DNA from: a virus | Length of the DNA stretch: 64,000 nucleotides | Virus record (IMG/VR): IMGVR_UViG_3300046787_000099 | Span: 32,001 to 96,000 of that record | Direction: 5' to 3' (one strand) | Shown: positions 1 to 64,000 of the stretch, one piece after another | Position numbering within the stretch: position 1 is the first letter of the stretch | Layout of the letters: each line of letters begins with the position of its first letter | Made by a program: the position numbers and the translations under genes | The notes under the pieces: model-generated | The model's input: the letters and a program-made list of their open reading frames with translations, nothing else | Told to the model about the DNA's origin: nothing | Databases searched by the model: none

Positions 1-3000
1 CCTGTGATATCTAAACTGTTTTTACCACTATCAATCTTGAACATCTTCTGTCCCTTACCAATACTATCTCTTAAATAGATAGTAGCTTCTTTGAACATGT
101 CTCTTTCACCAGAAGTAATCTTATCACTAAGAATATCTTTAGGATTGAAGACAATACCAAACTGACGTAAGAATGCAGTCATCATAGCAATCTGCTGAGA
201 ATCATTAGCTGCATCAAATGAGATAGACTTAGTAGATCCTTTCTTACCTTCATACACTCTGTCTTTAGCATTGTATGTGAAGTAAGGATTGTTCTTTCCT
301 TGTAACACCTTTCTGATGTTATTCATAAACTCCTCACTAGCTTGTCTAGCAGCAGTAGTGAAGTTAGAATCACCTACAACAACCTCACCATTCTCTAATA
401 CAAATACGTTCTTAACATTAGGACTTTGCTTCTTGAATGATCTCCAGAATGCAGCAAGTAACTGAATGTCATGAATGTTATTTAACTTAGATAAGTCAGC
501 AGGCTGTGATAAGTCACTGTTCTTAGTAAGACGTGTATATATAGTTTGATAGTTGATATCGTCATTAGCTAATGCACGAATACCTTCCATCATCTCTTCC
601 AAGTTACGAGACTTATTAACACGGTTCATAATAGCCATGTAAGCCTGAGTAGATGGAATTAACTGTACACCATTGATAGATGAGTAGATTAACTCTAGCT
701 TACCATTGGTATCATTCTTCTTAACGTAAGGAAGAGTAGATAATAAAAGCTTGACAGCAGGATTGATCTTTCTGAACAAGTCAATCTTTGTTGCATCATC
801 ATTAATCTCCTTAGTCTTATCTTCTTCATTACGAACAAGTTCATCGTTCTCATCGAACTCAATGTTATAAGACTTAAGTCTCTCTTGATGTTTAGCAGCA
901 ATCTGATTCCAGTTCTCCTCATTGTCAATAGCTTTCCACATTGCATTTGACTTAGCAATGATTGGAGCAGCTTCTTCTTTAGTCATTGTACCATTAGCAA
1001 TGTTAGCTAATGCAGCCTTCTTAGACTTAAGAACTGTCTTCTGTAAATCCTCTTTAAGCTTAGCATACAACTCACTCTTCTTCTTGTAAAGGTCATTCAC
1101 CTTAAACAAGCTCTTGTTGTTTACAACTAAGTCTTTTAGAGTTAAGTAAGTCATTTGCTGAATCAAGTCATGTTGCTCAGCACCTGTAAAGTTTGCAATG
1201 CTATACTCAGCTTCATCAGAAGCGTATACATCTTCAATGTTAATAAATCCTTTCTTAGCAAAAGAAAGAGATGAGTGCATTGGAGAATATTGTTTGTAAT
1301 ATCCTGTACCAATCTTCTTGAATAACTTATCTGTGTTGCTAACAGCAGTAGGACCAGTGAAGAACTCTTTGATGAACTTAACTAAGTCATGGAACAACTG
1401 TCCGATAAATGACTTAGGACCTTCCACCTTAGGGTTAAGAGTATATTCTCTAAACTCTTCTGCTAGTTGCTCCTTAGCTTCAAGATCTGTAGCCTCAGAG
1501 AACTTAACATCACGACCTGTTGGTCTGTCAACAAATGATCCTTTTCTAGACTTGAACTCATTTAGAATATCTTGTCTCTCTTGAGGACTGGTGAACATCT
1601 TCCACACTGCCTCAAATACTTCGTGGTAAGCTGTACCAGCTTCAGCATTTTGATATAGATAGATAGCTCCATCCTTCAACATACCCCAAGCCTGCATACC
1701 ATTAGTAGCAGTGATTACATTCTTAACACGATATACAGGAACGTTAGGGAAGTTAGCTTTTAACCAACCTTCTAACTGTGTCCAGTTCTCACCTTCAAAT
1801 TGTTTAGCTTGCTCAGATACAATAGCACGTAACACCTCATCATCAGCCTCATCATTCATTTGGCTATTCATTCTTTCATCCTCAGATGCAGTGTATGTTT
1901 CGTCAAACGCATCAGGAATAGTAAACTCTAACTCATCTTCTTCTTCAGCAACGTATGCAGCAATGTCAGACTTGTATTTGTTTAATATACTTCCTGCAAT
2001 GATTCCTTTAGCAGCATTAGCATCAATACCTTTAGCAGCCATCAATGCTTCGATAGCAGCAGTATTGTTTGCACTATCAGATACAAATCCAAAACCAGCA
2101 GTAGGATCAGCTTGGTTAGCAGCAGCATCTAATGTGAACTCAATTGTTCCTACAGTAGGAATAGTTACACTGTTTGCTTTCTTACCAGTTAAATCAATAA
2201 CAGTTGGTTGTGCAGGAGCTTTAGGTTTTAATGCTGCTAGTTCTGCATCATACTTAGCATTGATTTGTTGTGCTTTAGTAGTATTTGTAAAATAGAAATA
2301 ACTTTGGAAATTAGTAAAATCTTTATCTCCTTTAAACTTTACTCCATATTTAGAAACTGCCTCTACTTCAACTTCTCTATCTGTTTCATTATCTTGTCGT
2401 GCTCCTTTGAATTGTGTCCAGAAGATACCCTTATCTCCTTTTCTAGCAGTTCTTAAACCATTAGCTTCTGCCTTTAACTCTTCTTTTCTTCTTCTCTCTA
2501 TATCAGCTACAGGATCTGCAGCAGGAGCTTGTGTCTTCTTAGGAGCTCCAGGAAGAATAGGTTTAACAGCAACAGGTTTTGGTGCAGGTACAGGAGCAGC
2601 AAACTTATCTGCTTCTTGCTTATCAATAAAGTAGATGCCTTTTCTATTGACACCTGGTCTCATGTTTACAGAAAGAGGAATCTCAGATCCTTCTCTGTCT
2701 TTACCAGATAATAAGAATGATTGATAGTTAGGCCATCTCTTAGTCTGAATCTCTCCAGCATCAGTGATGTTTGTAATCTCAGCATACTCATCATCTGATT
2801 TAATCATAGACAAGTTAGCATTGTTAAAGATGCCTGTTAATGCAGCAACAATTTCATCCTTGCTATTCTCTAATGCTTGAGGAGCAAATGGGAATGTCTG
2901 TACAGGGTTAGAGATTAATAACATTCCGTTATCAAACCACACACTGTTATTACCTGCAGGTTTAGATTCACCTTGAGGAGTTGTTGGTGTACCCCAATAA

Positions 3001-6000
3001 ACTACTGATCTTAGATACTTGATTAATCGTTGAGATTCTAGAGACTGGATATTTCCATCTCGTTGTGCATTCTCAGCAATCTTATGAATCACTTTGAAAA
3101 GAAGATTAGCTTCCTTCTCTGAGATACGTCTGTTATCAAGCTTTACATATTCATTACCCACCTTAAGAAATGCCTTAGCAATAGGGTTCTTGAATGATGA
3201 TGTTCCACCAGTTAATGTATCATTAGTTGTAGGGATAGTGATTACAGGTCCATTAGCTAATTCGTCCTCAGTAATTAATCCTGCTTCAATAGCACCAGCT
3301 CTACCATCTTGTATTTCTTTACCATTATCATCTGTTAACTTCATTGGAATACCAAATGAAGAATTGACAGGGAAAGTAGAAATCTCAGTAGATGCTATTG
3401 TGGACTTTCTCCAAGCATCGTATTGGTTTCTTAATAACTCTTTTGTTTCCTCAGGAGTAGTCTTTCTGAACATGTCAGTGCTACCACCCTTAGTGTATGC
3501 TTTACTCCACTTCAATCCTGGACCAGGCTTAACTTGAAATACAGCATTCTCTAATGCATTAGCTCCTTCAGGAATCACCTCACCATTCTTGTCAACTAAC
3601 TGAAGAGATCCATCTTCATTTTGTTGAACTAACACCATAGCAATAGTTTCCTTAGGATCTACATCCTTAGCATACTCACCGCCTTGATCTTTTAAGTATT
3701 GAGTTAGACCAGGGATAAGTTTATCCTCATTGTTGTATGTAACATATACACCACGGATCTTATCTCTGTTAGGAAAGTTATCTAAGTTAAAACCAAACTG
3801 ATTAGCTCTATCATTACCAACAATGTTATCAGAGTTGATAGTACCGTTCATCACGTTAGCATCACTCTTCTTACTATCTGGTTCTCTATCACCACCCTCA
3901 AGCAATTCTCCTTGTGTATCTAAAGATGCAACAAGTTCTGCATTAAGTGCTTCATTCTTCTTTAACTCTTCCTCTTCTTGTCTAGCTTTTTCTAGTTTCT
4001 CAAATGCAGCTTTAGCCTTCTTAGCAAAAGACTTCTCAATAGCATTCATCAACTCTGGATTATCAAACGAATTGACAACCTCTAACTTATCTACACCTTC
4101 AGCATTAGCTGCTATCTTTTGTAACTCAGTAAGTCCTTCTGCTTTCTCCACCTCAGCATCAATAACATCATTAAGAATGTCATTGATTTCTTTAGATGAG
4201 TTATCTGCTTCACTTAGTTTGTAAGCCTTGAAATCATCTGGCTTCAGGTAAGTAACAGAACCATCAGGCATCTTCACTTCAAACTCTCCACCTAATGTTG
4301 TAGCAAGAACAGTCATCTTAGGAGCAAGATATAACTGGTTGCCAATACGCATAGCAGGTTGTGATAAAGAATACTCCTTACCAATCTCTAACTCTTTACC
4401 AATAGTTTTTGTCTTACCATCCTCTTCGATGTCCTGCTTAACAATAGCAGCAGGTTGTTCAGTTACACCAATAGGTAACTCCTCTACATCTTGGTAATCT
4501 TCAGGATTGTTTTTGATCTTGTCATACTCATCGATGTATAACTTTCTACGAAGAGACATCTCCATTACATCAGATAAATTCTCTTTCAATCTATCTTTTG
4601 TCTCACTCACTACATCAAGATCATTGATCTGTGCCAATGCTTCTTTAGTAGCAGCAACATTCACCTTCTTATCTTTGATAAGAGATTGTAACACATCTGT
4701 TGTGTTAATACCACTTGCTAATAATGAGTTATTAACTTGAGGAATACGTTGGTCATAGTTGTTGATCTTTGCCATAGCATAGACCATCTTATCCATAACT
4801 GATGGATTGTAAACTGGTTTACCATTCTCATCACGTACATCTGCATATCTATCTTCAACTACAGTGTATAACTCAGCTACACTCTTTGTAAGAGCCTCTA
4901 AGTTATTAAGTCTTTCATTGAACTGAGGTCTTGTCTCATTAGGATTAACAATACCACTATTAACAAGCTCATTGAATCCTTCTTGTGTAGCAGCTTGAGT
5001 CTTGTAATATCCTAACTCTTGTGCAACAAAGTCTTCTTTACCATACTTGATGCGAGGCATTAAGTAAGATAGAGTGTAGTCATGCTCAGCATCTTTCTCT
5101 TCTAACACATCATTTGCTAAGATAGCATTCTGTCTAGCTTTCTGAGAACCAATACCAATACCTACATACTTAACTTGATCACGAAGAACATCTTGAATCT
5201 TACTGTTATTCAAAGCAGCAATAGCAATCTCTGTATTAACAGCTCTTTGTCCACCTGTTCCTAAGAACCCTCTTTCTTTAACCTCACCTCTAGCTTGTTG
5301 AATACCTCCAGAGATACCACCAATAAGCATACTCTCTAAACCTTCCTTAGTACTTAAAGCTTGATCAACACCTTCTCCAAAGATGTTTCCCATTGCTCCA
5401 TACATACCAGTAAGTAGGCTAGAAGTATCCTCTCTATTCTTGTAAGCTTTGTCAAAGAAGTTATACACACCTGTTTGAATAGCATACTGTGCTCCTTCTT
5501 CAAATGCTTCTGAAGGAGAGAATACTAAACCACCAAGATTTCTTGTAGTAACAGCAGCCTTGCCAAGAATAGTTTTAGGAGTGAATGCAGTAACTACACC
5601 ACTTACTTCTTTTTGCTCAAGCTCATTAATTAATGCTTTATCAAATCTTCTAGATGATCCTAAGATTTTAGGAAGCTGAAGATAGTTAGTTGCTGATAAC
5701 AACAAGAAGTTTGCACCTAATGTATTGTTACCCACTTGACTAGCGTAGTCATTGATGTTATCTAATTCTTCACCTTGTGGGTTTCTACCATATACTCTCT
5801 TGAACTCTTCAATAGCATTAGCTCTGAAGTTGTTCATGTTCTGAAGACTCTCAATAGAACCTTCTCCCAAAGCACCCATTGTTGAAATGGTAACACGCTC
5901 ACCATTCTTTAGAATGTTTTGTGCAAATGGATTCTTTAAATACTTCTGTGCTACAGATGTTAATGCTCCATCAAATGCTGTATATTTCTCAGCTTGAGGA

Positions 6001-6686
6001 ACAAGAGACATAGCTTCTTCAACTGCTGTAGCAGTTTCCATACCACGACCAGCTTGAACCAATCGGTTAGTGATACCAATAGCTCCTAAAGCTTTTGCCC
6101 ACAAAGCACCACCACCTAATGCACCTAGAGAATATCCTAGGTTCTTCATCACTTTATCAGACCAGAAGTTACCTGTCAATAAGTTATCAGGAGACCACCA
6201 CTCAGCATCTCTTTCTTGAGTGCTATAGAAGTTAGGAAGAGCATCCTCGAAATACTTGTTTACCTCATCTGCTTTATTGTTAACCTCATTGTCATAAAGA
6301 GATGAAAGTTTACCTGTTTCAAATACTTGGTTAACTCCATAAAGAAGACCAGCAGTACCAGCTAAGAAAGATGAAGCAGCAGTTCCTGTCATCTTAATAG
6401 CACCATTAAGAAACTTCTCACCAATACCCTGTTGTTGGGCATACATCTCCTCTAGATCCTGACCAGGTCTACTAGATGCATATCTGTTTCCAGTATATAC
6501 AGAAGATAGAGGAATAGAAGAAACTCCTGGTTTAATATTACTTACTGTTTGATTAAAGTAATCATTAAACGATAACTGACTTCCTGGTGTCTGTGTGCTA
6601 ACGGGAACAGGTCTAGGAACACTTCTATCAGGTACTGTTGGAGCTTCAAGATAACCTCTTTGGTTGATTATTTTTTCTTCTGGCAT
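1..6686 (-). CDS. Giant virion cargo/ejection protein (>2228 aa, 3' end outside window); probably the crAss-type giant protein that carries or neighbours the virion RNA polymerase
   Basis: ATG at 6686 (MPEEKIINQRGY) lies just after the stop of 6688..9546. The same frame is open wherever I translated it and still open at position 3. It is absent from the ORF track, presumably because no stop falls inside the window. It has Gly/Ala hydrophobic segments (GYSLGALGGGALWAKALGAIG) and a zincin-like GTAYHEVFE...EQLAEEFREY. No RNAP DxDxD motif was seen in this part. Confidence 0.8.
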   Translation of the reverse strand, partial: MPEEKIINQRGYLEAPTVPDRSVPRPVPVSTQTPGSQLSFNDYFNQTVSNIKPGVSSIPLSSVYTGNRYASSRPGQDLEEMYAQQQGIGEKFLNGAIKMTGTAASSFLAGTAGLLYGVNQVFETGKLSSLYDNEVNNKADEVNKYFEDALPNFYSTQERDAEWWSPDNLLTGNFWSDKVMKNLGYSLGALGGGALWAKALGAIGITNRLVQAGRGMETATAVEEAMSLVPQAEKYTAFDGALTSVAQKYLKNPFAQNILKNGERVTISTMGALGEGSIESLQNMNNFRANAIEEFKRVYGRNPQGEELDNINDYASQVGNNTLGANFLLLSATNYLQLPKILGSSRRFDKALINELEQKEVSGVVTAFTPKTILGKAAVTTRNLGGLVFSPSEAFEEGAQYAIQTGVYNFFDKAYKNREDTSSLLTGMYGAMGNIFGEGVDQALSTKEGLESMLIGGISGGIQQARGEVKERGFLGTGGQRAVNTEIAIAALNNSKIQDVLRDQVKYVGIGIGSQKARQNAILANDVLEEKDAEHDYTLSYLMPRIKYGKEDFVAQELGYYKTQAATQEGFNELVNSGIVNPNETRPQFNERLNNLEALTKSVAELYTVVEDRYADVRDENGKPVYNPSVMDKMVYAMAKINNYDQRIPQVNNSLLASGINTTDVLQSLIKDKKVNVAATKEALAQINDLDVVSETKDRLKENLSDVMEMSLRRKLYIDEYDKIKNNPEDYQDVEELPIGVTEQPAAIVKQDIEEDGKTKTIGKELEIGKEYSLSQPAMRIGNQLYLAPKMTVLATTLGGEFEVKMPDGSVTYLKPDDFKAYKLSEADNSSKEINDILNDVIDAEVEKAEGLTELQKIAANAEGVDKLEVVNSFDNPELMNAIEKSFAKKAKAAFEKLEKARQEEEELKKNEALNAELVASLDTQGELLEGGDREPDSKKSDANVMNGTINSDNIVGNDRANQFGFNLDNFPNRDKIRGVYVTYNNEDKLIPGLTQYLKDQGGEYAKDVDPKETIAMVLVQQNEDGSLQLVDKNGEVIPEGANALENAVFQVKPGPGLKWSKAYTKGGSTDMFRKTTPEETKELLRNQYDAWRKSTIASTEISTFPVNSSFGIPMKLTDDNGKEIQDGRAGAIEAGLITEDELANGPVITIPTTNDTLTGGTSSFKNPIAKAFLKVGNEYVKLDNRRISEKEANLLFKVIHKIAENAQRDGNIQSLESQRLIKYLRSVVYWGTPTTPQGESKPAGNNSVWFDNGMLLISNPVQTFPFAPQALENSKDEIVAALTGIFNNANLSMIKSDDEYAEITNITDAGEIQTKRWPNYQSFLLSGKDREGSEIPLSVNMRPGVNRKGIYFIDKQEADKFAAPVPAPKPVAVKPILPGAPKKTQAPAADPVADIERRRKEELKAEANGLRTARKGDKGIFWTQFKGARQDNETDREVEVEAVSKYGVKFKGDKDFTNFQSYFYFTNTTKAQQINAKYDAELAALKPKAPAQPTVIDLTGKKANSVTIPTVGTIEFTLDAAANQADPTAGFGFVSDSANNTAAIEALMAAKGIDANAAKGIIAGSILNKYKSDIAAYVAEEEDELEFTIPDAFDETYTASEDERMNSQMNDEADDEVLRAIVSEQAKQFEGENWTQLEGWLKANFPNVPVYRVKNVITATNGMQAWGMLKDGAIYLYQNAEAGTAYHEVFEAVWKMFTSPQERQDILNEFKSRKGSFVDRPTGRDVKFSEATDLEAKEQLAEEFREYTLNPKVEGPKSFIGQLFHDLVKFIKEFFTGPTAVSNTDKLFKKIGTGYYKQYSPMHSSLSFAKKGFINIEDVYASDEAEYSIANFTGAEQHDLIQQMTYLTLKDLVVNNKSLFKVNDLYKKKSELYAKLKEDLQKTVLKSKKAALANIANGTMTKEEAAPIIAKSNAMWKAIDNEENWNQIAAKHQERLKSYNIEFDENDELVRNEEDKTKEINDDATKIDLFRKINPAVKLLLSTLPYVKKNDTNGKLELIYSSINGVQLIPSTQAYMAIMNRVNKSRNLEEMMEGIRALANDDINYQTIYTRLTKNSDLSQPADLSKLNNIHDIQLLAAFWRSFKKQSPNVKNVFVLENGEVVVGDSNFTTAARQASEEFMNNIRKVLQGKNNPYFTYNAKDRVYEGKKGSTKSISFDAANDSQQIAMMTAFLRQFGIVFNPKDILSDKITSGERDMFKEATIYLRDSIGKGQKMFKIDSGKNSLDIT

Positions 6687-6687
6687 T

Positions 6688-9546
6688 TTATTGTCTATTG
6701 AAATCTGAAACTGTTAAACTCTTCATACCCATGATTACTTTTTGTAAGTCTTCATTGCCTGGAGTTTTTCTTACAATAACATTGTTATTAGGATCTTTAT
6801 AGTAGAATACTCCATAGTATTTACCATTCTCATATTTAACATTTGCTTCTAAGTCTACATTAGGTACTGATGAAAAGTTAGGGAAGTCACCTTTCTTAAA
6901 CTCAGTATCACCATTGTAATATGCTTGCTTAGTATTTGGATTACCTTGAGATGTCTTACCACCTTGTTGGCTAATCTTAGTTTTGATAATTGATGTTTGC
7001 TTAGGTTGATATAAAGAACCTGCATTAATACCAAGTCTTAACATTGCTTCATCTGGTGCAACTACCATTCCTCCTTTTCTTCCTTCATTTGGAGTAGCAG
7101 CAACAATCTCAACCATAGGTGCATTATTTTTACCTATAACAATTTGTGCTTCAACAGTACCACCTTTCTCAAAGAAATCTTTATCTGCTAATGCAGTACC
7201 AAATCCTTCAAAGTCAGGACTTAAGTTCTTACCACTAGTTGCGTAGTTACCTGCAAATCTTCTAATGTTAGAAATAGAGTTCTTATCAGTTTCTGAATCT
7301 CCTGTTAATAAAGGAAGCTTAAGATTAGGATCAATCTGATAATGATCTTTAATCACTTTAGCTTGTGTCTCATACACCTTACTTAATACTTTGCTATCTA
7401 ACTTAGGAACAATGTTTTTCAAGAATCCTAAATCTACATCAGCATATTTAGATTCTCCACCAAGTAGTTGACGACCATAATCAATAGCTGAACCAGCAAA
7501 TGATTTACCACTGCGAAGAGTTGAAGTAATAAATTGTCCAGACTGTATTAATTCTGGTCTATTAGAAGCATACTCAAGAGTATGATCTAATAAGAAGTCT
7601 AATCCTTTGTTTGCTAATCTTCTACCAGCTTCATCACCTGCTTTTCTTACACCTTCATCAATTAAGAATCCAGCAACAGATTGATTACCCTTTAAGTATA
7701 AAGCAAGATCATATTGATCTGTAGGAGTCAATGTAAATTTAGTTCCTTGATATGTTCCAGAAACAGGCTTAACGTTTGTGATAGTAGCCTCTTTCATTGC
7801 ATTCTGTCCAACAATGTTAGCTGTTGTACTTAACACATTGTTTCTCACTGTAGAAACATCTTGGAACTCTTTAGAACTATTTCTGTATATGTTAAGAGCA
7901 TCTACTAAATCAGGATTCTTTTGAAGAGTAGCAGCAGGTAGTTTCTGTATATTCTGAATACCTCTGTAAGTCCACCAAGACTTAAACTCATCCATAGTCT
8001 TTCCTGGAGGTTTAGCATTCTCAATAAGAGTTTTGATTGCTTGTGCTTTTGGAATACCATTAGCAATCAATCTATCTAACTTAGCTAACTCTGTAGTAGA
8101 ATTAGCAAACATTCCATTCCAAATAAGATTATCTTGTGCACTAGAGAATTTCTCAGCAGCACTAGTATAGTCAGTGTCTAGTTTATTGATTACACCAAAG
8201 TCAGAAGGTTGTTCACCTTGCTCAGGAACTAATCCCATACCACCAGCAGCAGGCACTAATGTATCTGGAACACCATCACCATCAGTATCAACCATTTGAC
8301 CACCTTTGCCTCCACGCATTCCTGCGATCTTCAACTGAGTTTCTTGACTACCTTTAGCAATTCTTTCAGCACTAGCTCTACCTAATGCAGCAATAGATTC
8401 TCTACTAGACATCTCTTGCTGTCTTAGTTTTATCTCATTTGCATCTTTAGTAAGCTTGTACTCAGCTTCCCAAGCTGGATTATCTACTATAGTTGTGCTA
8501 GTACGAACTGAACCATACATAGATGTCATATTCTTTATAACATCATCTGAGTATAACTTAGCTTTAGCAGCATTAGGATCAGCTGAAGCAATCTTCATAT
8601 ACTCATCGTAATGATTCTTAGTATTATCAATATCTAATTGTAACTTATCAATATCATCTTGAACATCTTCACCAGCACCTTTACGTAATGCTAGTTCCAT
8701 CATTTGATCATACTGAGTATCAAGGATCTGACCTTTTTGAGAACCTAATGATTTTGTCAATTGCTCACCATCCATACCTCTGTATGTGTAGCGACCTTCA
8801 ATACCTAGTTGTTTCTTAACTCTAGGATCAGACATAATCATACCAATGGTACCCATAACTTCTTTAGGAAGTCTTCCCTCAGCCTCAAGACGTTTCATTG
8901 CTGGAGAGTAAATAGGTCTCTTTCCAATAACACGACCTTTGTCATCAACAATAGTCTTGTATTGAACATTACCTTTAGCATCTGTTTGGAACACTTGATC
9001 AAAGGAATACTTACCAGGCTTAACAGCATCAAACTGTTCCTTAGTAAATTTCTGCCAATCAAATGCTTTAGAATACTCACCATTGAATGATGTATCTAAC
9101 TTACCATCAGATAGCCAACTATTAACCTCATCGTTGAATACAGTCTCATTTGCAGGATTATATGTTCCTGCTTTCTTATCTGCCTCCATCTCAGTCATGA
9201 AGTTTCTGATTCTTTGAGTAGAACCAACTGCACGTTGAATAGTAGGATCCTTAACAACTTGTGTAGCCATTCCTCCAACAGAGTTAACTAACTGTTGATT
9301 AGAGAAATCACCAGCAGCTACAGTGCGTAGCTTGCCACCAAGATCGTTAAGTTTAGATTGGAGATATTGCTTATGTTCAGGTTTAATAACATCTAATCCA
9401 GCTATATTATCGATATAGGCTTGAATCTTTTGTACCCCTTGATCATACTGTTGTTGCTTTTGCATACCAACAGCAACCATTGCTTCAACAGGAAGCTGTT
9501 GAATGTAAGGGTTAAAACTGGAAATAGCGTCTGTGAATGAAGCCAT
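6688..9546 (-). CDS. Virion cargo (ejection) protein
   Basis: 952-aa ORF between the tail genes and the giant protein, as in crAss-like gene order; helical N-terminus; own promoter. Confidence 0.6.
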   Translation of the reverse strand: MASFTDAISSFNPYIQQLPVEAMVAVGMQKQQQYDQGVQKIQAYIDNIAGLDVIKPEHKQYLQSKLNDLGGKLRTVAAGDFSNQQLVNSVGGMATQVVKDPTIQRAVGSTQRIRNFMTEMEADKKAGTYNPANETVFNDEVNSWLSDGKLDTSFNGEYSKAFDWQKFTKEQFDAVKPGKYSFDQVFQTDAKGNVQYKTIVDDKGRVIGKRPIYSPAMKRLEAEGRLPKEVMGTIGMIMSDPRVKKQLGIEGRYTYRGMDGEQLTKSLGSQKGQILDTQYDQMMELALRKGAGEDVQDDIDKLQLDIDNTKNHYDEYMKIASADPNAAKAKLYSDDVIKNMTSMYGSVRTSTTIVDNPAWEAEYKLTKDANEIKLRQQEMSSRESIAALGRASAERIAKGSQETQLKIAGMRGGKGGQMVDTDGDGVPDTLVPAAGGMGLVPEQGEQPSDFGVINKLDTDYTSAAEKFSSAQDNLIWNGMFANSTTELAKLDRLIANGIPKAQAIKTLIENAKPPGKTMDEFKSWWTYRGIQNIQKLPAATLQKNPDLVDALNIYRNSSKEFQDVSTVRNNVLSTTANIVGQNAMKEATITNVKPVSGTYQGTKFTLTPTDQYDLALYLKGNQSVAGFLIDEGVRKAGDEAGRRLANKGLDFLLDHTLEYASNRPELIQSGQFITSTLRSGKSFAGSAIDYGRQLLGGESKYADVDLGFLKNIVPKLDSKVLSKVYETQAKVIKDHYQIDPNLKLPLLTGDSETDKNSISNIRRFAGNYATSGKNLSPDFEGFGTALADKDFFEKGGTVEAQIVIGKNNAPMVEIVAATPNEGRKGGMVVAPDEAMLRLGINAGSLYQPKQTSIIKTKISQQGGKTSQGNPNTKQAYYNGDTEFKKGDFPNFSSVPNVDLEANVKYENGKYYGVFYYKDPNNNVIVRKTPGNEDLQKVIMGMKSLTVSDFNRQ

Positions 9547-9562
9547 GAGTGAGTATAATTAA

Positions 9563-9593
9563 CAAATATAATTTAAAATATTACATATACAAA
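9563..9593 (-). promoter_or_regulatory. Bacteroidetes-type sigma promoter
   Basis: Minus strand TTTG (9590-9593), N19, TATATTTG (9563-9570), upstream of the 9546 start. Confidence 0.75.
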
Positions 9594-9634
9594 GACTACT
9601 AACAAAAGTTAGTAATCTTGTATAACCAGTTTGA

Positions 9635-12613
9635 TTAGAGACCTTTGATGGCTTTAACAATAGAACCATTTCTTGCATTCTTCTTTGACTTAGCATTTGC
9701 TTCTTTAATCTTTTGAGCATCTGCTAGAGCTTGTAATCTTTCTGCTTCAGTAAGAGCAATGTCACTTGTAGACTTAGCACCTGATCCTACAGTTGGGATA
9801 TTGAAAGAGTATGGAGCATTCAAGTTGTATGCTTGTCCTCCTGGTGCATATCTGTAGTTGTACATATTTTCATATATACCAAGTGTTTTATTAGCAAGCT
9901 CATGTTGTGCCATCTTAGAAGCAATTGATTGTAAAGCTGTTTGTGCTTCTTGCTTAGTCTTAGATTTACCTATCGACTGTCTATTAAACTGTTGATCTAG
10001 AATTCCTAAGTTAACACGTTGAGCTTCATTCAATGTTTGACGATTAGCTTCGTACACACGAGCTCTCTCAGCTTGATTAGCTCTAGTTTGATTACCTAAT
10101 ACAGATTGATTAGCAGCATACTTCTGAGCAGCTAATCCAGTTAAGAGTTCTGGATTATTACCTAATGTTCTTTGCATAGCATTGAAGTCTGCTTGATTAG
10201 CATTCAATTGATCTTGTAAACTAATATCATAAGGAGTGTTAAGTTGTGGAGTGTACAATTGTGCTTGCACTGGCTCTAATTGATTACTAGCTAATGCAAA
10301 GTTTTCTGCTGCTATCTGAGCAGGATCAAGAGGTTCTTGATTAGTAGGACGTACAAAAGGTGCAACTGATTGAGCAAACAATGCAGCATCTTTCCAATTG
10401 AAACCTTTACCCTTAGCTTTCTCCTGTGCTGCTTTAGCAGTCTCTTCGTTAAATACTGGAGGCACATCCTTTGGTGCAACAATAGTTGCCTCATAAGGTG
10501 TATAAGCTAAGTTTTTAATTTCATTCTCCATACCACCAATAGGAGAATATGCATCAGGAGCAAACATAGTTCTTACATCAATTGGTGCTTGTGGATAATT
10601 CATGTTTCCAGGAATAATATTGGAAGGCATAAACTTAAGAGCAGAACCTGTTTGAGCTGTTTCCATCTTAGCACCAAACTTAGCTTTCTTCATAGCTTCT
10701 TTATCTTTAACAATTTTACCTTTAGCTAAATCAGCAGCAACTAATCCTTGCTCACTAGCTGTATCAAGGATAGCATTCTGTAATGTTGCAGCTTCTGTTT
10801 TCTGTTTAGCAATATCTTTTAACTTCATGTTAGCACCTAATATATTAGCATTAGCTGCTTGCAATGATAGTTTATCAAATTCAGTATTAACATCTAAGTC
10901 ATTAACAAGTTTGGTTGATTTATCAACAATCTTGTTTTGTTTAGCTTCTGTCTTAGATAAGTCAGCAGCATAGTGCTTGAACTTTTTCTTTTGACCAGGC
11001 ATAAACATATCACCAAATACAACTAAGTTACCATCTGGTGATCCACCATCTTGTAGCTTAACTGCTGGTTCTCCACCCTCAACCTCTACACCATTCTCAC
11101 CAAATGTAACAGGCATACCACCATTGTCATGCGAAGGACCTCTGAACATAATTGTTTCTCCACCATCTGGCAAATAAGGATTGTAAGACATAGTCTCTGC
11201 TTTACCACGATGGACTTGTAAGTCACCACCCATAGCCATCTGTGTACCATATTCAGCACGAGGGAAACGATCAGTATCAAACATCATATTGGTAGAATGC
11301 ATAACACCACCATCATCCATTCTTCCTGTATACATAGCTCTTGCACTAGGAGCAGTGTATTCTTTTAAATGTCCACCAGCACGTAACATATCAGCATCAT
11401 GAGGAGGCTTCAATAAATCTTTAACATCGTATTCACCAAACTTAGCAATTACTTGTGGCATCCAATCATTACTTACCCATCCACCATCTTCCATAGATCC
11501 TGAATTCATACCTCTTAAAGCATTACCAAATCCAGCAGCAGCAGCTCTCATAGTATTTTGTTTACCTTGTTCTGCAAGCATATTAGTTTCATGTTGTCTT
11601 CCTCCACCAAATAAACCTCCAATGAATCCACCAGCTGCTTCTCCAATAGGTCCAAACACTCCACCAATTTGAGAACCAAGTTGTCCTTCAGGAGTTGCTT
11701 CGAATCCACCTCCAGTAATCCAGCTACCTGCAGCATTTGCTATACCACCAAACTGAAACTGCTTAACATTACTATCATTTAATGGCTCATAGCCGAGATC
11801 TGTATAGATACTGTTAGGAGCAAATGTATTTTGAATCTCAGCACCATTTCTTGCTTGTAGATAGTTTGTACCTGTTCCATAAGAACTGCCCATCTGTCCT
11901 GGTTGGAAAGCCATATCCTCAGGACGAACATATCTCTTTTGTCTCTTAGCATCTACATCTTGTGATTCAGCAGCTTGTGCTGTTACATTACTAATCTGAG
12001 CAAATTGCTTTTGCTGATCTTGCTGATGTTGTGCTTCACCAATAGCTTCAATAGTTCCCCAAATAGAACCTGCTTGACTTAACAATGAATTACCAGCAGT
12101 CTTTGCTTTACTACCAAATGATTCAGTAGTAGACATTGTAGGAGAAGTTAATGTAGGTAACGCTTTTGCAGAATCACTTAATCCTTTAATTGGTAAACTT
12201 TTAAGAGTTGCACCAATTTGAGCTATTGGTAAATGTCCACCACCTTTAAACATACCAGCAACATTACCAATAATATCACCATTATCTCCACCAAGAGTAG
12301 ACATCAGTTGATCAATAGGTCCGCTTTTCTTCTCCATTGCTTTAGCAATTTGAGCTTGAGAAGCAAGAGCTTCTTGTCTTTGTCTTTCTTGAGTACTAAT
12401 ACCAGTAGCGTCAGCTTGAGCCTGATCATAAAAAGTATTATAACTAATTGGCTTCATAGGAGCAGGTTTAGCTACATTATCAATAGATGTACCCACCTGA
12501 GCTTTCTTTAACTCTTTACCGTGCTTCTTCATAAAAGCTGCTTCACTAGGAAACTTCTTGTAGAACTCCTTCTCAGTCTTAACTCCAGCAATCTTTAAAA
12601 TTTGAGCTTTCAT
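9635..12613 (-). CDS. Virion cargo protein with Gly-rich putative membrane segment
   Basis: 992 aa; GSQIGGVFGPIGEAAGGFIGGLFGGG segment; GPSHDNGGMP...EVEGGE motif typical of crAss-like cargo proteins; many xxxGG motifs. Confidence 0.65.
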   Translation of the reverse strand: MKAQILKIAGVKTEKEFYKKFPSEAAFMKKHGKELKKAQVGTSIDNVAKPAPMKPISYNTFYDQAQADATGISTQERQRQEALASQAQIAKAMEKKSGPIDQLMSTLGGDNGDIIGNVAGMFKGGGHLPIAQIGATLKSLPIKGLSDSAKALPTLTSPTMSTTESFGSKAKTAGNSLLSQAGSIWGTIEAIGEAQHQQDQQKQFAQISNVTAQAAESQDVDAKRQKRYVRPEDMAFQPGQMGSSYGTGTNYLQARNGAEIQNTFAPNSIYTDLGYEPLNDSNVKQFQFGGIANAAGSWITGGGFEATPEGQLGSQIGGVFGPIGEAAGGFIGGLFGGGRQHETNMLAEQGKQNTMRAAAAGFGNALRGMNSGSMEDGGWVSNDWMPQVIAKFGEYDVKDLLKPPHDADMLRAGGHLKEYTAPSARAMYTGRMDDGGVMHSTNMMFDTDRFPRAEYGTQMAMGGDLQVHRGKAETMSYNPYLPDGGETIMFRGPSHDNGGMPVTFGENGVEVEGGEPAVKLQDGGSPDGNLVVFGDMFMPGQKKKFKHYAADLSKTEAKQNKIVDKSTKLVNDLDVNTEFDKLSLQAANANILGANMKLKDIAKQKTEAATLQNAILDTASEQGLVAADLAKGKIVKDKEAMKKAKFGAKMETAQTGSALKFMPSNIIPGNMNYPQAPIDVRTMFAPDAYSPIGGMENEIKNLAYTPYEATIVAPKDVPPVFNEETAKAAQEKAKGKGFNWKDAALFAQSVAPFVRPTNQEPLDPAQIAAENFALASNQLEPVQAQLYTPQLNTPYDISLQDQLNANQADFNAMQRTLGNNPELLTGLAAQKYAANQSVLGNQTRANQAERARVYEANRQTLNEAQRVNLGILDQQFNRQSIGKSKTKQEAQTALQSIASKMAQHELANKTLGIYENMYNYRYAPGGQAYNLNAPYSFNIPTVGSGAKSTSDIALTEAERLQALADAQKIKEANAKSKKNARNGSIVKAIKGL

Positions 12614-12614
12614 A

Positions 12615-13475
12615 TTATTGGTATTTGTCTAACCAGCCTCCTGGTTGTTTTGTATTGTAATTAGTAAAGTTAGTTAATTGGTCAAGCTTTGTCAACTGAC
12701 CTCCCTGTGCCATCATAGGATACTCTGTAACAGACGATCCATGATAATTGTAGTCTTGGTTAGGATACATCATTTGCATGTCTCCTGTGTCAGATATACC
12801 TAGTACAGGATAAGGTACACCTTGCATTGTTATTTGGTTAGAACCTATCTGTGTCACCTTGCCAGGATGAGCCCATTGTCCTCTGTCATCTTTAATAATC
12901 TTAGAACCATTTTTAGAAATAGATTTAGGTTTCCAATCTAATCCATTCTGATAGTATTTCATCTCCATACCATTCTGTGCAGAAGCAGGTGTCTTCTTTC
13001 CATAAGGACCTTTACTAGGAGCAGGAGGACCAATTGTACGTGCGTATGTAAATCCTACAGCACCAGGCATAGATCCACCCATAGCAAAATCCTCACTAGT
13101 TGTTAATCTTGTAGGAGCATTCTCATCTTTTCCTCTTCCTTCTATCCAATCTATTACAGATTGAGGAGTAGGTTGCGATTTCTTTGCTACAGTCTGTACT
13201 GGTTTCTTATATAAGTATTGATTTCCTGCAGGAGCATAATAACCTATTCTTGAATCTTTAGGATTAGATAAATATATAGGAGGATGCTTTTTATTATACT
13301 CTTTAGGTGAAAGATATCCACCACTTTGAAACTGTCCTCCCCATGCAGGAGAATAGTTACGTCCTCTATTAGTATATCCTTCTCCTACAAAATCATTAGA
13401 TGCACTAACTGAGTAGTCATTATAGTTAGGTTGTACAGGACCACCATCATTATATTTATCTAACCATTTTTTCAT
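12615..13475 (-). CDS. Small putative virion cargo protein
   Basis: 286 aa; WLDKY at both termini; xxxGG motifs; ITMQGVPYPVLGISDTG core. Confidence 0.55.
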   Translation of the reverse strand: MKKWLDKYNDGGPVQPNYNDYSVSASNDFVGEGYTNRGRNYSPAWGGQFQSGGYLSPKEYNKKHPPIYLSNPKDSRIGYYAPAGNQYLYKKPVQTVAKKSQPTPQSVIDWIEGRGKDENAPTRLTTSEDFAMGGSMPGAVGFTYARTIGPPAPSKGPYGKKTPASAQNGMEMKYYQNGLDWKPKSISKNGSKIIKDDRGQWAHPGKVTQIGSNQITMQGVPYPVLGISDTGDMQMMYPNQDYNYHGSSVTEYPMMAQGGQLTKLDQLTNFTNYNTKQPGGWLDKYQ

Positions 13476-14341
13476 TACTTGTAAGAGATTTGAGCAGGAG
13501 CTACAATGAATTGAGAGATGATGTGAGCATCAGACTTGTTATCTAGAATGTGTCTAATTAACAAACCTTTAGCTCTGATTGTATCTTTCTTGAATGAACG
13601 AACACCATAATCCATGTTCGCTTGGTTAAGAACCTTATCGATTGATAAAGACTCACAGCCAGTTACAAACAAAGGTAATGATTTATCTTTAACTACAGAC
13701 CAGAAATTATTATATTGATAGAAATTATCTGATTTAGTATAAGTAATTGTCTTAGAGTATTGATTGTACATTGGGTACTGCATGTATGCCTTTAGGTTAT
13801 TCATTGGTTTAGGAACCAACTCTAACACACCAGAACACTGCTGACCATTGTAAATGATAGCCTTATTGAAATACTGATCATCAGTTTGAATCTTAGCATT
13901 ATCATTATACACACCATCTGGGATAGGTAAGTACTTGTAAACTGTACTAAAGTCTTTTACATTCTGTAATATCTCATCATGGAACTGATAAGCAAATGGA
14001 TACTCAATTATGTATGGTTCAATATTTCCATAGTAACTATTGTAAAGAGTTGTATCAGTTAAGTGTCTCCACAAACTTGCAGTATTCTGTGGAGTGAATT
14101 GAATCTCTGCTATTTGTCTAAACGACAATGATGTAATAGACAAGAACTTAGTAGTCTTACACTTACCAATAGACTCAAGAATAATAACAGTGACAGCATC
14201 ATCAATAGTGTATGACACACCATCAATGAGCTGTTGCTTAGTAATGCTTGTACCTAACACATTTCCGTAGTTATCAGAAATGTTAAAAGGTCCAACTCTA
14301 TTACCTGCTTTCTCTAATTTTATTGTTACTATCTTAGACAT
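13475..14341 (-). CDS. Tail protein, probable C-terminal part of a split tail-stabilization (muzzle) protein with an added N-terminal domain
   Basis: PYIIEYP...FNKAIIYNGQQCSGVLEL...YNNFWS resembles the C-terminus of crAss tail-stabilization proteins; N-terminal ~65 aa resemble the N-terminus of 23337..23993. Confidence 0.55.
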   Translation of the reverse strand: MSKIVTIKLEKAGNRVGPFNISDNYGNVLGTSITKQQLIDGVSYTIDDAVTVIILESIGKCKTTKFLSITSLSFRQIAEIQFTPQNTASLWRHLTDTTLYNSYYGNIEPYIIEYPFAYQFHDEILQNVKDFSTVYKYLPIPDGVYNDNAKIQTDDQYFNKAIIYNGQQCSGVLELVPKPMNNLKAYMQYPMYNQYSKTITYTKSDNFYQYNNFWSVVKDKSLPLFVTGCESLSIDKVLNQANMDYGVRSFKKDTIRAKGLLIRHILDNKSDAHIISQFIVAPAQISYK

Positions 14342-14354
14342 TTTATTTCATTAA

Positions 14355-17300
14355 TTAGATGCAAGAATCTGTTGTATCTGTTACAGTGATATATGTATCA
14401 CCTGGAACTGGTGTAGTACCGATCTTAACACAGTACTGAGGAGCAGTTAATTCTGGTATACTTACAACTTGTACAACATTATCACAATCAGTGTAAGTAA
14501 CTGTATTAGAAAAATCTGGTGAATTATTAGTAAATGTCCACAAAGTACAACCTACAACTGCTGTAGTAGTAGTGGTAGTAGTTGGACTTGCAGTGGTTGT
14601 TGTAGTGGTTGTTGGAATACAATCTTCGCAACTTGCATACGATGTTGCAGAATAAAGTGTTGAGTTAGCAGGTGTTGTACTAGCAGTGCTTGTAATAAAT
14701 CCACATAATATTTCACCACTGCCAGGTGTACCTACTTGAAATTGTACAATGTTTGGAGCAACGAATGTATATATTTTTTCAGCATAGTATAAATCTCCTG
14801 TAACACATTCATCAATTGAATAAGTATAAGTTACAGGTGGTGTTAAATCACAATATTCTACATCCCCACATTCATATACATTTGGAGAATAAAGTGTTGC
14901 ACTAGGAGAACCTGGTGCAGAAGTATCTGATATAATAGTTCCACAGAATACTGTCCCACTACCAGGTGAACCAACTTGGAATTGTACAACATCACCTATA
15001 CTAAATGCATAAGTTTGCTCAGTGGTATAAAAATCAGAAGTAACACATTGTTCAATTACATAATTATAAGTTGGTGCTACCGTTGTAGTAGTAGTTGTAG
15101 TAGGTGTTGCTGTGGTAGTGGTTGTAGTAGTCGGTGCTACAGTGGTAGTGGTTGTTGTTGTAGGCTCTAACGTAGTTGTAGTTGTGGTAGTTGGAGCAAC
15201 AGTGGTAGTAGTGGTGGTTGTAGGTGCAACTGTTGTAGTGGTGCTTGTTGTTGTCGAAGTTGATGTACTACTAGTTGTAGTGGTAGTAGTATAAACCTCA
15301 GAAGCAACACCAGCAATCTGACATCCAGGGAATACAGAAGATGCAAAACCTTGTAACTCACAATCAGGACCTTCTGTAGCAGCAATAGCCAACAAGTCAC
15401 ATCCCTCATTCAATCCTGAATAGAAGAAGTTGTTCTCTGCTATGTAGAAGTTAGGAATGTAGCTATGGAATGAAATCCAAGTCTTTGTATTCATGTTGAA
15501 TGACAAAGTCCAAGACTTGTTACAGAAGTATCTATTGTCAGTTAACAACACAACCTCTCTGTAAGTAGCATCTCCTACAGTGTGGTTTACGTAGTATTCC
15601 TTAGTAGTATCATCGTAGAATATCTTACCTACTTGATCCACTTGAGGAATGTAATCTAACTTAGAGATGATAACACGATCAAACTTACTATCAAACACAC
15701 CATGTAGTCCACAACCATTGAAGTGATTGTCTGTATCTGCTGTAGGGAAGTAACGTAAGATTTCAAATGCTAAGTGGTCTGTAAAGAACTTATTCACACC
15801 TGAACCAAATGCAGCTAAGTCTGTAGCACCATTGCCAGCAATCAAGAATATCTGACCACGCTTAGCATCAGCTGTTATCTGTCCTTGAGGAATCTTTAAC
15901 AACATCTTATTTTGAGATCCTACATATCCAAGATCAGTCTCAGCAAAGTCAATTGGAGGAGCAGATCTAAACAATGAAGGATTACCCAAATAAGCAGCTT
16001 GTGGATTGCTTGTATTGATTGTAAGCATTGTGTTATATAACAATGACTTATTCTCAAAGCGAGCAAGGATAGCCTTGTTCTGAATACCATCAAGAGAAAC
16101 TAAGTTACCAAAGTTCTGAGGGAAATCAAAGAATGCTAATGGTGTATAACTTAACCAGCTATTTACTTTGTTGCTAGGATTAGTATCTTGTGCCTCTGAG
16201 TAAACAGCTCTGAATGGATAATATGTATTGCAGTTGTTCTCACTCCAATCAGCAGGAAGATGAGAGAAGAAGTTCTCTGTATTCTGCTTAGAGTAAGACA
16301 CATTGTAATAGTAAGTATTGTCTTGAGCAATAGGTACAAATGTTTGTTGTAACCATTGATCAGGAATACCAGAGCTTACACGAGGATAGAAGTCTCCTTC
16401 TCTATTGTTAAATGATTGACGTAAGTCTAAGTTAATAGAACTCTCACAATAGAAATACGGAATACCATACGCAAACATGTAGAACTTACCTGTGTACGAT
16501 GCAGTGTTTGTACCCAAGCTGCTACCTCCCAACACTGTTGTTGTGGTAGTAGTTGTACCATTAAGAGGAGACTCTGAAGGGCAATCAAAGTTATGAGCCT
16601 TGATTGATATAATGTTTCTTAATGTAGATATAGGTGCACCAGAATCAGGCTTATTGAAATCATACAACACTGATCTTGAAGAATGCCAGTATTGAGGATA
16701 AGCAATGTTACCTAATTGATCATACTCAATATCACTATCATCTGGAGCATTTACTCTATTATCAATAAAGAACGGAAGCTTAGTCTTGAATGCAAAACGA
16801 GAGATGAATGTATCACCACCAAATACAGTTTGGATTCCTGGTGTAGAATCAACATCTACTTGGAATCCTGTATCAATTGTAGTGTACGTATATATCTGTC
16901 CCCATTGATTAGGTAGTATATTCTTTAATGAACCATAGTAAGATACTACATTAATAGTTTCTAAGAACTCAGGAACACCACAGTTACCACTTTGTGATAA
17001 AGTGAATCTTGAGTTATCTTCAATCTGTCCATTAAGAGAAGGTGTGTCTTGAGCATAAGGAAGAGCAGTCTTTGATGCTGCTGTCTTTAAGTATACAGAT
17101 GTTTCTCTTTGGAAGTTGTTTATATCATGATCATCACTAACAGACTGAACACCTGGAAGTAAGTATTGATAAAGATCAAGCTCACGTTGTTTGATACCTG
17201 CACCATTAGCAACATCAGCAGAGTAATCATACTGTGCTACAGAGTTGAATGAATATGCAAAGTTCTTTCTACTAATACCATTAATATAGATAGTTAGATA

Positions 17301-19790
17301 AGCTTGATACATAGTAAACATACCAGCCTGATTAAACGGACTAGTAATATTAGCAACCTTATAACTATCTAATAATGCTTGATATTGAATCTCTTTAGTT
17401 AATAGTCTATATCTAGCATTGTTCTTCACTTCTACAAAGTGTGCACTACCTGCACCAAACATTGCATTCTCTAACTTAAGAACAGATCCTAGTGAAGGTT
17501 GTCCAAAAGAAGTTTCAGGTGAGTTGAATATATATCTATACTTAGAAGCATCTGTAGAGAAACCATCTAAGTTTGCAGGTTGACAATAAGGATTTACATT
17601 ACTAAATGCTACTGTATATCTAGTATCTCCACCAGTGAACTGAGGAGTAGTTGCAGAACAAATTATAACAGGCTCATCTGCAAGAACTGTAAGAGGAGTG
17701 TTAGTAGGATAAGTTAAAGCATCCTGATAGACAAATGTAGTAGATGACTGAGATGTTATTCTGTAGAACTTAGCATTGTATTGAGCTACAGGATTAGTAA
17801 TTGTTGTAGTTCCAGTTAATATAACTGGTTGTGTTACAGAGCAAATATACTGCACACCTGCAGATAAATCTAAACTTACTAATTCTCCTGTAGAAGAACT
17901 GTTGTATTGAATACTAGCAAATGCTGGTGTATCTAACTTCCAATAAATAGACTCACTGTTGTAAGCATTGTTTTCTTCAAGAAGGAATGGATCTCTGCTA
18001 ACATCATTATAAGGATAGTTAGCATAGTAGTATGATGTATTCTCACGAGTGTATTTACCTACGTTACGTAGAATACCTTTTGCTACAATAGATTTATTTG
18101 TAGATCTATTACCACGAACAATCTTGAATCCAGCAATCTCAGCCTTTTGATCTGCTGTCAAATCAGAAGCAGCAATCAAATCTAATACTTGTTGTGTATC
18201 AATTCTTACACCAAGAGGGAATACAGACTCAGGGTTCTGCATAACTGGTGAAATAGGTGTTGATACACTATATGAAGGAGACTCATAAATAGGACTAACT
18301 AGAACATCAGGAAACTTGTGATGTCTAATTGGTTGACCAGCAAGATCTCCCCACACATTAGGATCACAAGGATATGTCTCTAATGATTCCCAATATGCAA
18401 ACTCTCCATACTTATATGGTGTAGCACCATTGATACTAGCACCTGAACCATTCCCTGTTACAGATGCAGTGTTATAAATCTTCCATGTAGGAGCAGATGT
18501 TCCTGTACCAATATAGTCAGGATTGCTATTAGGAATAGCTACTAAGTCTGAAGCAACCGATGCTCTACCAGGAATGTGGAAACCATCTGTCTGCTTACCA
18601 TTCCTCAATAAGAATACAATCTCAAATGCATACACCTCATCACGTAAATATCCACGTAAGTCTGTAGCATTTAACTCATTTGCATAGTCTTGATTAGCAG
18701 GCATTTTGTACGTCTGCCACATCAAAGAAATATCGTTAGCAATCTTCTGATAACTTAATCGATCATCAGATGTTAAACCATCCCAAATAAGAATATCTTG
18801 TACAGATGTAATATCTTGAGCAACACTATAATAAGGTTGTTTCTCAAAGATGTCAGCAATAGTTAATCTGATTTGCTCTTGATTCTGTCCTGTATAAGTT
18901 ATTTGTCTAGTTCTACCATCAATGAAGTAAGTACCAATTAGTTCTACAGATACTATAGCGTTGATGTTCTTGATTACAGCAACATTGTAATACTCAAAGT
19001 ATCCTGTTAAATCTAAGTTAGCAATATCTACAACAATAGACTTATTAACTGGGTAGTTAAAGTTTAATGTCTCAACGTTAGTGTTAGCAATAGGAAGAGG
19101 ATTGGTAATAGAATAGTATGATGTATAACCAACACCATTAGCATTAGAATACTGAATAGCAAATTGGTATGTACCAGATATAAGCTCACCACCATTAACT
19201 ACCTCAGCTATATCTAATACAGGAATATCAAAGTTAGGTTGGATCTTTAACTTGTTACAATCAATCTCTCTTGTTGAAATAGTTTCACAAAGATTATCTC
19301 CAATAACTGTAACATAAGGAATGTTATCAATATCTAGATATCTACGAGGGTTTAATCCATCAGTCCAATAGATTTCAGTTGTACAGTTTGATATCTTATG
19401 TACAGCCTTGTGAATAGGATTGTCAATGTTAAAGTTTAGACATGGAGAATTGATGTATGTATTATACACACAATCATTGTTATCCATATATCCAATCTCA
19501 GAATCTCCAGTGTTAGGATTTACTAAGAAGAATATATGTTTGTTCTTCTCTTGAATAAAGTGTTCTCCAATAAGAACATAATCTTCAGGAAACTGTAAAC
19601 ACAGCACATTACCTGCCTCATTCTGATAGTTTACAGAATCGGAGTCAAAGTTTTCTATAGCCGCATTCAATGCATATGTAAGCTTGCCTTTAGGTACTTG
19701 AGCAAGAGTTTGGTCCATGTTAAGACCACTCTGTGCAGCATTAAAGTTTTGCTTTACATTCCCTTGATTAGTTGTTTCTTCTCCAGCCAT
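14355..19790 (-). CDS. Tail stabilization / muzzle protein with C-terminal Thr-rich and Cys-repeat extension
   Basis: 1811 aa; IYWTDGLNPRRY, GYLRDEVYAFEIV, FGGDTFISRF, WTLSF...WISFHSYIP motifs; located after the ring/tubular genes. Confidence 0.75.
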   Translation of the reverse strand: MAGEETTNQGNVKQNFNAAQSGLNMDQTLAQVPKGKLTYALNAAIENFDSDSVNYQNEAGNVLCLQFPEDYVLIGEHFIQEKNKHIFFLVNPNTGDSEIGYMDNNDCVYNTYINSPCLNFNIDNPIHKAVHKISNCTTEIYWTDGLNPRRYLDIDNIPYVTVIGDNLCETISTREIDCNKLKIQPNFDIPVLDIAEVVNGGELISGTYQFAIQYSNANGVGYTSYYSITNPLPIANTNVETLNFNYPVNKSIVVDIANLDLTGYFEYYNVAVIKNINAIVSVELIGTYFIDGRTRQITYTGQNQEQIRLTIADIFEKQPYYSVAQDITSVQDILIWDGLTSDDRLSYQKIANDISLMWQTYKMPANQDYANELNATDLRGYLRDEVYAFEIVFLLRNGKQTDGFHIPGRASVASDLVAIPNSNPDYIGTGTSAPTWKIYNTASVTGNGSGASINGATPYKYGEFAYWESLETYPCDPNVWGDLAGQPIRHHKFPDVLVSPIYESPSYSVSTPISPVMQNPESVFPLGVRIDTQQVLDLIAASDLTADQKAEIAGFKIVRGNRSTNKSIVAKGILRNVGKYTRENTSYYYANYPYNDVSRDPFLLEENNAYNSESIYWKLDTPAFASIQYNSSSTGELVSLDLSAGVQYICSVTQPVILTGTTTITNPVAQYNAKFYRITSQSSTTFVYQDALTYPTNTPLTVLADEPVIICSATTPQFTGGDTRYTVAFSNVNPYCQPANLDGFSTDASKYRYIFNSPETSFGQPSLGSVLKLENAMFGAGSAHFVEVKNNARYRLLTKEIQYQALLDSYKVANITSPFNQAGMFTMYQAYLTIYINGISRKNFAYSFNSVAQYDYSADVANGAGIKQRELDLYQYLLPGVQSVSDDHDINNFQRETSVYLKTAASKTALPYAQDTPSLNGQIEDNSRFTLSQSGNCGVPEFLETINVVSYYGSLKNILPNQWGQIYTYTTIDTGFQVDVDSTPGIQTVFGGDTFISRFAFKTKLPFFIDNRVNAPDDSDIEYDQLGNIAYPQYWHSSRSVLYDFNKPDSGAPISTLRNIISIKAHNFDCPSESPLNGTTTTTTTVLGGSSLGTNTASYTGKFYMFAYGIPYFYCESSINLDLRQSFNNREGDFYPRVSSGIPDQWLQQTFVPIAQDNTYYYNVSYSKQNTENFFSHLPADWSENNCNTYYPFRAVYSEAQDTNPSNKVNSWLSYTPLAFFDFPQNFGNLVSLDGIQNKAILARFENKSLLYNTMLTINTSNPQAAYLGNPSLFRSAPPIDFAETDLGYVGSQNKMLLKIPQGQITADAKRGQIFLIAGNGATDLAAFGSGVNKFFTDHLAFEILRYFPTADTDNHFNGCGLHGVFDSKFDRVIISKLDYIPQVDQVGKIFYDDTTKEYYVNHTVGDATYREVVLLTDNRYFCNKSWTLSFNMNTKTWISFHSYIPNFYIAENNFFYSGLNEGCDLLAIAATEGPDCELQGFASSVFPGCQIAGVASEVYTTTTTTSSTSTSTTTSTTTTVAPTTTTTTTVAPTTTTTTTLEPTTTTTTTVAPTTTTTTTATPTTTTTTTVAPTYNYVIEQCVTSDFYTTEQTYAFSIGDVVQFQVGSPGSGTVFCGTIISDTSAPGSPSATLYSPNVYECGDVEYCDLTPPVTYTYSIDECVTGDLYYAEKIYTFVAPNIVQFQVGTPGSGEILCGFITSTASTTPANSTLYSATSYASCEDCIPTTTTTTTASPTTTTTTTAVVGCTLWTFTNNSPDFSNTVTYTDCDNVVQVVSIPELTAPQYCVKIGTTPVPGDTYITVTDTTDSCI
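14560..15292 (-). repeat. Coding repeats: (T7-V/L/A-x-P)n mucin-like tracts flanking two ~70-aa Cys-containing repeats
   Basis: TTTTTTTVAP-type units; two repeats sharing C-VT-D-Y...VQFQVG(S/T)PGSG...CG-I-S...TLYS. Confidence 0.9.
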
Positions 19791-20736
19791 ATCTATTTGT
19801 TCTGTTTGGCAGTTCGTACATGTTGAACCTGTTTAGGTCATTCTTGATTCTGCGTTGTTTCTCCCAAGGAGTTTGCTTCTTTATTTCAATGTCTGCCATA
19901 ATGAATGCTTCCTCAGAAAGTTGCTTATAATAGCCAAGTTTCTTCTGTAGCTGTTCGAACGTCTCATCTGTTAATTGGTTAGATAGGGTTTCAAATATCT
20001 TGTACTTAATAAATGCTTCTACATACTCTCTAATACGATAGTTATCAGGAATCAATTGATTACCAATACCATCATACTCAACAGTATAGAATATCAAGTG
20101 AACAATACCATTTCTGAAGTTAGTGACAAACTTGTTGTCTCTGATATCAAAACTATCATAACCAGCAGCCCCAGGAGTGAACTCGCGAATCGTAGGTACT
20201 GAAGGAGCAAAATCCCATGACTCAGTATACTTTACATCACAGTTAGCCTGTGCAGATAAATTGCCTGGCTTAAGTAAATATTCTTTCTTGTATGATCTAG
20301 TAGTTTGTGTATTAGTCTTGTATACAGCTTGAATTAAATCAGGCATACAAGAAGGACATCCTGTTGTACATGTAGGGTTAGAACAAGGAACACCACCAAC
20401 TGTAACAGGAGAAACTTGAATAGTTGTAGCTGAAGCAGCTTGAGAATAGAATGAGTTAGCAGATTGGTATGGCAACTGAGGAATCTCTGTAGCCATCCAT
20501 GCTTCTCTTACAGCAAAGAAGTTATCTGGAAGTCTTGCTTGAAAGTCTTGGATGTGAAGAATTTGTTCACTAATAACATAAGTAGCTCTACCTAACTTAC
20601 GAAGACACTTATCCAAGTAAGTAGGGAACAATAAGTCATCTACAGCTCCTGTATCAAAGTAGCTTTTTAACTCCTCTTTAACTGTAGAGTAAACAGGCTC
20701 AGGAGAGACAAAGTTATATTTATAGTAGTACGACAT
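19768..20736 (-). CDS. Tail tubular / ring protein
   Basis: 322 aa; TNFRNGIVHLIFY...DGIGNQLIPD motif; immediately upstream of the muzzle gene. Confidence 0.6.
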   Translation of the reverse strand: MSYYYKYNFVSPEPVYSTVKEELKSYFDTGAVDDLLFPTYLDKCLRKLGRATYVISEQILHIQDFQARLPDNFFAVREAWMATEIPQLPYQSANSFYSQAASATTIQVSPVTVGGVPCSNPTCTTGCPSCMPDLIQAVYKTNTQTTRSYKKEYLLKPGNLSAQANCDVKYTESWDFAPSVPTIREFTPGAAGYDSFDIRDNKFVTNFRNGIVHLIFYTVEYDGIGNQLIPDNYRIREYVEAFIKYKIFETLSNQLTDETFEQLQKKLGYYKQLSEEAFIMADIEIKKQTPWEKQRRIKNDLNRFNMYELPNRTNRYGWRRNN

Positions 20737-20739
20737 AAG

Positions 20740-21219
20740 TTATTTTTTCCACTCACGATAGATATGTTGATATTTCTCGTCAGTCTTTATATAGTGAGAT
20801 AATAGTCTTGATGTTGTTCTGGTAGGTTTAAAGTACCAAAGGTTTGTATGCTTTAATCTAGCTGTCTCTCTAAACCACATCCATCCAAAGAAGTATCCCT
20901 CCGTGTGGTAATTGAAATTGTAGATTCTCTTTCCCTTCTCTTTACTCTTTTGCCAATCAATAGGCAAGTTAATTACATCTACACCATCCACCTTCTTAAA
21001 CTTCTTTCTCTTCTTCTTGTTAATAGAGAACTCACCAAAGCCAAGTGGTAACTTAGCTTTCTCTCCAGTTTCAAGAATGTAGTTTTTGAATGCCTCGTTG
21101 AACGAGTAGATGATGTTCCTCCACTCATCAAATGTGAGCTTTATTAGAGGATGCTTCTTACAGAAGCTTTTGTAGTTGTCTTTGCTGGATGATCTCCAGT
21201 CTATTTTAACTCTTGGCAT
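20740..21219 (-). CDS. HU/IHF-like DNA-binding protein
   Basis: Basic 159 aa; ILETGEKAKLPLGFGEFSINKK ... FKPTR HU-like signature; crAss-like position. Confidence 0.6.
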   Translation of the reverse strand: MPRVKIDWRSSSKDNYKSFCKKHPLIKLTFDEWRNIIYSFNEAFKNYILETGEKAKLPLGFGEFSINKKKRKKFKKVDGVDVINLPIDWQKSKEKGKRIYNFNYHTEGYFFGWMWFRETARLKHTNLWYFKPTRTTSRLLSHYIKTDEKYQHIYREWKK

Positions 21220-21932
21220 TATTGCTTGCTTACTTGATCATCTTTATTGTCAGATGTTTTATCATCATTGATCTTAAAGTATGTCGAGATTAGTTTCTGT
21301 GAGGTTAATTCTAACACTTGCTTCTCTAAGTATCCTGGACATCCATACTCTTTGTCTAATGGATTCTTGCAATACTCATTAAGATCTACACCATTTGCAC
21401 AACAACATTCAGAGAACATGATCTCATTTGGAACATCTTCCTCAAAGAATGCTGCAATACGTACAGCTTGTAACAATGGATTACTAACATATAGATATCC
21501 ATTAACAATCCAGTAGTATGGCTGATTCTTGATTAAAGGAAGAGATAATAGATTTAGATATCTATTGATTGTTACTTCCTTAAATCTAGTTCCTTGACCT
21601 CCCATAGCATTGATAGACCACACACCTTGAATAAGGTATTGATAGTTACCTTCTGCAATACGAGGAAGCTTGAATCTAGTTCTAGATACATTACATGGAT
21701 CAACATAATCACAACACTCAGAGATAGGTACTTGAATCATCTCTAAGCAAGGGATGGTTGTGAAGATGGTATCTGTAGCCCAAAGTCTACGAAGATTAGT
21801 CTCACGTTTAAGTAATAGCTGCGTGTTGTTTTTAATCTCAGACGCAACAACCCTATCAGTGATAAGGTTGTCCGTTGATAGCAATTTGTGCATTGAACGC
21901 ACGTCTGAAACTAATTTTCTTAATGTTGCCAT
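21219..21932 (-). CDS. Tail ring / neck structural protein
   Basis: 237 aa; YYWIVNGYLYV and AFFEED motifs; synteny. Confidence 0.55.
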   Translation of the reverse strand: MATLRKLVSDVRSMHKLLSTDNLITDRVVASEIKNNTQLLLKRETNLRRLWATDTIFTTIPCLEMIQVPISECCDYVDPCNVSRTRFKLPRIAEGNYQYLIQGVWSINAMGGQGTRFKEVTINRYLNLLSLPLIKNQPYYWIVNGYLYVSNPLLQAVRIAAFFEEDVPNEIMFSECCCANGVDLNEYCKNPLDKEYGCPGYLEKQVLELTSQKLISTYFKINDDKTSDNKDDQVSKQ

Positions 21933-21934
21933 TG

Positions 21935-23161
21935 TTATATTCTTTCTTCAAATTCAGCAATCTTGCCAGTGTCCTTGTTATAGACTAGAGCAAGTGCTGC
22001 TCTAACACTATGAACATAGTTGTTATCTAAGTGCCATCTATCTGTACCAGACAAGCTAGGCATTTGTTGTATTCTTACACCTTTGACTTCCTTAGCCATG
22101 TAGTGGTGTTTATCTCCTGTGTGAACCTCTCTGTACTTAGCATATCCAAACATTTGACTATACTCAGGATGAGTTGCAAACAATAATGGAAGATCTTCAA
22201 TCTTACAGTTACCATGATGATAACCAATGAATGTATCACCTACCATTACACCTTTCACTGTACTGTGTTCTCTTATGAAAGATACACTAGGATCATTCTT
22301 GAAGAATACATCTAGTGCATGTGCTAGGTAATAAGACTTAGTTCTGTCATGATTACCTTGTACTAATACTACCTTCACATTCTCACACACTCTACTGATT
22401 GCCTTGATAGTATCTACAAGCAAGTTAAAGCCTGCTTCATATTCATCAGCATAGTCCATAATAGTGTCTTGTGGAGTACCATTTGTTGTCTGATGCTGAT
22501 AGTTATCAGTGTGAAAGAAATCGTTTGATATAGGGAACACAATCGTGTCTATATCATACAATGATGTCACATTACCAATAAGAGATGTAGCAGTTGTGTA
22601 ATATCTTGCACACCTTGTCCATACAGAGTTATCACCATCTATGTGTCTCTTAGCTAAGTGATAGTCAGATAATGATAATTCAACATCTACCATCTTTTGC
22701 TCAATGTGATTAGATGTATGTTTTGGTTCAGGAATGTAGTTAGATTTGTAATTTTCTAGGAACTTTGCAAAGTCCTCAGGAGTGTAGTCTTTAGCTTCTT
22801 TTCTCTTAGAGAATACTGAAGAAGTAAATTTACCATTAGGTAATAACTTAGACCAGTAGTTTGTAATAACGTATTTATCAAGGTTAATCTTGTGCAGAGC
22901 AGCAAGCTCTATATCATCCTTGGGTTCAAAATCGAGAATCAATATGCTCTCAATAGTTCCTTTCTCATTGTTAATCTTTCGTACAGATTCACACAATAAA
23001 GGTGCTTTCAATGGATCGTTTTGTTCTCCCTCTCTTAGCTCTTTTAACAATTCATCTACTTCATTTTCAGTAATACCAAGCCTTGAGGCATAGTATGTTT
23101 TACTTTTCTTATGCTTCATTAATGCTTGAAGCATCGAAAGTTGATCCTGGTTTCCAGTCAT
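21935..23161 (-). CDS. Calcineurin-like metallophosphoesterase with N-terminal HTH-like segment
   Basis: SDYH, NDFFH, GNHD, HHG and HTGDKHH motifs; N-terminal YYASRLGITENEV. Confidence 0.8.
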   Translation of the reverse strand: MTGNQDQLSMLQALMKHKKSKTYYASRLGITENEVDELLKELREGEQNDPLKAPLLCESVRKINNEKGTIESILILDFEPKDDIELAALHKINLDKYVITNYWSKLLPNGKFTSSVFSKRKEAKDYTPEDFAKFLENYKSNYIPEPKHTSNHIEQKMVDVELSLSDYHLAKRHIDGDNSVWTRCARYYTTATSLIGNVTSLYDIDTIVFPISNDFFHTDNYQHQTTNGTPQDTIMDYADEYEAGFNLLVDTIKAISRVCENVKVVLVQGNHDRTKSYYLAHALDVFFKNDPSVSFIREHSTVKGVMVGDTFIGYHHGNCKIEDLPLLFATHPEYSQMFGYAKYREVHTGDKHHYMAKEVKGVRIQQMPSLSGTDRWHLDNNYVHSVRAALALVYNKDTGKIAEFEERI

Positions 23162-23188
23162 CCTACTTGTAGTTTAGTTAAATTGTCC

Positions 23189-23221
23189 TAAATATAAAAA
23201 TTAATTTCCGTATTTACCAAA
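23189..23221 (-). promoter_or_regulatory. Bacteroidetes-type promoter
   Basis: Minus strand TTTG (23218-23221), N21, TATATTTA (23189-23196). Confidence 0.6.
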
Positions 23222-23273
23222 CTATTGTAACAGAATTAATTATATAGGTTAATCAAGTTAGTTATAAAAAAGA

Positions 23274-23332
23274 AAACTCCCAGGGGTTTATTCCTGGGAG
23301 AAACCCTGTAAACCAACAAACAGGATTTTTTG
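23274..23332 (-). terminator. Double hairpin, probable intrinsic terminator
   Basis: CTCCCAGG/CCTGGGAG stem followed by a U-rich tract on the minus strand; second CCTG/CAGG stem. Confidence 0.6.
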
Positions 23333-23336
23333 TATC

Positions 23337-23993
23337 TTAAACTATCGTAATCTTTACAGTTTGATAGAATCCTGGAGCAACACCAGCACTACTCATAACC
23401 ATTTGGAAGCTAGAGAATGTGAAGTTTGGTGTACCAGGAGTGATAGTTTGAAGGACAGTTGTACCATCATAAGCAATTCTCTCAATCTTCTGAATAGTTT
23501 TACCAGCACCAGAAACAATTGTAGATCCTCCTAATTGATACGATAATGTATTAACTAAATCTAGATTGTATGATGTTGTGAAACTTCCATATCCACCTTG
23601 AGAATTCAACACTACTGTCGCATCACCTGAAGGAGTTACTTGGAATGCATAGTTATAATGAATTTCTGCAACTGTAGTTGTGGTTGTAGTTGTAGGAGTT
23701 GCTGTTGTAGTAGTACTAGTTGTTGTACTTGTACTTGTACTAGTTGTAGATGTTGTAGTTGTAGTTGATGTAATTACATTCAAATCTACATATGTCTGAC
23801 ATGTTCCAGGAGAGGATACACGAATAGTTGTTGTTCCATCAGGAACTACTGTACTAATATATCCTGCAACTAAAGAGGCTTTAGATACTCCCGTAGCAAA
23901 TGCAGTAGTGTAACCATCTGTATTTGAATACAAGTTAAATGTAGGACCAGTGTCCGCTCCTGCTAAAGTTAATGTTATTGATACTGTTATCAT
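23337..23993 (-). CDS. Virion decoration/fiber-like protein with central Thr-rich linker
   Basis: Two beta-rich domains separated by a ~33-aa Thr/Ser tract. Confidence 0.55.
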   Translation of the reverse strand: MITVSITLTLAGADTGPTFNLYSNTDGYTTAFATGVSKASLVAGYISTVVPDGTTTIRVSSPGTCQTYVDLNVITSTTTTTSTTSTSTSTTTSTTTTATPTTTTTTTVAEIHYNYAFQVTPSGDATVVLNSQGGYGSFTTSYNLDLVNTLSYQLGGSTIVSGAGKTIQKIERIAYDGTTVLQTITPGTPNFTFSSFQMVMSSAGVAPGFYQTVKITIV

Positions 23994-24004
23994 TTGGTTT
24001 AATA

Positions 24005-24355
24005 TTAACTAGTTGTGGTAGTAGTAGTTGTTGTTGGTGTTACAGTAGTTGTTGTTGTTGTCGTTGAACAACCATTTACTAATGCACAGAATCTAGCTTT
24101 CAATACAGGATCATTAGAAATAGCAGTTAGTATCTGATCAGCTTGATTATCTGGATCAAGGGTATTGTCAATCTTTTGAATAACAACATTTAGTATATCA
24201 GCATAGTTTACTCCTGTGTAAGGTAAGTTAGGTCCATTATAGTAGATTAAATCTGTTTTAATTGGATATCCTAAGAACCTGTCACTCAAGCAACCTGCTG
24301 GATACAATGTATATACATTAGGACCATTACATGGCATTCCTGGTAAACAAGACAT
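24005..24355 (-). CDS. Cys-containing small structural protein with Thr-rich tail
   Basis: Probable start MSCLPGMPC at 24355; YNGPNLPYTGV motif shared with the neighbouring gene (YTGLDSVPLGI). Confidence 0.55.
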   Translation of the reverse strand: MSCLPGMPCNGPNVYTLYPAGCLSDRFLGYPIKTDLIYYNGPNLPYTGVNYADILNVVIQKIDNTLDPDNQADQILTAISNDPVLKARFCALVNGCSTTTTTTTVTPTTTTTTTTS

Positions 24356-24366
24356 ATTGTTAAAAT

Positions 24367-25032
24367 TTAAACTGATGTGATAACTTGCCAAGCAGATCCT
24401 GTATACACATTAAGCTTAGAAGTTGTTGTATTAAAGATGATTAGACCAGTAGCAGGAGAAACCATTGCGTCTCTTTGACCTGTAGTCATGTTCTTAGCAG
24501 CAAGTCCTGGTAAGGATGCTTGATAAGAAGCAATAAGAGTGTTTAGATCTGCAAGCTTTACATAGTTAGTATCTACATCTAATGCTAATGCTTCAAGATC
24601 TGTTTCTGTTGCACAAACTTTGTTAATGATAGCTTGAACAACAAGGTGAGTATCAGAAGAATTCGTAACACCAGATAAACAATCTACATTATAATCAGCA
24701 TTCAATGTAGTGATGGCAGCAGCTACAGCAGTCACCTGAGTTTGTAAACTACATGCAGCTTTAACTAATGCAGTGAATAACTCAACAGCATTAGGAACTC
24801 TTCCCACAGGTAGATAACCTGTAACAAGAGCACAGTAGTCTCCTGAAGAAATTGTAATGTCAATACCTGTTCCGTTTAGGAATGATACAACATTTGAGAT
24901 GAGTGCTTCTTCTACAAGTAATAGATTATCACCATTAGAAATTCCTAATGGTACGCTATCTAACCCTGTATATCTAACACATTTGTCAGGTGTAATCTCA
25001 ACACACCCATTATAGCAATTTGTACAAGACAT
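24367..25032 (-). CDS. Cys-rich fiber-like structural protein
   Basis: MSCTNCYNGC start; coiled-coil segments; C-terminal MTTGQRDAMVSPATGLIIFNTTT...W motif. Confidence 0.6.
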   Translation of the reverse strand: MSCTNCYNGCVEITPDKCVRYTGLDSVPLGISNGDNLLLVEEALISNVVSFLNGTGIDITISSGDYCALVTGYLPVGRVPNAVELFTALVKAACSLQTQVTAVAAAITTLNADYNVDCLSGVTNSSDTHLVVQAIINKVCATETDLEALALDVDTNYVKLADLNTLIASYQASLPGLAAKNMTTGQRDAMVSPATGLIIFNTTTSKLNVYTGSAWQVITSV

Positions 25033-25039
25033 TTCTTTC

Positions 25040-25306
25040 TTATTTATGAATTAAAATTTTTACTCTACTAGCAATCATTGCAACTGTGAATGGTTTACAA
25101 TATTCAGGGTTACAAGCCTTGTAAGTCAAGACTTGTTTGTAATGTAATAAATCAGCAATCACCTGTCCTGGTATATAGTAATTTAAAGCAAATACAATAT
25201 TGTTAAATTGATGGTTAGCTAAGTCTGTTAGCTTGCAATCAATATCAGCTAGTAATACAGTTATACTAGAACAATCAATACAATTGGTCAGTCTCGGTGT
25301 TAACAT
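25040..25306 (-). CDS. Small Cys-containing structural protein
   Basis: 88-aa ORF in the structural operon. Confidence 0.6.
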   Translation of the reverse strand: MLTPRLTNCIDCSSITVLLADIDCKLTDLANHQFNNIVFALNYYIPGQVIADLLHYKQVLTYKACNPEYCKPFTVAMIASRVKILIHK

Positions 25307-25312
25307 TTCTTA

Positions 25313-25426
25313 TTATTTATTTACAATTGCTTCTTGTTGAACAGCATAGTTGCATGCTGAACAATAGCCATTTACTAATTGACATCCGCAACCAACCTTT
25401 ACTTGACATCTTTTACAATTTGCCAT
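25313..25426 (-). CDS. 37-aa Cys-rich peptide (not in ORF track)
   Basis: MANCKRCQVKVGCGCQLVNGYCSACNYAVQQEAIVNK*; exactly fills the gap between neighbouring genes. Confidence 0.7.
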   Translation of the reverse strand: MANCKRCQVKVGCGCQLVNGYCSACNYAVQQEAIVNK

Positions 25427-25430
25427 AATC

Positions 25431-25997
25431 TTATCTGAAGTTATTAATGTAATTATTTCCAGAACATCCGCAGTTATTGCTGATGAAATTGTTCAACATG
25501 TTATTAGCTTGAACATAAAGTTTATTAGCTGTATCTACAGCACAGTTATTAGCAGCTGCAATAGATCCTTGAATCATATACCAGATACTATTCAAATCCA
25601 CCTTAGCTTGTGTCTTAATAGCCATATCACATTCCATCATGTCAAGCTTCATGAAAGCATTGTCAAACTTTTCTTGAATCTGCTCAATACGCATGATAGT
25701 CTTCTCTACATAGTTCTCGTATGCAGGAGCAACTGAATATCTCAAATAGTATACACCATCAGGTAGAGGTAAATATGGATCACCCACTTCACTCAACCCT
25801 AATGTTGCTGAGTTAAATACATTGAAATCTTGTACTGTGAACGGTATAGCAACAGGATCGAAACCAGGCATTGTGATTTCAATAGTTGGAGAAGTAACTA
25901 CAGGAGGTTCTGTTGGATAGGTTGATATATCAGCAATACCTAATGTAAAGGTATTGTATGTGTTAATCACTAATATATCTAATTTTAAAGTTGGCAT
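25431..25997 (-). CDS. Tail hub/collar-type structural protein
   Basis: Probable start MPTLKLD at 25997 (the longer start crosses a hairpin); LPDGVYYLRYSV motif. Confidence 0.55.
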   Translation of the reverse strand: MPTLKLDILVINTYNTFTLGIADISTYPTEPPVVTSPTIEITMPGFDPVAIPFTVQDFNVFNSATLGLSEVGDPYLPLPDGVYYLRYSVAPAYENYVEKTIMRIEQIQEKFDNAFMKLDMMECDMAIKTQAKVDLNSIWYMIQGSIAAANNCAVDTANKLYVQANNMLNNFISNNCGCSGNNYINNFR

Positions 25998-26014
25998 ATC
26001 GTTATAAAATAATA

Positions 26015-26055
26015 ATGCCAGAGGATTTGAGAATAATCCTCTCACCCTCTGGCAT
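26015..26055 (-). terminator. Stem-loop after auxiliary capsid gene
   Basis: ATGCCAGAGG ... CCTCTGGCAT inverted repeat followed by a U-rich run on the minus strand. Confidence 0.6.
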
Positions 26056-26080
26056 AGGTTATATGATTCTTACCTTCTGA

Positions 26081-27226
26081 TTAAGGGATCAACGTTGTTG
26101 TTGTTGAAGTAGAAGGCCAAGTAGTAGTTGTAGTACTTGTTGTAGAAGTAATTGGACCACTTTCATCAGATACTGTTCCTAAAGCTGCTTCTAAGATATC
26201 TTGGATATCTAATGCTAAGTTTTGAGGAGTAGCGATGATTACAGTTGAATCTTCTTTGATATAGTCACCCCACTGATAAGCAGATTTGTCATAATCATTG
26301 AACTTGATGTAATACGTATCATAAGTAGTACCATCAGTTACCCAAGATTCAAAGTTCTCATTGTACCCAACCATACGGTATAAGTGCTTTAAGTAACCAG
26401 CTTGGTAGCTATAGAAGTTTTTCTCTAATTGCTTGATCTCATCAGATGTACCAGAAACATAAGAAGAACGTTGAGTTACCTCAGCAGTAGCAACCATGTT
26501 ACAAGAATCTGCAACGATGAAGTCAGCAGTTGTAGCAGGACCAGCATACACGAAAGTACGGAACCACATACGGTCATACTCCCAAGGGAATGCAGCAACA
26601 TCACAAGGTTGACCATACTTAGTTAATGGCTTACCAGTGATACGTAAGATTGCGTTTTGATTGTTACCAATACGTTGGAATTGGTAGAAATCAGAGAAAG
26701 TGATGTTGTCAGGGTTGTTACCTGGAGCTTGCTCATTAAACTTAATGATAAATTGATCAATCAAGTTTGGAACATCAACATCAGCACAAGGATCTCCACC
26801 ACAAGCTAAACACTCACCTTTAACAGTCACTGAACGAGTGAAACCGTTGAAGTATAATGTGTTTAAGTAAGAAGAGAACGCACGTAATGTAATAGTTACA
26901 TCAGTACCAGGAGTCACTGTAAAGTCAGTAACATCAGTTACTTGGTTAGCAGCTACTGGATTTCCAGTTACTTTGTACCACTCAGTTACGTTAGAACCGT
27001 TAGAAGCAATCTTGTCAGAACGCTTAGATCCTTGTAAGTAAGTGTTTGTACGACCTTGAGCAACATAGAAGTAAGGACGAGCAGTAATGTTACTATCTGT
27101 TGCTACAGTGTAATCACTACGGAAGATACCAAACTTGCCTGCTGTCAAATTTTGTGTAGAACCAGTGCTAGGTAATGTGTTGCCTACTGGAACTACAAAC
27201 AGGGTGGTTAATGAGAAATCAGCCAT
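26081..27226 (-). CDS. Auxiliary capsid protein
   Basis: 381 aa, beta-rich; codon bias like the MCP; downstream of MCP; Thr-rich C-terminus. Confidence 0.6.
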   Translation of the reverse strand: MADFSLTTLFVVPVGNTLPSTGSTQNLTAGKFGIFRSDYTVATDSNITARPYFYVAQGRTNTYLQGSKRSDKIASNGSNVTEWYKVTGNPVAANQVTDVTDFTVTPGTDVTITLRAFSSYLNTLYFNGFTRSVTVKGECLACGGDPCADVDVPNLIDQFIIKFNEQAPGNNPDNITFSDFYQFQRIGNNQNAILRITGKPLTKYGQPCDVAAFPWEYDRMWFRTFVYAGPATTADFIVADSCNMVATAEVTQRSSYVSGTSDEIKQLEKNFYSYQAGYLKHLYRMVGYNENFESWVTDGTTYDTYYIKFNDYDKSAYQWGDYIKEDSTVIIATPQNLALDIQDILEAALGTVSDESGPITSTTSTTTTTWPSTSTTTTLIP

Positions 27227-27251
27227 TTGTTATATTAATTAAATTGTTTAC

Positions 27252-27983
27252 TTATTCATTTGTCTTGATTCTGTATATCGAGCTCTCAACCGCTGATTGA
27301 TTCTCTGTATACATTGCAAGATTTTGTACGGTCAAGTCTAGGATCTCATCTTCTAGATAAGTTTCAAGTTCACAGTCTTGATCATACGATGGTTCTCCAT
27401 CTAACATAATGTACCCAGTTTTATTAATATACTGCGGATATCTCATGTATGAGATGTAGATTTTACTTGGTGTGAAGGTTCCATCAGTGAAGATGGAGAT
27501 CTCGTCTGAGGAGATGAAATTGAAGGTTTCCTGATACTCGAATGATGGTCTGTAGTGAGTGTTGTTTAAACAAAACTGCAAATCACCATGTTTAGCAAGA
27601 TCACGATTAATCCAAATCTTTCTGTCCTTACACAATCCCTTACTGGCAATTACGTAACTATCTACGTAAAACATGTACTTAGGTTCAAGTTGATGAACAT
27701 AGGCACTCCATTGATTTAACTCAGCATTCTTCAAAGCTAGTGGTAACTCACCATCATTGTAATTTACCACTAGGCTTTGCAGGTCTTCATATCGTTTCTT
27801 AAAGGCATCTAAGCCAAGACCTGATATTGTATTCTGACCATCTATTTTCTGCTTTATTAACTTTATCTGAGCTTCATTGAGAGCTAAGATTTTGTCTTCT
27901 AACTGAATCTGTTGATGCTCGTTTGCTGATAGCTTATTTAGTCTTTGGTCAATCTTATATAATAAACTATCTACGGGGATCAT
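27252..27983 (-). CDS. Head-tail ring protein
   Basis: LNEAQ...KRYEDLQSLV...YMRYP...CELETYLEDEILDLTV motifs of crAss-like ring proteins. Confidence 0.6.
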   Translation of the reverse strand: MIPVDSLLYKIDQRLNKLSANEHQQIQLEDKILALNEAQIKLIKQKIDGQNTISGLGLDAFKKRYEDLQSLVVNYNDGELPLALKNAELNQWSAYVHQLEPKYMFYVDSYVIASKGLCKDRKIWINRDLAKHGDLQFCLNNTHYRPSFEYQETFNFISSDEISIFTDGTFTPSKIYISYMRYPQYINKTGYIMLDGEPSYDQDCELETYLEDEILDLTVQNLAMYTENQSAVESSIYRIKTNE

Positions 27984-28948
27984 ACAGCGGCTAGTTTTTT
28001 CGTTTTAAGTTTCTGCTCTAAGATCAGTAAATCATCTTGGTGATCTTCATCAATCAAGAACTTAACTAATTCTTCCTCATCTACTGCAACTTCGAATTCA
28101 CCTTGATAAACTTTACCATTAGGTTTGATTCTATAAATAGAATGAGTAATTGCTTGTTTTACTAAATCTTTTACATGAAGTAGGTTCTCTTGCATATCTG
28201 CAAATCGACCAAACACTTCGATTGTTGAAAGACCTTGATACTTACCATCCTTGAACTCAGTCTGCTTTAAGATGTTGTCCACTAGGTTATATACTACTTG
28301 GTCTTTAGTTTCTTCTGATACAGGTAAGCCTAGTAAACGAGCAACTTTACGTTTCTTCTCAGGAGTCATTGAATCAAACTTGCCAATAGCTTTGTTGATC
28401 AATTGTTTCTTCTTGAAGATAATTGCACTTTCAATCTCATCATCTACTACATAGAACTGTGTATCTGCTGGATATTCACCACGCTCCCAAGCTTGATAGC
28501 TAGAAGCAATTGTTGGATGAACTCGTAACCAAGCAAAAGCTAACTCTTGCATTGGATTAGTAAAGTCAAAGTAGTTATCACCATCTAGCAACTTAACTGC
28601 TTGTACGTGTAACATATCATCATTTCCTTGAGACAAACCATAATTCCAGAACTTAGAACGAGGACCTAAATCCACATCACCTAACGCAGATTCTAATCTA
28701 GCACGTAAATTAGTTACACGTTCGATCTCAAGTTCTCTTTCTGTTTGATCACCAATACGCTGAATGTATGCAGCATTTGGATTTAATCCTGTACGATACT
28801 GACCATCAAGCTCCTTGTAAGGATACTTAAACACTCCTGTACCAGGAATACGTGTCAAACCTTTTTGTGCAAGACCACCTTGCATTGTTTGCATTTGAGA
28901 GTTACTATACTCTTTCTTAATAGTAGAGATTTTTCCTATCTTACCCAT
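27980..28948 (-). CDS. Conserved crAss-like protein following MCP
   Basis: 322 aa; synteny directly after MCP. Confidence 0.6.
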   Translation of the reverse strand: MGKIGKISTIKKEYSNSQMQTMQGGLAQKGLTRIPGTGVFKYPYKELDGQYRTGLNPNAAYIQRIGDQTERELEIERVTNLRARLESALGDVDLGPRSKFWNYGLSQGNDDMLHVQAVKLLDGDNYFDFTNPMQELAFAWLRVHPTIASSYQAWERGEYPADTQFYVVDDEIESAIIFKKKQLINKAIGKFDSMTPEKKRKVARLLGLPVSEETKDQVVYNLVDNILKQTEFKDGKYQGLSTIEVFGRFADMQENLLHVKDLVKQAITHSIYRIKPNGKVYQGEFEVAVDEEELVKFLIDEDHQDDLLILEQKLKTKKLAAV

Positions 28949-28974
28949 ATGTAGTTTAAATTTAATTTGGTTTG

Positions 28975-29031
28975 CAGAGTGCTATCCATCGAAGGAATAG
29001 CGACCAGGGACACCCCAATCCAAGCACTCTG
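28975..29031 (-). ncRNA. tRNA-like three-way-junction structured element
   Basis: Minus strand: CAGAGUG/CACUCUG closing stem, GAUUGGGG/CCCUGGUC arm, CUAUUCC-UUCGAU-GGAUAG arm. Confidence 0.45.
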
Positions 29032-29043
29032 TATTCAAGAAAT

Positions 29044-29075
29044 AGCTCCCCCTGAGGAGGGAGGGTGGGGGAGCT
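29044..29075 (-). terminator. GC-rich hairpin after MCP
   Basis: AGCTCCCCC/GGGGGAGCT 9-bp stem, then AUUUCUU on the minus strand. Confidence 0.65.
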
Positions 29076-29127
29076 TCTCTCTTGTAGCCTGCTGATTAGC
29101 AAGCATTTAGGCATGGAGCCTAGTATA

Positions 29128-30681
29128 TTAGAATTGAGGGATTTCTTCGATCAAGACTGTACGAGACAAGTCTTCAATGAACACATCACAACGATCCTTC
29201 ATCCAGATTTCGTATCCTGGGAATTTGTTCGCAGAACTCATACCTTGAGACTTAGCAAAGCCTAAGTGGTGACGAGTACCATCGATATAACCCCAAGTCA
29301 TTGAAGGAGCACCCTTCATACGTACCTCACGGATGTTATTAATCATAGAACCATCAGACATTGGAGAAACGTCAAACACCATGAATACTGGAGTTGATTT
29401 CTTGTTCTGTCCGAATTCTAAGTTAGTTTGAGGAAGGTCTAATTCTTTTAAGTGAATTAACTCAACACGACCAGTCTCACGAGTAACCATTGCATCGAAT
29501 GCAAAGTTGTAAGTGATGTGTTGTCCTTCTCCTTGCATGTAACGATTACCTGAATCAGCCATGAAAGTCAAACCTGAATTCAATGCATCGTTTTTCAAAG
29601 CTTGTTGGAACACGTCAAAACCAGCTTCGTTAGTGTACATTTTAACACGACGATCCTTAACATCCACACGACGATAGAATAAGTCACCAAATACTGAACG
29701 AATCAAGTTAGCAGTGAATTCTCCACGGTTGTATTGTACTAAGTTACCATTGTTACGCATACGGTGGTAAACACCAGCAGATGTACGCTTTAATTCTTGC
29801 TTAGAACCATTAGTCTTCACAGTACCAGGCTTAGCCCAGATCATACGCTTAACTTTCAATTCTAACATAGACTTACGCATCCAGAACTCAACAAATGGCT
29901 CCCACTTAACATCATTACGAGTTAAAGGTAACTGGTTGCGACGTTGTGGAGCATATACTAAGATATCTAATGGTGAGCCATCAGCATTAACCATCATCTT
30001 ATCATCAGCCCATTCAGTGATCTTGTGCTCATAACCATATGCAGAACCTAATGATTCAAACATTGTGATTTGCTCACCTAAACGAGGAAGACCTAATAAG
30101 TCTTGATCGAATTCACCAATAGCAGCATCAACTAATTCTAACTCAATACCAGTCTGTAAGAATACAGGTGATACGAAGTCTACAATTGGGTTATCACTGA
30201 TTAAAGTAACAGTGTATAAGTAACCTGCATTCCAAGGTTGTGGATCTTTAACCACATAGAAGCGAGGACCATACTGACGAGTACCTACAGAGATGATAGC
30301 ATTCTTAGAGAATTCGTTAGTATCTACAATGATTTGAAATTCTTGACCATCGATACCTGGTTTCTCTAATGCAAGAGTAGTATCAGGGATGTCAATAATT
30401 TTAGGGAATTTGTAAGGAACCTGTACTTGCCACTTCCATGCATCACTATTGTTGTCAATGTAGTAAGGTGTTGACTTGTTGATCATGTCCAAGAAGTCAT
30501 TGCTGTACAATGAGCTCTGAGTGTACAGAGAGATAATCTTCTTATCGTAGTCTGCTGGCTCAGTTGAGTGAAAGCTTTCCAAGTGGTTTGAATCAGTTAA
30601 CTTACCAACTGCACGCTTGTCCATAGACGCAACGCGAGCATAAGTAAAACCAGTTAAACCTGGGATTGTTTGAATTGCCAT
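29128..30681 (-). CDS. Major capsid protein
   Basis: 517 aa; strong codon bias; order portal-scaffold-MCP; C-terminal GYEIWMKDRCDVFIEDLSR resembles crAss-like MCPs. Confidence 0.85.
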   Translation of the reverse strand: MAIQTIPGLTGFTYARVASMDKRAVGKLTDSNHLESFHSTEPADYDKKIISLYTQSSLYSNDFLDMINKSTPYYIDNNSDAWKWQVQVPYKFPKIIDIPDTTLALEKPGIDGQEFQIIVDTNEFSKNAIISVGTRQYGPRFYVVKDPQPWNAGYLYTVTLISDNPIVDFVSPVFLQTGIELELVDAAIGEFDQDLLGLPRLGEQITMFESLGSAYGYEHKITEWADDKMMVNADGSPLDILVYAPQRRNQLPLTRNDVKWEPFVEFWMRKSMLELKVKRMIWAKPGTVKTNGSKQELKRTSAGVYHRMRNNGNLVQYNRGEFTANLIRSVFGDLFYRRVDVKDRRVKMYTNEAGFDVFQQALKNDALNSGLTFMADSGNRYMQGEGQHITYNFAFDAMVTRETGRVELIHLKELDLPQTNLEFGQNKKSTPVFMVFDVSPMSDGSMINNIREVRMKGAPSMTWGYIDGTRHHLGFAKSQGMSSANKFPGYEIWMKDRCDVFIEDLSRTVLIEEIPQF

Positions 30682-30717
30682 TTTTGTTTATGTTTAATTT
30701 ACTAATTTATTATTGTT

Positions 30718-31965
30718 TTATGCAAACCAAGATGAAGGACTAGTACCACCTTTAGATTTTACTGAGCTCTTGGATGCTTGTCTAGCAACTTCACCAAATA
30801 ACTCATTTGACTTCTTAGAGATTCCTGACTTCTGAATGGTTGATAATGTAGGATCTTTTTCAAGGATCTTCAATAGAAGACCAACCTTCACCTTTAACGC
30901 ATGGTTCTCAGGACGCTTTAAGTCAAGAATGGTACGATCAAAATCTGTTAATGTTTCTCCAGATGGTGTCTTCCACTTCTCAGCCAAAAGAAAATCTTGT
31001 AGTTCTGTAGCTAGTTTAGGGTTAAGAGGGATGCCATCAAACTCCTTGCTTTTAATCTTCTCTTGCAATACAGAATTAACATTTTGTTGATACTGTTGCT
31101 TGATTGCAGCTTGTTGTTGTAATTGAGCAGCTCTATCCTGTTCTAATTTCTGAAGCTTTGTAGCTTCTTTCTTTATTAACACTTTATGATGTTTAGTAGC
31201 AACGTTTTCTAAATCACCATAGTTCTTCAGTCTTTCAACCTCAGAGGTTATATCTTCAGGATCAAATCCTTGATCTTCTAAAGCTTGTTTAATCACTGCT
31301 ATCTGGTTTGATTCTTGAGATAAGTCCATCTCAGAGAAGTTCTCAATAGCATTATATGTGCTGAAATAGTCTTTAGGATTAACCCCATTAACAAAGATAG
31401 ATTGGAAAGCATTTTGGTAATCTTCACCAAACTGTCCAATGAAGTTGTTTACAACATCAATAGCACCTTTCTTCTTCTCTGCTTCGAAACGTTCTAAGAA
31501 CTCTTCTGGTGTAGAGATGGCAATATCTTCTTCATCTTCATCCTTAGTGAATACACCAAGTTTGAACAAGTCATTAGATAAAGCAGCAAATTGAGTTGCA
31601 GCAGGAGCTTCTTCCTCATCATCATCTGTTGCATCAGCTTTCGCAGCAGCAGCAACTGGAGCATCGTCCTCATCCTCCTCTGTATCATCGTCATATAAGA
31701 AGTCAGTGATAGATTTCTTATCATCTTCTTTCTTATCATCTGCAGGAGCATCATTCTCAGTTGAAGCAGCTTGTGCTTTCTTCTTAGATGGTGCTGGAGC
31801 AGCAGGCTCAGGATCTGGAGTATTGATATCTTGAATATCATCAGGGTTCACTGTAGATGTGTCAGGGCCTAATAAGTCACTTAGTAACTCTTGACTGCCC
31901 ATTCCTTCCATAGTACTCTGAATACTGAAGTTCCCAAAATCTGGGGTTTCTAAATTATCAGCCAT
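30718..31965 (-). CDS. Probable scaffolding protein
   Basis: Very acidic N-terminal half, coiled-coil C-terminal half; between portal and MCP. Confidence 0.6.
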   Translation of the reverse strand: MADNLETPDFGNFSIQSTMEGMGSQELLSDLLGPDTSTVNPDDIQDINTPDPEPAAPAPSKKKAQAASTENDAPADDKKEDDKKSITDFLYDDDTEEDEDDAPVAAAAKADATDDDEEEAPAATQFAALSNDLFKLGVFTKDEDEEDIAISTPEEFLERFEAEKKKGAIDVVNNFIGQFGEDYQNAFQSIFVNGVNPKDYFSTYNAIENFSEMDLSQESNQIAVIKQALEDQGFDPEDITSEVERLKNYGDLENVATKHHKVLIKKEATKLQKLEQDRAAQLQQQAAIKQQYQQNVNSVLQEKIKSKEFDGIPLNPKLATELQDFLLAEKWKTPSGETLTDFDRTILDLKRPENHALKVKVGLLLKILEKDPTLSTIQKSGISKKSNELFGEVARQASKSSVKSKGGTSPSSWFA

Positions 31966-31998
31966 ATGTAGTTAAACTTTTTGAATTGGTTTTCGATA

Positions 31999-32029
31999 TA
32001 AAAATATGTTGTATTAAATTAATAACAAA
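31999..32029 (-). promoter_or_regulatory. Bacteroidetes-type promoter for scaffold/MCP operon
   Basis: Minus strand TTTG (32026-32029), N19, TATTTTTA (31999-32006). Confidence 0.55.
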
Positions 32030-32106
32030 TAGATTAGAGCTTATAATGCTGATTATTGTTGATAATATAGCATTAATGAATTTTACTCTAACCTATTTGA
32101 TTAGAA

Positions 32107-34689
32107 TTACTTACTCTTTGAAGCTCTGTTCTTAGCATTCAACTTAGCAATCTCTAGATCATTGTCTTGATTTCTAAGCTCAGCATCTATCTTTCTGTTC
32201 TCTAAAGCCATCTTATCTGTATGAGCTTTATTATCTTTTTGAATCTCAGCTAATTTCAGTGCATAGTCAGATGCTGCTCTAGACTCTTCTGATTGCAGTT
32301 TGGAGATCTCCAATACATCAGGAACACCTGAAGCATCCACATCTGTCAAAGGACCAGCTTTAGCTTCTGCTGCAATAAGAGCAATCTCTTTCTTGTTGAT
32401 GCGGTCAAGCTCTGCTTGGTAGTCATCATGTGCAATCTTCTCAGCCTGCATCTGTTGTGCTTGTGCCATTTGAGCTTGAGCAATTTGTCCTTGCTGTTCA
32501 ATCTCTTGTTGCTTTTGTTGAGCAGCTTGATCTTGCATTTGCTCTTGACGATCTTTCAATGTCTTGAACACTTTCTTCATCTCTCTCATAGAGTTAGTTG
32601 AGTAAAGCTCAATAACATCGTGTAATGAACCACCATTCTGTAGAACAGCTTGAGATAAGCTACGAATCTCATTGAACATCTGCTTATCTTCTGGACGATT
32701 AGTCAAGAACACTTTAAGATCACGGAACTTAAGATCTGTTCCATTCACTTGTACAAATGCTGACTCACCATCATTAGTAATGTATGATAGGGTAGATTGT
32801 GGTTTAGCACTCTCTACATATAATGATGCATCAATGATTGCTTGGTACAATTGACCTAATACATACTCGTGTGCCACGAATAATGGCTCAGTTTGTGAGT
32901 AAGACTGACTAATAGCAGCATTTGTACCTGTAGCAGATTCAGAAGCTGACACAGAGCCTAAACGTTGCTTAGACATACCAATCAGTTCCCAACACTCTTG
33001 CTTCAACTGCATAGCTAAGTTGTAACGAGATTGAATCTCCTGTGTACGTGTAAGGTCAATATCACGGAATTGATTGAATGAGCTTGGAGACTTTAAGTTC
33101 TCTGGGCTATCATCAATGAACATAACCCCACGGTTACGAGCTTCCATTTCCCAAATGTCAAGAGCATCTTGTGCATCTCCATCCTTAGGAATAGGTATGT
33201 GTCTGATTGAAGTTAAGTACACCTTACCAACCTCTTTCTCTAATAGCTTGTATAATTGGTTCATACAAACGTTATAAAGAACCTGGAATGGTTTCATTAA
33301 ATCCACAAGAGACTTAGCCTCTGTGTTCTTAATCTCATGTACTAAACCAATGATAGGGCAATAGTTTAATAACTTGTAAGGTTTGATATGATAGATATCT
33401 GGTCCCACTTTGATTCCTTGATACCACTGGTTAATCCATCCCCACTCCAATGATTGCTGTGTAGGAATAGTTCCTGACTTATAGTTCTCATCTACAAGCA
33501 TTGATTGCTCATTGCCTACCTCATCTAAGTAGATAAGCTTACCAATCTTCTTCTTAGAGATCCAATAAGCTCTCACCACTACATACTTGTATCCAAATGA
33601 AGACACATTTGATGTAAGTCCTAAAAAGTCCTTCAATCCATCATTGTTCTCCTTCATCTCTGATTCAATGATCATACGTGTCTGTAATACAAGAGGATCG
33701 TATGTATCATATTGTACTGAGTCTGTACCAGGAATAGCATCAGGATTACCTAGATTAGATTCACGAACGTTAATCAAACCATAGTCTTGTAGAGATGAAC
33801 GTAAGTGATCAATCTCATCCTTTGTTAAATCAGGGATAGATTCAATAATCTCAGATAGTTCCATCACCTGTACAATACCAGCAGCATAAGCTCCTTGTGC
33901 ACGACCTGTAGGATCTGAGATATATTTACGGTCTGGTGTAGTTAAGAACCAAGTGTTCTTAGGGTTAGCCACCTCAACATTGAATCCTAGCTTAGAGTTA
34001 TCCTCATAAACATGATAGAACTCACGAGCAGAGATAAGCATATCACGGAATGCATCCTCACTCTTTTCTTTAATCACAAAGTCAGCCTTGTTAGCTGTCA
34101 ATACATGGTTAGCCCATTTCTCAGCAACAGATGTATAAGAATCAAGTTCATCCTTCACTTGCTCTAGAGTCATTTGCTGTAATTGCTCTTCATCTAATTC
34201 TTCACCAGCAATGGCAGCTTTTTCAAGGATTTGCTTCTTAGCTGTATTAATTACATACTCTTGAAGAATACCTGTCTTGTATTCTAACTCTTCAGCTTTA
34301 CTATCATCATCAAATGCCTTAACACGGAATGCATCAGGTCTCTTTGAAATCTCACCAACCAACTCATTAAGAGGAGTGGTGATGATTGAGTACATCTTCA
34401 CGTATGCAGGTAGAGCTAAGTCTGCTGTTAACATATCAGTGAAAGATCTCACCTCTGGCTCTTGGTAGAAATCCTCAGGACGAAGGATACCTTTTACTAA
34501 GTCATAGTTCTTAACAAATGTATCACGGTTCTTTACATACTCAGCATAAGCCTTGTTTGCAAAATAGTCCATGGTGTTTTTGATCCAACTCTCATCTTGC
34601 TTTTCCTTCTCAGTCTTGAACTGGTCAGGGAAGATGTTCAGATAAGCATACCTGATAGTCGCATCTTTTGTATATCTAATAATTGCCAT
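32107..34689 (-). CDS. Portal protein
   Basis: 860 aa directly after TerL; SLVDLMKPFQVLYN and IGMSKQRLG motifs; Q-rich coiled-coil C-terminus. Confidence 0.85.
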   Translation of the reverse strand: MAIIRYTKDATIRYAYLNIFPDQFKTEKEKQDESWIKNTMDYFANKAYAEYVKNRDTFVKNYDLVKGILRPEDFYQEPEVRSFTDMLTADLALPAYVKMYSIITTPLNELVGEISKRPDAFRVKAFDDDSKAEELEYKTGILQEYVINTAKKQILEKAAIAGEELDEEQLQQMTLEQVKDELDSYTSVAEKWANHVLTANKADFVIKEKSEDAFRDMLISAREFYHVYEDNSKLGFNVEVANPKNTWFLTTPDRKYISDPTGRAQGAYAAGIVQVMELSEIIESIPDLTKDEIDHLRSSLQDYGLINVRESNLGNPDAIPGTDSVQYDTYDPLVLQTRMIIESEMKENNDGLKDFLGLTSNVSSFGYKYVVVRAYWISKKKIGKLIYLDEVGNEQSMLVDENYKSGTIPTQQSLEWGWINQWYQGIKVGPDIYHIKPYKLLNYCPIIGLVHEIKNTEAKSLVDLMKPFQVLYNVCMNQLYKLLEKEVGKVYLTSIRHIPIPKDGDAQDALDIWEMEARNRGVMFIDDSPENLKSPSSFNQFRDIDLTRTQEIQSRYNLAMQLKQECWELIGMSKQRLGSVSASESATGTNAAISQSYSQTEPLFVAHEYVLGQLYQAIIDASLYVESAKPQSTLSYITNDGESAFVQVNGTDLKFRDLKVFLTNRPEDKQMFNEIRSLSQAVLQNGGSLHDVIELYSTNSMREMKKVFKTLKDRQEQMQDQAAQQKQQEIEQQGQIAQAQMAQAQQMQAEKIAHDDYQAELDRINKKEIALIAAEAKAGPLTDVDASGVPDVLEISKLQSEESRAASDYALKLAEIQKDNKAHTDKMALENRKIDAELRNQDNDLEIAKLNAKNRASKSK

Positions 34690-36722
34690 TATGTAAACAG
34701 TTTACGTTTATACTTGCCTCCACCAGAATTGAACAGACTGGAAGATTCTGTAAATAATTTATTGTTTTTGTTTCTTTTCTGCATTGACATCACCCTTGCA
34801 TCACCTGTGCCACCAATTCTTCCCATAATAGGATCCATCTTCATAGCCATAGCTATAGCAAGTTCTGCTGCAATGATACGGTCAAAGTTACCCTCCTCAT
34901 TATACTGTATCATTTCTTCTAACAATACAGGATCAAATATCTTTACCATCCCCTTGGTCTCAGAGATTATGTTACCATCATCATCTCTTTCTGTAACAAG
35001 AGTTTCCTCTGTATACTTCTTGAGACAGCCATGTAAGAAATCCCTAATCTTCTCTGAGGATCTATGTATACCATAGTCACGTCTCACGGTAGTATTAGGT
35101 ACAATCTCCTTCAACCAATCTGGTTGTCTCTCTAGATAGTGTGCATCATTCTTAGAGATCATGTAATCAATGAATGATATCTCATCATTCTCACACAATG
35201 TTCTAGCATTGTAATATTTGATAAGAAGTCGTGCTTGCTCCTCCCACGTTTCTTTCTTATCAGGACGTGCACAGTACGAAGCTACGAACATATCTTGATA
35301 TTTCTCGCCTGTTAACTGGTGCATCCTTTTATATATGTATACAGAACCTAGTGAACTTGAGTAGGATGACTTACCTTGGCGGTATGGATCGACTCCTGCT
35401 ACATATAGTCCATAAGGAGGTGTATCAATAGGAAACTCATATATCACTACAGGAGCATCCTTTAAATCTGAATTCTTAAGAGGGAAGTTGGAGATGGGCA
35501 GCTTGTCTGTGAACTCATGCTTAACACCTTCTCCATCATCATATAGCACGACTGGTATTCCTGTACGTTCTTGTTGTAAGAGTCTGGACTTTTGTCGTTT
35601 TGCTCCCTCTATGTCAAATATATTGGTGTCTTCATTCAAGAAGATATCATCCACTTCTTGTGGATAGTACATCTTCTCCTTTAGATAGGCAACCCTATCA
35701 CCTGCTTTCTTAAGCCTCTCTAAGTTATCGTTGGTTATTTTTGTGGCAAGCTCTTCATTGGATACTAACATCTTGATGTTATGAAGATCATCACCCTCTG
35801 GTTTGTTTAGATATGCACCAAGAGTTGAATCCTCTTTAGCCTCCATTCTAAACTTATGTGAAATGAACAAACCGTGTACACGTTGTTCATCTTTTGCATT
35901 GTTGTATTCTAAGAAATTGTAGTTACCTACATCAAACATCAAGGACTTAGCGTCCATGAATTTCTTCATATCCCCACCAGTTCCCGTAAGAATCGGTGCA
36001 CAACCCCAGCCAAAGGGTGTTGTGAAGCCTGGAACAGCAGCTTGGAAGCCTCGTAGGAAAGATCCCTTACCAATTTCATCTATAATTAGTCTTCTAGGCT
36101 TTGTACCTGCAATAGCCTCCTCATTATTACCTTCGTCAAGGTTACGTATTAATATCTGTGAGAAGGGGATACGTTGTCCACCTCTTGTCTTTACACCTAA
36201 TGTAACCTGGTTCTTCCAGTTATCCTCAACTCTCTGCCACTGCCATGCTTGTGGAAGGTGGTTAAGTCCTTTATCTATCTTGTCTGTAATCAGCTTTATA
36301 TCGGCTGCATTCAGACCAGCAATAATGTTCTGTGAGTTCTCATCAAATGTAGCACCATGTGACACATAAGAAGCCTCTAGAACAGACTTAGCAAAACGTC
36401 TGATTCCTAGAATAACTAATCCCTTACGTTCTTGTTGTGCTCTGTCAATCTCTGTTGACACCACCCATTCATTATCACGTAGAGATGGGTTAGCATACTT
36501 CTGGGCAATACGTCCATACTCATCAATAACGTCCACCTCTGTATGCCATGCATTGAGATGCCAATATAAGAAGGGATTAATGTATGTATCCCCCATCATA
36601 GCTCCATTCTTGCAGAGCTCTTCATGGAAGGCAAAGAAAGCATCATATTCCTCAGACTCTTTGTCTGGGAGACGCTTCTGGCACATCAACCAATCCTTAT
36701 AATCTATCTTAAGCAGTTCCAC
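34689..36722 (-). CDS. terL: Terminase large subunit
   Basis: Walker A variant GIRRFAKS, Walker B LIIDEIG, coupling motif TGTGG, RNase H-like VAGVDPY and NFDRIIA. Confidence 0.9.
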   Translation of the reverse strand: MELLKIDYKDWLMCQKRLPDKESEEYDAFFAFHEELCKNGAMMGDTYINPFLYWHLNAWHTEVDVIDEYGRIAQKYANPSLRDNEWVVSTEIDRAQQERKGLVILGIRRFAKSVLEASYVSHGATFDENSQNIIAGLNAADIKLITDKIDKGLNHLPQAWQWQRVEDNWKNQVTLGVKTRGGQRIPFSQILIRNLDEGNNEEAIAGTKPRRLIIDEIGKGSFLRGFQAAVPGFTTPFGWGCAPILTGTGGDMKKFMDAKSLMFDVGNYNFLEYNNAKDEQRVHGLFISHKFRMEAKEDSTLGAYLNKPEGDDLHNIKMLVSNEELATKITNDNLERLKKAGDRVAYLKEKMYYPQEVDDIFLNEDTNIFDIEGAKRQKSRLLQQERTGIPVVLYDDGEGVKHEFTDKLPISNFPLKNSDLKDAPVVIYEFPIDTPPYGLYVAGVDPYRQGKSSYSSSLGSVYIYKRMHQLTGEKYQDMFVASYCARPDKKETWEEQARLLIKYYNARTLCENDEISFIDYMISKNDAHYLERQPDWLKEIVPNTTVRRDYGIHRSSEKIRDFLHGCLKKYTEETLVTERDDDGNIISETKGMVKIFDPVLLEEMIQYNEEGNFDRIIAAELAIAMAMKMDPIMGRIGGTGDARVMSMQKRNKNNKLFTESSSLFNSGGGKYKRKLFT

Positions 36723-37047
36723 TACGTTCCTTTAAAAACTTATCAGCCTTGGATCCTAGAGATGTTCCACCTCTCACCTCAACTTTTGCCTCTTCTTTCT
36801 CTCTCAACTTATCTACCACCTCTAATAACGCAAGATAGTTCTTCATTGTCTCTTGAATGAACTTACCCTGAGCCTCAATAGATGCAATCACCATAGGTAA
36901 CATGCCTCCTTTAGCTGTAGGTTTCCATTCAATCCTGTCCTTTAGCTCATGCATTGGGTTAGCATCAACATATTGCTTCCATGAAGCTAATTGTTGCTCT
37001 GCCCATTCGAGCTCAGTGTTAATGTATGTAGTTTTCTTTAGTGCCAT
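36709..37047 (-). CDS. Conserved helical protein, terminase small subunit candidate
   Basis: 112 aa overlapping the TerL start; assignment is positional only. Confidence 0.45.
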   Translation of the reverse strand: MALKKTTYINTELEWAEQQLASWKQYVDANPMHELKDRIEWKPTAKGGMLPMVIASIEAQGKFIQETMKNYLALLEVVDKLREKEEAKVEVRGGTSLGSKADKFLKERSGTA

Positions 37048-37052
37048 AATAG

Positions 37053-37109
37053 CTTAGTCGTTTTACTTAGTCGGACTTAGTCGTTCACCGACCAAGTCAA
37101 CCGACCTAG
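37053..37109. repeat. Cluster of CTTAGTCG direct and inverted repeats
   Basis: CTTAGTCG at 37053, 37066 and 37076; inverted variants CGACCAAG at 37089 and CGACCTAG at 37102. Confidence 0.8.
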
Positions 37110-37387
37110 TTGTCTATATCCTCTTCATCCTCCTGCAATATAGTGTGAAGATTCATACCTTCTTTCACTATCTTATCTATCTCTGTATCATCAGGATGGG
37201 GAACGTCAAGGGTGAGCTGTGATTTGTACTTATTGAGAGCATATAGCATCTCTTTGTCTGTCATACCCCAAATGTCTTTGTAATCATCAAGGGCTGTGTC
37301 TAAATGTCTACCTAGATTGTAGCTAGGGAACGCTTCTTTGAGTTCTATTAGAACAGAAAGGATTTGTTCGTATGCTGTCGGTTTCAT
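37106..37387 (-). CDS. Hypothetical protein
   Basis: 93-aa ORF with overlapping start/stop. Confidence 0.7.
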   Translation of the reverse strand: MKPTAYEQILSVLIELKEAFPSYNLGRHLDTALDDYKDIWGMTDKEMLYALNKYKSQLTLDVPHPDDTEIDKIVKEGMNLHTILQEDEEDIDN

Positions 37388-37656
37388 AGCAATTGGTTTA
37401 AATCATCATCAGACAACTTGTTGGCCGTTATCTTAATATCTAATATATCCTCCTCATCATCCTCTAATGCATCTTCTACATTTGCTAATGCCTCCTCAGA
37501 CATGTACTCCTTTGTGAATGTAATTGTCATCCTATCATCTTCTGTCGGATCCTCAGGAGCTAACAAATCAATATAGTCCACACCCTTATTATATAGGTCT
37601 GTAAGAATCTCTATCAAATCGTCCAAAGGAACCTTCTTTATAATAGGTCTGTTCAT
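37384..37656 (-). CDS. Acidic hypothetical protein
   Basis: Probable start MNRPIIKK at 37656 (ATGA overlap). Confidence 0.65.
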   Translation of the reverse strand: MNRPIIKKVPLDDLIEILTDLYNKGVDYIDLLAPEDPTEDDRMTITFTKEYMSEEALANVEDALEDDEEDILDIKITANKLSDDDLNQLL

Positions 37657-37931
37657 AGCTTTCTCAATTCTTCGTTTTCTTCGTCTGTGACATGTGCCTT
37701 CCAGAAACTCTTCGGACACTCACACGACATACACTTAGTCTTTGCTGACAACGGACATCCACAATCTGTGCAATGCTCATCTATACGTATAGAAGCATGC
37801 TTGCTAGAATGATATGCACAATCTCTACAAATTTGTAGACGTTCCTGAGACACTATCTTGATTGTCTCCTTCATCTTGGCAGGTGGAACTAACTTGTTCC
37901 TCCAGCCCTCGTAAATCTCTGAGAAATTCAT
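37653..37931 (-). CDS. Cys-rich Zn-binding protein
   Basis: CRDC...CTDCGCPLSAKTKC..CECP...W. Confidence 0.7.
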   Translation of the reverse strand: MNFSEIYEGWRNKLVPPAKMKETIKIVSQERLQICRDCAYHSSKHASIRIDEHCTDCGCPLSAKTKCMSCECPKSFWKAHVTDEENEELRKL

Positions 37932-38268
37932 CGCTTATGTTTGGTTTAAGTAAAGCTATGTTGTCCACCATATCATTATATATAAGGGTGGCTTTTCTTA
38001 TTTGTTCTGCTGTTGCCTCTGGATGGTTGATGATTGAGAACATGTCATGCTTCTTAATCAAATACGTCTTTAATCTCCTGGCAGCTTTCTTCTCATTGAA
38101 CATGAATTTACCAAATCCACTGATTTCGACACTCTTATTGGTGTCCATGGCTTGGTTAGCAGAAATGAACTGATGATTAATAACAGCCTCAATAGTCTTC
38201 TCAGCAACTAACAGCTTACTAGCTATTGTCCTGATCAAAAACTCCTTATCTGTCATTGGTCTAGCCAT
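37825..38268 (-). CDS. HU/IHF-like DNA-binding protein
   Basis: LIRTIASKL...KSVEISGFGKF HU signature. Confidence 0.65.
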   Translation of the reverse strand: MARPMTDKEFLIRTIASKLLVAEKTIEAVINHQFISANQAMDTNKSVEISGFGKFMFNEKKAARRLKTYLIKKHDMFSIINHPEATAEQIRKATLIYNDMVDNIALLKPNISDEFLRDLRGLEEQVSSTCQDEGDNQDSVSGTSTNL

Positions 38269-38623
38269 TGTGTTCCATCTTTAATTCTAACGTAATGTTC
38301 TGGTCGAATGGAAGAAGGATCACTGGATTCACCTTTATCTTCGTTCCATCCTTCACAAACACTCCTATACGCTTTAATTTGCTTATGATGTTATTGATTG
38401 TAGGGGATGTGGAGTTGTACTTGTTGCAGAAATCCTCTCTAATGTTAGAATAAGAAATGTTTCCTCTTATGGCTGTGAATGCTACCAACTGTATCTCTCT
38501 CTGTGTGAGTTTGAGATCATTGATTGTTGACAACATTGAATAATACTTCTCTGCCATAGCATAATCATCCTCCACTTTACGTAAGAACTTCTGGACAATT
38601 ATCTTCTTGCTACTAGTTTCCAT
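38261..38623 (-). CDS. Winged-helix-like DNA-binding protein
   Basis: LTQREIQL...TINNIISKLKRIGVFVKDG..IKVNP pattern. Confidence 0.5.
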   Translation of the reverse strand: METSSKKIIVQKFLRKVEDDYAMAEKYYSMLSTINDLKLTQREIQLVAFTAIRGNISYSNIREDFCNKYNSTSPTINNIISKLKRIGVFVKDGTKIKVNPVILLPFDQNITLELKMEHNG

Positions 38624-38636
38624 ATTTAGTTTGTGG

Positions 38637-38667
38637 CAAATATATGTATAATGTTTGGAATATCAAT
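38637..38667 (-). promoter_or_regulatory. Bacteroidetes-type promoter heading the late operon
   Basis: TATATTTG (38637-38644, minus) 14 nt before the start; ATTG 19 nt upstream. Confidence 0.7.
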
Positions 38668-38692
38668 GTATGAGAAATATTCCAATGCTATA

Positions 38693-38842
38693 TTATGCAT
38701 TTATTTTTGTATATACAAGAGAAACAGAGAATAATAACAGATCAATAGTAAGTTCCCTAATGATATAGTTGGAAAGGTTTCTACTCTTAAACTTGAAACC
38801 TAAACCAAAACTCCTATATGTATTGAGTTGTAATAGTATCAT
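38693..38842 (-). CDS. 49-aa hypothetical protein (not in ORF track)
   Basis: MILLQLNTYRSFGLGFKFKSRNLSNYIIRELTIDLLLFSVSLVYTKINA*; promoter just upstream. Confidence 0.45.
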   Translation of the reverse strand: MILLQLNTYRSFGLGFKFKSRNLSNYIIRELTIDLLLFSVSLVYTKINA

Positions 38843-38881
38843 AACTGTTGGGTTTTAGTATGGCCCCCCCTTTATCCCCCC

Positions 38882-38914
38882 CAAAGATAACTAATAAATT
38901 TATTACTATCCAAA
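38882..38914 (-). promoter_or_regulatory. Bacteroidetes-type promoter
   Basis: Minus strand TTTG (38911-38914), N21, TATCTTTG (38882-38889). Confidence 0.65.
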
Positions 38915-39063
38915 TGTAGGGGTGGGGCTTGAATGAAATTTTTTTCTAAATAGGGGGGCCTGTTGTGTTAATGAGAGAGGAGACCACTTCCAACAGAGAC
39001 CCCTCCCATAACTTGGCAGGTTGGGGTAGTCCCCCTGCTTTAACATTTAAACAATCAAAAACA

Positions 39064-39492
39064 ATGGCACTTAATTGGAAAAAATTAGAAGAGGTTCAAG
39101 GCAACATCAACTCAATCGGAACTTTGCAAGAACTAGCAGGAACAGGAGCAACGCTTCGTCTTAACAAGAACAGCTTGGAGAACAAAGCAACTGATGCTCC
39201 ACGTCTTGTTGTTACAGTAATTAACAAGGCAGGCATGGCTGATAGAGTATTGTGCTCTCCTGCTGTTAGTCGTGGCTTGCGTGCTAAGACTATCAAGGTT
39301 GGTCAGTTGTTAGCATTTCCTATCACTGAGCAAGTAACTCGCACTGTTGATGAAGAGACAGGAGCATTTGTTACTATCAACGTAATCACGATGCCAGCAT
39401 CAGAATCAATTGACATCAATGTTGATAACATTGTTGTTGAAGCATTCAAGACAGAAGGTGCTCTTAATCCTGAGGAGTTCTTAGTATTCTAG
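39064..39492 (+). CDS. First early-strand gene, hypothetical
   Basis: Probable start MALNWKK after an A-rich leader; followed by a strong terminator. Confidence 0.75.
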   Translation: MALNWKKLEEVQGNINSIGTLQELAGTGATLRLNKNSLENKATDAPRLVVTVINKAGMADRVLCSPAVSRGLRAKTIKVGQLLAFPITEQVTRTVDEETGAFVTINVITMPASESIDINVDNIVVEAFKTEGALNPEEFLVF

Positions 39493-39498
39493 TAATTT

Positions 39499-39527
39499 GA
39501 GGGAGCCTTCGGGCTCTCTCTTTCTTT
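39499..39527 (+). terminator. Intrinsic terminator
   Basis: GAGGGAGCC-TTCG-GGCTCTCTC then TTTCTTT. Confidence 0.85.
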
Positions 39528-39551
39528 CATTCACACAAAACAACTAACAAG

Positions 39552-39701
39552 ATGAAGAAGCCCATCGCAAAAGAGTTTGATAAGTCTATAATAAAAGGAA
39601 TGCTTCACATTCCAGGAGTTAATGACGAAGCATTTAATAAGTGGTTAGCAAGCAGAAAACCTGCTAATACCTCTAATAACCTTTGGTATCAACTTTCTTA
39701 A
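39552..39701 (+). CDS. 49-aa hypothetical protein (not in ORF track)
   Basis: MKKPIAKEFDKSIIKGMLHIPGVNDEAF...; A/C-rich leader; followed by AGCCC-TTCG-GGGCT hairpin at 39711-39724. Confidence 0.55.
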   Translation: MKKPIAKEFDKSIIKGMLHIPGVNDEAFNKWLASRKPANTSNNLWYQLS

Positions 39702-39794
39702 TGTAGCACAAGCCCTTCGGGGCTCTACATTATATATAGGGTGGGAAAGAGTTTCATCAGGGTGGGTAGTGAAAAAGAAGGACATTAACAAAAA

Positions 39795-39854
39795 TGATGC
39801 TATTTTACCATTGCTCCTTAGGGAGAAATAAACTTTTGGGGTAAAATAGCATCA
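39795..39854. repeat. Perfect 15-bp inverted repeat
   Basis: TGATGCTATTTTACC (39795-39809) / GGTAAAATAGCATCA (39840-39854). Confidence 0.9.
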
Positions 39855-39969
39855 GAATATATGTTTAGTGAGTATGAAAACACGCACGTGGAGACAGTGA
39901 TAGGTAAAAGGTGGTGTTGGATGAGTGGTTGAAATACATAATTGAGTAGAAATATATAGCAATAACAAT

Positions 39970-40224
39970 ATGATAAGAGTAGAGAGTATAGAAGTTCCTA
40001 TATATGATATGGAAGAGTTTGATACATATATAGAAGATAGACTTAATCATTATACAGTTATGTATACAGATCAATTAGATGATCCTGATGATTTCTGGGA
40101 TGATGAAGATGTTGCACATTGGCAACACATGATTACACACTATCAGAAGGTGTTATTACATCTACGTTCTACATATACAGATAAGAATGGTAGTATAAGA
40201 GAAGAGTTTCTTGATTTAATTTAA
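39970..40224 (+). CDS. Acidic hypothetical protein
   Basis: 84-aa ORF. Confidence 0.65.
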   Translation: MIRVESIEVPIYDMEEFDTYIEDRLNHYTVMYTDQLDDPDDFWDDEDVAHWQHMITHYQKVLLHLRSTYTDKNGSIREEFLDLI

Positions 40225-40229
40225 GTCTT

Positions 40230-40267
40230 TGTCCTGAGCATGACATTACACATAGTAAACTGCTCAC
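40230..40267 (+). ncRNA. Small H-type pseudoknot RNA motif, copy 1
   Basis: TGTC-CT-GAGCA-T-GACA...TAAAC-TGCTC. Confidence 0.55.
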
Positions 40268-40410
40268 ATTAATGCATCATTCTATCTTCCCAAGGGATAG
40301 CAATTGTAATACCATCAAGCTGTTTGATGTAACGTTCTTCAAATGTTAAAGCAATGGATTAACTAGTACATATATACTAGAGTTGTTACAATTGAATGCA
40401 GAGGGGATAT
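40266..40410 (+). ncRNA. Candidate twister ribozyme (P1 type) with large P5 insertion
   Basis: UAA-UGCA-UC...CUAUC-UUCCCAAGG-GAUAG-[10-bp P5]-UGCA-GAGGG follows the twister core order. Confidence 0.6.
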
Positions 40411-40421
40411 TAACACAAGTA

Positions 40422-40476
40422 CATCGTTGAAATACATGTTTGTACAAAGCATAGCATAAGTGCTGATGAAACAATG
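40422..40476 (+). ncRNA. Hammerhead-like element (degenerate)
   Basis: CAUCGUU-GAAA-UACA/UGUA...CUGAUGA-AACAAUG; lacks canonical U16.1 and a clean stem I. Confidence 0.25.
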
Positions 40477-40573
40477 CTGGTATGGGTAGACAACGATACT
40501 CACACATACATTGAGAGATGTATATTTATAAACATTTTTGTTTACATATTATTCACATACAATCAATAAAGAC

Positions 40574-40939
40574 ATGATAACTATCAAACAAGAATTACTA
40601 ACACATATACATACTATCAATATGTATAAACTACAAGAAGATAAGAATGCACACATTATAGATTGGACAATGATCTGTTGTGCTGATATCTTTATGGAGA
40701 CTGATGGGGATGATATACATGTATTTCATCGCATCAACGAAGAGTCTGAAGAACAATGGAATCAGTTCTTAAATAAGCTAGACTTTGAGCATGATGATGA
40801 ATCTTCAAGATATGCACTTAAGGGTACTGTTTGGTATGCAGATGGTACATGGTCAAAATATGGCTATGACTACGAAATGATGTATGGTTCTTGGAATTGG
40901 AGAGAGGTTCCTATGATACCTGATTATCTGCATCAATGA
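40574..40939 (+). CDS. Hypothetical phage protein
   Basis: FLNKLDFEHD...LKGTVWYADGTWS...W...P.IP motif; probable start at 40574. Confidence 0.7.
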   Translation: MITIKQELLTHIHTINMYKLQEDKNAHIIDWTMICCADIFMETDGDDIHVFHRINEESEEQWNQFLNKLDFEHDDESSRYALKGTVWYADGTWSKYGYDYEMMYGSWNWREVPMIPDYLHQ

Positions 40940-40998
40940 TATTGTAATATGTTCCAGGCAAAACTATTCATCCTGTAAAGCAATAGTTTAATTACAAT

Positions 40999-41027
40999 TG
41001 TGCTAAGCAACACACTAAACTGCTCAC
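40999..41027 (+). ncRNA. Small H-type pseudoknot RNA motif, copy 2
   Basis: TGTG-CT-AAGCA-A-CACA-C-TAAAC-TGCTCAC; compensatory change relative to copy 1. Confidence 0.5.
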
Positions 41028-41050
41028 TTTTACAATCAATCAATAAAAAC

Positions 41051-41245
41051 ATGGCAAATAAGCTTTTAACACCAGAACAGACAGAACAACTAGGAGAATA
41101 TGGTTGGGATGTAGTTCCTGAATGTGGATACATTATATTGTATCAAAATGAAATGACACATGATGCATGGGATGCATTGTGTTATCATCTAGGAGTTGAT
41201 GATGATAGAGAGTATGTTAAAGTATTATATGTAGGAGTTCAATAA
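41051..41245 (+). CDS. Hypothetical protein
   Basis: Start MANKLL after an A-rich leader. Confidence 0.65.
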   Translation: MANKLLTPEQTEQLGEYGWDVVPECGYIILYQNEMTHDAWDALCYHLGVDDDREYVKVLYVGVQ

Positions 41246-41267
41246 CAATTTAAACACACACAATCAA

Positions 41268-41537
41268 ATGAAAAAGTTATTATTACTGACAGCTATGGCT
41301 GTTACATTATTGAGCTGTTCTGAAAGAGATAGAGCAGTTACATTATCAAATGGTTCTGTTATTAGAGCAGAGATAGTAGATGATGTTCCTAGAAATATTG
41401 GTACAAAGGTATGTGTCAAGAGATTTGGTACACGTAATTGGATAATCTGTGCTAATGGTGAAATGATGGATACAGCTATTACATCTCCTATTTTAATTGT
41501 TTATTCAACAGGTTATGTTAAATCATATTTGGACTAA
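41268..41537 (+). CDS. Putative lipoprotein
   Basis: MKKLLLLTAMAVTLLSC signal peptide II / lipobox. Confidence 0.7.
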   Translation: MKKLLLLTAMAVTLLSCSERDRAVTLSNGSVIRAEIVDDVPRNIGTKVCVKRFGTRNWIICANGEMMDTAITSPILIVYSTGYVKSYLD

Positions 41538-41549
41538 TAATATAGCATT

Positions 41550-41711
41550 ATGAGAAAGATAGAGACATTAGTATGGACATTATTGTGTGTGATGATGATA
41601 GCAAACTTTGCATGGATGGCCTTCATTGGTCATTCATGGAGTGCTGTTGTATCAGGCATATTGGCATTAGTATTCTTTAGAATAGTAATACTATCAATTA
41701 AAGAGAATTAG
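41550..41711 (+). CDS. 53-aa two-TM membrane protein (not in ORF track)
   Basis: MRKIETLVWTLLCVMMIANFAWMAFIGHSWSAVVSGILALVFFRIVILSIKEN*. Confidence 0.65.
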   Translation: MRKIETLVWTLLCVMMIANFAWMAFIGHSWSAVVSGILALVFFRIVILSIKEN

Positions 41712-41735
41712 GGTTAAATGACGCATGACTGCATA

Positions 41736-41764
41736 AAGGGCTAGACTTATAGACTAGCTCTTTA
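41736..41764 (+). terminator. Hairpin, probable terminator
   Basis: AAAGGGCTAG...CTAGCTCTTT. Confidence 0.55.
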
Positions 41765-41801
41765 TATTAATCTATTTATTCACATTTTAAATAACACAAT
41801 C

Positions 41802-41942
41802 ATGAAAAAGATCAAGTTATTACCAACGGAATACTATGAGTTCGTTCAGTTGGCAAAGTTTACATTCACCACATTTGGTGTATCAAGAGGCTTTGTTATC
41901 ATTGAGGCAAACATAGAGCTGTTGAGACAAATCGGTTATTAA
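41802..41942 (+). CDS. 46-aa hypothetical protein (not in ORF track)
   Basis: MKKIKLLPTEYYEFVQLAKF...; conserved leader; terminator downstream. Confidence 0.65.
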   Translation: MKKIKLLPTEYYEFVQLAKFTFTTFGVSRGFVIIEANIELLRQIGY

Positions 41943-41952
41943 TCATGAGTGC

Positions 41953-41989
41953 AAAGAGCTCTCACATCATGTGTGGGAGTTCTTTATTT
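41953..41989 (+). terminator. Intrinsic terminator
   Basis: AAAGAGCTCTCACA-TCATG-TGTGGGAGTTCTTT then ATTT. Confidence 0.75.
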
Positions 41990-42011
41990 ATTTAATATAA
42001 ACATTAATGAA

Positions 42012-43694
42012 ATGAAAGAAAGACAATTTAAGGTGGGTGATAGGGTGCAAATAGCATCATCATCAAGATATGCTAAGCAATGTAGCGAAGTAGGAACTAT
42101 CAAAGAAACACAAGATGGTGCTTTGTGTTTCATTGTAAAGTTTGATAATGACTACATTAACAGTTATGGACCACAAGATTTAGTTCATGATCCTGATATG
42201 ACTCCATTGTTTTATGTAGGTGATAAGATACAAATCACACAAGGTAGTGGACATTGGGTTGATGATATGGATCAATACGTTGGTCAAAAAGCTACCATCA
42301 CAAAGGTAGAGAAAGGTTATATGATAGATCGTCTTTATCGTATTGATATAGATAAAGGTCAGTGGAAATGGATTGCTGAAGCAGGACATTTTATTCATGC
42401 ACCACAAGCAGGTATTGATCAAAAGGATGAACTATTACATAGAGCAAAACAAATGTTCCCTGTTGGTACTAAGTTTTCTCCAGCACATGTTCTTTATGAT
42501 GAGAAATATCCAAAATATCTAATCATGACTGAAGACAGTAAGATTGAGTTCTCTGGCAGTTATATATTTGCTTGTATCAAAAATGGTAACGTTTGTGATA
42601 TGAGTGGTGATCTAAAGTATGGTAACACTACATATAATAGAGTGTTATATGATGCAACTGAGAAGAAATGGGCTACAGTGCTAGGTAAAGCTGAAGATGA
42701 TGAACCAATACCAGCTACTGCATTACTACTCATTGAAGCAAAGAAAAGATATCCTATTGGTACTAAGTACAAGAATGCTACAGATGGACGTGAAGTATTT
42801 ACAGTTACTGAGCAATCATTTAGTGTGGTTAGTGAACACACTATTCATGGAGAACCAGGTGCAGGTTGTTTAATGTATGGAGGTAAATGGGCTGAGATAG
42901 TTAAAGGAGAATCACATAAATTCAAGATAGGTGATTGGGTTATTGGTAATTCTAAAGCTAATGAACGTTATGCTGTCACTAAAGAAGGATGGAGCGGTCA
43001 AGTAACAAAGGTTAGAGATGATGGTCACATCAGTGTAAAAGGTAAATACAATGAGGATAATGATGAATATCATGATCTTGATCCTGATCGATTTGATCTA
43101 ACAACTGAAAGTGAGCTAATGAGATTAACTGGTCATGTTGAAGCACCCATTATACACAAGTATAAAGTGGGAGATATATTACATCTAACCGAATATTGTC
43201 ATGGTGTAACACCTCAGAAGGTCACTGTACAAGCTTTAAGTACACGTCACGGTAAACCAGCATATTGTTTACAGAGATGGTCAGGAGAGTTTCCTGAAGA
43301 CATACTAATTCAACGAGAAGTAGTTAAACCAACTGACAAGTTCAAAAAAGGTGACTGGGTTATTGGTACATGTACACCACATTCTCCTTATGCTATTACA
43401 TGTAAAGGGTGGATTGGTAGAGTGGTTGGTTTAAATCCTGATGGTACAATGGATGTAAACACTGATGCTAGTATTAGTATTTATCGAAATGTACAACCAG
43501 AGTATTTTGAGCATCACAAGACTGAATCAGTATTCTCTACTGACTATTTACAACAGCAGATGGATAAAGTATCAGCAAGTATTGGTTTATCTCATGAAAA
43601 GTTACGAGTGTATTCATCAGGTAGTATCGGTTCATCAATACCAGTAGTTCAACCACAAGTGAGTGTAAAGAAAGTAAGTTTTAATCGTATTTAA
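42012..43694 (+). CDS. Multidomain protein of tandem KOW/SH3-like modules
   Basis: Five (F/Y)x(V/I/K)GD repeats and two LL..AK..(F/Y)P(V/I)GTK modules; probable start at 42012. Confidence 0.7.
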   Translation: MKERQFKVGDRVQIASSSRYAKQCSEVGTIKETQDGALCFIVKFDNDYINSYGPQDLVHDPDMTPLFYVGDKIQITQGSGHWVDDMDQYVGQKATITKVEKGYMIDRLYRIDIDKGQWKWIAEAGHFIHAPQAGIDQKDELLHRAKQMFPVGTKFSPAHVLYDEKYPKYLIMTEDSKIEFSGSYIFACIKNGNVCDMSGDLKYGNTTYNRVLYDATEKKWATVLGKAEDDEPIPATALLLIEAKKRYPIGTKYKNATDGREVFTVTEQSFSVVSEHTIHGEPGAGCLMYGGKWAEIVKGESHKFKIGDWVIGNSKANERYAVTKEGWSGQVTKVRDDGHISVKGKYNEDNDEYHDLDPDRFDLTTESELMRLTGHVEAPIIHKYKVGDILHLTEYCHGVTPQKVTVQALSTRHGKPAYCLQRWSGEFPEDILIQREVVKPTDKFKKGDWVIGTCTPHSPYAITCKGWIGRVVGLNPDGTMDVNTDASISIYRNVQPEYFEHHKTESVFSTDYLQQQMDKVSASIGLSHEKLRVYSSGSIGSSIPVVQPQVSVKKVSFNRI

Positions 43695-43726
43695 TCAATT
43701 TTTTAACAAATAACACAATAATTATT

Positions 43727-44155
43727 ATGAAAAAGAAAGGTATCGTAGCATCAATCATGGCAGCTCTTAAGTTAGGAGAAGAAGGTAAAATTGGTTCATT
43801 CTTCAACAAACTAGAAAATGAGTTCGAGCGTGAGATCAAATCTATCCAACACAACATCAAAGGTGAAGAGTTAGAACATGATCACGCAGTTGAATCATTG
43901 AAAGCTAAGATTGAGGACGCTAAGAAAGCTATTGAAGATGCATGGATGAACATCACTGCTGAGCAAGTAGCTACTAATGCAATGCAAGAGAGCTTCAAGA
44001 GTGATTACTTAACTAACGTAACAAGAAAAGAAATGGAATTGGAACGTTTAGAAGACCAGTTGAAGAGAATCAATGGTTCTTACGAGTCATCAATCAAAGA
44101 CTTGAATGAGCAGATTGAGAAGTATGAAGCACGTTTGGCAAAGATTCGTGGATAG
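43727..44155 (+). CDS. Coiled-coil protein
   Basis: 142 aa, heptad-rich. Confidence 0.75.
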   Translation: MKKKGIVASIMAALKLGEEGKIGSFFNKLENEFEREIKSIQHNIKGEELEHDHAVESLKAKIEDAKKAIEDAWMNITAEQVATNAMQESFKSDYLTNVTRKEMELERLEDQLKRINGSYESSIKDLNEQIEKYEARLAKIRG

Positions 44156-44403
44156 TGAAGACAGAACATGAAGTAGCTAACTATTTCATTGCAGCAGTTA
44201 TAGCAGCCTTTGCATTATGCTGGGCTGTTATACATGCTGTGAATGGGTATGATGGTGGTAAGAAATACACTATCAGGACAGAGTATGGCACCTATCATTC
44301 TGATAACATCAGAGTGTGTGGTAAAGGTATCGCATTTGATACTGAAGACAAGAAGATTATAATAATGGGTAACTTTAACATCATATCAAATTTAGAACAA
44401 TGA
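44155..44403 (+). CDS. Small membrane-anchored protein
   Basis: N-terminal hydrophobic helix; GTG start overlapping TAG. Confidence 0.6.
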   Translation: MKTEHEVANYFIAAVIAAFALCWAVIHAVNGYDGGKKYTIRTEYGTYHSDNIRVCGKGIAFDTEDKKIIIMGNFNIISNLEQ

Positions 44404-44597
44404 GAGTATTCGCAAGAGATTTAGGCAAGTATTGCACAGTTGTATCAACTAAGCAATTGAGAGAAGCACAGGCTGCAGACATTCCTGAGGCAAAGATCAC
44501 AGTAGAGATTCACATGAATATCAATGATCAAAAGACTAAGCCATTCTACAAGACTGTAGGTAAGGCAGAAGCTAGTTACGGACAACTAAAGTTCTAA
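44400..44597 (+). CDS. Hypothetical protein
   Basis: ATGA overlap, 65 aa. Confidence 0.6.
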   Translation: MRVFARDLGKYCTVVSTKQLREAQAADIPEAKITVEIHMNINDQKTKPFYKTVGKAEASYGQLKF

Positions 44598-44599
44598 CC

Positions 44600-44884
44600 A
44601 TGAAACCACTACGTGTAGATAAATGCAAGTGCACACAAGACTATAAGGTGTATAACACTGATGTTGTTTACTTAAAAGGTAAACAATACATCTGTGAGTA
44701 TCATCCTAATGGTATCTATGGTGCATACTATGTAGTATATCTAAATGATAGAGTATCATGCAATGTTAATTTAGTAGCATTCAACACAAATTTTAAAAGA
44801 TTAAAACATGAGAACACAAGCACAAGAGCTGGCAAGACTAGCAAAAGGATTAATGGTAGAAATACAAAAGCAAGAGTTCCTTGA
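44600..44884 (+). CDS. Hypothetical protein
   Basis: 94-aa ORF in operon. Confidence 0.55.
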   Translation: MKPLRVDKCKCTQDYKVYNTDVVYLKGKQYICEYHPNGIYGAYYVVYLNDRVSCNVNLVAFNTNFKRLKHENTSTRAGKTSKRINGRNTKARVP

Positions 44885-45191
44885 TTCTAGAACAAGAATC
44901 AACGATTATGTAGATGTATATGCTAATGATGCAAAGGATTATGTACATGTACGCTTTGATAGAAATAGTAAACCAGTTGACGTTACTATTCATTCGTATG
45001 GTAATTTCCATTCTGAAACACTTAATATTGATCTATCAGTCACTGATGAGAAATTAGATGAGATTGTTGAACGTAGTCAAACTGTTATTGATGAGTTCAT
45101 TCACATCTTTGCTAATAGAAGTGAGGAGATTAGACAAGAACGTATTGCAGAATTAGAAGAACGATTAGCAATACTTAGAGGAGACGTATAA
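44808..45191 (+). CDS. Hypothetical protein
   Basis: 127-aa ORF with coiled-coil C-terminus. Confidence 0.65.
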   Translation: MRTQAQELARLAKGLMVEIQKQEFLDSRTRINDYVDVYANDAKDYVHVRFDRNSKPVDVTIHSYGNFHSETLNIDLSVTDEKLDEIVERSQTVIDEFIHIFANRSEEIRQERIAELEERLAILRGDV

Positions 45192-45697
45192 TGTATCAGT
45201 TAGCTAAACTAGTATTGATTAACTATCAGCCCAAGGAATTGGAAGAAGATATGATGTTTGCCATGGATGTACACTTACGTACATTCGATGGTGATTATTC
45301 ATACTTGCATGTACACACTCTTGACAAGATACCAAAGGATAAGGATAAGTACATTCGTGAGAATGGTTTCCCTGTTCACATGTATCTTATTGCTCAAGAG
45401 CAGACTAATCCAGATATACCAGAGAGAATCATTGCATCACACGACCAAATTGGTTTGTGGGATTATGGTGTTGATGATGAGGTATTACACATGATGGACA
45501 TCAGTCATATCAATAGCATCCTTATGAATGAAGGATATGTTATGGTAGACAGTGATGAAGATGGTGATCCTATTCTTGAAGAAGGATATGTTGTTCTTTG
45601 TTCACACATGAGTGATGAGGATGAAGAATGGGTTCAAACTTGGGGAGAAGATGATGAATTTAAAGAACCATGGCAAGAACAGTTAGATCAGCAATAG
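45191..45697 (+). CDS. Acidic hypothetical protein
   Basis: 168 aa; TAATG overlap. Confidence 0.7.
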   Translation: MYQLAKLVLINYQPKELEEDMMFAMDVHLRTFDGDYSYLHVHTLDKIPKDKDKYIRENGFPVHMYLIAQEQTNPDIPERIIASHDQIGLWDYGVDDEVLHMMDISHINSILMNEGYVMVDSDEDGDPILEEGYVVLCSHMSDEDEEWVQTWGEDDEFKEPWQEQLDQQ

Positions 45698-45966
45698 TAA
45701 AGTATCTTAAAGAGGAAAAGATTCCCTTTAGGACAGTAAATGAAAAGAACATCCTAGTGATGAGAGCCAACTCTAGATACCACTATTGTGTAGTGGAATT
45801 CTTTGACATGCCTCAAGATTGGTATGATAGACAGCAGTATTTCAAGTTCAAACGTATCTATCCAGGGCAGAGTGGCAAGAGTATTATTATTAAACTAAAT
45901 GAATATTTGTATGAGAACACGTGTAGGGAATCTAATCAAAGTGGAGAATCCACGACAATTAACTAA
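45670..45966 (+). CDS. Hypothetical protein
   Basis: 98-aa ORF. Confidence 0.55.
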   Translation: MARTVRSAIVKYLKEEKIPFRTVNEKNILVMRANSRYHYCVVEFFDMPQDWYDRQQYFKFKRIYPGQSGKSIIIKLNEYLYENTCRESNQSGESTTIN

Positions 45967-46123
45967 TAAAAACCATGAGTATCGAGGTGTTATCCTGAAG
46001 GAGAACAATGTTGCATTACCTTATGTATTTACGGACACAGAGCTAGAAGTAGCTTATGCTCGTTATAATAAGTTTATGGACACCATTCTCAAGCAGAGTT
46101 TAGTATCTAAGATCATAGACTAA
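45911..46123 (+). CDS. Hypothetical protein
   Basis: Probable start MRTRVG. Confidence 0.55.
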   Translation: MRTRVGNLIKVENPRQLTNKNHEYRGVILKENNVALPYVFTDTELEVAYARYNKFMDTILKQSLVSKIID

Positions 46124-46275
46124 TGAACAGAGGTGACAAAGAGCTTGCAAAGCTTGCTGCTATTATAGTATCGGGAGTGTTACTTGTAGCAGTCATTTCA
46201 TTTATTACGTTTAGCATCTATATGTATATTAAGCATCCTGATACAAAGGAAGTACAATTTAAAATAGGTAAATAA
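46123..46275 (+). CDS. 50-aa single-TM protein (not in ORF track)
   Basis: MNRGDKELAKLAAIIVSGVLLVAVISFITFSIYMYIKH...; TAATG overlaps at both ends. Confidence 0.65.
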   Translation: MNRGDKELAKLAAIIVSGVLLVAVISFITFSIYMYIKHPDTKEVQFKIGK

Positions 46276-46547
46276 TGGCAAGTAGTAAAGGAAGAACCTA
46301 TGTTGATTGCTATCACCCAACAAACGATGATTTGTGGTGCCAAATTGAGGTGTTCTGGAAGCACAACTATGAACCACCAGTTATGTATTATCAAGATGGA
46401 TCAGGTTATCCTGGTGATGACTCAATAGAGATCATAGAGACAAAGATGATTACATACTGTGGAGATCCAGTACAGCAAATGGTAGAACCACATTGGATCG
46501 ATTGGGACAAGGTGATGGAAGAATTAAACATGGAAGATTTGAATTAA
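46275..46547 (+). CDS. Hypothetical phage protein
   Basis: YEPPVMYYQDGSGYPG motif. Confidence 0.65.
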   Translation: MASSKGRTYVDCYHPTNDDLWCQIEVFWKHNYEPPVMYYQDGSGYPGDDSIEIIETKMITYCGDPVQQMVEPHWIDWDKVMEELNMEDLN

Positions 46548-46548
46548 C

Positions 46549-46920
46549 ATGAAAAGAAGAAAGAAAGTAGAACACAGGTTAGTTAGAACTAATCCTATTG
46601 AGCAGCATTATACAGACTGTTTGGACTGTGGTCATGTTCACAATGTAGAGTCATTAATGAAATACTACAAGAGACAAGGAGCACATTCAATGCACTATCT
46701 GTGTGATGAATGCAACTGTAGGATGAGATTGACAACCACAAAACTAGGTTATCTAGTTTTTAACAAACAATCAGTAAATAGCTATGGCAAGAAACAATGG
46801 GATGATATATTTCAGGTGGCTGAGATCGAGATTCCACAAGAGGTTAAAACATGGTTGGTTAGAACGTATCAACCACCAAGAAAACGAGCAAGTAACGAAT
46901 TACCCACAATTAACAATTAA
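46549..46920 (+). CDS. Zn-ribbon protein
   Basis: CLDC...CDEC. Confidence 0.6.
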   Translation: MKRRKKVEHRLVRTNPIEQHYTDCLDCGHVHNVESLMKYYKRQGAHSMHYLCDECNCRMRLTTTKLGYLVFNKQSVNSYGKKQWDDIFQVAEIEIPQEVKTWLVRTYQPPRKRASNELPTINN

Positions 46921-46942
46921 CTCACAATTAAACAATAACAAG

Positions 46943-47305
46943 ATGAAATTATTACAATTTAACGCAGAACAGTTCGAAACAGGTAACTACGATTTAGTAA
47001 CAGCAGATGGTAAAGCAGTGAAGTTTGGGCATATTGACAAAACAGAACGTGCAGCTATCTTTGGCTACATTAATTCATTTGCATATATCTGGGACATTAA
47101 CGGTGTATGTCTTACTAACAAGACTATAAATAATAAGAATGATTTAAGATTGAAGCACAAGGCTCAAACCTTATACATCACTATCACACTTGGTAAGAAT
47201 GATAGAATCAATACGTATGCTAGTTCAGATGGTCAACCAAAGGTGAAGAGCGGATCAAAGTTATTGAAACGTTTAGAAGTTCAGTTTGATGAATTAGATT
47301 TCTAA
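46943..47305 (+). CDS. Hypothetical phage protein
   Basis: Probable start MKLLQF; LVTADGKAV...WDING...DLRL pattern. Confidence 0.65.
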   Translation: MKLLQFNAEQFETGNYDLVTADGKAVKFGHIDKTERAAIFGYINSFAYIWDINGVCLTNKTINNKNDLRLKHKAQTLYITITLGKNDRINTYASSDGQPKVKSGSKLLKRLEVQFDELDF

Positions 47306-47309
47306 GACA

Positions 47310-47462
47310 ATGAAAGTAGCAACTATCAGTGTACAGTCAGTCTTTGAGCATATTGACAAAGAACTGAAAAAGGAGTATCTTCGTGATAAACAACGGTGGA
47401 TGGAGAAGTGGAATGTTAGAGAGATCAAAACATACACACCAAAGACCGCATTAGAACGATGA
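47310..47462 (+). CDS. 50-aa hypothetical protein (not in ORF track)
   Basis: MKVATISVQSVFEHIDKELKKEYL...; fills operon gap. Confidence 0.55.
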   Translation: MKVATISVQSVFEHIDKELKKEYLRDKQRWMEKWNVREIKTYTPKTALER

Positions 47463-47465
47463 TAT

Positions 47466-47699
47466 ATGTCTAGAAGTACTAAGAAGCCAATCATTAAGGA
47501 TGCGCCTCGTAATGCCAAGAAATCAGCCCTCTATTGGAGAGCTGTACGTAAGGGAATGAAGAGAGCTGTGAACAGATTAGCACGTGGTGAGGAGGTAGAA
47601 ATACCTTCTCATCATAGCTTAGTTAATGATTATGATTATAGTGACTTTACATTACATCCTTATGATGAGGAATCACGAAAGAAGTTTAAACGTAAATAG
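47466..47699 (+). CDS. Basic hypothetical protein
   Basis: MSRSTKKPIIKD...NDYDYSDF. Confidence 0.65.
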   Translation: MSRSTKKPIIKDAPRNAKKSALYWRAVRKGMKRAVNRLARGEEVEIPSHHSLVNDYDYSDFTLHPYDEESRKKFKRK

Positions 47700-47701
47700 T
47701 T

Positions 47702-48058
47702 ATGGAAGAAGAGTTCATATCATACGAGCAAGCATTAGCCTTAAAGGAATTAGGGTTTGATGAAAAGTGTTTTAAAACATACAATGAAGATAAAGAATTA
47801 ATATTCTATTGTACTGGTAAATATTATTACCCTGCCCCACTTAAACAACAAGTATTTAGATGGTTTATGGAGAAGTATAAACTTGTGCATGAAATTAATG
47901 TTTATTCCACAACAGATGGGTACGCATTTAGCTTTAAAATATTGTGCAAAAAGTACACTCCATTTATAGATGCAAATGATACTTGGACTACCTACGAAGA
48001 AGCAGAGAATGCTTGTATAGATAAACTTATAGAGATAGCTAAACAACAAGACAAATGA
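47702..48058 (+). CDS. Small phage protein, cassette 1
   Basis: EFISYEQALALKELGFDE...APLKQQVFRWF...TYEEAENACIDKLIEI; ends KQQDK. Confidence 0.75.
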   Translation: MEEEFISYEQALALKELGFDEKCFKTYNEDKELIFYCTGKYYYPAPLKQQVFRWFMEKYKLVHEINVYSTTDGYAFSFKILCKKYTPFIDANDTWTTYEEAENACIDKLIEIAKQQDK

Positions 48059-48381
48059 AACTATACACAGAAGAAGAATTAAGACATGTTGTTAAAGTTG
48101 CTTTTTGGCAAGATTTTGAGAATGGTACCACCGAAGATGATATAATAGGTTTTGCTAATCCTATCGAACTACCAAGTGATGATGCAATAGAAGCTGCAGC
48201 ATTAGATACATATCGTGAGTATCCTAACAATCCAAAAGAACACCCTGAATGGACGTACAATAAAGATGTTAATGCTCCTAGAAAAAGAAGAGCATTTAAC
48301 ATTGGTGCTCATTGGGTATTGAATCACATTAATCAACAGAAGGACATTGATGTCCCTCTGTCAAAACAACAAGACAAATGA
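48055..48381 (+). CDS. Small phage protein, cassette 2
   Basis: MKLYTEEE...PIELPSDDAIE; ends KQQDK. Confidence 0.7.
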   Translation: MKLYTEEELRHVVKVAFWQDFENGTTEDDIIGFANPIELPSDDAIEAAALDTYREYPNNPKEHPEWTYNKDVNAPRKRRAFNIGAHWVLNHINQQKDIDVPLSKQQDK

Positions 48382-48575
48382 AAAATGAATCAATAATTAA
48401 CGTTAAGCTCTCAGATGAGGTTAGCGAGTTTTTACGTATGAATTCTACTATGGTAGAAATTGATGGATCGAGATATTACCAACCAGCTCAATTTTGGTAC
48501 ACACAAGCTTTTCTGGGAAATGAAAACATATTTCGGGTACATACAAAACTACCAACTTATCAACCAGACAAATGA
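48378..48575 (+). CDS. Small phage protein, cassette 3
   Basis: 65 aa; ends QPDK. Confidence 0.6.
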   Translation: MKNESIINVKLSDEVSEFLRMNSTMVEIDGSRYYQPAQFWYTQAFLGNENIFRVHTKLPTYQPDK

Positions 48576-48793
48576 GTGATATAGCACTTAGTCATTGGGT
48601 AGAGTTTGACTTTAATGACATATCTACTAGACCAACATCTTATGGTAAGCATCTAGTATGCAGGAAAGATGGTAAGATTCATTGGGAAACATGGAATGGT
48701 TCTGGATGGGCATACAATCACAATTCAATCACGCACTGGGCAGTGATTAAGTCACCTAAACAACAAGGCAATGGGATGGAAATCAACAATTGA
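48572..48793 (+). CDS. Small phage protein, cassette 4 (DUF551-like)
   Basis: WVEF...P...LVCRKDG...W....ITHW....P pattern. Confidence 0.6.
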   Translation: MSDIALSHWVEFDFNDISTRPTSYGKHLVCRKDGKIHWETWNGSGWAYNHNSITHWAVIKSPKQQGNGMEINN

Positions 48794-48965
48794 TATAACA
48801 AGGACGCAAGCCCTTGCTCTTGTCTTAGATTACGCATTACAATGTGGTAATTTGTCAGATTCAGAACTAGAGGACTTATTAGAAACCCTTGGTTATGGAG
48901 ACAATCAGACATTGCCTTATTTTGGATACAATTTTAACATAACTAGACAACAAGACAATGAGTGA
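48771..48965 (+). CDS. Small phage protein, cassette 5
   Basis: MGWKSTIDITR...; ends RQQDNE. Confidence 0.6.
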   Translation: MGWKSTIDITRTQALALVLDYALQCGNLSDSELEDLLETLGYGDNQTLPYFGYNFNITRQQDNE

Positions 48966-49161
48966 TATAGCAATGTGTGCTGGAACTGAGTGTCCACGCA
49001 AGAATAACTGTCATAGACATACGGCTGAGTACAATGAATATGGTCAGTCCTATTTTGTGACACCACCTATCAAGGAGGATGGTAGCTGTGAGTATTTCTG
49101 GGACAACAAAGACTATCCAGCAGAAGGAGCATTCCATAATAAACTAGAAGACAATGGATGA
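48958..49161 (+). CDS. Small Cys-rich phage protein, cassette 6
   Basis: DIAMCAGTECPRKNNCHRH...QSYF..PP....CEYFW. Confidence 0.65.
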   Translation: MSDIAMCAGTECPRKNNCHRHTAEYNEYGQSYFVTPPIKEDGSCEYFWDNKDYPAEGAFHNKLEDNG

Positions 49162-49525
49162 TAAACCAATATTCAAGAGTAGAGGTCCTGGTGTACCTGG
49201 TACATTTACAGGTGAAGAAGTTGTATCCGAAGAGACAATAAAAGAATTAGCTAGAAGGATAAATGGTGGACACACAATGGAAAGAAAACAAACAGCAGTA
49301 GAATGGCTTGAAGAGTTGTTGCACTTTGAGTGTAAATATAGTCTTAATAATGAAGTAATAATTAATTATGATGTATTGGATAACATTATTATGAAAGCCA
49401 AACAAATGGAGAAAGAGCAGATAGTGGAAGCTTGGTATAAAAGAGGCAACTCAATAGTTCCAAGATATTATTTAAAAGAAAATATAAACGGAGAGCAATA
49501 TTATAACGAAACTTATGGCAAATAA
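49154..49525 (+). CDS. Small phage protein (KQTAVEWL...EKEQI...EQYYNETY type)
   Basis: Motifs shared with the downstream paralog. Confidence 0.7.
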   Translation: MDDKPIFKSRGPGVPGTFTGEEVVSEETIKELARRINGGHTMERKQTAVEWLEELLHFECKYSLNNEVIINYDVLDNIIMKAKQMEKEQIVEAWYKRGNSIVPRYYLKENINGEQYYNETYGK

Positions 49526-49757
49526 AACAGCAATGCAAGAAATGTATGGTGATTTAATAGAAAAACATATTGTGTATACAAAAGCAGGAATGATTAACGA
49601 GGCTACTTCTTTAGTATCATCAATTGAATTAGCAGAACACTTAATAGGTAAAGAGAAAGAACAGATACAAAAAGCATTTCATGATTCTGTTGTAAGTATG
49701 GCTGTAGGTAGAATCATGACTCCAAATCAATATTACAACGAAATCTATAACAAATAA
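49515..49757 (+). CDS. Paralog of preceding gene
   Basis: KTAMQE...EKEQI..A...QYYNEIY. Confidence 0.7.
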   Translation: MANKTAMQEMYGDLIEKHIVYTKAGMINEATSLVSSIELAEHLIGKEKEQIQKAFHDSVVSMAVGRIMTPNQYYNEIYNK

Positions 49758-49768
49758 GCATGAAAGTG

Positions 49769-49800
49769 CTTGATCATTACGATAATGTTATGTATCTTTG
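49769..49800 (+). promoter_or_regulatory. Bacteroidetes-type promoter directly before GIY-YIG gene (probably leaderless)
   Basis: CTTG (49769-49772), N20, TATCTTTG (49793-49800); ATG 4 nt later. Confidence 0.65.
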
Positions 49801-49804
49801 CTAA

Positions 49805-50557
49805 ATGAAGAAACCAGTATCAGGTGTTTATATAATACAGAATCTTGTGAACAACAAAGTCTATGTAGGGGCATCAAAAAACCTCTATGATAGACTTTGT
49901 ATGCACAAGGTTCAGTTAAGAGCTAATAGACACCACAATGCTCATTTACAAGCAGCTTATAATTTACAAGGAGAAGACAGTTTTGTATTTGATGTACTAG
50001 AAGAATGTGATGAGGAGTTTATCTACTCACAGGAAAACTACTGGTGCATTATGTTAAACTCTCATAATCGAGAATTAGGCTATAATTGCGATTCTACGGG
50101 TCCAAATGGTAAATGTGGAGTAAGTGATGAAACAAGAGTTAAAATGTCAGCAGGGGCAGAGAAAAGAGTTGTACAAGTATATACTATATACGGAAAACAT
50201 GTAACCGATTTATCAGACTTACATACAGCAAGTAAGTATTTTGAAACAGCCCCACCAAACATTCATAGAAAGATGAATGTGCTCTTTAACAAACGTAACA
50301 TCATTGACTCAACATTAACCAAACATCTAGTACTTGATGCTAATACAGAAGTTACAGAAGTTGTATCTTATTGGAATAACATATTTGATAAAATTAGAGC
50401 ACAAACAGGTAAATACAAGGTTTATGACTGCTTTGATAATTTCATAGGTTCATGTAATTCTAGAGAACTTTGTACAATTTTAGAGACTTCTATTCATGCT
50501 ATCACAACTAGCGTAAGAAGAGGAACATATTTAAGAACACTAAAAATAACAAGATGA
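49805..50557 (+). mobile_element. Free-standing GIY-YIG homing endonuclease
   Basis: SGVYIIQNLVNNKVYVGASKNLYDRL...H.N.HLQ.AYN...E...GYN; NUMOD-like C-terminus; overlaps the polB start. Confidence 0.85.
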
Positions 50558-52503
50558 AAGTAATAGTAAGTGACATAGAAACTATGGCTGAGTACTTCTT
50601 ATGTATGTGTTATGAGCCTGATACAGACAAATGGATACCGTTTGAAGTAAGCCAGTGGACTAATACATTAGATGCAATGATTAATTACTTTGAAAAGAAG
50701 AATGATCATTACTTTGTATTCTATAATGGTTTGAGGTTTGATAGTCAAGTGCTTGAGTTTATTATAAGAAACAATCATTCATGGCATGAACTAGGTGGAT
50801 TAGAAATCTGTGCTATAATTGCACAAAAGGCTCAAGATACTATACATGATGCTAATTATGAGGTATTTCCAGAATATAAGGAATCTGAACTTAGCTTTAA
50901 GGTGCTTGATTTGTTCAAGATAGCGCATTTTGACAATAAAAATCGAATGGTGAGTCTAAAGAGACTAGAGTTTGAGATGGATCTAGAGAACATCGAGGAG
51001 ATGCCTATACATCACACAAAAACAAACATGACCAAAGAAGAGATTGCTCTCACTATGGACTATTGTCGTAATGATGTACACGCAACCTATGAGTTCTACA
51101 AGATTACTACAGGCAACTGTGATCATCCATTGTACAAGGGTAACAATCAGATAGAGCTAAGACAAGACATCCAAGAAGAATTTGGTATACCATGTCTTAA
51201 TTACTCTGATAGTAAGATTGGTGATGAGATGATTAAGAAGTATTATTGCGAACAGAAAGGTATTAAACCAGACATGCTTCCTAAGAAAGGATTCTTTCGT
51301 AAGGAGATTAGAGTGAAGAACTGTATTGCAGATTATGTTGAGTTCAAGACACCACAGCTAAAACTCTTCCTAAAGAAGATGAAAGGCACAGTGCTTGGAT
51401 TATCAGATGATTTCAAAGAGCACATTACATTCTATGACAATGTGTATTCATTCATGAAAGGTGGTTTACATACAGAGAACAAACCAGAAATATTTGAAGC
51501 TGATGAGAATTATGAGATCATTGATTGGGACGTGTCTAGCTATTACCCTGCTATTATCATTAATAATAACCGCTATCCCTCTCATCTTGGTAAAGAGTTT
51601 CTTCGTGGTTACAAACAGATGTTTGACCGTAGGCTCGAACTTAAGCCCCAGGCAAAGAAGGACAAACGCATCAAGGGTATTGTTGGTGCTCTTAAGCTTG
51701 CTGTTAACTCTGTGTATGGTAAGTCTAGTGATATGCAATCTTGGATCTATGACAGGCAGCTTACTATGTTTACAACTATTACTGGCGAGCTGTCTCTATT
51801 TATGCTTATTGAAGCTTATGAACTAGAGGGCATACATGTAATATCAGCTAACACTGATGGTGTAACAATTAAGATTAAGAAAACAGACCTAGATAAGATG
51901 CATGCAATCAATGCATGGTGGTCAGAACTAACTCAATATGAACTCGAAAGAACAGATTACAGTAAGATTATTTTCTCAACTGTTAACGATTACCTCGCGG
52001 TTAAAACAGATGGAGAGATTAAGAAGAAAGGAGATTTTCTTACTGACTTTGAGCTTCATAAGAATAAGTCTGGTAGGGTGGTACCAATTGCCCTTGAACA
52101 GTATTTCATCAATAACACTCCTGTTGCTGATACTATTCGCAATCATAGAAACATATATGATTTTGCAATGCGGCAACGAGCTACAAAGGATTTCCACTTT
52201 GAAGGAAGATCTGATAATGGCACAACAGTCTACAACAAGCTTATTAGATACTATGTATCCATTAGTGGGGAAAAGCTTCTTAAGGTCAAGAATGAAGATT
52301 GTGACTCAAGAGCAGCAGCTATATCACAAGTGGAGGCAGGAGAATGGTTGATGACAGTGTGTAATCACCTATCACCAAAGCATCCACTAGATAACATTAA
52401 CCATTCTTATTATATTGAGAAGGCAGAACGTATTATTAACAAGATTAATTATCAGGGCAAGAAAGTACCTGTGATTGATCCTAATCAACTAAGTTTATTC
52501 TAA
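50554..52503 (+). CDS. polB: Family B DNA polymerase
   Basis: Exo motifs DIE, YNGLRFD, YCRND; Pol motifs DVSSYYP, KLAVNSVYGK, ANTDG; C-terminal QLSLF clamp-binding-like motif. Confidence 0.92.
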   Translation: MKVIVSDIETMAEYFLCMCYEPDTDKWIPFEVSQWTNTLDAMINYFEKKNDHYFVFYNGLRFDSQVLEFIIRNNHSWHELGGLEICAIIAQKAQDTIHDANYEVFPEYKESELSFKVLDLFKIAHFDNKNRMVSLKRLEFEMDLENIEEMPIHHTKTNMTKEEIALTMDYCRNDVHATYEFYKITTGNCDHPLYKGNNQIELRQDIQEEFGIPCLNYSDSKIGDEMIKKYYCEQKGIKPDMLPKKGFFRKEIRVKNCIADYVEFKTPQLKLFLKKMKGTVLGLSDDFKEHITFYDNVYSFMKGGLHTENKPEIFEADENYEIIDWDVSSYYPAIIINNNRYPSHLGKEFLRGYKQMFDRRLELKPQAKKDKRIKGIVGALKLAVNSVYGKSSDMQSWIYDRQLTMFTTITGELSLFMLIEAYELEGIHVISANTDGVTIKIKKTDLDKMHAINAWWSELTQYELERTDYSKIIFSTVNDYLAVKTDGEIKKKGDFLTDFELHKNKSGRVVPIALEQYFINNTPVADTIRNHRNIYDFAMRQRATKDFHFEGRSDNGTTVYNKLIRYYVSISGEKLLKVKNEDCDSRAAAISQVEAGEWLMTVCNHLSPKHPLDNINHSYYIEKAERIINKINYQGKKVPVIDPNQLSLF

Positions 52504-52811
52504 TGGCAGGAACACAAAAGCAACGTGATCAATTGATCAAAAACCTCATTACACTACAGATGGAGTGTATTGGGAAGAGGTATGTAGATTGGATTGAAGT
52601 AGATAATCCAAGAGAGCTCTATCGTATTACAGAGGAGCAGTACAGAGAGTTTGATAAGAAAGCTATCTATCTAATCAAGAAGACAAAGAAATGTAATAGT
52701 GGTATAGCACGTAACACTCTCAATGAGTTCAATGATAAGATTGGATTAGAGATACACGTACCCATCTTTACAGTGTGGGACAGACTAAGGAAGTTTTTTG
52801 TTGGATATTAG
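52503..52811 (+). CDS. Hypothetical protein
   Basis: 102 aa; TAATG overlap. Confidence 0.7.
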   Translation: MAGTQKQRDQLIKNLITLQMECIGKRYVDWIEVDNPRELYRITEEQYREFDKKAIYLIKKTKKCNSGIARNTLNEFNDKIGLEIHVPIFTVWDRLRKFFVGY

Positions 52812-53128
52812 TGCAATTTAGTACACTATATTATACACAATGTGCCTTGTGGTGGAAAAAAGCAAGGTATAGTATAATATATTGCACTTTACTGTGTATA
52901 ATTAAGATAGATTATTCGGTATAATTCCGAATTAGTGTTACCTATTTGCCAAAATACGTAACAAAATAGTGCCAAATTCGGAAGTAATACTACGGATAAT
53001 GATAAAAATCCAAACCAATATTGGCTGGTAAATGATAATTATCCAAACCAATAGTGTGCATTACTAATATACAAAAGTATATACTACTAGTATACACTAT
53101 TGACGAAACTTGTAGTTTTTGACAAGTT
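52810..53128. repeat. Non-coding array of inverted repeats plus a 23-bp direct repeat
   Basis: At least five separate palindromic units; AATGATAAwwATCCAAACCAATA at 52998 and 53031. Confidence 0.75.
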
Positions 53129-53137
53129 CTGATAATA

Positions 53138-53168
53138 AGAAAGCCTCAGAGAGATCTGGGGCTTTTCT
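53138..53168. terminator. Probable bidirectional terminator
   Basis: AGAAAGCCTCAGA-GAGA-TCTGGGGCTTTTCT between convergent units. Confidence 0.7.
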
Positions 53169-53169
53169 A

Positions 53170-53304
53170 TTACACTTCCTTATCAAGCACTAGTGGTTTG
53201 ATATGTCTTCTCTCTGAACGAACAATCGTTGACTTAGAGAACTTAGAGAGTGTAGCTCCTAATGAAGAGCAGATTAACATTACAGCAAGGATTAAATGTA
53301 GCAT
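53170..53304 (-). CDS. 44-aa antisense-oriented hydrophobic peptide (not in ORF track)
   Basis: MLHLILAVMLICSSLGATLSKFSKSTIVRSERRHIKPLVLDKEV*; TATCTTTG box at 53326-53333 (minus); terminator right after the stop. Confidence 0.6.
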   Translation of the reverse strand: MLHLILAVMLICSSLGATLSKFSKSTIVRSERRHIKPLVLDKEV

Positions 53305-53427
53305 AGTATTATTGGATTATTCTTACAAAGATAATACATAGAATAGTACTAAACTACTGAGAATTGCATTTTACCAAGAACTTGATAAAAGTTCTTTATT
53401 TATTCACATTTTAACACAAACACAATT

Positions 53428-53979
53428 ATGGCAGCACAAGAATTTATCGTAAGACAAACAGCTAGAAACGAACAAGTAGCATTTAACAGAGCAGTTAACT
53501 TTGCTATTGAAGAGTATGGTAATGATATCTATAATGGTACAATCAGTACATGTGACAGTTATCAAGATGTTACCACTGAGTATAAACGTAGTGGTAAGAA
53601 GTTAATGGACTTTATCAACAAGAAGCTAGAAGATGCTAATAAGCGTCAGTGCTTTGCTATTGTTGAAAAAGAACCAAAGATTAACACTAACAAGATCAAG
53701 AGCACAGTGGAGAACAATGTAATCAAGGGAACCAGCAAATGGGAACTTGTATACAATGTACATACCAACTGGGATGATCGTCAGGTTGCTTCTTTACGTA
53801 CAAAGACTGAAGCTATCAAGGTTGCACGTGAACACACTGAGAAAACCAAGGATACTACATTTGTAAGAATGGAGAAGGTATTGGTTAATCAAGATCCCAA
53901 TGTAGCAGTTGTTAGATATAAGCAATCAACAACAGAGTGTGAAGGAAGTTATGTATTCTTTGGTCTAGCAGCATGTTAA
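53428..53979 (+). CDS. Hypothetical phage protein
   Basis: EEYGNDIYNGTISTC...YVFFGLAAC; conserved leader. Confidence 0.75.
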   Translation: MAAQEFIVRQTARNEQVAFNRAVNFAIEEYGNDIYNGTISTCDSYQDVTTEYKRSGKKLMDFINKKLEDANKRQCFAIVEKEPKINTNKIKSTVENNVIKGTSKWELVYNVHTNWDDRQVASLRTKTEAIKVAREHTEKTKDTTFVRMEKVLVNQDPNVAVVRYKQSTTECEGSYVFFGLAAC

Positions 53980-54176
53980 ATATGATACACATGGAAGATT
54001 ATGAGAGGGAACATCTCAAAGATTTAGTATATTTACAAGAGGATATTGAGCTGATGCGTATCGAAGTGCAAACAGAGATAAACAAGAGACAACCAGCTAA
54101 AATCCAAGTGATTGACCAAGACAAGATGTTACAAAAACAACGAGATGAATCTAAAATTAACACTTTACCATTTTAA
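53973..54176 (+). CDS. Hypothetical protein
   Basis: 67 aa ending LPF; start may be one of the downstream ATGs. Confidence 0.6.
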   Translation: MLNMIHMEDYEREHLKDLVYLQEDIELMRIEVQTEINKRQPAKIQVIDQDKMLQKQRDESKINTLPF

Positions 54177-54771
54177 TACTTTACAGAAATCTGGATTCAC
54201 CTTAGACATGATTTTCCTCCTCAAACTAGTGGAGGAAGGTCATGATCTTAAAGCTCTTTGTGCCAATGATCCCAAGATGGAAATCATCTATCAAGGCATT
54301 CGTAGGAAAGGACTAATATCAGAGAATGATAAGATCACACTCACAGGTAACAATGTATTGAAGTTCCTCAAAGAGGAAGCACCAAAGGATAAGATCATCA
54401 AGAAGAAACCAGCTAACGAAGAGTTTGATAGATGGTGGAAAGCTTTTCCTGGTACAGATACATTTAAACATGCAGGTAAGACATTCTCAGGTACTAGAGC
54501 TTTGCGTAGGTCAATTGATGATTGTAGAACCAAGTTCAACTCTATTCTATCAGAGGGTGAGTATACAGCAGATGATTTGATATCAGCATTGGAGTTTGAT
54601 GTATTACAGAAGAAAGAGAACTCAGTAAAGAACAATGATAACAAGCTACGTTATATGCAGAACTCTCTCACCTATCTAACACAGAGAAGCTTTGAGCCTT
54701 TCATTGAGTTAGTTAGAGAAGGGATGGTAGTTAAGGCAGCAACAAAAACAACAGGAGGTACAGATATATGA
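54145..54771 (+). CDS. Replication initiator-like protein
   Basis: EFDRWWKAFP...YMQNSLTYLTQRSF resembles phage replisome-organizer C-termini; upstream of the helicase. Confidence 0.55.
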   Translation: MNLKLTLYHFNTLQKSGFTLDMIFLLKLVEEGHDLKALCANDPKMEIIYQGIRRKGLISENDKITLTGNNVLKFLKEEAPKDKIIKKKPANEEFDRWWKAFPGTDTFKHAGKTFSGTRALRRSIDDCRTKFNSILSEGEYTADDLISALEFDVLQKKENSVKNNDNKLRYMQNSLTYLTQRSFEPFIELVREGMVVKAATKTTGGTDI

Positions 54772-55016
54772 GATACATGAATGCAAAAGAAGAAGCTAAA
54801 GACTTAATAGGTAAATATGCCTTTCATACTTTAAGAGATTTCTCAGATGAAAACTTTGAAGAAACTAGACAATGTGCATTAGTAGCAGTAGATAAGATAT
54901 TAGACTTTATAACTTACAATGTAGTTCCATACACGTATGATAAAGACTCAATGAAAGCTGTTATATCTAATAAACAACATTACATAAAAGTTAAACAGGA
55001 GATAGAGAAGCTATGA
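54768..55016 (+). CDS. Small accessory phage protein
   Basis: AKEEAKDL...QCALVAVDKIL...VKQEIEKL. Confidence 0.7.
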   Translation: MRYMNAKEEAKDLIGKYAFHTLRDFSDENFEETRQCALVAVDKILDFITYNVVPYTYDKDSMKAVISNKQHYIKVKQEIEKL

Positions 55017-55225
55017 AATGGTTCAAAAGATTATTCAAGAAGAAAAGAGTAATGCTCACTAGTTACCATACAGGTACAAATGGTATGAAGAAACATGATG
55101 AATTTATCAAGTGGATTAATGCCAATGATGTTGAGATAATCAACTCATACATAACATATCATAAAGATTATAAGGATAATCATCTACCAGAGTATATAAA
55201 CTACGTTGTAAAATACACATTATGA
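55013..55225 (+). CDS. Hypothetical protein
   Basis: 70 aa; ATGA overlaps. Confidence 0.6.
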   Translation: MKWFKRLFKKKRVMLTSYHTGTNGMKKHDEFIKWINANDVEIINSYITYHKDYKDNHLPEYINYVVKYTL

Positions 55226-56283
55226 GTTTTCAAGATTTGAGTAAAGCAGTCCAGGATGGACTAGATGGTAGAAACAATGGAATCCCCATGGGATTTGATA
55301 GACTGAACAGATACATTGGTATCCGTAAGTCTATGTACACATTGGTGGGTGGCTTAACTGGTTCAGGTAAGACTTCATTCATTGATGATGCATACGTGCT
55401 TAATCCATTTGATTGGTATATCAACGGAGATACTAATGGTATCAAGTTGAAGATCATATATCGATCAATGGAGAGGAGTAGAACGTATAAACTAGCAAAG
55501 TGGGTAAGTAGAAAGATATTCCTAGACAGTGGATATCTTATACCTGTATCTAGATTGCTAGGATGGACTGAGAAGATGACCAAAGATGAGCATGATTTGT
55601 TTCTAATGCAGGAAGAGTATGTAGGCATGATGAAAGAAACTATTACAATCATTGATGGTGCTGTAAATCCAGTGGGTGTTGCAAAAGACCTAAAGACTCA
55701 TGCATTAGCTAATGGTGAGATTGTAGAGATTGATGAGTTTACTAAAAAGTATATACCAAACAATGATAATGAGATAACTATTGTAGTTATCGATCACATT
55801 GGTTTATTGAAGCTCACAAAGGATCAACCTACCAAGAAGCAAGCAATTGATAAGATGAGTGATGAACTAAGATATGCCAGAGATTTCTATGGCTATTCAC
55901 CAGTTGTTGTGAGTCAGTTCAATCGTGACATCTCTAATCCTTCTCGTTTGAAGAATGGTGACGTAGAGCCACAGTTAGAGGATTTTGCAGACAGTTCAAG
56001 CACACAGAACGATGCTGATGTTGTATTAGCACTATTTGATCCTATGAGATATAAGGTTGAAGATCCTAGTGGTTATCAACTAGAGAAGCTCAAGGATGAT
56101 TATGGTGCAAAGTATTTCAGAAGCTTAAGATTAATCAAGAATAGCTTTGGAGAAGATGATGTTAGAATTGGTCTAGGCTTCTTAGGTCAGATAGGTATGT
56201 TCAAGGAACTACCAAGACTTAAGAACATGGATGATAGCATCTATCAATCTATTGTTAACAAAACATTCTTCTTAGAACAATGA
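55222..56283 (+). CDS. dnaB: DnaB-like (SF4) replicative helicase
   Basis: GGLTGSGKT, SME, VVIDHIG, VSQFNR, DFADSSSTQNDADVV. Confidence 0.85.
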   Translation: MSFQDLSKAVQDGLDGRNNGIPMGFDRLNRYIGIRKSMYTLVGGLTGSGKTSFIDDAYVLNPFDWYINGDTNGIKLKIIYRSMERSRTYKLAKWVSRKIFLDSGYLIPVSRLLGWTEKMTKDEHDLFLMQEEYVGMMKETITIIDGAVNPVGVAKDLKTHALANGEIVEIDEFTKKYIPNNDNEITIVVIDHIGLLKLTKDQPTKKQAIDKMSDELRYARDFYGYSPVVVSQFNRDISNPSRLKNGDVEPQLEDFADSSSTQNDADVVLALFDPMRYKVEDPSGYQLEKLKDDYGAKYFRSLRLIKNSFGEDDVRIGLGFLGQIGMFKELPRLKNMDDSIYQSIVNKTFFLEQ

Positions 56284-56519
56284 AAAAACTAAGTGAAGCT
56301 AATAAGTTCGTATCAAGATTCTTTTACTCTCTACCACACAATGGTTATCAGACAGAAGGTTTGTTATCTATTGACAGAAGATGGCAAGATGCTAAGATTG
56401 TAGCAGACATAGCAATCGATGTGTTACAAGACAAAGCATCTATATGGTGTGATGAAGAAATAGCAACAATAGAAATCATCAGACTAGAACAATTAAGAAA
56501 ACAGATAAAGGAACTATGA
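56280..56519 (+). CDS. Small accessory protein related to 54768..55016
   Basis: AKIVADIAIDVL...LRKQIKEL. Confidence 0.6.
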   Translation: MKKLSEANKFVSRFFYSLPHNGYQTEGLLSIDRRWQDAKIVADIAIDVLQDKASIWCDEEIATIEIIRLEQLRKQIKEL

Positions 56520-57613
56520 GTTTAAGAGACCAAAGACAGAAAGAGTTTGCTGATATATGGCTAAACAATGGTCGTGATGGAATCCTGAACTTATGTCCCA
56601 GGTTTGGAAAGATCTACACTACTATCAACATCTTAGAGAAATTAAAGAAGGATATCAAAGTATTGATAGCCTATCCAGATGCTAAGATTAAAGACAGTTG
56701 GGAGGAAGATTTTGAAACAAGAGGATATAAGAATCCTAACATAACTTACACAACACATCTGTCCTTACACAAGCACACAGAAGCTCGATATGACATGTTA
56801 ATCATTGATGAGATACATTTGCTTAGTGATGCACAAATGGACGCATGTAAGGAAGTTATGAGGCATACTAAAGAAGTGCTAGGATTAACAGGTACGCTGT
56901 CCTCTTGGACAGAATCAGAGCTAGATCAAAGGTTACACTTACCGGTGATTGCACATTATCCTATTGAGCAAGCTATTGAAGAAGGAGTTATTGTAGACTA
57001 CCAGATCACAGTGCTTAAAGTTCCTTTGGATAACAAGGTGATTATACCAATCAAAGGTAAAGCTAGAACTGAGAAGAAGCACTATGATGCTACTAGTTGG
57101 GTAATTGAGAAGCTTGACAAGGAAGGTAAGAACACAATGATGCTAAGACTGAAGAGAATGAGACTTATTCAGAACAGTATAGCAAAGCTTGCTCTTACCA
57201 AGCAGTTGTTACAGAAGTATAAGGATGAACGTATCCTTGTGTTCTGTGGTACAACAGAGATGGCTGATAGCCTAGGCATACACTCACATCACAGTAAGTC
57301 ACTTGATAAAGACATATTCAAGAGGTTTGCAGAGGGTGAGGGTAAACACATGGCTGTGGTGAAGATTGGAAATACTGGTGTAACATACAAACCATTGAAC
57401 AAGGTGGTACTGAATTACTTTGATAGTAATGCAGAGAACCTAGCTCAGAAGGTGAACAGATGTATGGCTATGGAGTACAACAATCCTGATAAGAAAGCTG
57501 ACATTTATATCATTTCAACGGATGAACCTGTAGAGGAAAAATGGCTCAATAAAGCACTAGAGTTCTTTGATAAAGAGAAGATTAGGGTTGTAAATGTTGC
57601 CAGAAATTCGTAA
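56516..57613 (+). CDS. Superfamily 2 helicase
   Basis: LRDQRQ, CPRFGKI, IIDEIH, LGLTGT, QKVNR. Confidence 0.8.
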   Translation: MSLRDQRQKEFADIWLNNGRDGILNLCPRFGKIYTTINILEKLKKDIKVLIAYPDAKIKDSWEEDFETRGYKNPNITYTTHLSLHKHTEARYDMLIIDEIHLLSDAQMDACKEVMRHTKEVLGLTGTLSSWTESELDQRLHLPVIAHYPIEQAIEEGVIVDYQITVLKVPLDNKVIIPIKGKARTEKKHYDATSWVIEKLDKEGKNTMMLRLKRMRLIQNSIAKLALTKQLLQKYKDERILVFCGTTEMADSLGIHSHHSKSLDKDIFKRFAEGEGKHMAVVKIGNTGVTYKPLNKVVLNYFDSNAENLAQKVNRCMAMEYNNPDKKADIYIISTDEPVEEKWLNKALEFFDKEKIRVVNVARNS

Positions 57614-57618
57614 CTTTA
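57587..57618 (+). promoter_or_regulatory. Bacteroidetes-type promoter
   Basis: GTTG (57587-57590), N20, TAACTTTA (57611-57618). Confidence 0.5.
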
Positions 57619-57646
57619 AGTAAATAAATAACTAAATAATATAAAC

Positions 57647-58318
57647 ATGGCAAGCAAATTAATCGGGATTGTGGGCTCAACTGGTACAGGTAAATCTACC
57701 TCTATCAAGCACCTAGATCCAAAGGAAACCTACATCATTAACGTAGCAAAGAAAGAGTTACCATTCAAAGGAGCAGACAAATTGTACAATGCTGAGAACA
57801 AGAACTACAAGGAGATTGATGATGCAAATGAGATCACTCGTTTGTTAAAGACTATCTCTGAGAAAGCTCCTCACATTAAGAACATTGTGATTGAGGATTC
57901 AAACTACATCATGGGCTTTAACATTGTAGCTAAAGCAACTGAGGTTGGCTTCACTAAGTTTTCTATCATGGCAAGAGACATGGTTGAATTATTCAGAGAA
58001 GCTCGTAAATTGCGTGACGATTTGAAGGTGTTCTACTTTACACACCCAGAGACTATTGAAGAATCAGGTGAGGTGGTAGGATACAAGATCAAGACAGCAG
58101 GTAAATTGATCGATAATCAAATTGTATTAGAGGGTTTATTGACTATCTGTCTCTACACTTATGTGGATGAGAACAAAGATGGTACATCTACCTATAACTT
58201 CGTAACCAATAGGTTTAAGAAGTACCCTGCTAAGAGTCCTGATGGTATGTTTGCAGACATCAAGATTCCTAACAACTTACAAGAAGTAGCAAACAAAATA
58301 GACGAGTATTATAACTAA
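57647..58318 (+). CDS. AAA-family ATPase (Sak4/AAA_24-like)
   Basis: GSTGTGKS, IVIED, KTAGKL, PAKSPDGMF. Confidence 0.8.
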   Translation: MASKLIGIVGSTGTGKSTSIKHLDPKETYIINVAKKELPFKGADKLYNAENKNYKEIDDANEITRLLKTISEKAPHIKNIVIEDSNYIMGFNIVAKATEVGFTKFSIMARDMVELFREARKLRDDLKVFYFTHPETIEESGEVVGYKIKTAGKLIDNQIVLEGLLTICLYTYVDENKDGTSTYNFVTNRFKKYPAKSPDGMFADIKIPNNLQEVANKIDEYYN

Positions 58319-58347
58319 TTTTTAACAACAAATAAAACAGAGAAATC

Positions 58348-59217
58348 ATGGCAGTAGGAGGAAACGTAAGAGAAAATCAAGGTACAACAACCGAGTTCAA
58401 GAAAAAGGTAGGTTACTTTGAAGCAGAGGTGGTTGCAATCAACCCAACATTAGAAGAGTATAAAGATCTTCTTGGTATTGAATTGAAGGAGGACAGCAAA
58501 GCAACTGAGTATTTATCAGTGAGCAGTGATGGTACATCTAAGGTACGTGTAGACGTATGGTTACAAGATGTAAAGGGAGGAGATAAGTTCAAGGTGGTAT
58601 TCTTCTTGGAAGATGCTAAGAAGCAAAACAAAGACAAGACTAAGAAGCAGTATATCAACAACATTGGTATCACTTCTTGGGCAGCTGATGAAGAGAACTT
58701 ACCAACATGGTTTGTTAAACGTGACTATCGTGTAGCATACACAGGTGAGGCAGAGTTAATGGAGTTCTTCCGTAACTGGTTATCAGGTATTGATTTCATG
58801 GCTGACAGTGCTGAGCTTATGTTAGAGTGGAGGAAAGCTATTGCTGGAAACTTCAAGGAGTGGAAAGATGAGATTGGTGGTAAATACACTAGAACAGTGG
58901 GTGTACTAGCAACAGTTAAGACTGTAGAAAAAGAAGATGGACCTGTGTCTTATCAATCTATCTACAGCAAAGCATTCTTCCCAGGCTATGCCATCAAGCA
59001 GATGCGTCAAGTTGATTTCAATAACCAAGATGTTATTCGTCAATTGAAGTTCAAGCCTAGCAAAGAACTTAAGCCTTACGAACGTTTTGTTCTTAATGTA
59101 GTAGGTGAGTATGGATGTAAGGAGTATTATACATTCAAAGACTTACATGAATATGATCCAGCTACTAACCTAGTTGAATCAGATGCTTTCATCTCAGATG
59201 ATGGAGGAGACTTTTAG
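58348..59217 (+). CDS. Probable single-stranded DNA-binding protein
   Basis: Follows the Sak4-like ATPase; acidic tail ending DDGGDF. Confidence 0.5.
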   Translation: MAVGGNVRENQGTTTEFKKKVGYFEAEVVAINPTLEEYKDLLGIELKEDSKATEYLSVSSDGTSKVRVDVWLQDVKGGDKFKVVFFLEDAKKQNKDKTKKQYINNIGITSWAADEENLPTWFVKRDYRVAYTGEAELMEFFRNWLSGIDFMADSAELMLEWRKAIAGNFKEWKDEIGGKYTRTVGVLATVKTVEKEDGPVSYQSIYSKAFFPGYAIKQMRQVDFNNQDVIRQLKFKPSKELKPYERFVLNVVGEYGCKEYYTFKDLHEYDPATNLVESDAFISDDGGDF

Positions 59218-59244
59218 TATTTCGTATTTCATTTTAATATCAGC

Positions 59245-59279
59245 AGAGCCCATCCTATCTTAGTTTGGGCTCTCTTTTT
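59245..59279 (+). terminator. Intrinsic terminator
   Basis: AGAGCCCA...TGGGCTCT then CTTTTT. Confidence 0.7.
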
Positions 59280-59296
59280 CTTAAACCAACAACAAT

Positions 59297-60310
59297 ATGC
59301 CAATTAACGGAAGAATGAAGCTTATGCCTATCAATGCAGACAGCATATTGCAAAAGGTTAGTGAGTATGACATATTCAGGTATTACATGCCAAACAGTGA
59401 TTGGAAGCCCAACCTTGTTACTTTCTCTCCATTTAGGAATGAGAAGACACCATCATTTATGATTGGTAACAAACATGGTAGACTAACATTCATTGATTTT
59501 GGTGATACTAGTAAGAGAGGATCATGTTTTGACTTTGTTAGAATGATGTTCAACATCCCAGATTATCAGGATGCACTGAAGATGATTGACAGAGATTTTG
59601 GACTAGGACTCACTAGAGAAACTAATACCCAAGACTATAAGAAGATTGTCACTGAGTATAAACAACCAGTGAGAATGTCTAAAACTTACTCTAAAATCCA
59701 AGTTATTACTAAAAAGTTTACCAAGGAAGAATTAGCTTATTGGGCTCAGTATCAGATAGATATAGAGGACCTAAAGGCTAACAATGTCTACAGTTTGTCT
59801 AAAGTATATCTAAATAAGGAATTATTTCCTTCAAGTTTAGACGAACTTAGATTTGGTTATCTCTATGGTGATAAGTGGAAGATCTATCGACCTTATGCTA
59901 AGGATAAGCGTAGCAAATGGGTACCAAACAATGTACCTATAACAGCAATGGATGGTAAAGAAAACATCAAAGAGTGTGATGTAGCATTTATCAACAAGTC
60001 AAAGAAGGATTACATGGTGATGAAGAAACTATTCCCGTGCAGTTGTGCTGTACAGAATGAGGGCTTAGGTTGTTTCTCTCCTGAGAATGTTGAATATATC
60101 AAGAGCAACTCTGCTAGTCAGATTCTCAGTTTCGATAGTGACATCACAGGTGTAGAGAACTCACAACAAATCACACAGTTATTCGGATTTGATTACTGTA
60201 ATGTTCCCAGGAAGTATTTATCTGAGGGCATTAAAGATTGGGCAGACCTTGCTAGAGTGCATGGTTTGAAAGCAATTGAAGAGTATTTATTAGAAAAACA
60301 ATTAATATAA
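59297..60310 (+). CDS. dnaG: DnaG-like primase (crAss type)
   Basis: SPFRNEKTPSF...FIDFG degenerate Zn domain; TOPRIM KSKKD...FDSDITG; KDWAD. Confidence 0.8.
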   Translation: MPINGRMKLMPINADSILQKVSEYDIFRYYMPNSDWKPNLVTFSPFRNEKTPSFMIGNKHGRLTFIDFGDTSKRGSCFDFVRMMFNIPDYQDALKMIDRDFGLGLTRETNTQDYKKIVTEYKQPVRMSKTYSKIQVITKKFTKEELAYWAQYQIDIEDLKANNVYSLSKVYLNKELFPSSLDELRFGYLYGDKWKIYRPYAKDKRSKWVPNNVPITAMDGKENIKECDVAFINKSKKDYMVMKKLFPCSCAVQNEGLGCFSPENVEYIKSNSASQILSFDSDITGVENSQQITQLFGFDYCNVPRKYLSEGIKDWADLARVHGLKAIEEYLLEKQLI

Positions 60311-60322
60311 ACAATCAAAATT

Positions 60323-60685
60323 ATGGGACGTTATTATTCAGGAGACATCGAAGGCAAGTTCTGGTTCGGTGTGCAAAGCTCATTAGTAGCAAGTGAAAGA
60401 TTTGGATGCACTGAAAGTGATCCAAGCTATGTAGATTATTATGTAGAAGAGGATCGATTACCTAAAATCAACGAGGAACTAAAGAACATTGAAGACAAGA
60501 TGGGAGACCAATTTGGCAAGTATCAAGAGTTCTTTGGTAGAGTAATGGGTTACAATGATCAAATGATGATAGATGCAGGACTAGATATCAAGTTTCTAGA
60601 GGACTATGCAGATCATGGATTTGGTGTAAAATTAAGAGATTGTATCATCGAGCAAGGTTATTGCTCATTCACAGCAGAATTATGA
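60323..60685 (+). CDS. Hypothetical phage protein
   Basis: MGRYYSGDIEGKFWFGVQSS...CSFTAEL. Confidence 0.75.
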   Translation: MGRYYSGDIEGKFWFGVQSSLVASERFGCTESDPSYVDYYVEEDRLPKINEELKNIEDKMGDQFGKYQEFFGRVMGYNDQMMIDAGLDIKFLEDYADHGFGVKLRDCIIEQGYCSFTAEL

Positions 60686-60942
60686 TAGTTAAGAAACCAG
60701 AAGATTTAGAAAGGTATTGGAACCGCAAAGCACAATTTGTGCTACAAGGTAAAACAATTGAAAAGGTGTTTTACATGAGTGAAACAGAAGCTGATGAATG
60801 GGGATGGGGTAGCAGACCAATTGTTATGGTATTAAGTGATGGTACAGAACTTATTGTATCAGCAGATGATGAAGGTAACGATGGTGGATCATTGTTCTAT
60901 GCAAACAAAGAAGAATTAGATGGAGTTTTACCAACACTATAA
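60682..60942 (+). CDS. Hypothetical phage protein
   Basis: Probable start 60682; SADDEGNDGGSLF motif. Confidence 0.7.
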   Translation: MIVKKPEDLERYWNRKAQFVLQGKTIEKVFYMSETEADEWGWGSRPIVMVLSDGTELIVSADDEGNDGGSLFYANKEELDGVLPTL

Positions 60943-61115
60943 TGGATCCAGAATTAAGAGCAGCAGTATTAGAGGATCTTGTGTATCAGATACAACAAGA
61001 GACTGAGTGGTTATCAACCACAGAAGGAGATGAGATTGAATGCATAGGTATTGAGAACTTAGAAGGTATTATTAGAAACGTTTTTGGAATTACATTAAAC
61101 ATATCACAATCATGA
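60942..61115 (+). CDS. 57-aa acidic protein (not in ORF track)
   Basis: MDPELRAAVLEDLVYQIQQE...; overlaps both neighbours. Confidence 0.6.
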   Translation: MDPELRAAVLEDLVYQIQQETEWLSTTEGDEIECIGIENLEGIIRNVFGITLNISQS

Positions 61116-61972
61116 AAAGACCAGAGTATAACACAACAAGAGAAGGATTATTACGTGCTGATATCCCAGCACAAACACGTACTTACAAGCCTGTATCTCA
61201 CGAGCAGATGATGGATGTCACACTAGAGGGTATACACAGATCAGGATTCAAATTGGATCAAGAGATGTATCTATCATCTAATGACCACCAGATTGCAACA
61301 GGTAGATATACTATCAGCAACGTAGCAGATAGTGAGATGCAGTTACAGATTGGTTGGCAGAATAGCTACAACAAGCAAGTGAGCTTGAAGTTTGCTATTG
61401 GTGTACACATTATGATTTGCTCTAATGGTTGCGTGTCAGGTGACATGGGTACATTCAAACGTAAGCACACAGGTGATGTACAAGAGTATACACCACAATC
61501 TATCATGGAGTATATCAAGACAGCAGGTGATAGCTTCAGACAGATTCAATCTGAACGTGAGGCTATGAAGAACATCGAGCTATCTAAGAGACAGAAAGGT
61601 GAATTGATCGGACGTATGATTGTAGAAGAAGGATTTATCAGCTCTAGTGAGTTGAATATCATTCGTAAGGAAATACAAAAGCCTACACACGATTACAATG
61701 CACAAGACTCTCTATGGGAATTGTATCAGTATACAACATTTGCAATGAAAGAAACACATCCAGCTAATTGGATGACTGATCACATATCAGCACACTCTTT
61801 CTTTGTAGGTGTGAATGGTGAGTTAGTAACAAACTCAGGAGTAGTTGTTCCAGATGATTTGTTCTTTCAACAAGACTTTAGCTCACAGTTACGTCACAAT
61901 GGTGATCAAATGACAGCACATTCGAATCTAACAGGAATTAGAACGTTCAACAATTACGATTTAGTATTATGA
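61112..61972 (+). CDS. DUF932-like protein
   Basis: YKPVSH, NSYNK, ICSNG, RKHTG and SLWELYQ..T motifs. Confidence 0.7.
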   Translation: MKRPEYNTTREGLLRADIPAQTRTYKPVSHEQMMDVTLEGIHRSGFKLDQEMYLSSNDHQIATGRYTISNVADSEMQLQIGWQNSYNKQVSLKFAIGVHIMICSNGCVSGDMGTFKRKHTGDVQEYTPQSIMEYIKTAGDSFRQIQSEREAMKNIELSKRQKGELIGRMIVEEGFISSSELNIIRKEIQKPTHDYNAQDSLWELYQYTTFAMKETHPANWMTDHISAHSFFVGVNGELVTNSGVVVPDDLFFQQDFSSQLRHNGDQMTAHSNLTGIRTFNNYDLVL

Positions 61973-62688
61973 TTTGGGAAAAGTTTGCAGATTTCTTTCA
62001 CGAGAGTTGGCATGAGAAGATGAAACCTTTCATTGAAAGTGAAGAGTGTGACAAGATATATGCATTCTTAAAGTCAGAGAGTAAGAGGGGCAAGAGAATT
62101 GCTCCTCTCTCTCACAATGTCTTTAGATGCTTTAAAGAAACACCACTCAATGAAGTGAAGGTTATTATTGTAGGTATGTGTCCTTATCACACATTCACCT
62201 ATGAAGGAGCTCCTGTAGCTGATGGACTTGTAATGGGCTGTTCTGTAACAGGAAAGCTACAACCAACACTAGAGCAGTTCTATGGAGGTATAGAGAAAGA
62301 GTTGTACAATGGACTATGTATAGCTTGTGAGAAACCAGCAGACGTAAGTTATCTGGCTCACCAAGGTGTATTGATGTTCAACGCAGCCCTTACTACAGAG
62401 ATGAACAAAGCAGGCTCTCATTTAGAACTATGGGAACCATTTGTGAAGTATCTGTTTGAAGAAGTGTTTGCTTATTCAGGCATCCCTTTGATATTCTTAG
62501 GTAAAGAAGCTTACAAGACACGTAAGTATCTAACAGGATTTGATTGGTCTTTCCCAGTCAGCCATCCAGCATCAGCTTCTTACAAGAATACAGAATGGGA
62601 TACAGAAGGAGTGTTCACACAGGTTAATACAATTATCAAACAAAACAATGGATTTGAGATCAATTGGTTAAACAAGACAGAGATATGA
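61969..62688 (+). CDS. ung: Uracil-DNA glycosylase (family 1-like)
   Basis: VKVIIVGMCPYH, QGVLMFNAALT, SHPAS, F.QVN...INW. Confidence 0.85.
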   Translation: MIWEKFADFFHESWHEKMKPFIESEECDKIYAFLKSESKRGKRIAPLSHNVFRCFKETPLNEVKVIIVGMCPYHTFTYEGAPVADGLVMGCSVTGKLQPTLEQFYGGIEKELYNGLCIACEKPADVSYLAHQGVLMFNAALTTEMNKAGSHLELWEPFVKYLFEEVFAYSGIPLIFLGKEAYKTRKYLTGFDWSFPVSHPASASYKNTEWDTEGVFTQVNTIIKQNNGFEINWLNKTEI

Positions 62689-62882
62689 ACGTAACAGTAA
62701 ATATTCTAGAATTAGCTAGTGAACTAGCACAAGCAGACTTAGAATTGCACATGAAGTTTGGTGCAATGTATAAAGATGATGGATCAGTAATGACTTACAC
62801 AGATGAGGCACAAGATGAGTTTAATGAATTGTATGATAAATACTATTCAATTATAGAATCATGCCAAATCACAGACAACTAA
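62685..62882 (+). CDS. Hypothetical protein
   Basis: Probable start MNVTVN (ATGA overlap). Confidence 0.6.
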   Translation: MNVTVNILELASELAQADLELHMKFGAMYKDDGSVMTYTDEAQDEFNELYDKYYSIIESCQITDN

Positions 62883-62886
62883 TATT

Positions 62887-63231
62887 ATGACACATTTTTT
62901 GCATAAGAATACAGCTCTAAGACAAGAGTGTATTCAATCTATTGAAGATTCATTAAAGACAATGGAAAACCAGCAGTGCTGCTTAATTGATCCAGCACTT
63001 GATCCTGAAGAAGATGATATCTATTGGGATTTACCACTAGTAGTACACTTTGGTAAATGGGAGTATGGTGTAGAGTATGCTATTACTAATGTTAGACTAG
63101 AGAACGAAAGCGTGTGGTTTAATGGTCACACTCCTGAAACTGGTGATGAGTACAGTTTTGCTCCAAGTGAGTTAGACATGTGGGCATTGTCTCAAGTAGC
63201 AGATACATTAATAGAACTTAAAAACAAGTAA
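62887..63231 (+). CDS. Hypothetical protein
   Basis: 114-aa acidic ORF. Confidence 0.65.
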   Translation: MTHFLHKNTALRQECIQSIEDSLKTMENQQCCLIDPALDPEEDDIYWDLPLVVHFGKWEYGVEYAITNVRLENESVWFNGHTPETGDEYSFAPSELDMWALSQVADTLIELKNK

Positions 63232-63232
63232 G

Positions 63233-63502
63233 ATGAAAGAATTTGATTATTACATGGAAGAAAAAGCAAGTGTTTGGTATAGAACATTCTTTACCATCAA
63301 AGCTGAAACAGAAGAAGAAGCAAGAGAGAAAGCAAAGAAGTTTGTATTACGTGGAGATCATCATGATTACTCATGGCATGAAATGGACGATACAGTAGAG
63401 CTATTACCTGTACATCAGAACTGTGATCAACCAACAGCAGAGTTACGTGAACAAACTACTGGAGATATAATTTGGGACAATGGAGGCAGCCACAATGAAT
63501 AA
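63233..63502 (+). CDS. Hypothetical protein
   Basis: IKAETEEEAREKA motif. Confidence 0.65.
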   Translation: MKEFDYYMEEKASVWYRTFFTIKAETEEEAREKAKKFVLRGDHHDYSWHEMDDTVELLPVHQNCDQPTAELREQTTGDIIWDNGGSHNE

Positions 63503-63839
63503 ATACCACATCAAATCCTTTCATGATATAGCTGAAGACTCTTACCAATATGGTATGGGTAAGATGGTAAACTATTATGAAATGGAAAGTATCATTGAAG
63601 CAGATGAAGCACTTGATGCTCTTGAGCAATATGGTAAGAAAATATTGTTCTATGATTACGATGGATATGAAATCAATACAGACAATGATGTCCTATCTTA
63701 TGATGTTCTAGTAAATGAGCACTATGAAGAAGCAACAGCTGATGAAATCACATGTTGGAAAGATGGTAGGTTAAAGTTGTATAATGATCATATTACATTC
63801 CAGATTAGCTTAATGCAACCAATTACAAACCTAAAATAA
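63495..63839 (+). CDS. Hypothetical protein
   Basis: Probable start MNKYH; CWKDGRLKLY motif. Confidence 0.6.
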   Translation: MNKYHIKSFHDIAEDSYQYGMGKMVNYYEMESIIEADEALDALEQYGKKILFYDYDGYEINTDNDVLSYDVLVNEHYEEATADEITCWKDGRLKLYNDHITFQISLMQPITNLK

Positions 63840-63856
63840 AGTTGTATATTTACAAC

Positions 63857-64000
63857 ATGGCAACACGCATACAAAAGAAAATACCCGTAAAGAAGTCTAG
63901 AGTAGCAAAGACTCGTAACAATGGAACAATGAGTGAAGCAGCCTTCTGGTCATTTATCAGAAGTGCTCTTCGTCAGAAGTCTAGATGGTGGAAGCCAATA
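63857..64000 (+). CDS. N-terminus of probable HNH-type nuclease (truncated by window)
   Basis: MATRIQKK...RNNGTMSEAAFWSFIRSALRQKSRWWKPI; TATATTTA box at 63845. Confidence 0.5.
   Translation, partial: MATRIQKKIPVKKSRVAKTRNNGTMSEAAFWSFIRSALRQKSRWWKPI

Follow-up and report, generated by a model that had tools for sequence, protein, structure and literature searches.

A candidate twister-type self-cleaving RNA with the element order of type P1 was located on the plus strand at 40262-40413 of the window, i.e. of the whole 64,000-nucleotide stretch of viral DNA analysed here. We estimate the probability that it is such an RNA, cutting the phage transcript, at roughly 0.77. The element comprises about 145 bases within an intergenic gap between two small genes, and the family to which it belongs is best read as a cutter that would make defined ends within phage transcripts.

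The window represents bases 32001-96000 of a complete 111,973-bp IMG/VR virus with terminal repeats. The portal protein of this virus is closest to those of crAss-like phages of Bacteroidota (approximately 25% identity over the full length), and the major head protein and DNA polymerase are also recognisable. The structural genes are located on the minus strand, and the element lies about 1.4 kb inside a plus-strand module of small unknown genes which runs toward the replication genes. It is present in a single copy in this 112-kb crAss-like phage genome. The gap holding it is 350 nt long and is flanked by plus-strand ORFs at 39970-40224 and from approximately 40574 onward. The predicted cut (40270/40271) falls 46 nt past the stop of gene 39970-40224, the element being intergenic and in the sense orientation. 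No relatives of the protein encoded by the downstream gene were found in viral contigs, and BLAST of 39900-40900 against GenBank phages gave no match. Similarly, a 47-nt consensus core produced no match to GenBank phages at E ≤ 0.01, in a search that is insensitive to copies with a different P4. The features of the element are as follows.

40268-40269, plus strand: 5′ strand of P1, vestigial in the window copy (1-2 pairs), read from the sequence
40270-40272, plus strand: L1 UAA, at the position of UAA in the Rfam twister-P1 consensus, with the predicted scissile bond U40270/A40271
40273-40277, plus strand: 5′ strand of P2, four pairs (40273-40276 with 40397-40400) plus a fifth pair U40277-A40396
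40277-40278, plus strand: candidate 5′ strand of T2 (UC), able to pair with G40295 and G40294, at the site of the conserved GC in canonical twister
40282-40286, plus strand: 5′ strand of P4, pairing with 40296-40300
40287-40295, plus strand: L4, nine bases (extra U, U, CCCA of T1, A, GG of T2), one base more than the Rfam consensus loop
40289-40291, plus strand: L4 side of the T1 pseudoknot (CCC), pairing with GGG 40403-40405
40296-40300, plus strand: 3′ strand of P4, from the comparative alignment A1
40301-40311, plus strand: 5′ strand of the P5 base, 11 bp with 40384-40394, its sequence kept family-wide
40312-40383, plus strand: P5 insert with hairpins 40313-40329, 40330-40348 and 40363-40380, from the MFE fold
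40384-40394, plus strand: 3′ strand of the P5 base, from alignment A1
40395-40395, plus strand: A of the P5-P2 junction, nearly invariant (at least 90%) in alignment A1
40396-40400, plus strand: 3′ strand of P2, from alignment A1
40401-40402, plus strand: G40401 and A40402, equivalent to GA of GAGGG in the Rfam consensus
40403-40405, plus strand: 3′ side of T1 (GGG), pairing with 40289-40291
40406-40408, plus strand: 3′ strand of P1, weak, read from the sequence

A40271 is presumed to be the general acid and G40401 the catalytic guanine. Reading the sequence confirmed all of the twister elements that an earlier note on this DNA had listed, and added the pair U40277-A40396, which the note had left out. 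An L4 longer by one nucleotide (nine bases against the Rfam consensus) and a P1 of about 2 bp, both claimed in that note, were found as well; P1 can be formed by U40269-G40406 or by 40268-40269 with 40407-40408, which gives at most 1-2 pairs in the window copy. The three hairpins described within P5 were reproduced by the MFE fold, whereas the enclosing stem proved to have 11 bp (40301-40311:40384-40394) instead of 10. The MFE fold of 40260-40415 recovers P2, P4, P5 and all three hairpins, with a z-score of only −1.1. We also applied a generic twister descriptor (UAA, a P2 of 4 bp, a linker, CCCAAG enclosed by a P4 of 4 bp or more, a spacer of up to 220 nt, the P2 partner and GAGGG). Within both strands of the window it matched 40270-40405 alone, and it gave no match in 300 dinucleotide-preserving shuffles.

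Pattern scans of IMG/VR yielded at least 134 distinct copies at no fewer than about 128 loci from viral contigs. These homologous copies with their covariation, as well as the empty shuffles, refute a chance resemblance in AT-rich intergenic DNA, an explanation with which the unexceptional fold energy of the whole stretch would agree and which we now regard as practically eliminated. The copies of the family are almost exclusively on viral contigs. In bacterial genomes, one true member was present among the first 120 pattern matches listed, and the contig carrying this lone member (104 kb, placed in the bin of an Allosphingosinicella MAG) is probably a phage, so that no host emerged from this search. 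Two loci (L001 and L002) are orthologous to the window locus, with the upstream gene at 47-55% amino-acid identity and the element at the same place. Their cores are identical to the window core except for one base, and P5 differs. P5 in L001 consists of the window-type base stem with an unrelated 35-nt loop; in L002, an unrelated 12-bp stem with an unrelated interior stands at the same place, which amounts to a complete stem swap.

For the comparative structure analysis, 105 copies were aligned (alignment A1). The search patterns fixed parts of the core and conservation is therefore inflated in those columns, whereas the results for T1, P4, P5 and the fifth P2 pair are independent of the patterns. 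In the proposed structure, 90.5% of the alignment cells were paired compared to 77.3% after shuffling, and none of 500 shuffles reached the observed value. Two-sided changes occurred at 25 of the 29 pairs, and the covariation score was 0.382, as against 0.148 in shuffled alignments and at most 0.092 when the partners were slid. The four basic pairs of P2 were paired in 100% of the copies, with one double change, and the fifth pair covaried (C-G in 86 copies, U-A in 18, unpaired in one). P4 was paired in 98%, all five of its pairs having changed on both sides, and at least 20 different P4 stem sequences were encountered across the family copies. The base of P5 covaried and was paired in 92-97%. 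P1 is short and was paired in 65% overall (82% at its first pair); it covaried as well. The analysis demonstrates the fold of P2, P4, P5 and T1; it also shows that the catalytic positions have kept their bases and that the element lies between genes on the sense strand.

The T1 pseudoknot is the decisive part of this comparative evidence. The T1 helix was paired in 100% of the copies in A1, and two of the three pairs had undergone compensating double changes. A scan which left both L4 and the 3′ strand free found CCC/GGG in 109, CAC/GUG in 12 and CCA/UGG in 10 of the 134 unique copies listed, and no mismatched combination was present among the listed copies with the usual L4 ending. Covariation among homologues, which the earlier note had expected of a genuine ribozyme, is therefore evident in P4 and T1 and in the exchanged P5 stem of L002. 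For T2, pairing of CC or UC with GG is feasible; neither strand varies appreciably, and covariation is therefore absent. In one relative (L182 10323-10477, minus strand), U and A face each other at the T2 position. The first base of the candidate T2 (U40277 in the window) also takes part in the covarying fifth pair of P2.

Twister is marked by about ten strongly conserved bases in L1 and L4, the A after the cut and the catalytic G among them. The three blocks UAA, U-CCCA-A and GA-GGG are all present in the window copy and conserved in A1; UAA is invariant there, partly because the search patterns forced it. When the 3′ end was left unconstrained (82 copies), G was found at the catalytic position in 77 copies and the following A in 79, and three of the exceptions were mis-anchored non-members. 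Two identical copies (L062 at approximately 2726, plus strand, and L190 at approximately 4850, reverse strand) have A in place of G at the catalytic position and may be inactive variants.

Twister type P1 is represented in Rfam by RF03160 of clan CL00120; the class was described by Roth et al. (2014) and reviewed in PMC5408937. Scanning the whole window with Rfam at the gathering threshold gave no twister-clan match, nor did scanning 40100-40600 at E ≤ 10, and RF03160 had no match in the whole phage genome. At both the gathering threshold and E ≤ 10, the Rfam twister models also failed to report L001, L002 and six relatives; a 171-nt stretch with a relative whose P5 has only 19 nt, scanned alone, gave no twister match even at E ≤ 10. 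The match to the twister-P1 covariance model, which had been proposed as a check, thus did not appear, short-P5 relatives included. The earlier note had named the joint lack of a model hit and of covariation as grounds for rejection; this is not what was found, because covariation among the homologues is strong despite the silence of Rfam. The twister-sister model RF02681 gave no match in the E ≤ 10 scans, and assignment to twister-sister does not fit, the element order being that of twister with L4 docking via T1. Our family model R1 scored the window element at 86.1 bits, and none of the canonical Lachnospirales twisters (L555-L560) was found with it. Type-P1 twisters from Lachnospirales genomes served as the canonical reference, and the Rfam consensus was read from their alignments. 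Since R1 and the Rfam models are mutually blind, relatedness to twister rests on layout and motif and not on a profile score.

The twister reading is supported by the layout and the conserved bases, which agree with the Rfam twister-P1 consensus as the earlier note had claimed, and by the G at the catalytic position and the GA-GGG strand, which were kept without any constraint from the search. The P5 domain agrees with it too, since twister accepts domains grafted on P5 (PMC5052635). The replacement of the GC of T2, the additional base of L4 and the nearly absent P1 count against it. So do the fifth P2 pair, which shares a base with T2, as changed P2 length may disturb the active site according to the twister review, and the failure of the Rfam twister models to report either the element or its short-P5 relatives. 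The weak P1 of the window copy is not disqualifying, because a twister without P1 was cleaved at a nearly wild-type rate, P1 being dispensable in vitro (PMC5408937). Most of these deviations could also be expected if the twister fold had been kept and cleavage lost, the RNA now being bound by a protein or forming a 5′ leader structure that stabilises or insulates: T2 and L4 deviate, P2 is lengthened, P1 of the window copy is almost gone, the Rfam models are silent, and L062 and L190 carry A for the catalytic G. Such a non-cleaving RNA is nevertheless very improbable, as the bases required for catalysis only (A after the cut and G of GAGGG) are kept across the family and compensating changes have preserved T1, the pseudoknot that builds the active site. 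An RNA selected for binding only would not be expected to keep the exact active-site bases of twister.

The window P5 spans 94 nt. Its description as unusually large is valid only in relation to canonical twisters; within the family, where the P5 domain plus junction ranges from 15 to 183 nt (median approximately 80 nt) and some copies have a P5 of only 15-25 nt, its size is ordinary. The z-score of the window insert alone was −1.5, and the inserts of the family are more folded than shuffled sequences (median z −1.07 in 119 inserts, 18% below −2). No full-length relative of the window insert was found among the approximately 650 loci compared, only hairpin 1 resembling L144, and no insert had a credible match to an Rfam family. 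At least 18 insert classes are recurrent, covering 44 of 131 elements, with 66-90% identity between scaffolds (L015/L067/L073; L019/L065/L102; L080/L156/L157/L187; L089/L165; L026/L101; L072/L184). The scaffolds sharing an insert class do not agree in P4, in the types of T1 and P2 or in their flanks, and some classes display compensating changes in their hairpins. Such sharing points to an exchange of inserts in the manner of cassettes, or to strong selection acting on them, and sequence comparison at the level of the family supports the idea of P5 as modular cargo. The separate module that the earlier note had suspected in P5 is thus supported for the family, in which classes recur across scaffolds, and stays conjectural for the window copy, whose insert has no full-length relative. 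We rejected the idea of an antisense target for the P5 insert: 24 antisense 12-mers were shared between insert and own locus, about 2.8 times the cross-locus rate, which is a weak excess, and the best match in the own genome is sense-oriented.

The recurrence of the insert classes on differing scaffolds, together with the folding of the inserts as a population, also agrees with a twister core which would serve mainly as a scaffold or switch for P5, either with P5 as a sensor gating cleavage (a natural aptazyme) or with cleavage setting free a stable small RNA that is capped by the ribozyme and has the insert as its working part. Aptamers engineered on P5 render twister ligand-dependent (Felletti et al. 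2016, PMC5052635), and the copies of a second class, with a conserved domain in L4, point in the same direction. We consider this reading unlikely, given that the window insert shares nothing but the L144 hairpin with any locus compared and that neither the Rfam searches nor the antisense counts lend weight to an active insert. Moreover, the insert appears dispensable for the role of the core, because the inserts of the orthologous loci L001 and L002 are unrelated and some P5 have only 15-25 nt. A related proposal, which is rather doubtful, is a modular ribozyme platform in which a twister-type core with a fixed P5 base (in the sister class, the L4 site) would carry exchangeable conserved RNA cassettes that either gate cleavage upon a ligand or protein signal, as natural aptazymes, or are released as stable, ribozyme-capped 5′-OH small RNAs with roles in phage-host conflict; the three-hairpin insert of the window would be one such cassette.

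Scanning for loops L4 that end in a base other than G brought up no canonical member, and a class with an insertion in L4 surfaced instead. The members of this sister class contain a conserved 110-170-nt domain in L4, exactly at the position of the extra U of the window copy, and were found in these loci.

L314 7255-7521, 7886-8180 and approximately 8395-8625, plus strand: sister-class copies with the conserved L4 domain
L006 approximately 7360-7660, and L152, L244, L258, L278, L295 and L303: further sister-class copies

The L4 domain is composed of two conserved sequence blocks and a covarying 7-9-bp stem around a variable loop, and had no match in Rfam. Both P2 and P4 form across the insertion, P2 being entirely re-paired in the third L314 copy. 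The region 7000-8700 of L314 contains one canonical and three L4-insertion copies within 1.6 kb and no ORF longer than 66 aa. Two members are fused head to tail in L048 (9205-9560, plus strand), so that the GAGG end of the first abuts the UAA of its neighbour. Clusters of two or three copies within roughly 1 kb were also observed in L019, L080, L120, L130, L143, L165, L176, L182, L186 and L193.

Two conserved neighbours flank the ribozyme in the window.

40230-40267, plus strand: compact hairpin or pseudoknot-like motif, possible pairings 40230-40233:40242-40245 and 40236-40240:40261-40265
40448-40477, plus strand: conserved 30-nt block downstream, able to form a small nested hairpin

The upstream motif ends three bases before the cut and is a neighbour of the ribozyme, not a part of it. 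It was also found at the same place in L001 (1501-1540) as well as in L317, L410 and L411, and it is apparently an independent widespread element, which occurs without the ribozyme in unrelated viral contigs. Near-identical copies of the downstream block were found 5-60 nt downstream of family members in L002 (approximately 3484-3513), L048, L143, L176 and L186, and the block had no match in Rfam. In L002, a 40-nt direct repeat (3256-3296 and 3563-3605, plus strand) flanks the ribozyme together with the downstream conserved block; this repeat may represent a promoter-like or regulatory site present twice, or an insertion footprint. Two tRNA-like genes with 31- and 39-nt insertions inside the tRNA model (L001 3340-3434 and 3516-3620, plus strand) lie downstream of the orthologous ribozyme locus, and a similar tRNA-like sequence, for which ARAGORN makes no call, starts approximately 8 nt past the ribozyme in L004 and L107. 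An association of the family with tRNAs was rejected, as a same-strand tRNA was present within 500 nt in only 3 of 145 copies.

At five loci, the cut site of a family member is preceded, at a distance of 9-10 nt, by the end of a GOLLD-like RNA.

L080 4367-4761, plus strand: GOLLD-like RNA
L102 274-671, plus strand: GOLLD-like RNA
L157 4392-4787, plus strand: GOLLD-like RNA
L187 8250-8642, plus strand: GOLLD-like RNA
L156 10361-10756, minus strand: GOLLD-like RNA

Their scores of 83-103 bits (E 1e-20 to 1e-26) are under the Rfam cut-off of 150. The ribozyme may set the 3′ end of this GOLLD-like giant RNA; no link between twister and GOLLD was found in the literature. For the family as a whole, the last 46 nt up to the cut show more structure than controls do (median z −1.34 compared to −0.48 and −0.02), 115 of the 134 listed copies are co-oriented with the local genes, and only 2 of the 134 are inside ORFs. 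The co-orientation, the structured 46 nt at the cut and the GOLLD-like ends fit a role in making defined RNA ends.

According to the proposed mechanism, P2 (five pairs) and P4 would form, CCC of L4 would dock on GGG 40403-40405 (T1), and GG of L4 would probably dock on U40277/C40278 (T2). The docking would position G40401 and A40271 about the U40270/A40271 phosphate, and this bond would be cut by internal transesterification. Of the two products, the upstream one would carry gene 39970-40224 and a 2′,3′-cyclic phosphate end just past the motif 40230-40267 as a 3′ cap, and the downstream one would start with a 5′-OH and consist of the folded ribozyme, a leader of approximately 170 nt and the gene from about 40574. 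We infer the cleavage, its site at 40270/40271 and these consequences; once cut, the two halves of a multi-gene phage transcript would no longer be coupled in stability and translation. P5 would tolerate insertions above a conserved 11-bp base, with an interior that is swapped wholesale between related phages. Processing of the transcript, as suggested in the earlier note, fits the intergenic sense setting of the element, its distance of 46 nt from the stop and the structured cap upstream, while the ‘early’ timing that the note gave to this transcript is an assumption.

Reviews still regard the biological role of twister ribozymes as open (PMC6765202, PMC5408937). The family offers hundreds of natural copies between phage genes and after structured 3′ caps, some of them 9-10 nt past a GOLLD-like RNA, and in these defined natural settings the idea of a ribozyme that makes defined RNA ends is directly testable. 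The catalogue models miss a large natural branch of twister, in which the T2/P2 junction is altered and insertions are tolerated at two sites (P5 and L4); such features matter for how much change the fold can take and for designing ribozyme switches. With a dedicated covariance model, a recurrent feature of crAss-like and other uncultured phages could be annotated. Nothing specific on twister variants of phages or crAss-like phages was found in the literature.

In the Rfam consensus, P1 is followed by UAA, a 4-bp P2, GC, a 6-bp P3, and P4 around G-U-CCCA-A-GC-C; a short A-rich linker, the P2 partner, GAGGG and the P1 partner complete the order. The phage family has the same element order as twister type P1 (P1, UAA, P2, T2 strand, P4-L4, P2 partner, GAGGG) and shares with it the U-CCCA-A core of L4 and the three Watson-Crick pairs of T1; the window copy even has the P2 sequence UGCA in common with the Lachnospirales type-P1 twisters. 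In contrast to twister type P1, the phage family has no P3, its P1 is short and often weak, and its candidate T2 would pair CC or UC with GG instead of GC with GC, the first pair being flipped. It has a covarying fifth P2 pair which is absent from twister type P1, and its L4 is longer by one base owing to the extra U between P4 and the U-CCCA core. P5 is an optional arm in twister type P1, whereas in the phage family it is always present, with the base sequence kept and the interior replaceable. Unlike catalogued twisters, the family is not seen by the Rfam twister models. On all testable counts the element appears to be twister-like, yet in terms of profiles it falls outside the catalogued family.

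Self-cleaving ribozymes (hammerhead, twister, twister-sister, pistol and hatchet) have been reported near phage genes and in multi-gene transcripts (PMC6765202, PMC10085705). Their intergenic sense-strand placing in phage gene clusters is the same as that of the present family, and transcript processing has been proposed for them and is still unproven. Those ribozymes were Rfam-detectable motifs in bacterial genomes and Mu-like prophages, whereas the members of the present family are Rfam-invisible and occur on contigs of large lytic-type crAss-like and other uncultured phages. Engineered aptazymes with aptamers on P1 or P5 likewise carry a folded extra domain on P5 of a complete core (PMC5052635), but their communication modules were designed and selected and their ligands are known, while the P5 domain of the phage family is natural and highly variable. 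Viewed against these systems, the family is apparently a large phage-only subfamily or variant of twister which has been missed by the Rfam catalogue.

Follow-up and report, generated by a model that had tools for sequence, protein, structure and literature searches.

A recurrent stop/start joint between small genes of a crAss-like phage coincides with breakpoints of gene exchange across phage lineages

Introduction

How can a row of unrelated small phage genes come to end in nearly the same bases, with each ending also providing the start of the next gene? The accessory regions of phages show the fastest turnover of anti-defence and host-takeover genes, and the way in which individual small genes pass from phage to phage with their expression intact is so far only partly understood, the published cases being the promoter/terminator cassettes (PeSLs) of T4-like phages. 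The question is raised here by a window of 64,000 nucleotides (positions 32,001 to 96,000 of IMG/VR virus record IMGVR_UViG_3300046787_000099; all coordinates below are those of the window) which holds an array of six such genes. An earlier note on this DNA had proposed that the repeat is a connector which combines microhomology with a coupled translation start and allows accessory genes to be reshuffled.

Results

The phage and its relatives

The window is part of the complete 112-kb genome of an uncultured phage that is crAss-like, with a DFDID virion RNA polymerase and no Shine-Dalgarno sites, none being visible upstream of the gene starts listed for the genome. Its polymerase protein is at most 32% identical to that of any cultured phage, with crAss-like genomes among the top matches, and megablast and blastn searches of 46500-50600 against 50,697 deposited phage genomes gave no useful match. 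Because cultured phages yielded no usable relatives, our comparison is based wholly on IMG/VR contigs. The relatives set consists of 80 polymerase-anchored loci (978 kb) out of about 330 polymerase relatives; junctions were also sampled by exact-pattern scans, a sample ascertained by the motif itself, and the reversed motif served as the control for the IMG/VR searches.

Layout of the array

All six copies of the stop/start motif described in the earlier note were found, as overlaps spanning 48041-49156 (Table 1), with AAACAACAAGACAA(A)TG as the core. Each copy supplies the ATG of the following gene, the copies at 48041-48060 and 48364-48383 form one identical 20-mer, and the proteins end in KQQDK, KQQDK, YQPDK, KQQGNGMEINN, RQQDNE and KLEDNG, all in agreement with that description. 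Throughout the array, the upstream gene passes through the motif in one constant frame (AAA CAA CAA GAC AA.). The common 5' end reported for two cassettes is likewise present, with ATGAGTGATATAGCA beginning both 48572 and 48958, and the ORFs are as unrelated as had been stated (all-vs-all blastp E > 0.2). No function was found through Pfam and PHROGs for five of the six cassette proteins.

Table 1. Cassettes, joints and associated genes in the window.
Feature	Coordinates	Strand	Description
Cassette 1	47702..48058	+	118 aa; widespread small-protein family with conserved tail ...EEAENACIDKLIEIAKQQD(K/N)
Joint J1	48041..48060	+	AAACAACAAGACAAATGAAA; TGA stop of 47702 overlaps ATG of 48055; 22.4 bits
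Cassette 2	48055..48381	+	108 aa; missing from closest relatives L005, L007, L149
Joint J2	48364..48383	+	20-mer identical to J1; first base is onset of 98% similarity to L149
Cassette 3	48378..48575	+	65 aa; 96-98% nt identity in L005, L006, L149
Joint J3	48558..48588	+	TATCAACCAGACAAATGAGTGATATAGCA; core copy at 48561 is CAACCAGACAAATG
Cassette 4	48572..48793	+	73 aa; tail NGMEINN (stop) is the next cassette's 5' end in the upstream frame
Joint J4	48758..48773	+	AAACAACAAGGCAATG; left edge of horizontally shared 48771 cassette
Cassette 5	48771..48965	+	64 aa; nt identity 91.5% to L103 and L098, 87% to L130
Joint J5	48945..48965	+	AGACAACAAGACAATGAGTGA; copy at 48945 is AGACAACAAGACAATG; right edge of shared 48771 cassette
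Cassette 6	48958..49161	+	67 aa; Cys-rich family M[AS]DI.MC...CYRHT, phrog_20586
Joint J6	49141..49161	+	AAACTAGAAGACAATGGATGA; copy at 49141 is AAACTAGAAGACAATG; most diverged, 18.2 bits
Gene started by J6	49154..49525	+	123 aa
Sak4-like single-strand annealing protein	57647..58318	+	phrog_2872, E 7e-52; candidate recombinase

No motif stands ahead of the start of cassette 1, which has homologues in 23 loci. Cassette 2 has a single distant homologue (30%, in L008) and cassette 4 has none in any fetched locus, its NGMEINN tail occurring also on a different gene in L103. The family of cassette 6 follows the joint more often than any other and is preceded by 7 different upstream families. Within the 49154 gene, 163 internal nt are 92-94% identical to genes of other lineages; this gene itself ends in a second type of joint (QYYNETYGK, stop, ATG).

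Specificity and spread of the motif

Scored with a 14-nt PWM, the six junctions reach 16.9-22.4 bits, compared with a mean of -8.4 and a maximum of 10.5 bits for the remaining 127 gene starts across the genome, in keeping with the earlier note, which had noticed no such motif at other gene junctions. Since the junction scores lie so far above those of all other starts, the motif cannot be the ordinary start context of this phage. Five of the six copies still outscore every other start when the PWM is built by leave-one-out, and matches with at most 3 mismatches number 12 against 1.6 expected, a count reached in 0 of 100 shuffles. Local tandem duplication was ruled out, as the proteins are unrelated and other phages carry the motif elsewhere in their genomes.

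The motif is common to related and unrelated phage lineages and is no local invention; it is identical to the letter in crAss-like phages and in unrelated ones, whose hosts do without Shine-Dalgarno sites. Its 21-base form was found in 38 IMG/VR contigs, and the IMG/VR searches as a whole returned 38 + 32 contigs, compared with 0 for the reversed control. Bacterial genomes essentially lack it, with 10 matches to the 21-base form in 596 Gb, one of which is a phage fragment. The motif is also carried by complete phages of 64-104 kb, one of them with a six-copy array, in which neither the capsid protein nor the polymerase of this phage has a detectable homologue; the same holds for the complete source phages of L103 (104 kb) and L098 (65 kb). 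In the relatives, the motif is confined to the replication/accessory arm.

Gene shuffling and breakpoints

The neighbours of the joint are combinatorial: it links 56 protein families in 64 pairings (78 distinct junctions), with 18 families found on both sides of a joint and 18 different downstream partner families for the 47702 family alone. At least 35 families lie upstream of a joint, all ending in the motif in one frame, and 68 of the 78 distinct junctions use this standard frame (10 use other frames), as expected if joints need to be interchangeable. At some loci the motif follows a stop codon and is effectively intergenic.

The three refuting conditions named in the earlier note were put to the test: both gene content and gene order at the array differ among relatives, similarity breakpoints fall in the motif, and ordinary starts are not hit by the PWM. 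For the 48771 cassette, identity to L103 and L098 starts at TAAACAACAAG and stops just past ...GACAATGA, so that its boundaries lie inside the joints, and substitutions are nearly all at third codon positions. Similarly, the 98% identity of the 48378 cassette to L149 sets in at the first base of J2 and runs 15 nt beyond J3; the left neighbours of this cassette in L005, L006 and L149 differ from the one here, and past J3 the similarity to L005 and L149 stops at 48590, with a different gene next in both. A simple J1 x J2 deletion was considered for L149 and fits only in part because this locus also has a diverged 47702 allele, which places the replaced segment from just past the 47702 ATG to J2. 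Seven internal HSPs have a joint at each end in both genomes, and 59 have one at a single end. Moreover, 85-94% of motif starts have an HSP end no more than 20 nt away, the figure being 46-60% for neighbouring starts and 8% for random sites, and in L103 two cassettes are fused in-frame exactly at the joint.

Exchange does not require the motif. Among motif-free neighbouring gene boundaries 36-60% are also breakpoints, the left edge of the array (47466/47702) is a breakpoint without a motif, and in L005 a motif-free joint connects 47466 to the 48378 gene. The excess of breakpoints over motif-free neighbours is threshold-dependent, with Fisher p ranging from 0.0003 to 0.8. The proposed connector came through these three tests, with the qualifications that shuffling also proceeds without it and that its coupled start is something we infer from sequence context.

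Translation start and RNA context

In Flavobacterium johnsoniae, A at -3, -6, -12 and -13 is a positive determinant of translation starts (Baez et al., 2019, PMC6847099). The ..GACAATG form of the joint has A at all four positions and the ..GACAAATG variant at three of the four, with C at -3. The predicted unpaired probability is 0.74 at the joints compared with 0.63 genome-wide. The joint resembles these Kozak-like starts of Bacteroidota (PMC6847099) in its lack of a Shine-Dalgarno site, its A residues at -3/-6/-12/-13 and its low structure; it differs in that host and other phage starts follow the same rules with variable sequence, whereas here one exact 14-mer is reused. The other genes of this phage start without the motif, using generic A-rich leaders.

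Discussion

A start element that may also be a crossover point

We consider it probable that the joint is both a portable translation start/coupling element of the Bacteroidota type and a place of crossover at which cassettes are exchanged. In the transcript, the A/C-rich 14-mer ahead of the ATG would act as a Shine-Dalgarno-independent initiation region suiting Bacteroidota ribosomes and, with the upstream gene stopping 1-23 nt beyond the next ATG, consecutive small early genes may be translated as a coupled chain. As the same 14-25 nt, in one standard frame, lie between many gene pairs in many co-circulating phages, short-homology recombination could preferentially cross over in the joint. 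Whole genes would be swapped, deleted or inserted by such an event, after which the upstream gene would have only a brief, harmless extension before it meets a stop, and the newly arrived gene would have its start in place. Homologous recombination by a putative recombinase would be the mechanism; no enzyme co-occurring with the motif was identified. For homologous recombination to be efficient, 14-25 nt is short, and exchange occurs at motif-free boundaries too.

A less likely explanation is that the motif is a mere expression signal, the leader of each gene, with no part in crossover, and that shuffling reflects ordinary illegitimate recombination and selection for intact genes. Such a leader might serve as a strong start region; alternatively, a sequence-specific repressor or nuclease that binds RNA might use it as its operator, the manner in which T4 RegA and RegB act at early-gene start regions. 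A sequence-specific regulator accounts for the exact conservation of the motif equally well, and the exact G at -4 and C at -2 exceed what an A-rich leader needs and suit a specific binding partner. The frequent motif-free breakpoints (36-60%), the motif-free left edge of the array and the sometimes intergenic position of the motif are also in line with this explanation, for which the start-linked repeats of Cluster K mycobacteriophages, with no known recombination role, provide a precedent (PMC3203893). It fits less well with the presence of the joint at both ends of shared cassettes, with similarity stopping inside it on both sides, with the in-frame fusion exactly at the joint in L103, or with the ending of at least 35 upstream families in the motif in one frame, which a randomly inserting downstream leader would not produce. 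Furthermore, a non-exhaustive search found no regulator candidate common to the carriers.

It is still less probable that the motif is kept purely as homology for recombination, as a selfish adaptor by which attached genes spread, with no special role in translation. The standard frame and the letter-for-letter identity across unrelated phages with otherwise unalignable proteins would be consistent with this, as would the sufficiency of generic A-rich leaders for other genes. A homology patch, however, need not adjoin a start codon, and here the ATG in effect belongs to the motif: the motif-to-ATG distance is 0-1 nt, only two spacings occur, and in the polymerase-anchored relatives all 31 of 31 perfect 14-mers are on the gene strand and are followed by (A)TG at once. 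The motif keeps to the gene strand more generally (65 of 67 matches in the 978 kb), and all four measured Flavobacterium initiation positions are matched.

No sign of a dedicated recombinase or promoter unit

The array consists of promoterless-looking cassettes, and PeSLs are a precedent (PMC2839356) for repeats that shuffle genes, yet it is very improbable that a dedicated site-specific recombinase acts on the joint, as in a true integron, or that the joint is a PeSL-like promoter before each gene. A tyrosine recombinase (PF00589) was not found in the complete 112-kb genome, in a search to which 14 of 14 control genomes respond, and neither inverted repeats or attC-like hairpins nor terminators were found at the joints. 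Sigma-70-like promoter sites in 46500-50600 are not in excess (16 compared with 19.9 expected by a model not specific to Bacteroidota elements), nor are terminators; no promoter-like site is at a joint, and the joints of the array lie inside overlapping reading frames, with zero intergenic space. With these searches negative, both a promoter/PeSL-type unit and an attC/integrase system were rejected. The earlier comparison to an integron array with no integrase is only an analogy, both a tyrosine recombinase and attC-like inverted repeats being absent.

The earlier note had also named a Sak4-like ATPase and an SSB as possible drivers. The Sak4-like protein is real (Table 1) and also matches Pfam AAA_24, below cut-off; five other complete phages with the motif lack Sak4, and no SSB was found via Pfam or PHROGs among the proteins tested, leaving both the proposed driver and Sak4 as an obligatory partner unsupported.

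Conservation of nucleotides rather than of a peptide

Conservation at the joint is at the nucleotide level. Across 21 distinct tails of the 47702 family, the codons AAA, CAA, CAA and GAC of the motif are invariant, and upstream of it (alignment positions 7-13) 5 of the 7 conserved codons vary synonymously; the Asp codon is GAC in the motif (18/18) and GAT nine codons upstream (19/21). In one family the bases are kept while the reading frame differs, giving DHKKTTRQ (stop) and DHKKQQDNE..., and the residues between KQQD and the stop vary freely (K, NG, NE or NGMEINN). No family members keeping KQQDN with varied codons were seen, and the KQQEQ spelling (AAACAACAAGAACAATG) was not found in the 80 polymerase-anchored loci or in this genome. 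That the motif encodes a C-terminal KQQD(N/K) tag common to many small proteins, such as a signal for degradation or interaction, is hardly credible: 68 of 78 upstream genes do read it as KQQD, but the other 10 use different frames, some copies lie beyond the stop codon, and the frame change within one family and the invariant synonymous sites, including a locally unpreferred GAC, led us to reject it.

Comparison with known systems

PeSLs (promoter-early stem-loops) of T4-type phages are short regulatory repeats between small non-essential genes of hyperplastic regions; recombination from copy to copy inserts, deletes or replaces single genes, neighbouring copies recombine to release excised mini-circles, and the repeats have been proposed as a vehicle of horizontal transfer (Arbiol et al., 2010, PMC2839356). 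Here too, copies flank small genes in a hyperplastic region, and insertions, deletions and replacements between relatives end in copies. PeSLs, however, are longer and intergenic, with a sigma-70-type promoter and a terminator hairpin with a Shine-Dalgarno site, whereas the joint has no promoter, hairpin, Shine-Dalgarno site or intergenic space, sits in overlapping coding frames, acts, if at all, in translation, and is carried by crAss-like and other Bacteroidota-type phages.

SAS (Start-Associated Sequences) of Cluster K mycobacteriophages are 13-14-nt asymmetric repeats, in one orientation just upstream of mostly ATG starts in a subset of non-structural genes of different families; they are conserved across diverged phages and essentially absent from bacterial genomes, and a role in translation is presumed for them, so far without proof (Pope et al., 2011, PMC3203893). 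The joint is similarly a short, asymmetric, one-orientation repeat near starts that is nearly absent from bacterial genomes. SAS (GGGATAGGAGCCC) differ in having a Shine-Dalgarno core (AGGAG), which can pair with 16S rRNA, 3-7 bp from the start, in being limited to a single phage cluster and in having no proposed role in gene exchange (PMC3203893), whereas the joint is A/C-rich without such a core and either adjoins the ATG or includes part of it. The joint also encodes the end of the gene before it, is found in more than one phage lineage, and lies where exchange breakpoints fall.

As in integrons, small unrelated promoterless-looking genes are arrayed around a recurring site and are gained, lost and reordered as units. 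The array has no IntI integrase, no attC imperfect inverted repeat folding as a single-strand hairpin and no attI/Pc platform, however, and its site is inside coding sequence, so any resemblance would be one of outcome only.

Significance for phage gene flow

The joint may, as a more tentative extension of the dual role favoured above, be a community-wide plug-and-play adaptor, with which unrelated Bacteroidota phages swap single accessory genes by short homology and without a dedicated recombinase. If this is true, the fixed frame with its built-in stop and start would be a standard interface, and the joint would do the work of an integron without an integrase and persist because the genes attached to it spread; different spellings of the joint (KQQDN here) would mark separate exchange pools. 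It may thus be of use as a marker for mobile accessory genes in metagenomes, for delimiting phages with a common gene pool, and as a candidate natural start/coupling element for expression in Flavobacteria and Bacteroides. Taken together, a joint acting at the level of translation would be a concrete, testable rule of gene flow for the phages of Bacteroidota.

A widespread stop/start joint, confined within this genome to a six-gene array

All six copies of the repeat described in the earlier note are present at the positions it gives, each at a stop/start overlap, and the six upstream open reading frames (118, 108, 65, 73, 64, and 67 aa) are, as it held, mutually unrelated. Scored with a 14-nt weight matrix built from the six copies, these joints (J1–J6), each ending one gene and supplying the ATG of the next, reach 16.9–22.4 bits, whereas the genome's 127 remaining starts have a mean of −8.4 bits, with none above 10.5; with leave-one-out matrices, five of the six joints still exceed every other start. 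Ordinary starts thus do not score like joints, and the motif, which within this genome is limited to the 1.1-kb array, is not the general start context of the phage. The feature is real and non-random.

Coordinates of features in and around the array (window positions)
Feature	Position	Strand	Remarks
DFDID polymerase	1-6686 (26849-38686 of the whole record, G000)	−	3,945 aa, DFDID at residue 3052
ATTCACA[CT] site	39529-39540	+	
ATTCACA[CT] site	40551-40562	+	
ATTCACA[CT] site	41778-41789	+	
ATTCACA[CT] site	53402-53413	+	
Cassette 47702	from 47702		diverged allele in relatives, or missing
Half-motif CACTTAAACAACAAG	47838-47852	+	inside the 47702 gene, read PLKQQVFRW
Joints J1–J6	48041-49161		
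Cassette 48055	from 48055		absent from the closest relatives
Cassette 48378	from 48378		retained in relatives, 96–98% nt
Cassette 48572	from 48572		found in the window only
Cassette 48771	from 48771		not in close relatives; L103 and L098 match at 91.5% nt, L130 at 87%
Cassette 48958	from 48958		common family
Second joint, ..TATTAYAACGAAACTTATGGnAAATAA	49492-49529	+	21 further sites in compared loci
GIY-YIG homing endonuclease gene	49805-50557	+	adjoins the gene for DNA polymerase, the two sharing ATGA at 50554

Distribution among phages

With the DNA polymerase as query, 328 related contigs were drawn from IMG/VR, and 80 of them (978 kb) were retained. Matrix hits scoring 15 bits or more number 67 in these polymerase-anchored loci; 65 follow the strand of the genes, and (A)TG comes directly after each of the 31 perfect 14-mers. 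The position of the motif varies among loci, which carry it either 0.2–4.5 kb upstream of the polymerase or 3.4–7.2 kb downstream. In exact-match scans, 38 IMG/VR contigs contain AAACAACAAGACAATGNNTGA, the 21-base form, 32 contain AAACAACAAGACAAATGA, and none contains a reversed control; the 21-base form has only 10 matches in 596 Gb of bacterial and archaeal genomes, one being a phage fragment (L156). The carriers include complete phages of 64–65 kb and 104 kb, in which neither the capsid protein nor the polymerase of this phage had a detectable homologue while positive controls matched, and one 65-kb carrier has a six-copy array of its own. The motif is a widespread element rather than a local one.

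The frame AAA CAA CAA GAC AA. is used in 68 of 78 complete junctions. Conservation of the encoded peptide (KQQDN) was considered and rejected in favor of conservation of the DNA: the four motif codons are invariant across the 47702 family (21 distinct 3′ ends), and five of the seven conserved codons at alignment positions 7–13, which precede the motif, vary synonymously, with Asp encoded by GAC within the motif and by GAT nine codons upstream. Moreover, one family reads the same motif bases in two frames, and in several loci the stop of the preceding gene lies ahead of the motif or overlaps it, so that the motif is effectively a leader there.

Cassette shuffling and breakpoints

The 78 distinct junctions join 56 protein families in 64 pairings; 18 families occur both upstream and downstream of joints, and the 47702 family alone has 18 different downstream families. 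Compared with its closest relatives, whose polymerases are 87–88% identical, the array differs gene by gene, as the shuffling proposal had predicted. Within the 47702 gene itself, the half-motif lies in an island conserved at 92–98% nt across the family, the remainder of the gene being below 70%, and may be an internal crossover point or a domain boundary.

Cassette similarity has its edges at or near joints, where the earlier note expected breakpoints. In a three-way alignment of the 48771 cassette, shared with two phages (L103 and L098) that lack detectable homologues of both the capsid protein and the polymerase, the left flank is unrelated in all three, identity begins at TAAACAACAAG, and the window departs from the other two just past AGACAACAAGACAATGA; substitutions fall mostly at third codon positions (14/16 and 21/26), so that this is a real gene moved as a unit. 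Similarity between the window and the close relative L149 returns at the first base of J2 and stops 15 nt beyond J3, after which L149 has a different gene sharing its first five codons with that of the window. Seven internal HSPs, covering three cassettes, have a joint at each end in either genome compared. The joint is also the exact point of an in-frame fusion (...LILKQQD|IYWRT...) at L103 5700-6035 between two cassettes, one of the 42-aa TAGSLTREIML family and one of the IYWRTDKPP family, each of which is a gene of its own elsewhere.

Counting as a breakpoint any end of an HSP of at least 85–90% identity within 20 nt of a site in non-redundant loci, breakpoints occur at 85–94% of motif-bearing starts, 46–60% of neighboring motif-free starts, 36–42% of distant starts, and 8% of random sites, the excess over neighbors being significant at some thresholds only (p from 0.0003 to 0.8). 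Motif-free gene boundaries are likewise often breakpoints, the array's left edge lacks the motif, and in the relative L005 the gene left of the array (47466) is joined to 48378 without one; the motif therefore favors exchange and is not required for it.

Proposed role of the joint

The ..GACAATG form places A at −3, −6, −12, and −13, the four positions shown to enhance translation initiation in Flavobacterium johnsoniae (Baez et al., 2019, PMC6847099). Together with a predicted structure in this region slightly below the average and upstream stops 1–23 nt past the ATG, this supports a role in which the joint would serve as a start and coupling element for translation. Crossovers within the joint are suggested by its exact sequence, its standard frame, and its presence at each end of shared cassettes. 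A Sak4-like annealing protein, suggested earlier as the driver, is encoded in this genome but missing from five other motif-bearing phages, so no particular enzyme is tied to the joint; no tyrosine recombinase was found, and the joints carry no attC-like hairpin, sigma-70-like promoter, or terminator.

Phage identity and host

The window spans bases 32001-96000 of an IMG/VR virus record that is complete (111,973 bp, direct terminal repeats, 37% GC), and its DFDID polymerase, arm layout, and start-region composition mark the phage, by sequence, as crAss-like. DFDID is the defining motif and catalytic signature of the crAss-like virion RNA polymerase (Drobysheva et al., bioRxiv 10.1101/2020.03.07.982082). 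The minus strand carries the portal, terminase, and major head genes, and the plus strand those for replication; in this genome the sequence ahead of gene starts is A/C-rich and shows no Shine-Dalgarno site, as is the case for Bacteroidota phages. In both arms, TTAAAC or TTTAA also lies ∼14–20 nt upstream of many start codons, often taking in the TAA stop of the preceding gene, and may be a general start-region feature of the phage group. L156 (NZ_JBIPPD010000368.1, 2,728 bp), a contig placed in a Flavobacterium MAG from Lake Mendota, represents part of a close relative's genome, with a 77% identical polymerase and four neighboring genes, the joint preceding the Cys-rich gene; its binning is a weak hint of the host, or an artifact.

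Other elements near the array

Four plus-strand early-region genes have ATTCACA[CT] 23–26 nt before their ATG, with a hairpin and a T-rich CTTTATTT stretch ahead of every site. They are candidates for units that combine a terminator with a promoter, the 12-nt pattern having five matches against 2.2 expected. The GIY-YIG gene, a mobile gene beside the variable array and not joined by the motif, is missing from the closest relatives L005 and L007 and occurs at the same site, with 56–58% identity, in L024, L026, L030, L031, L036, and L041. The second joint encodes the tail QYYNETYGK and a stop with the ATG of the next gene embedded, has 21 copies on the gene strand against one, and in some phages is fused to the KQQDN joint (YYNETYKQQDNG, then a stop).

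Relation to known systems

Conserved boundary sequences in lambdoid phages are an older idea. Nearest to the joint in behavior are the PeSLs of T4-type phages, regulatory cassettes that recur between small genes and bring about modular shuffling (PMC2839356), but the joint has neither the promoter nor the stem-loop that define them; the ATTCACA[CT] units are closer to PeSLs in form. Nearest in form are the SAS of Cluster K mycobacteriophages, 13-nt oriented repeats just before some non-structural gene starts (PMC3203893), which, unlike the joint, carry a Shine-Dalgarno core and were not tied to gene exchange. Collectively, the comparative evidence backs the central interpretation of the earlier note, and the joint is probably best classed as repeat-mediated modular shuffling, a known kind of process, what is new here being shuffling that would rely on a joint acting at the level of translation, in crAss-like phages and others of the Bacteroidota type.
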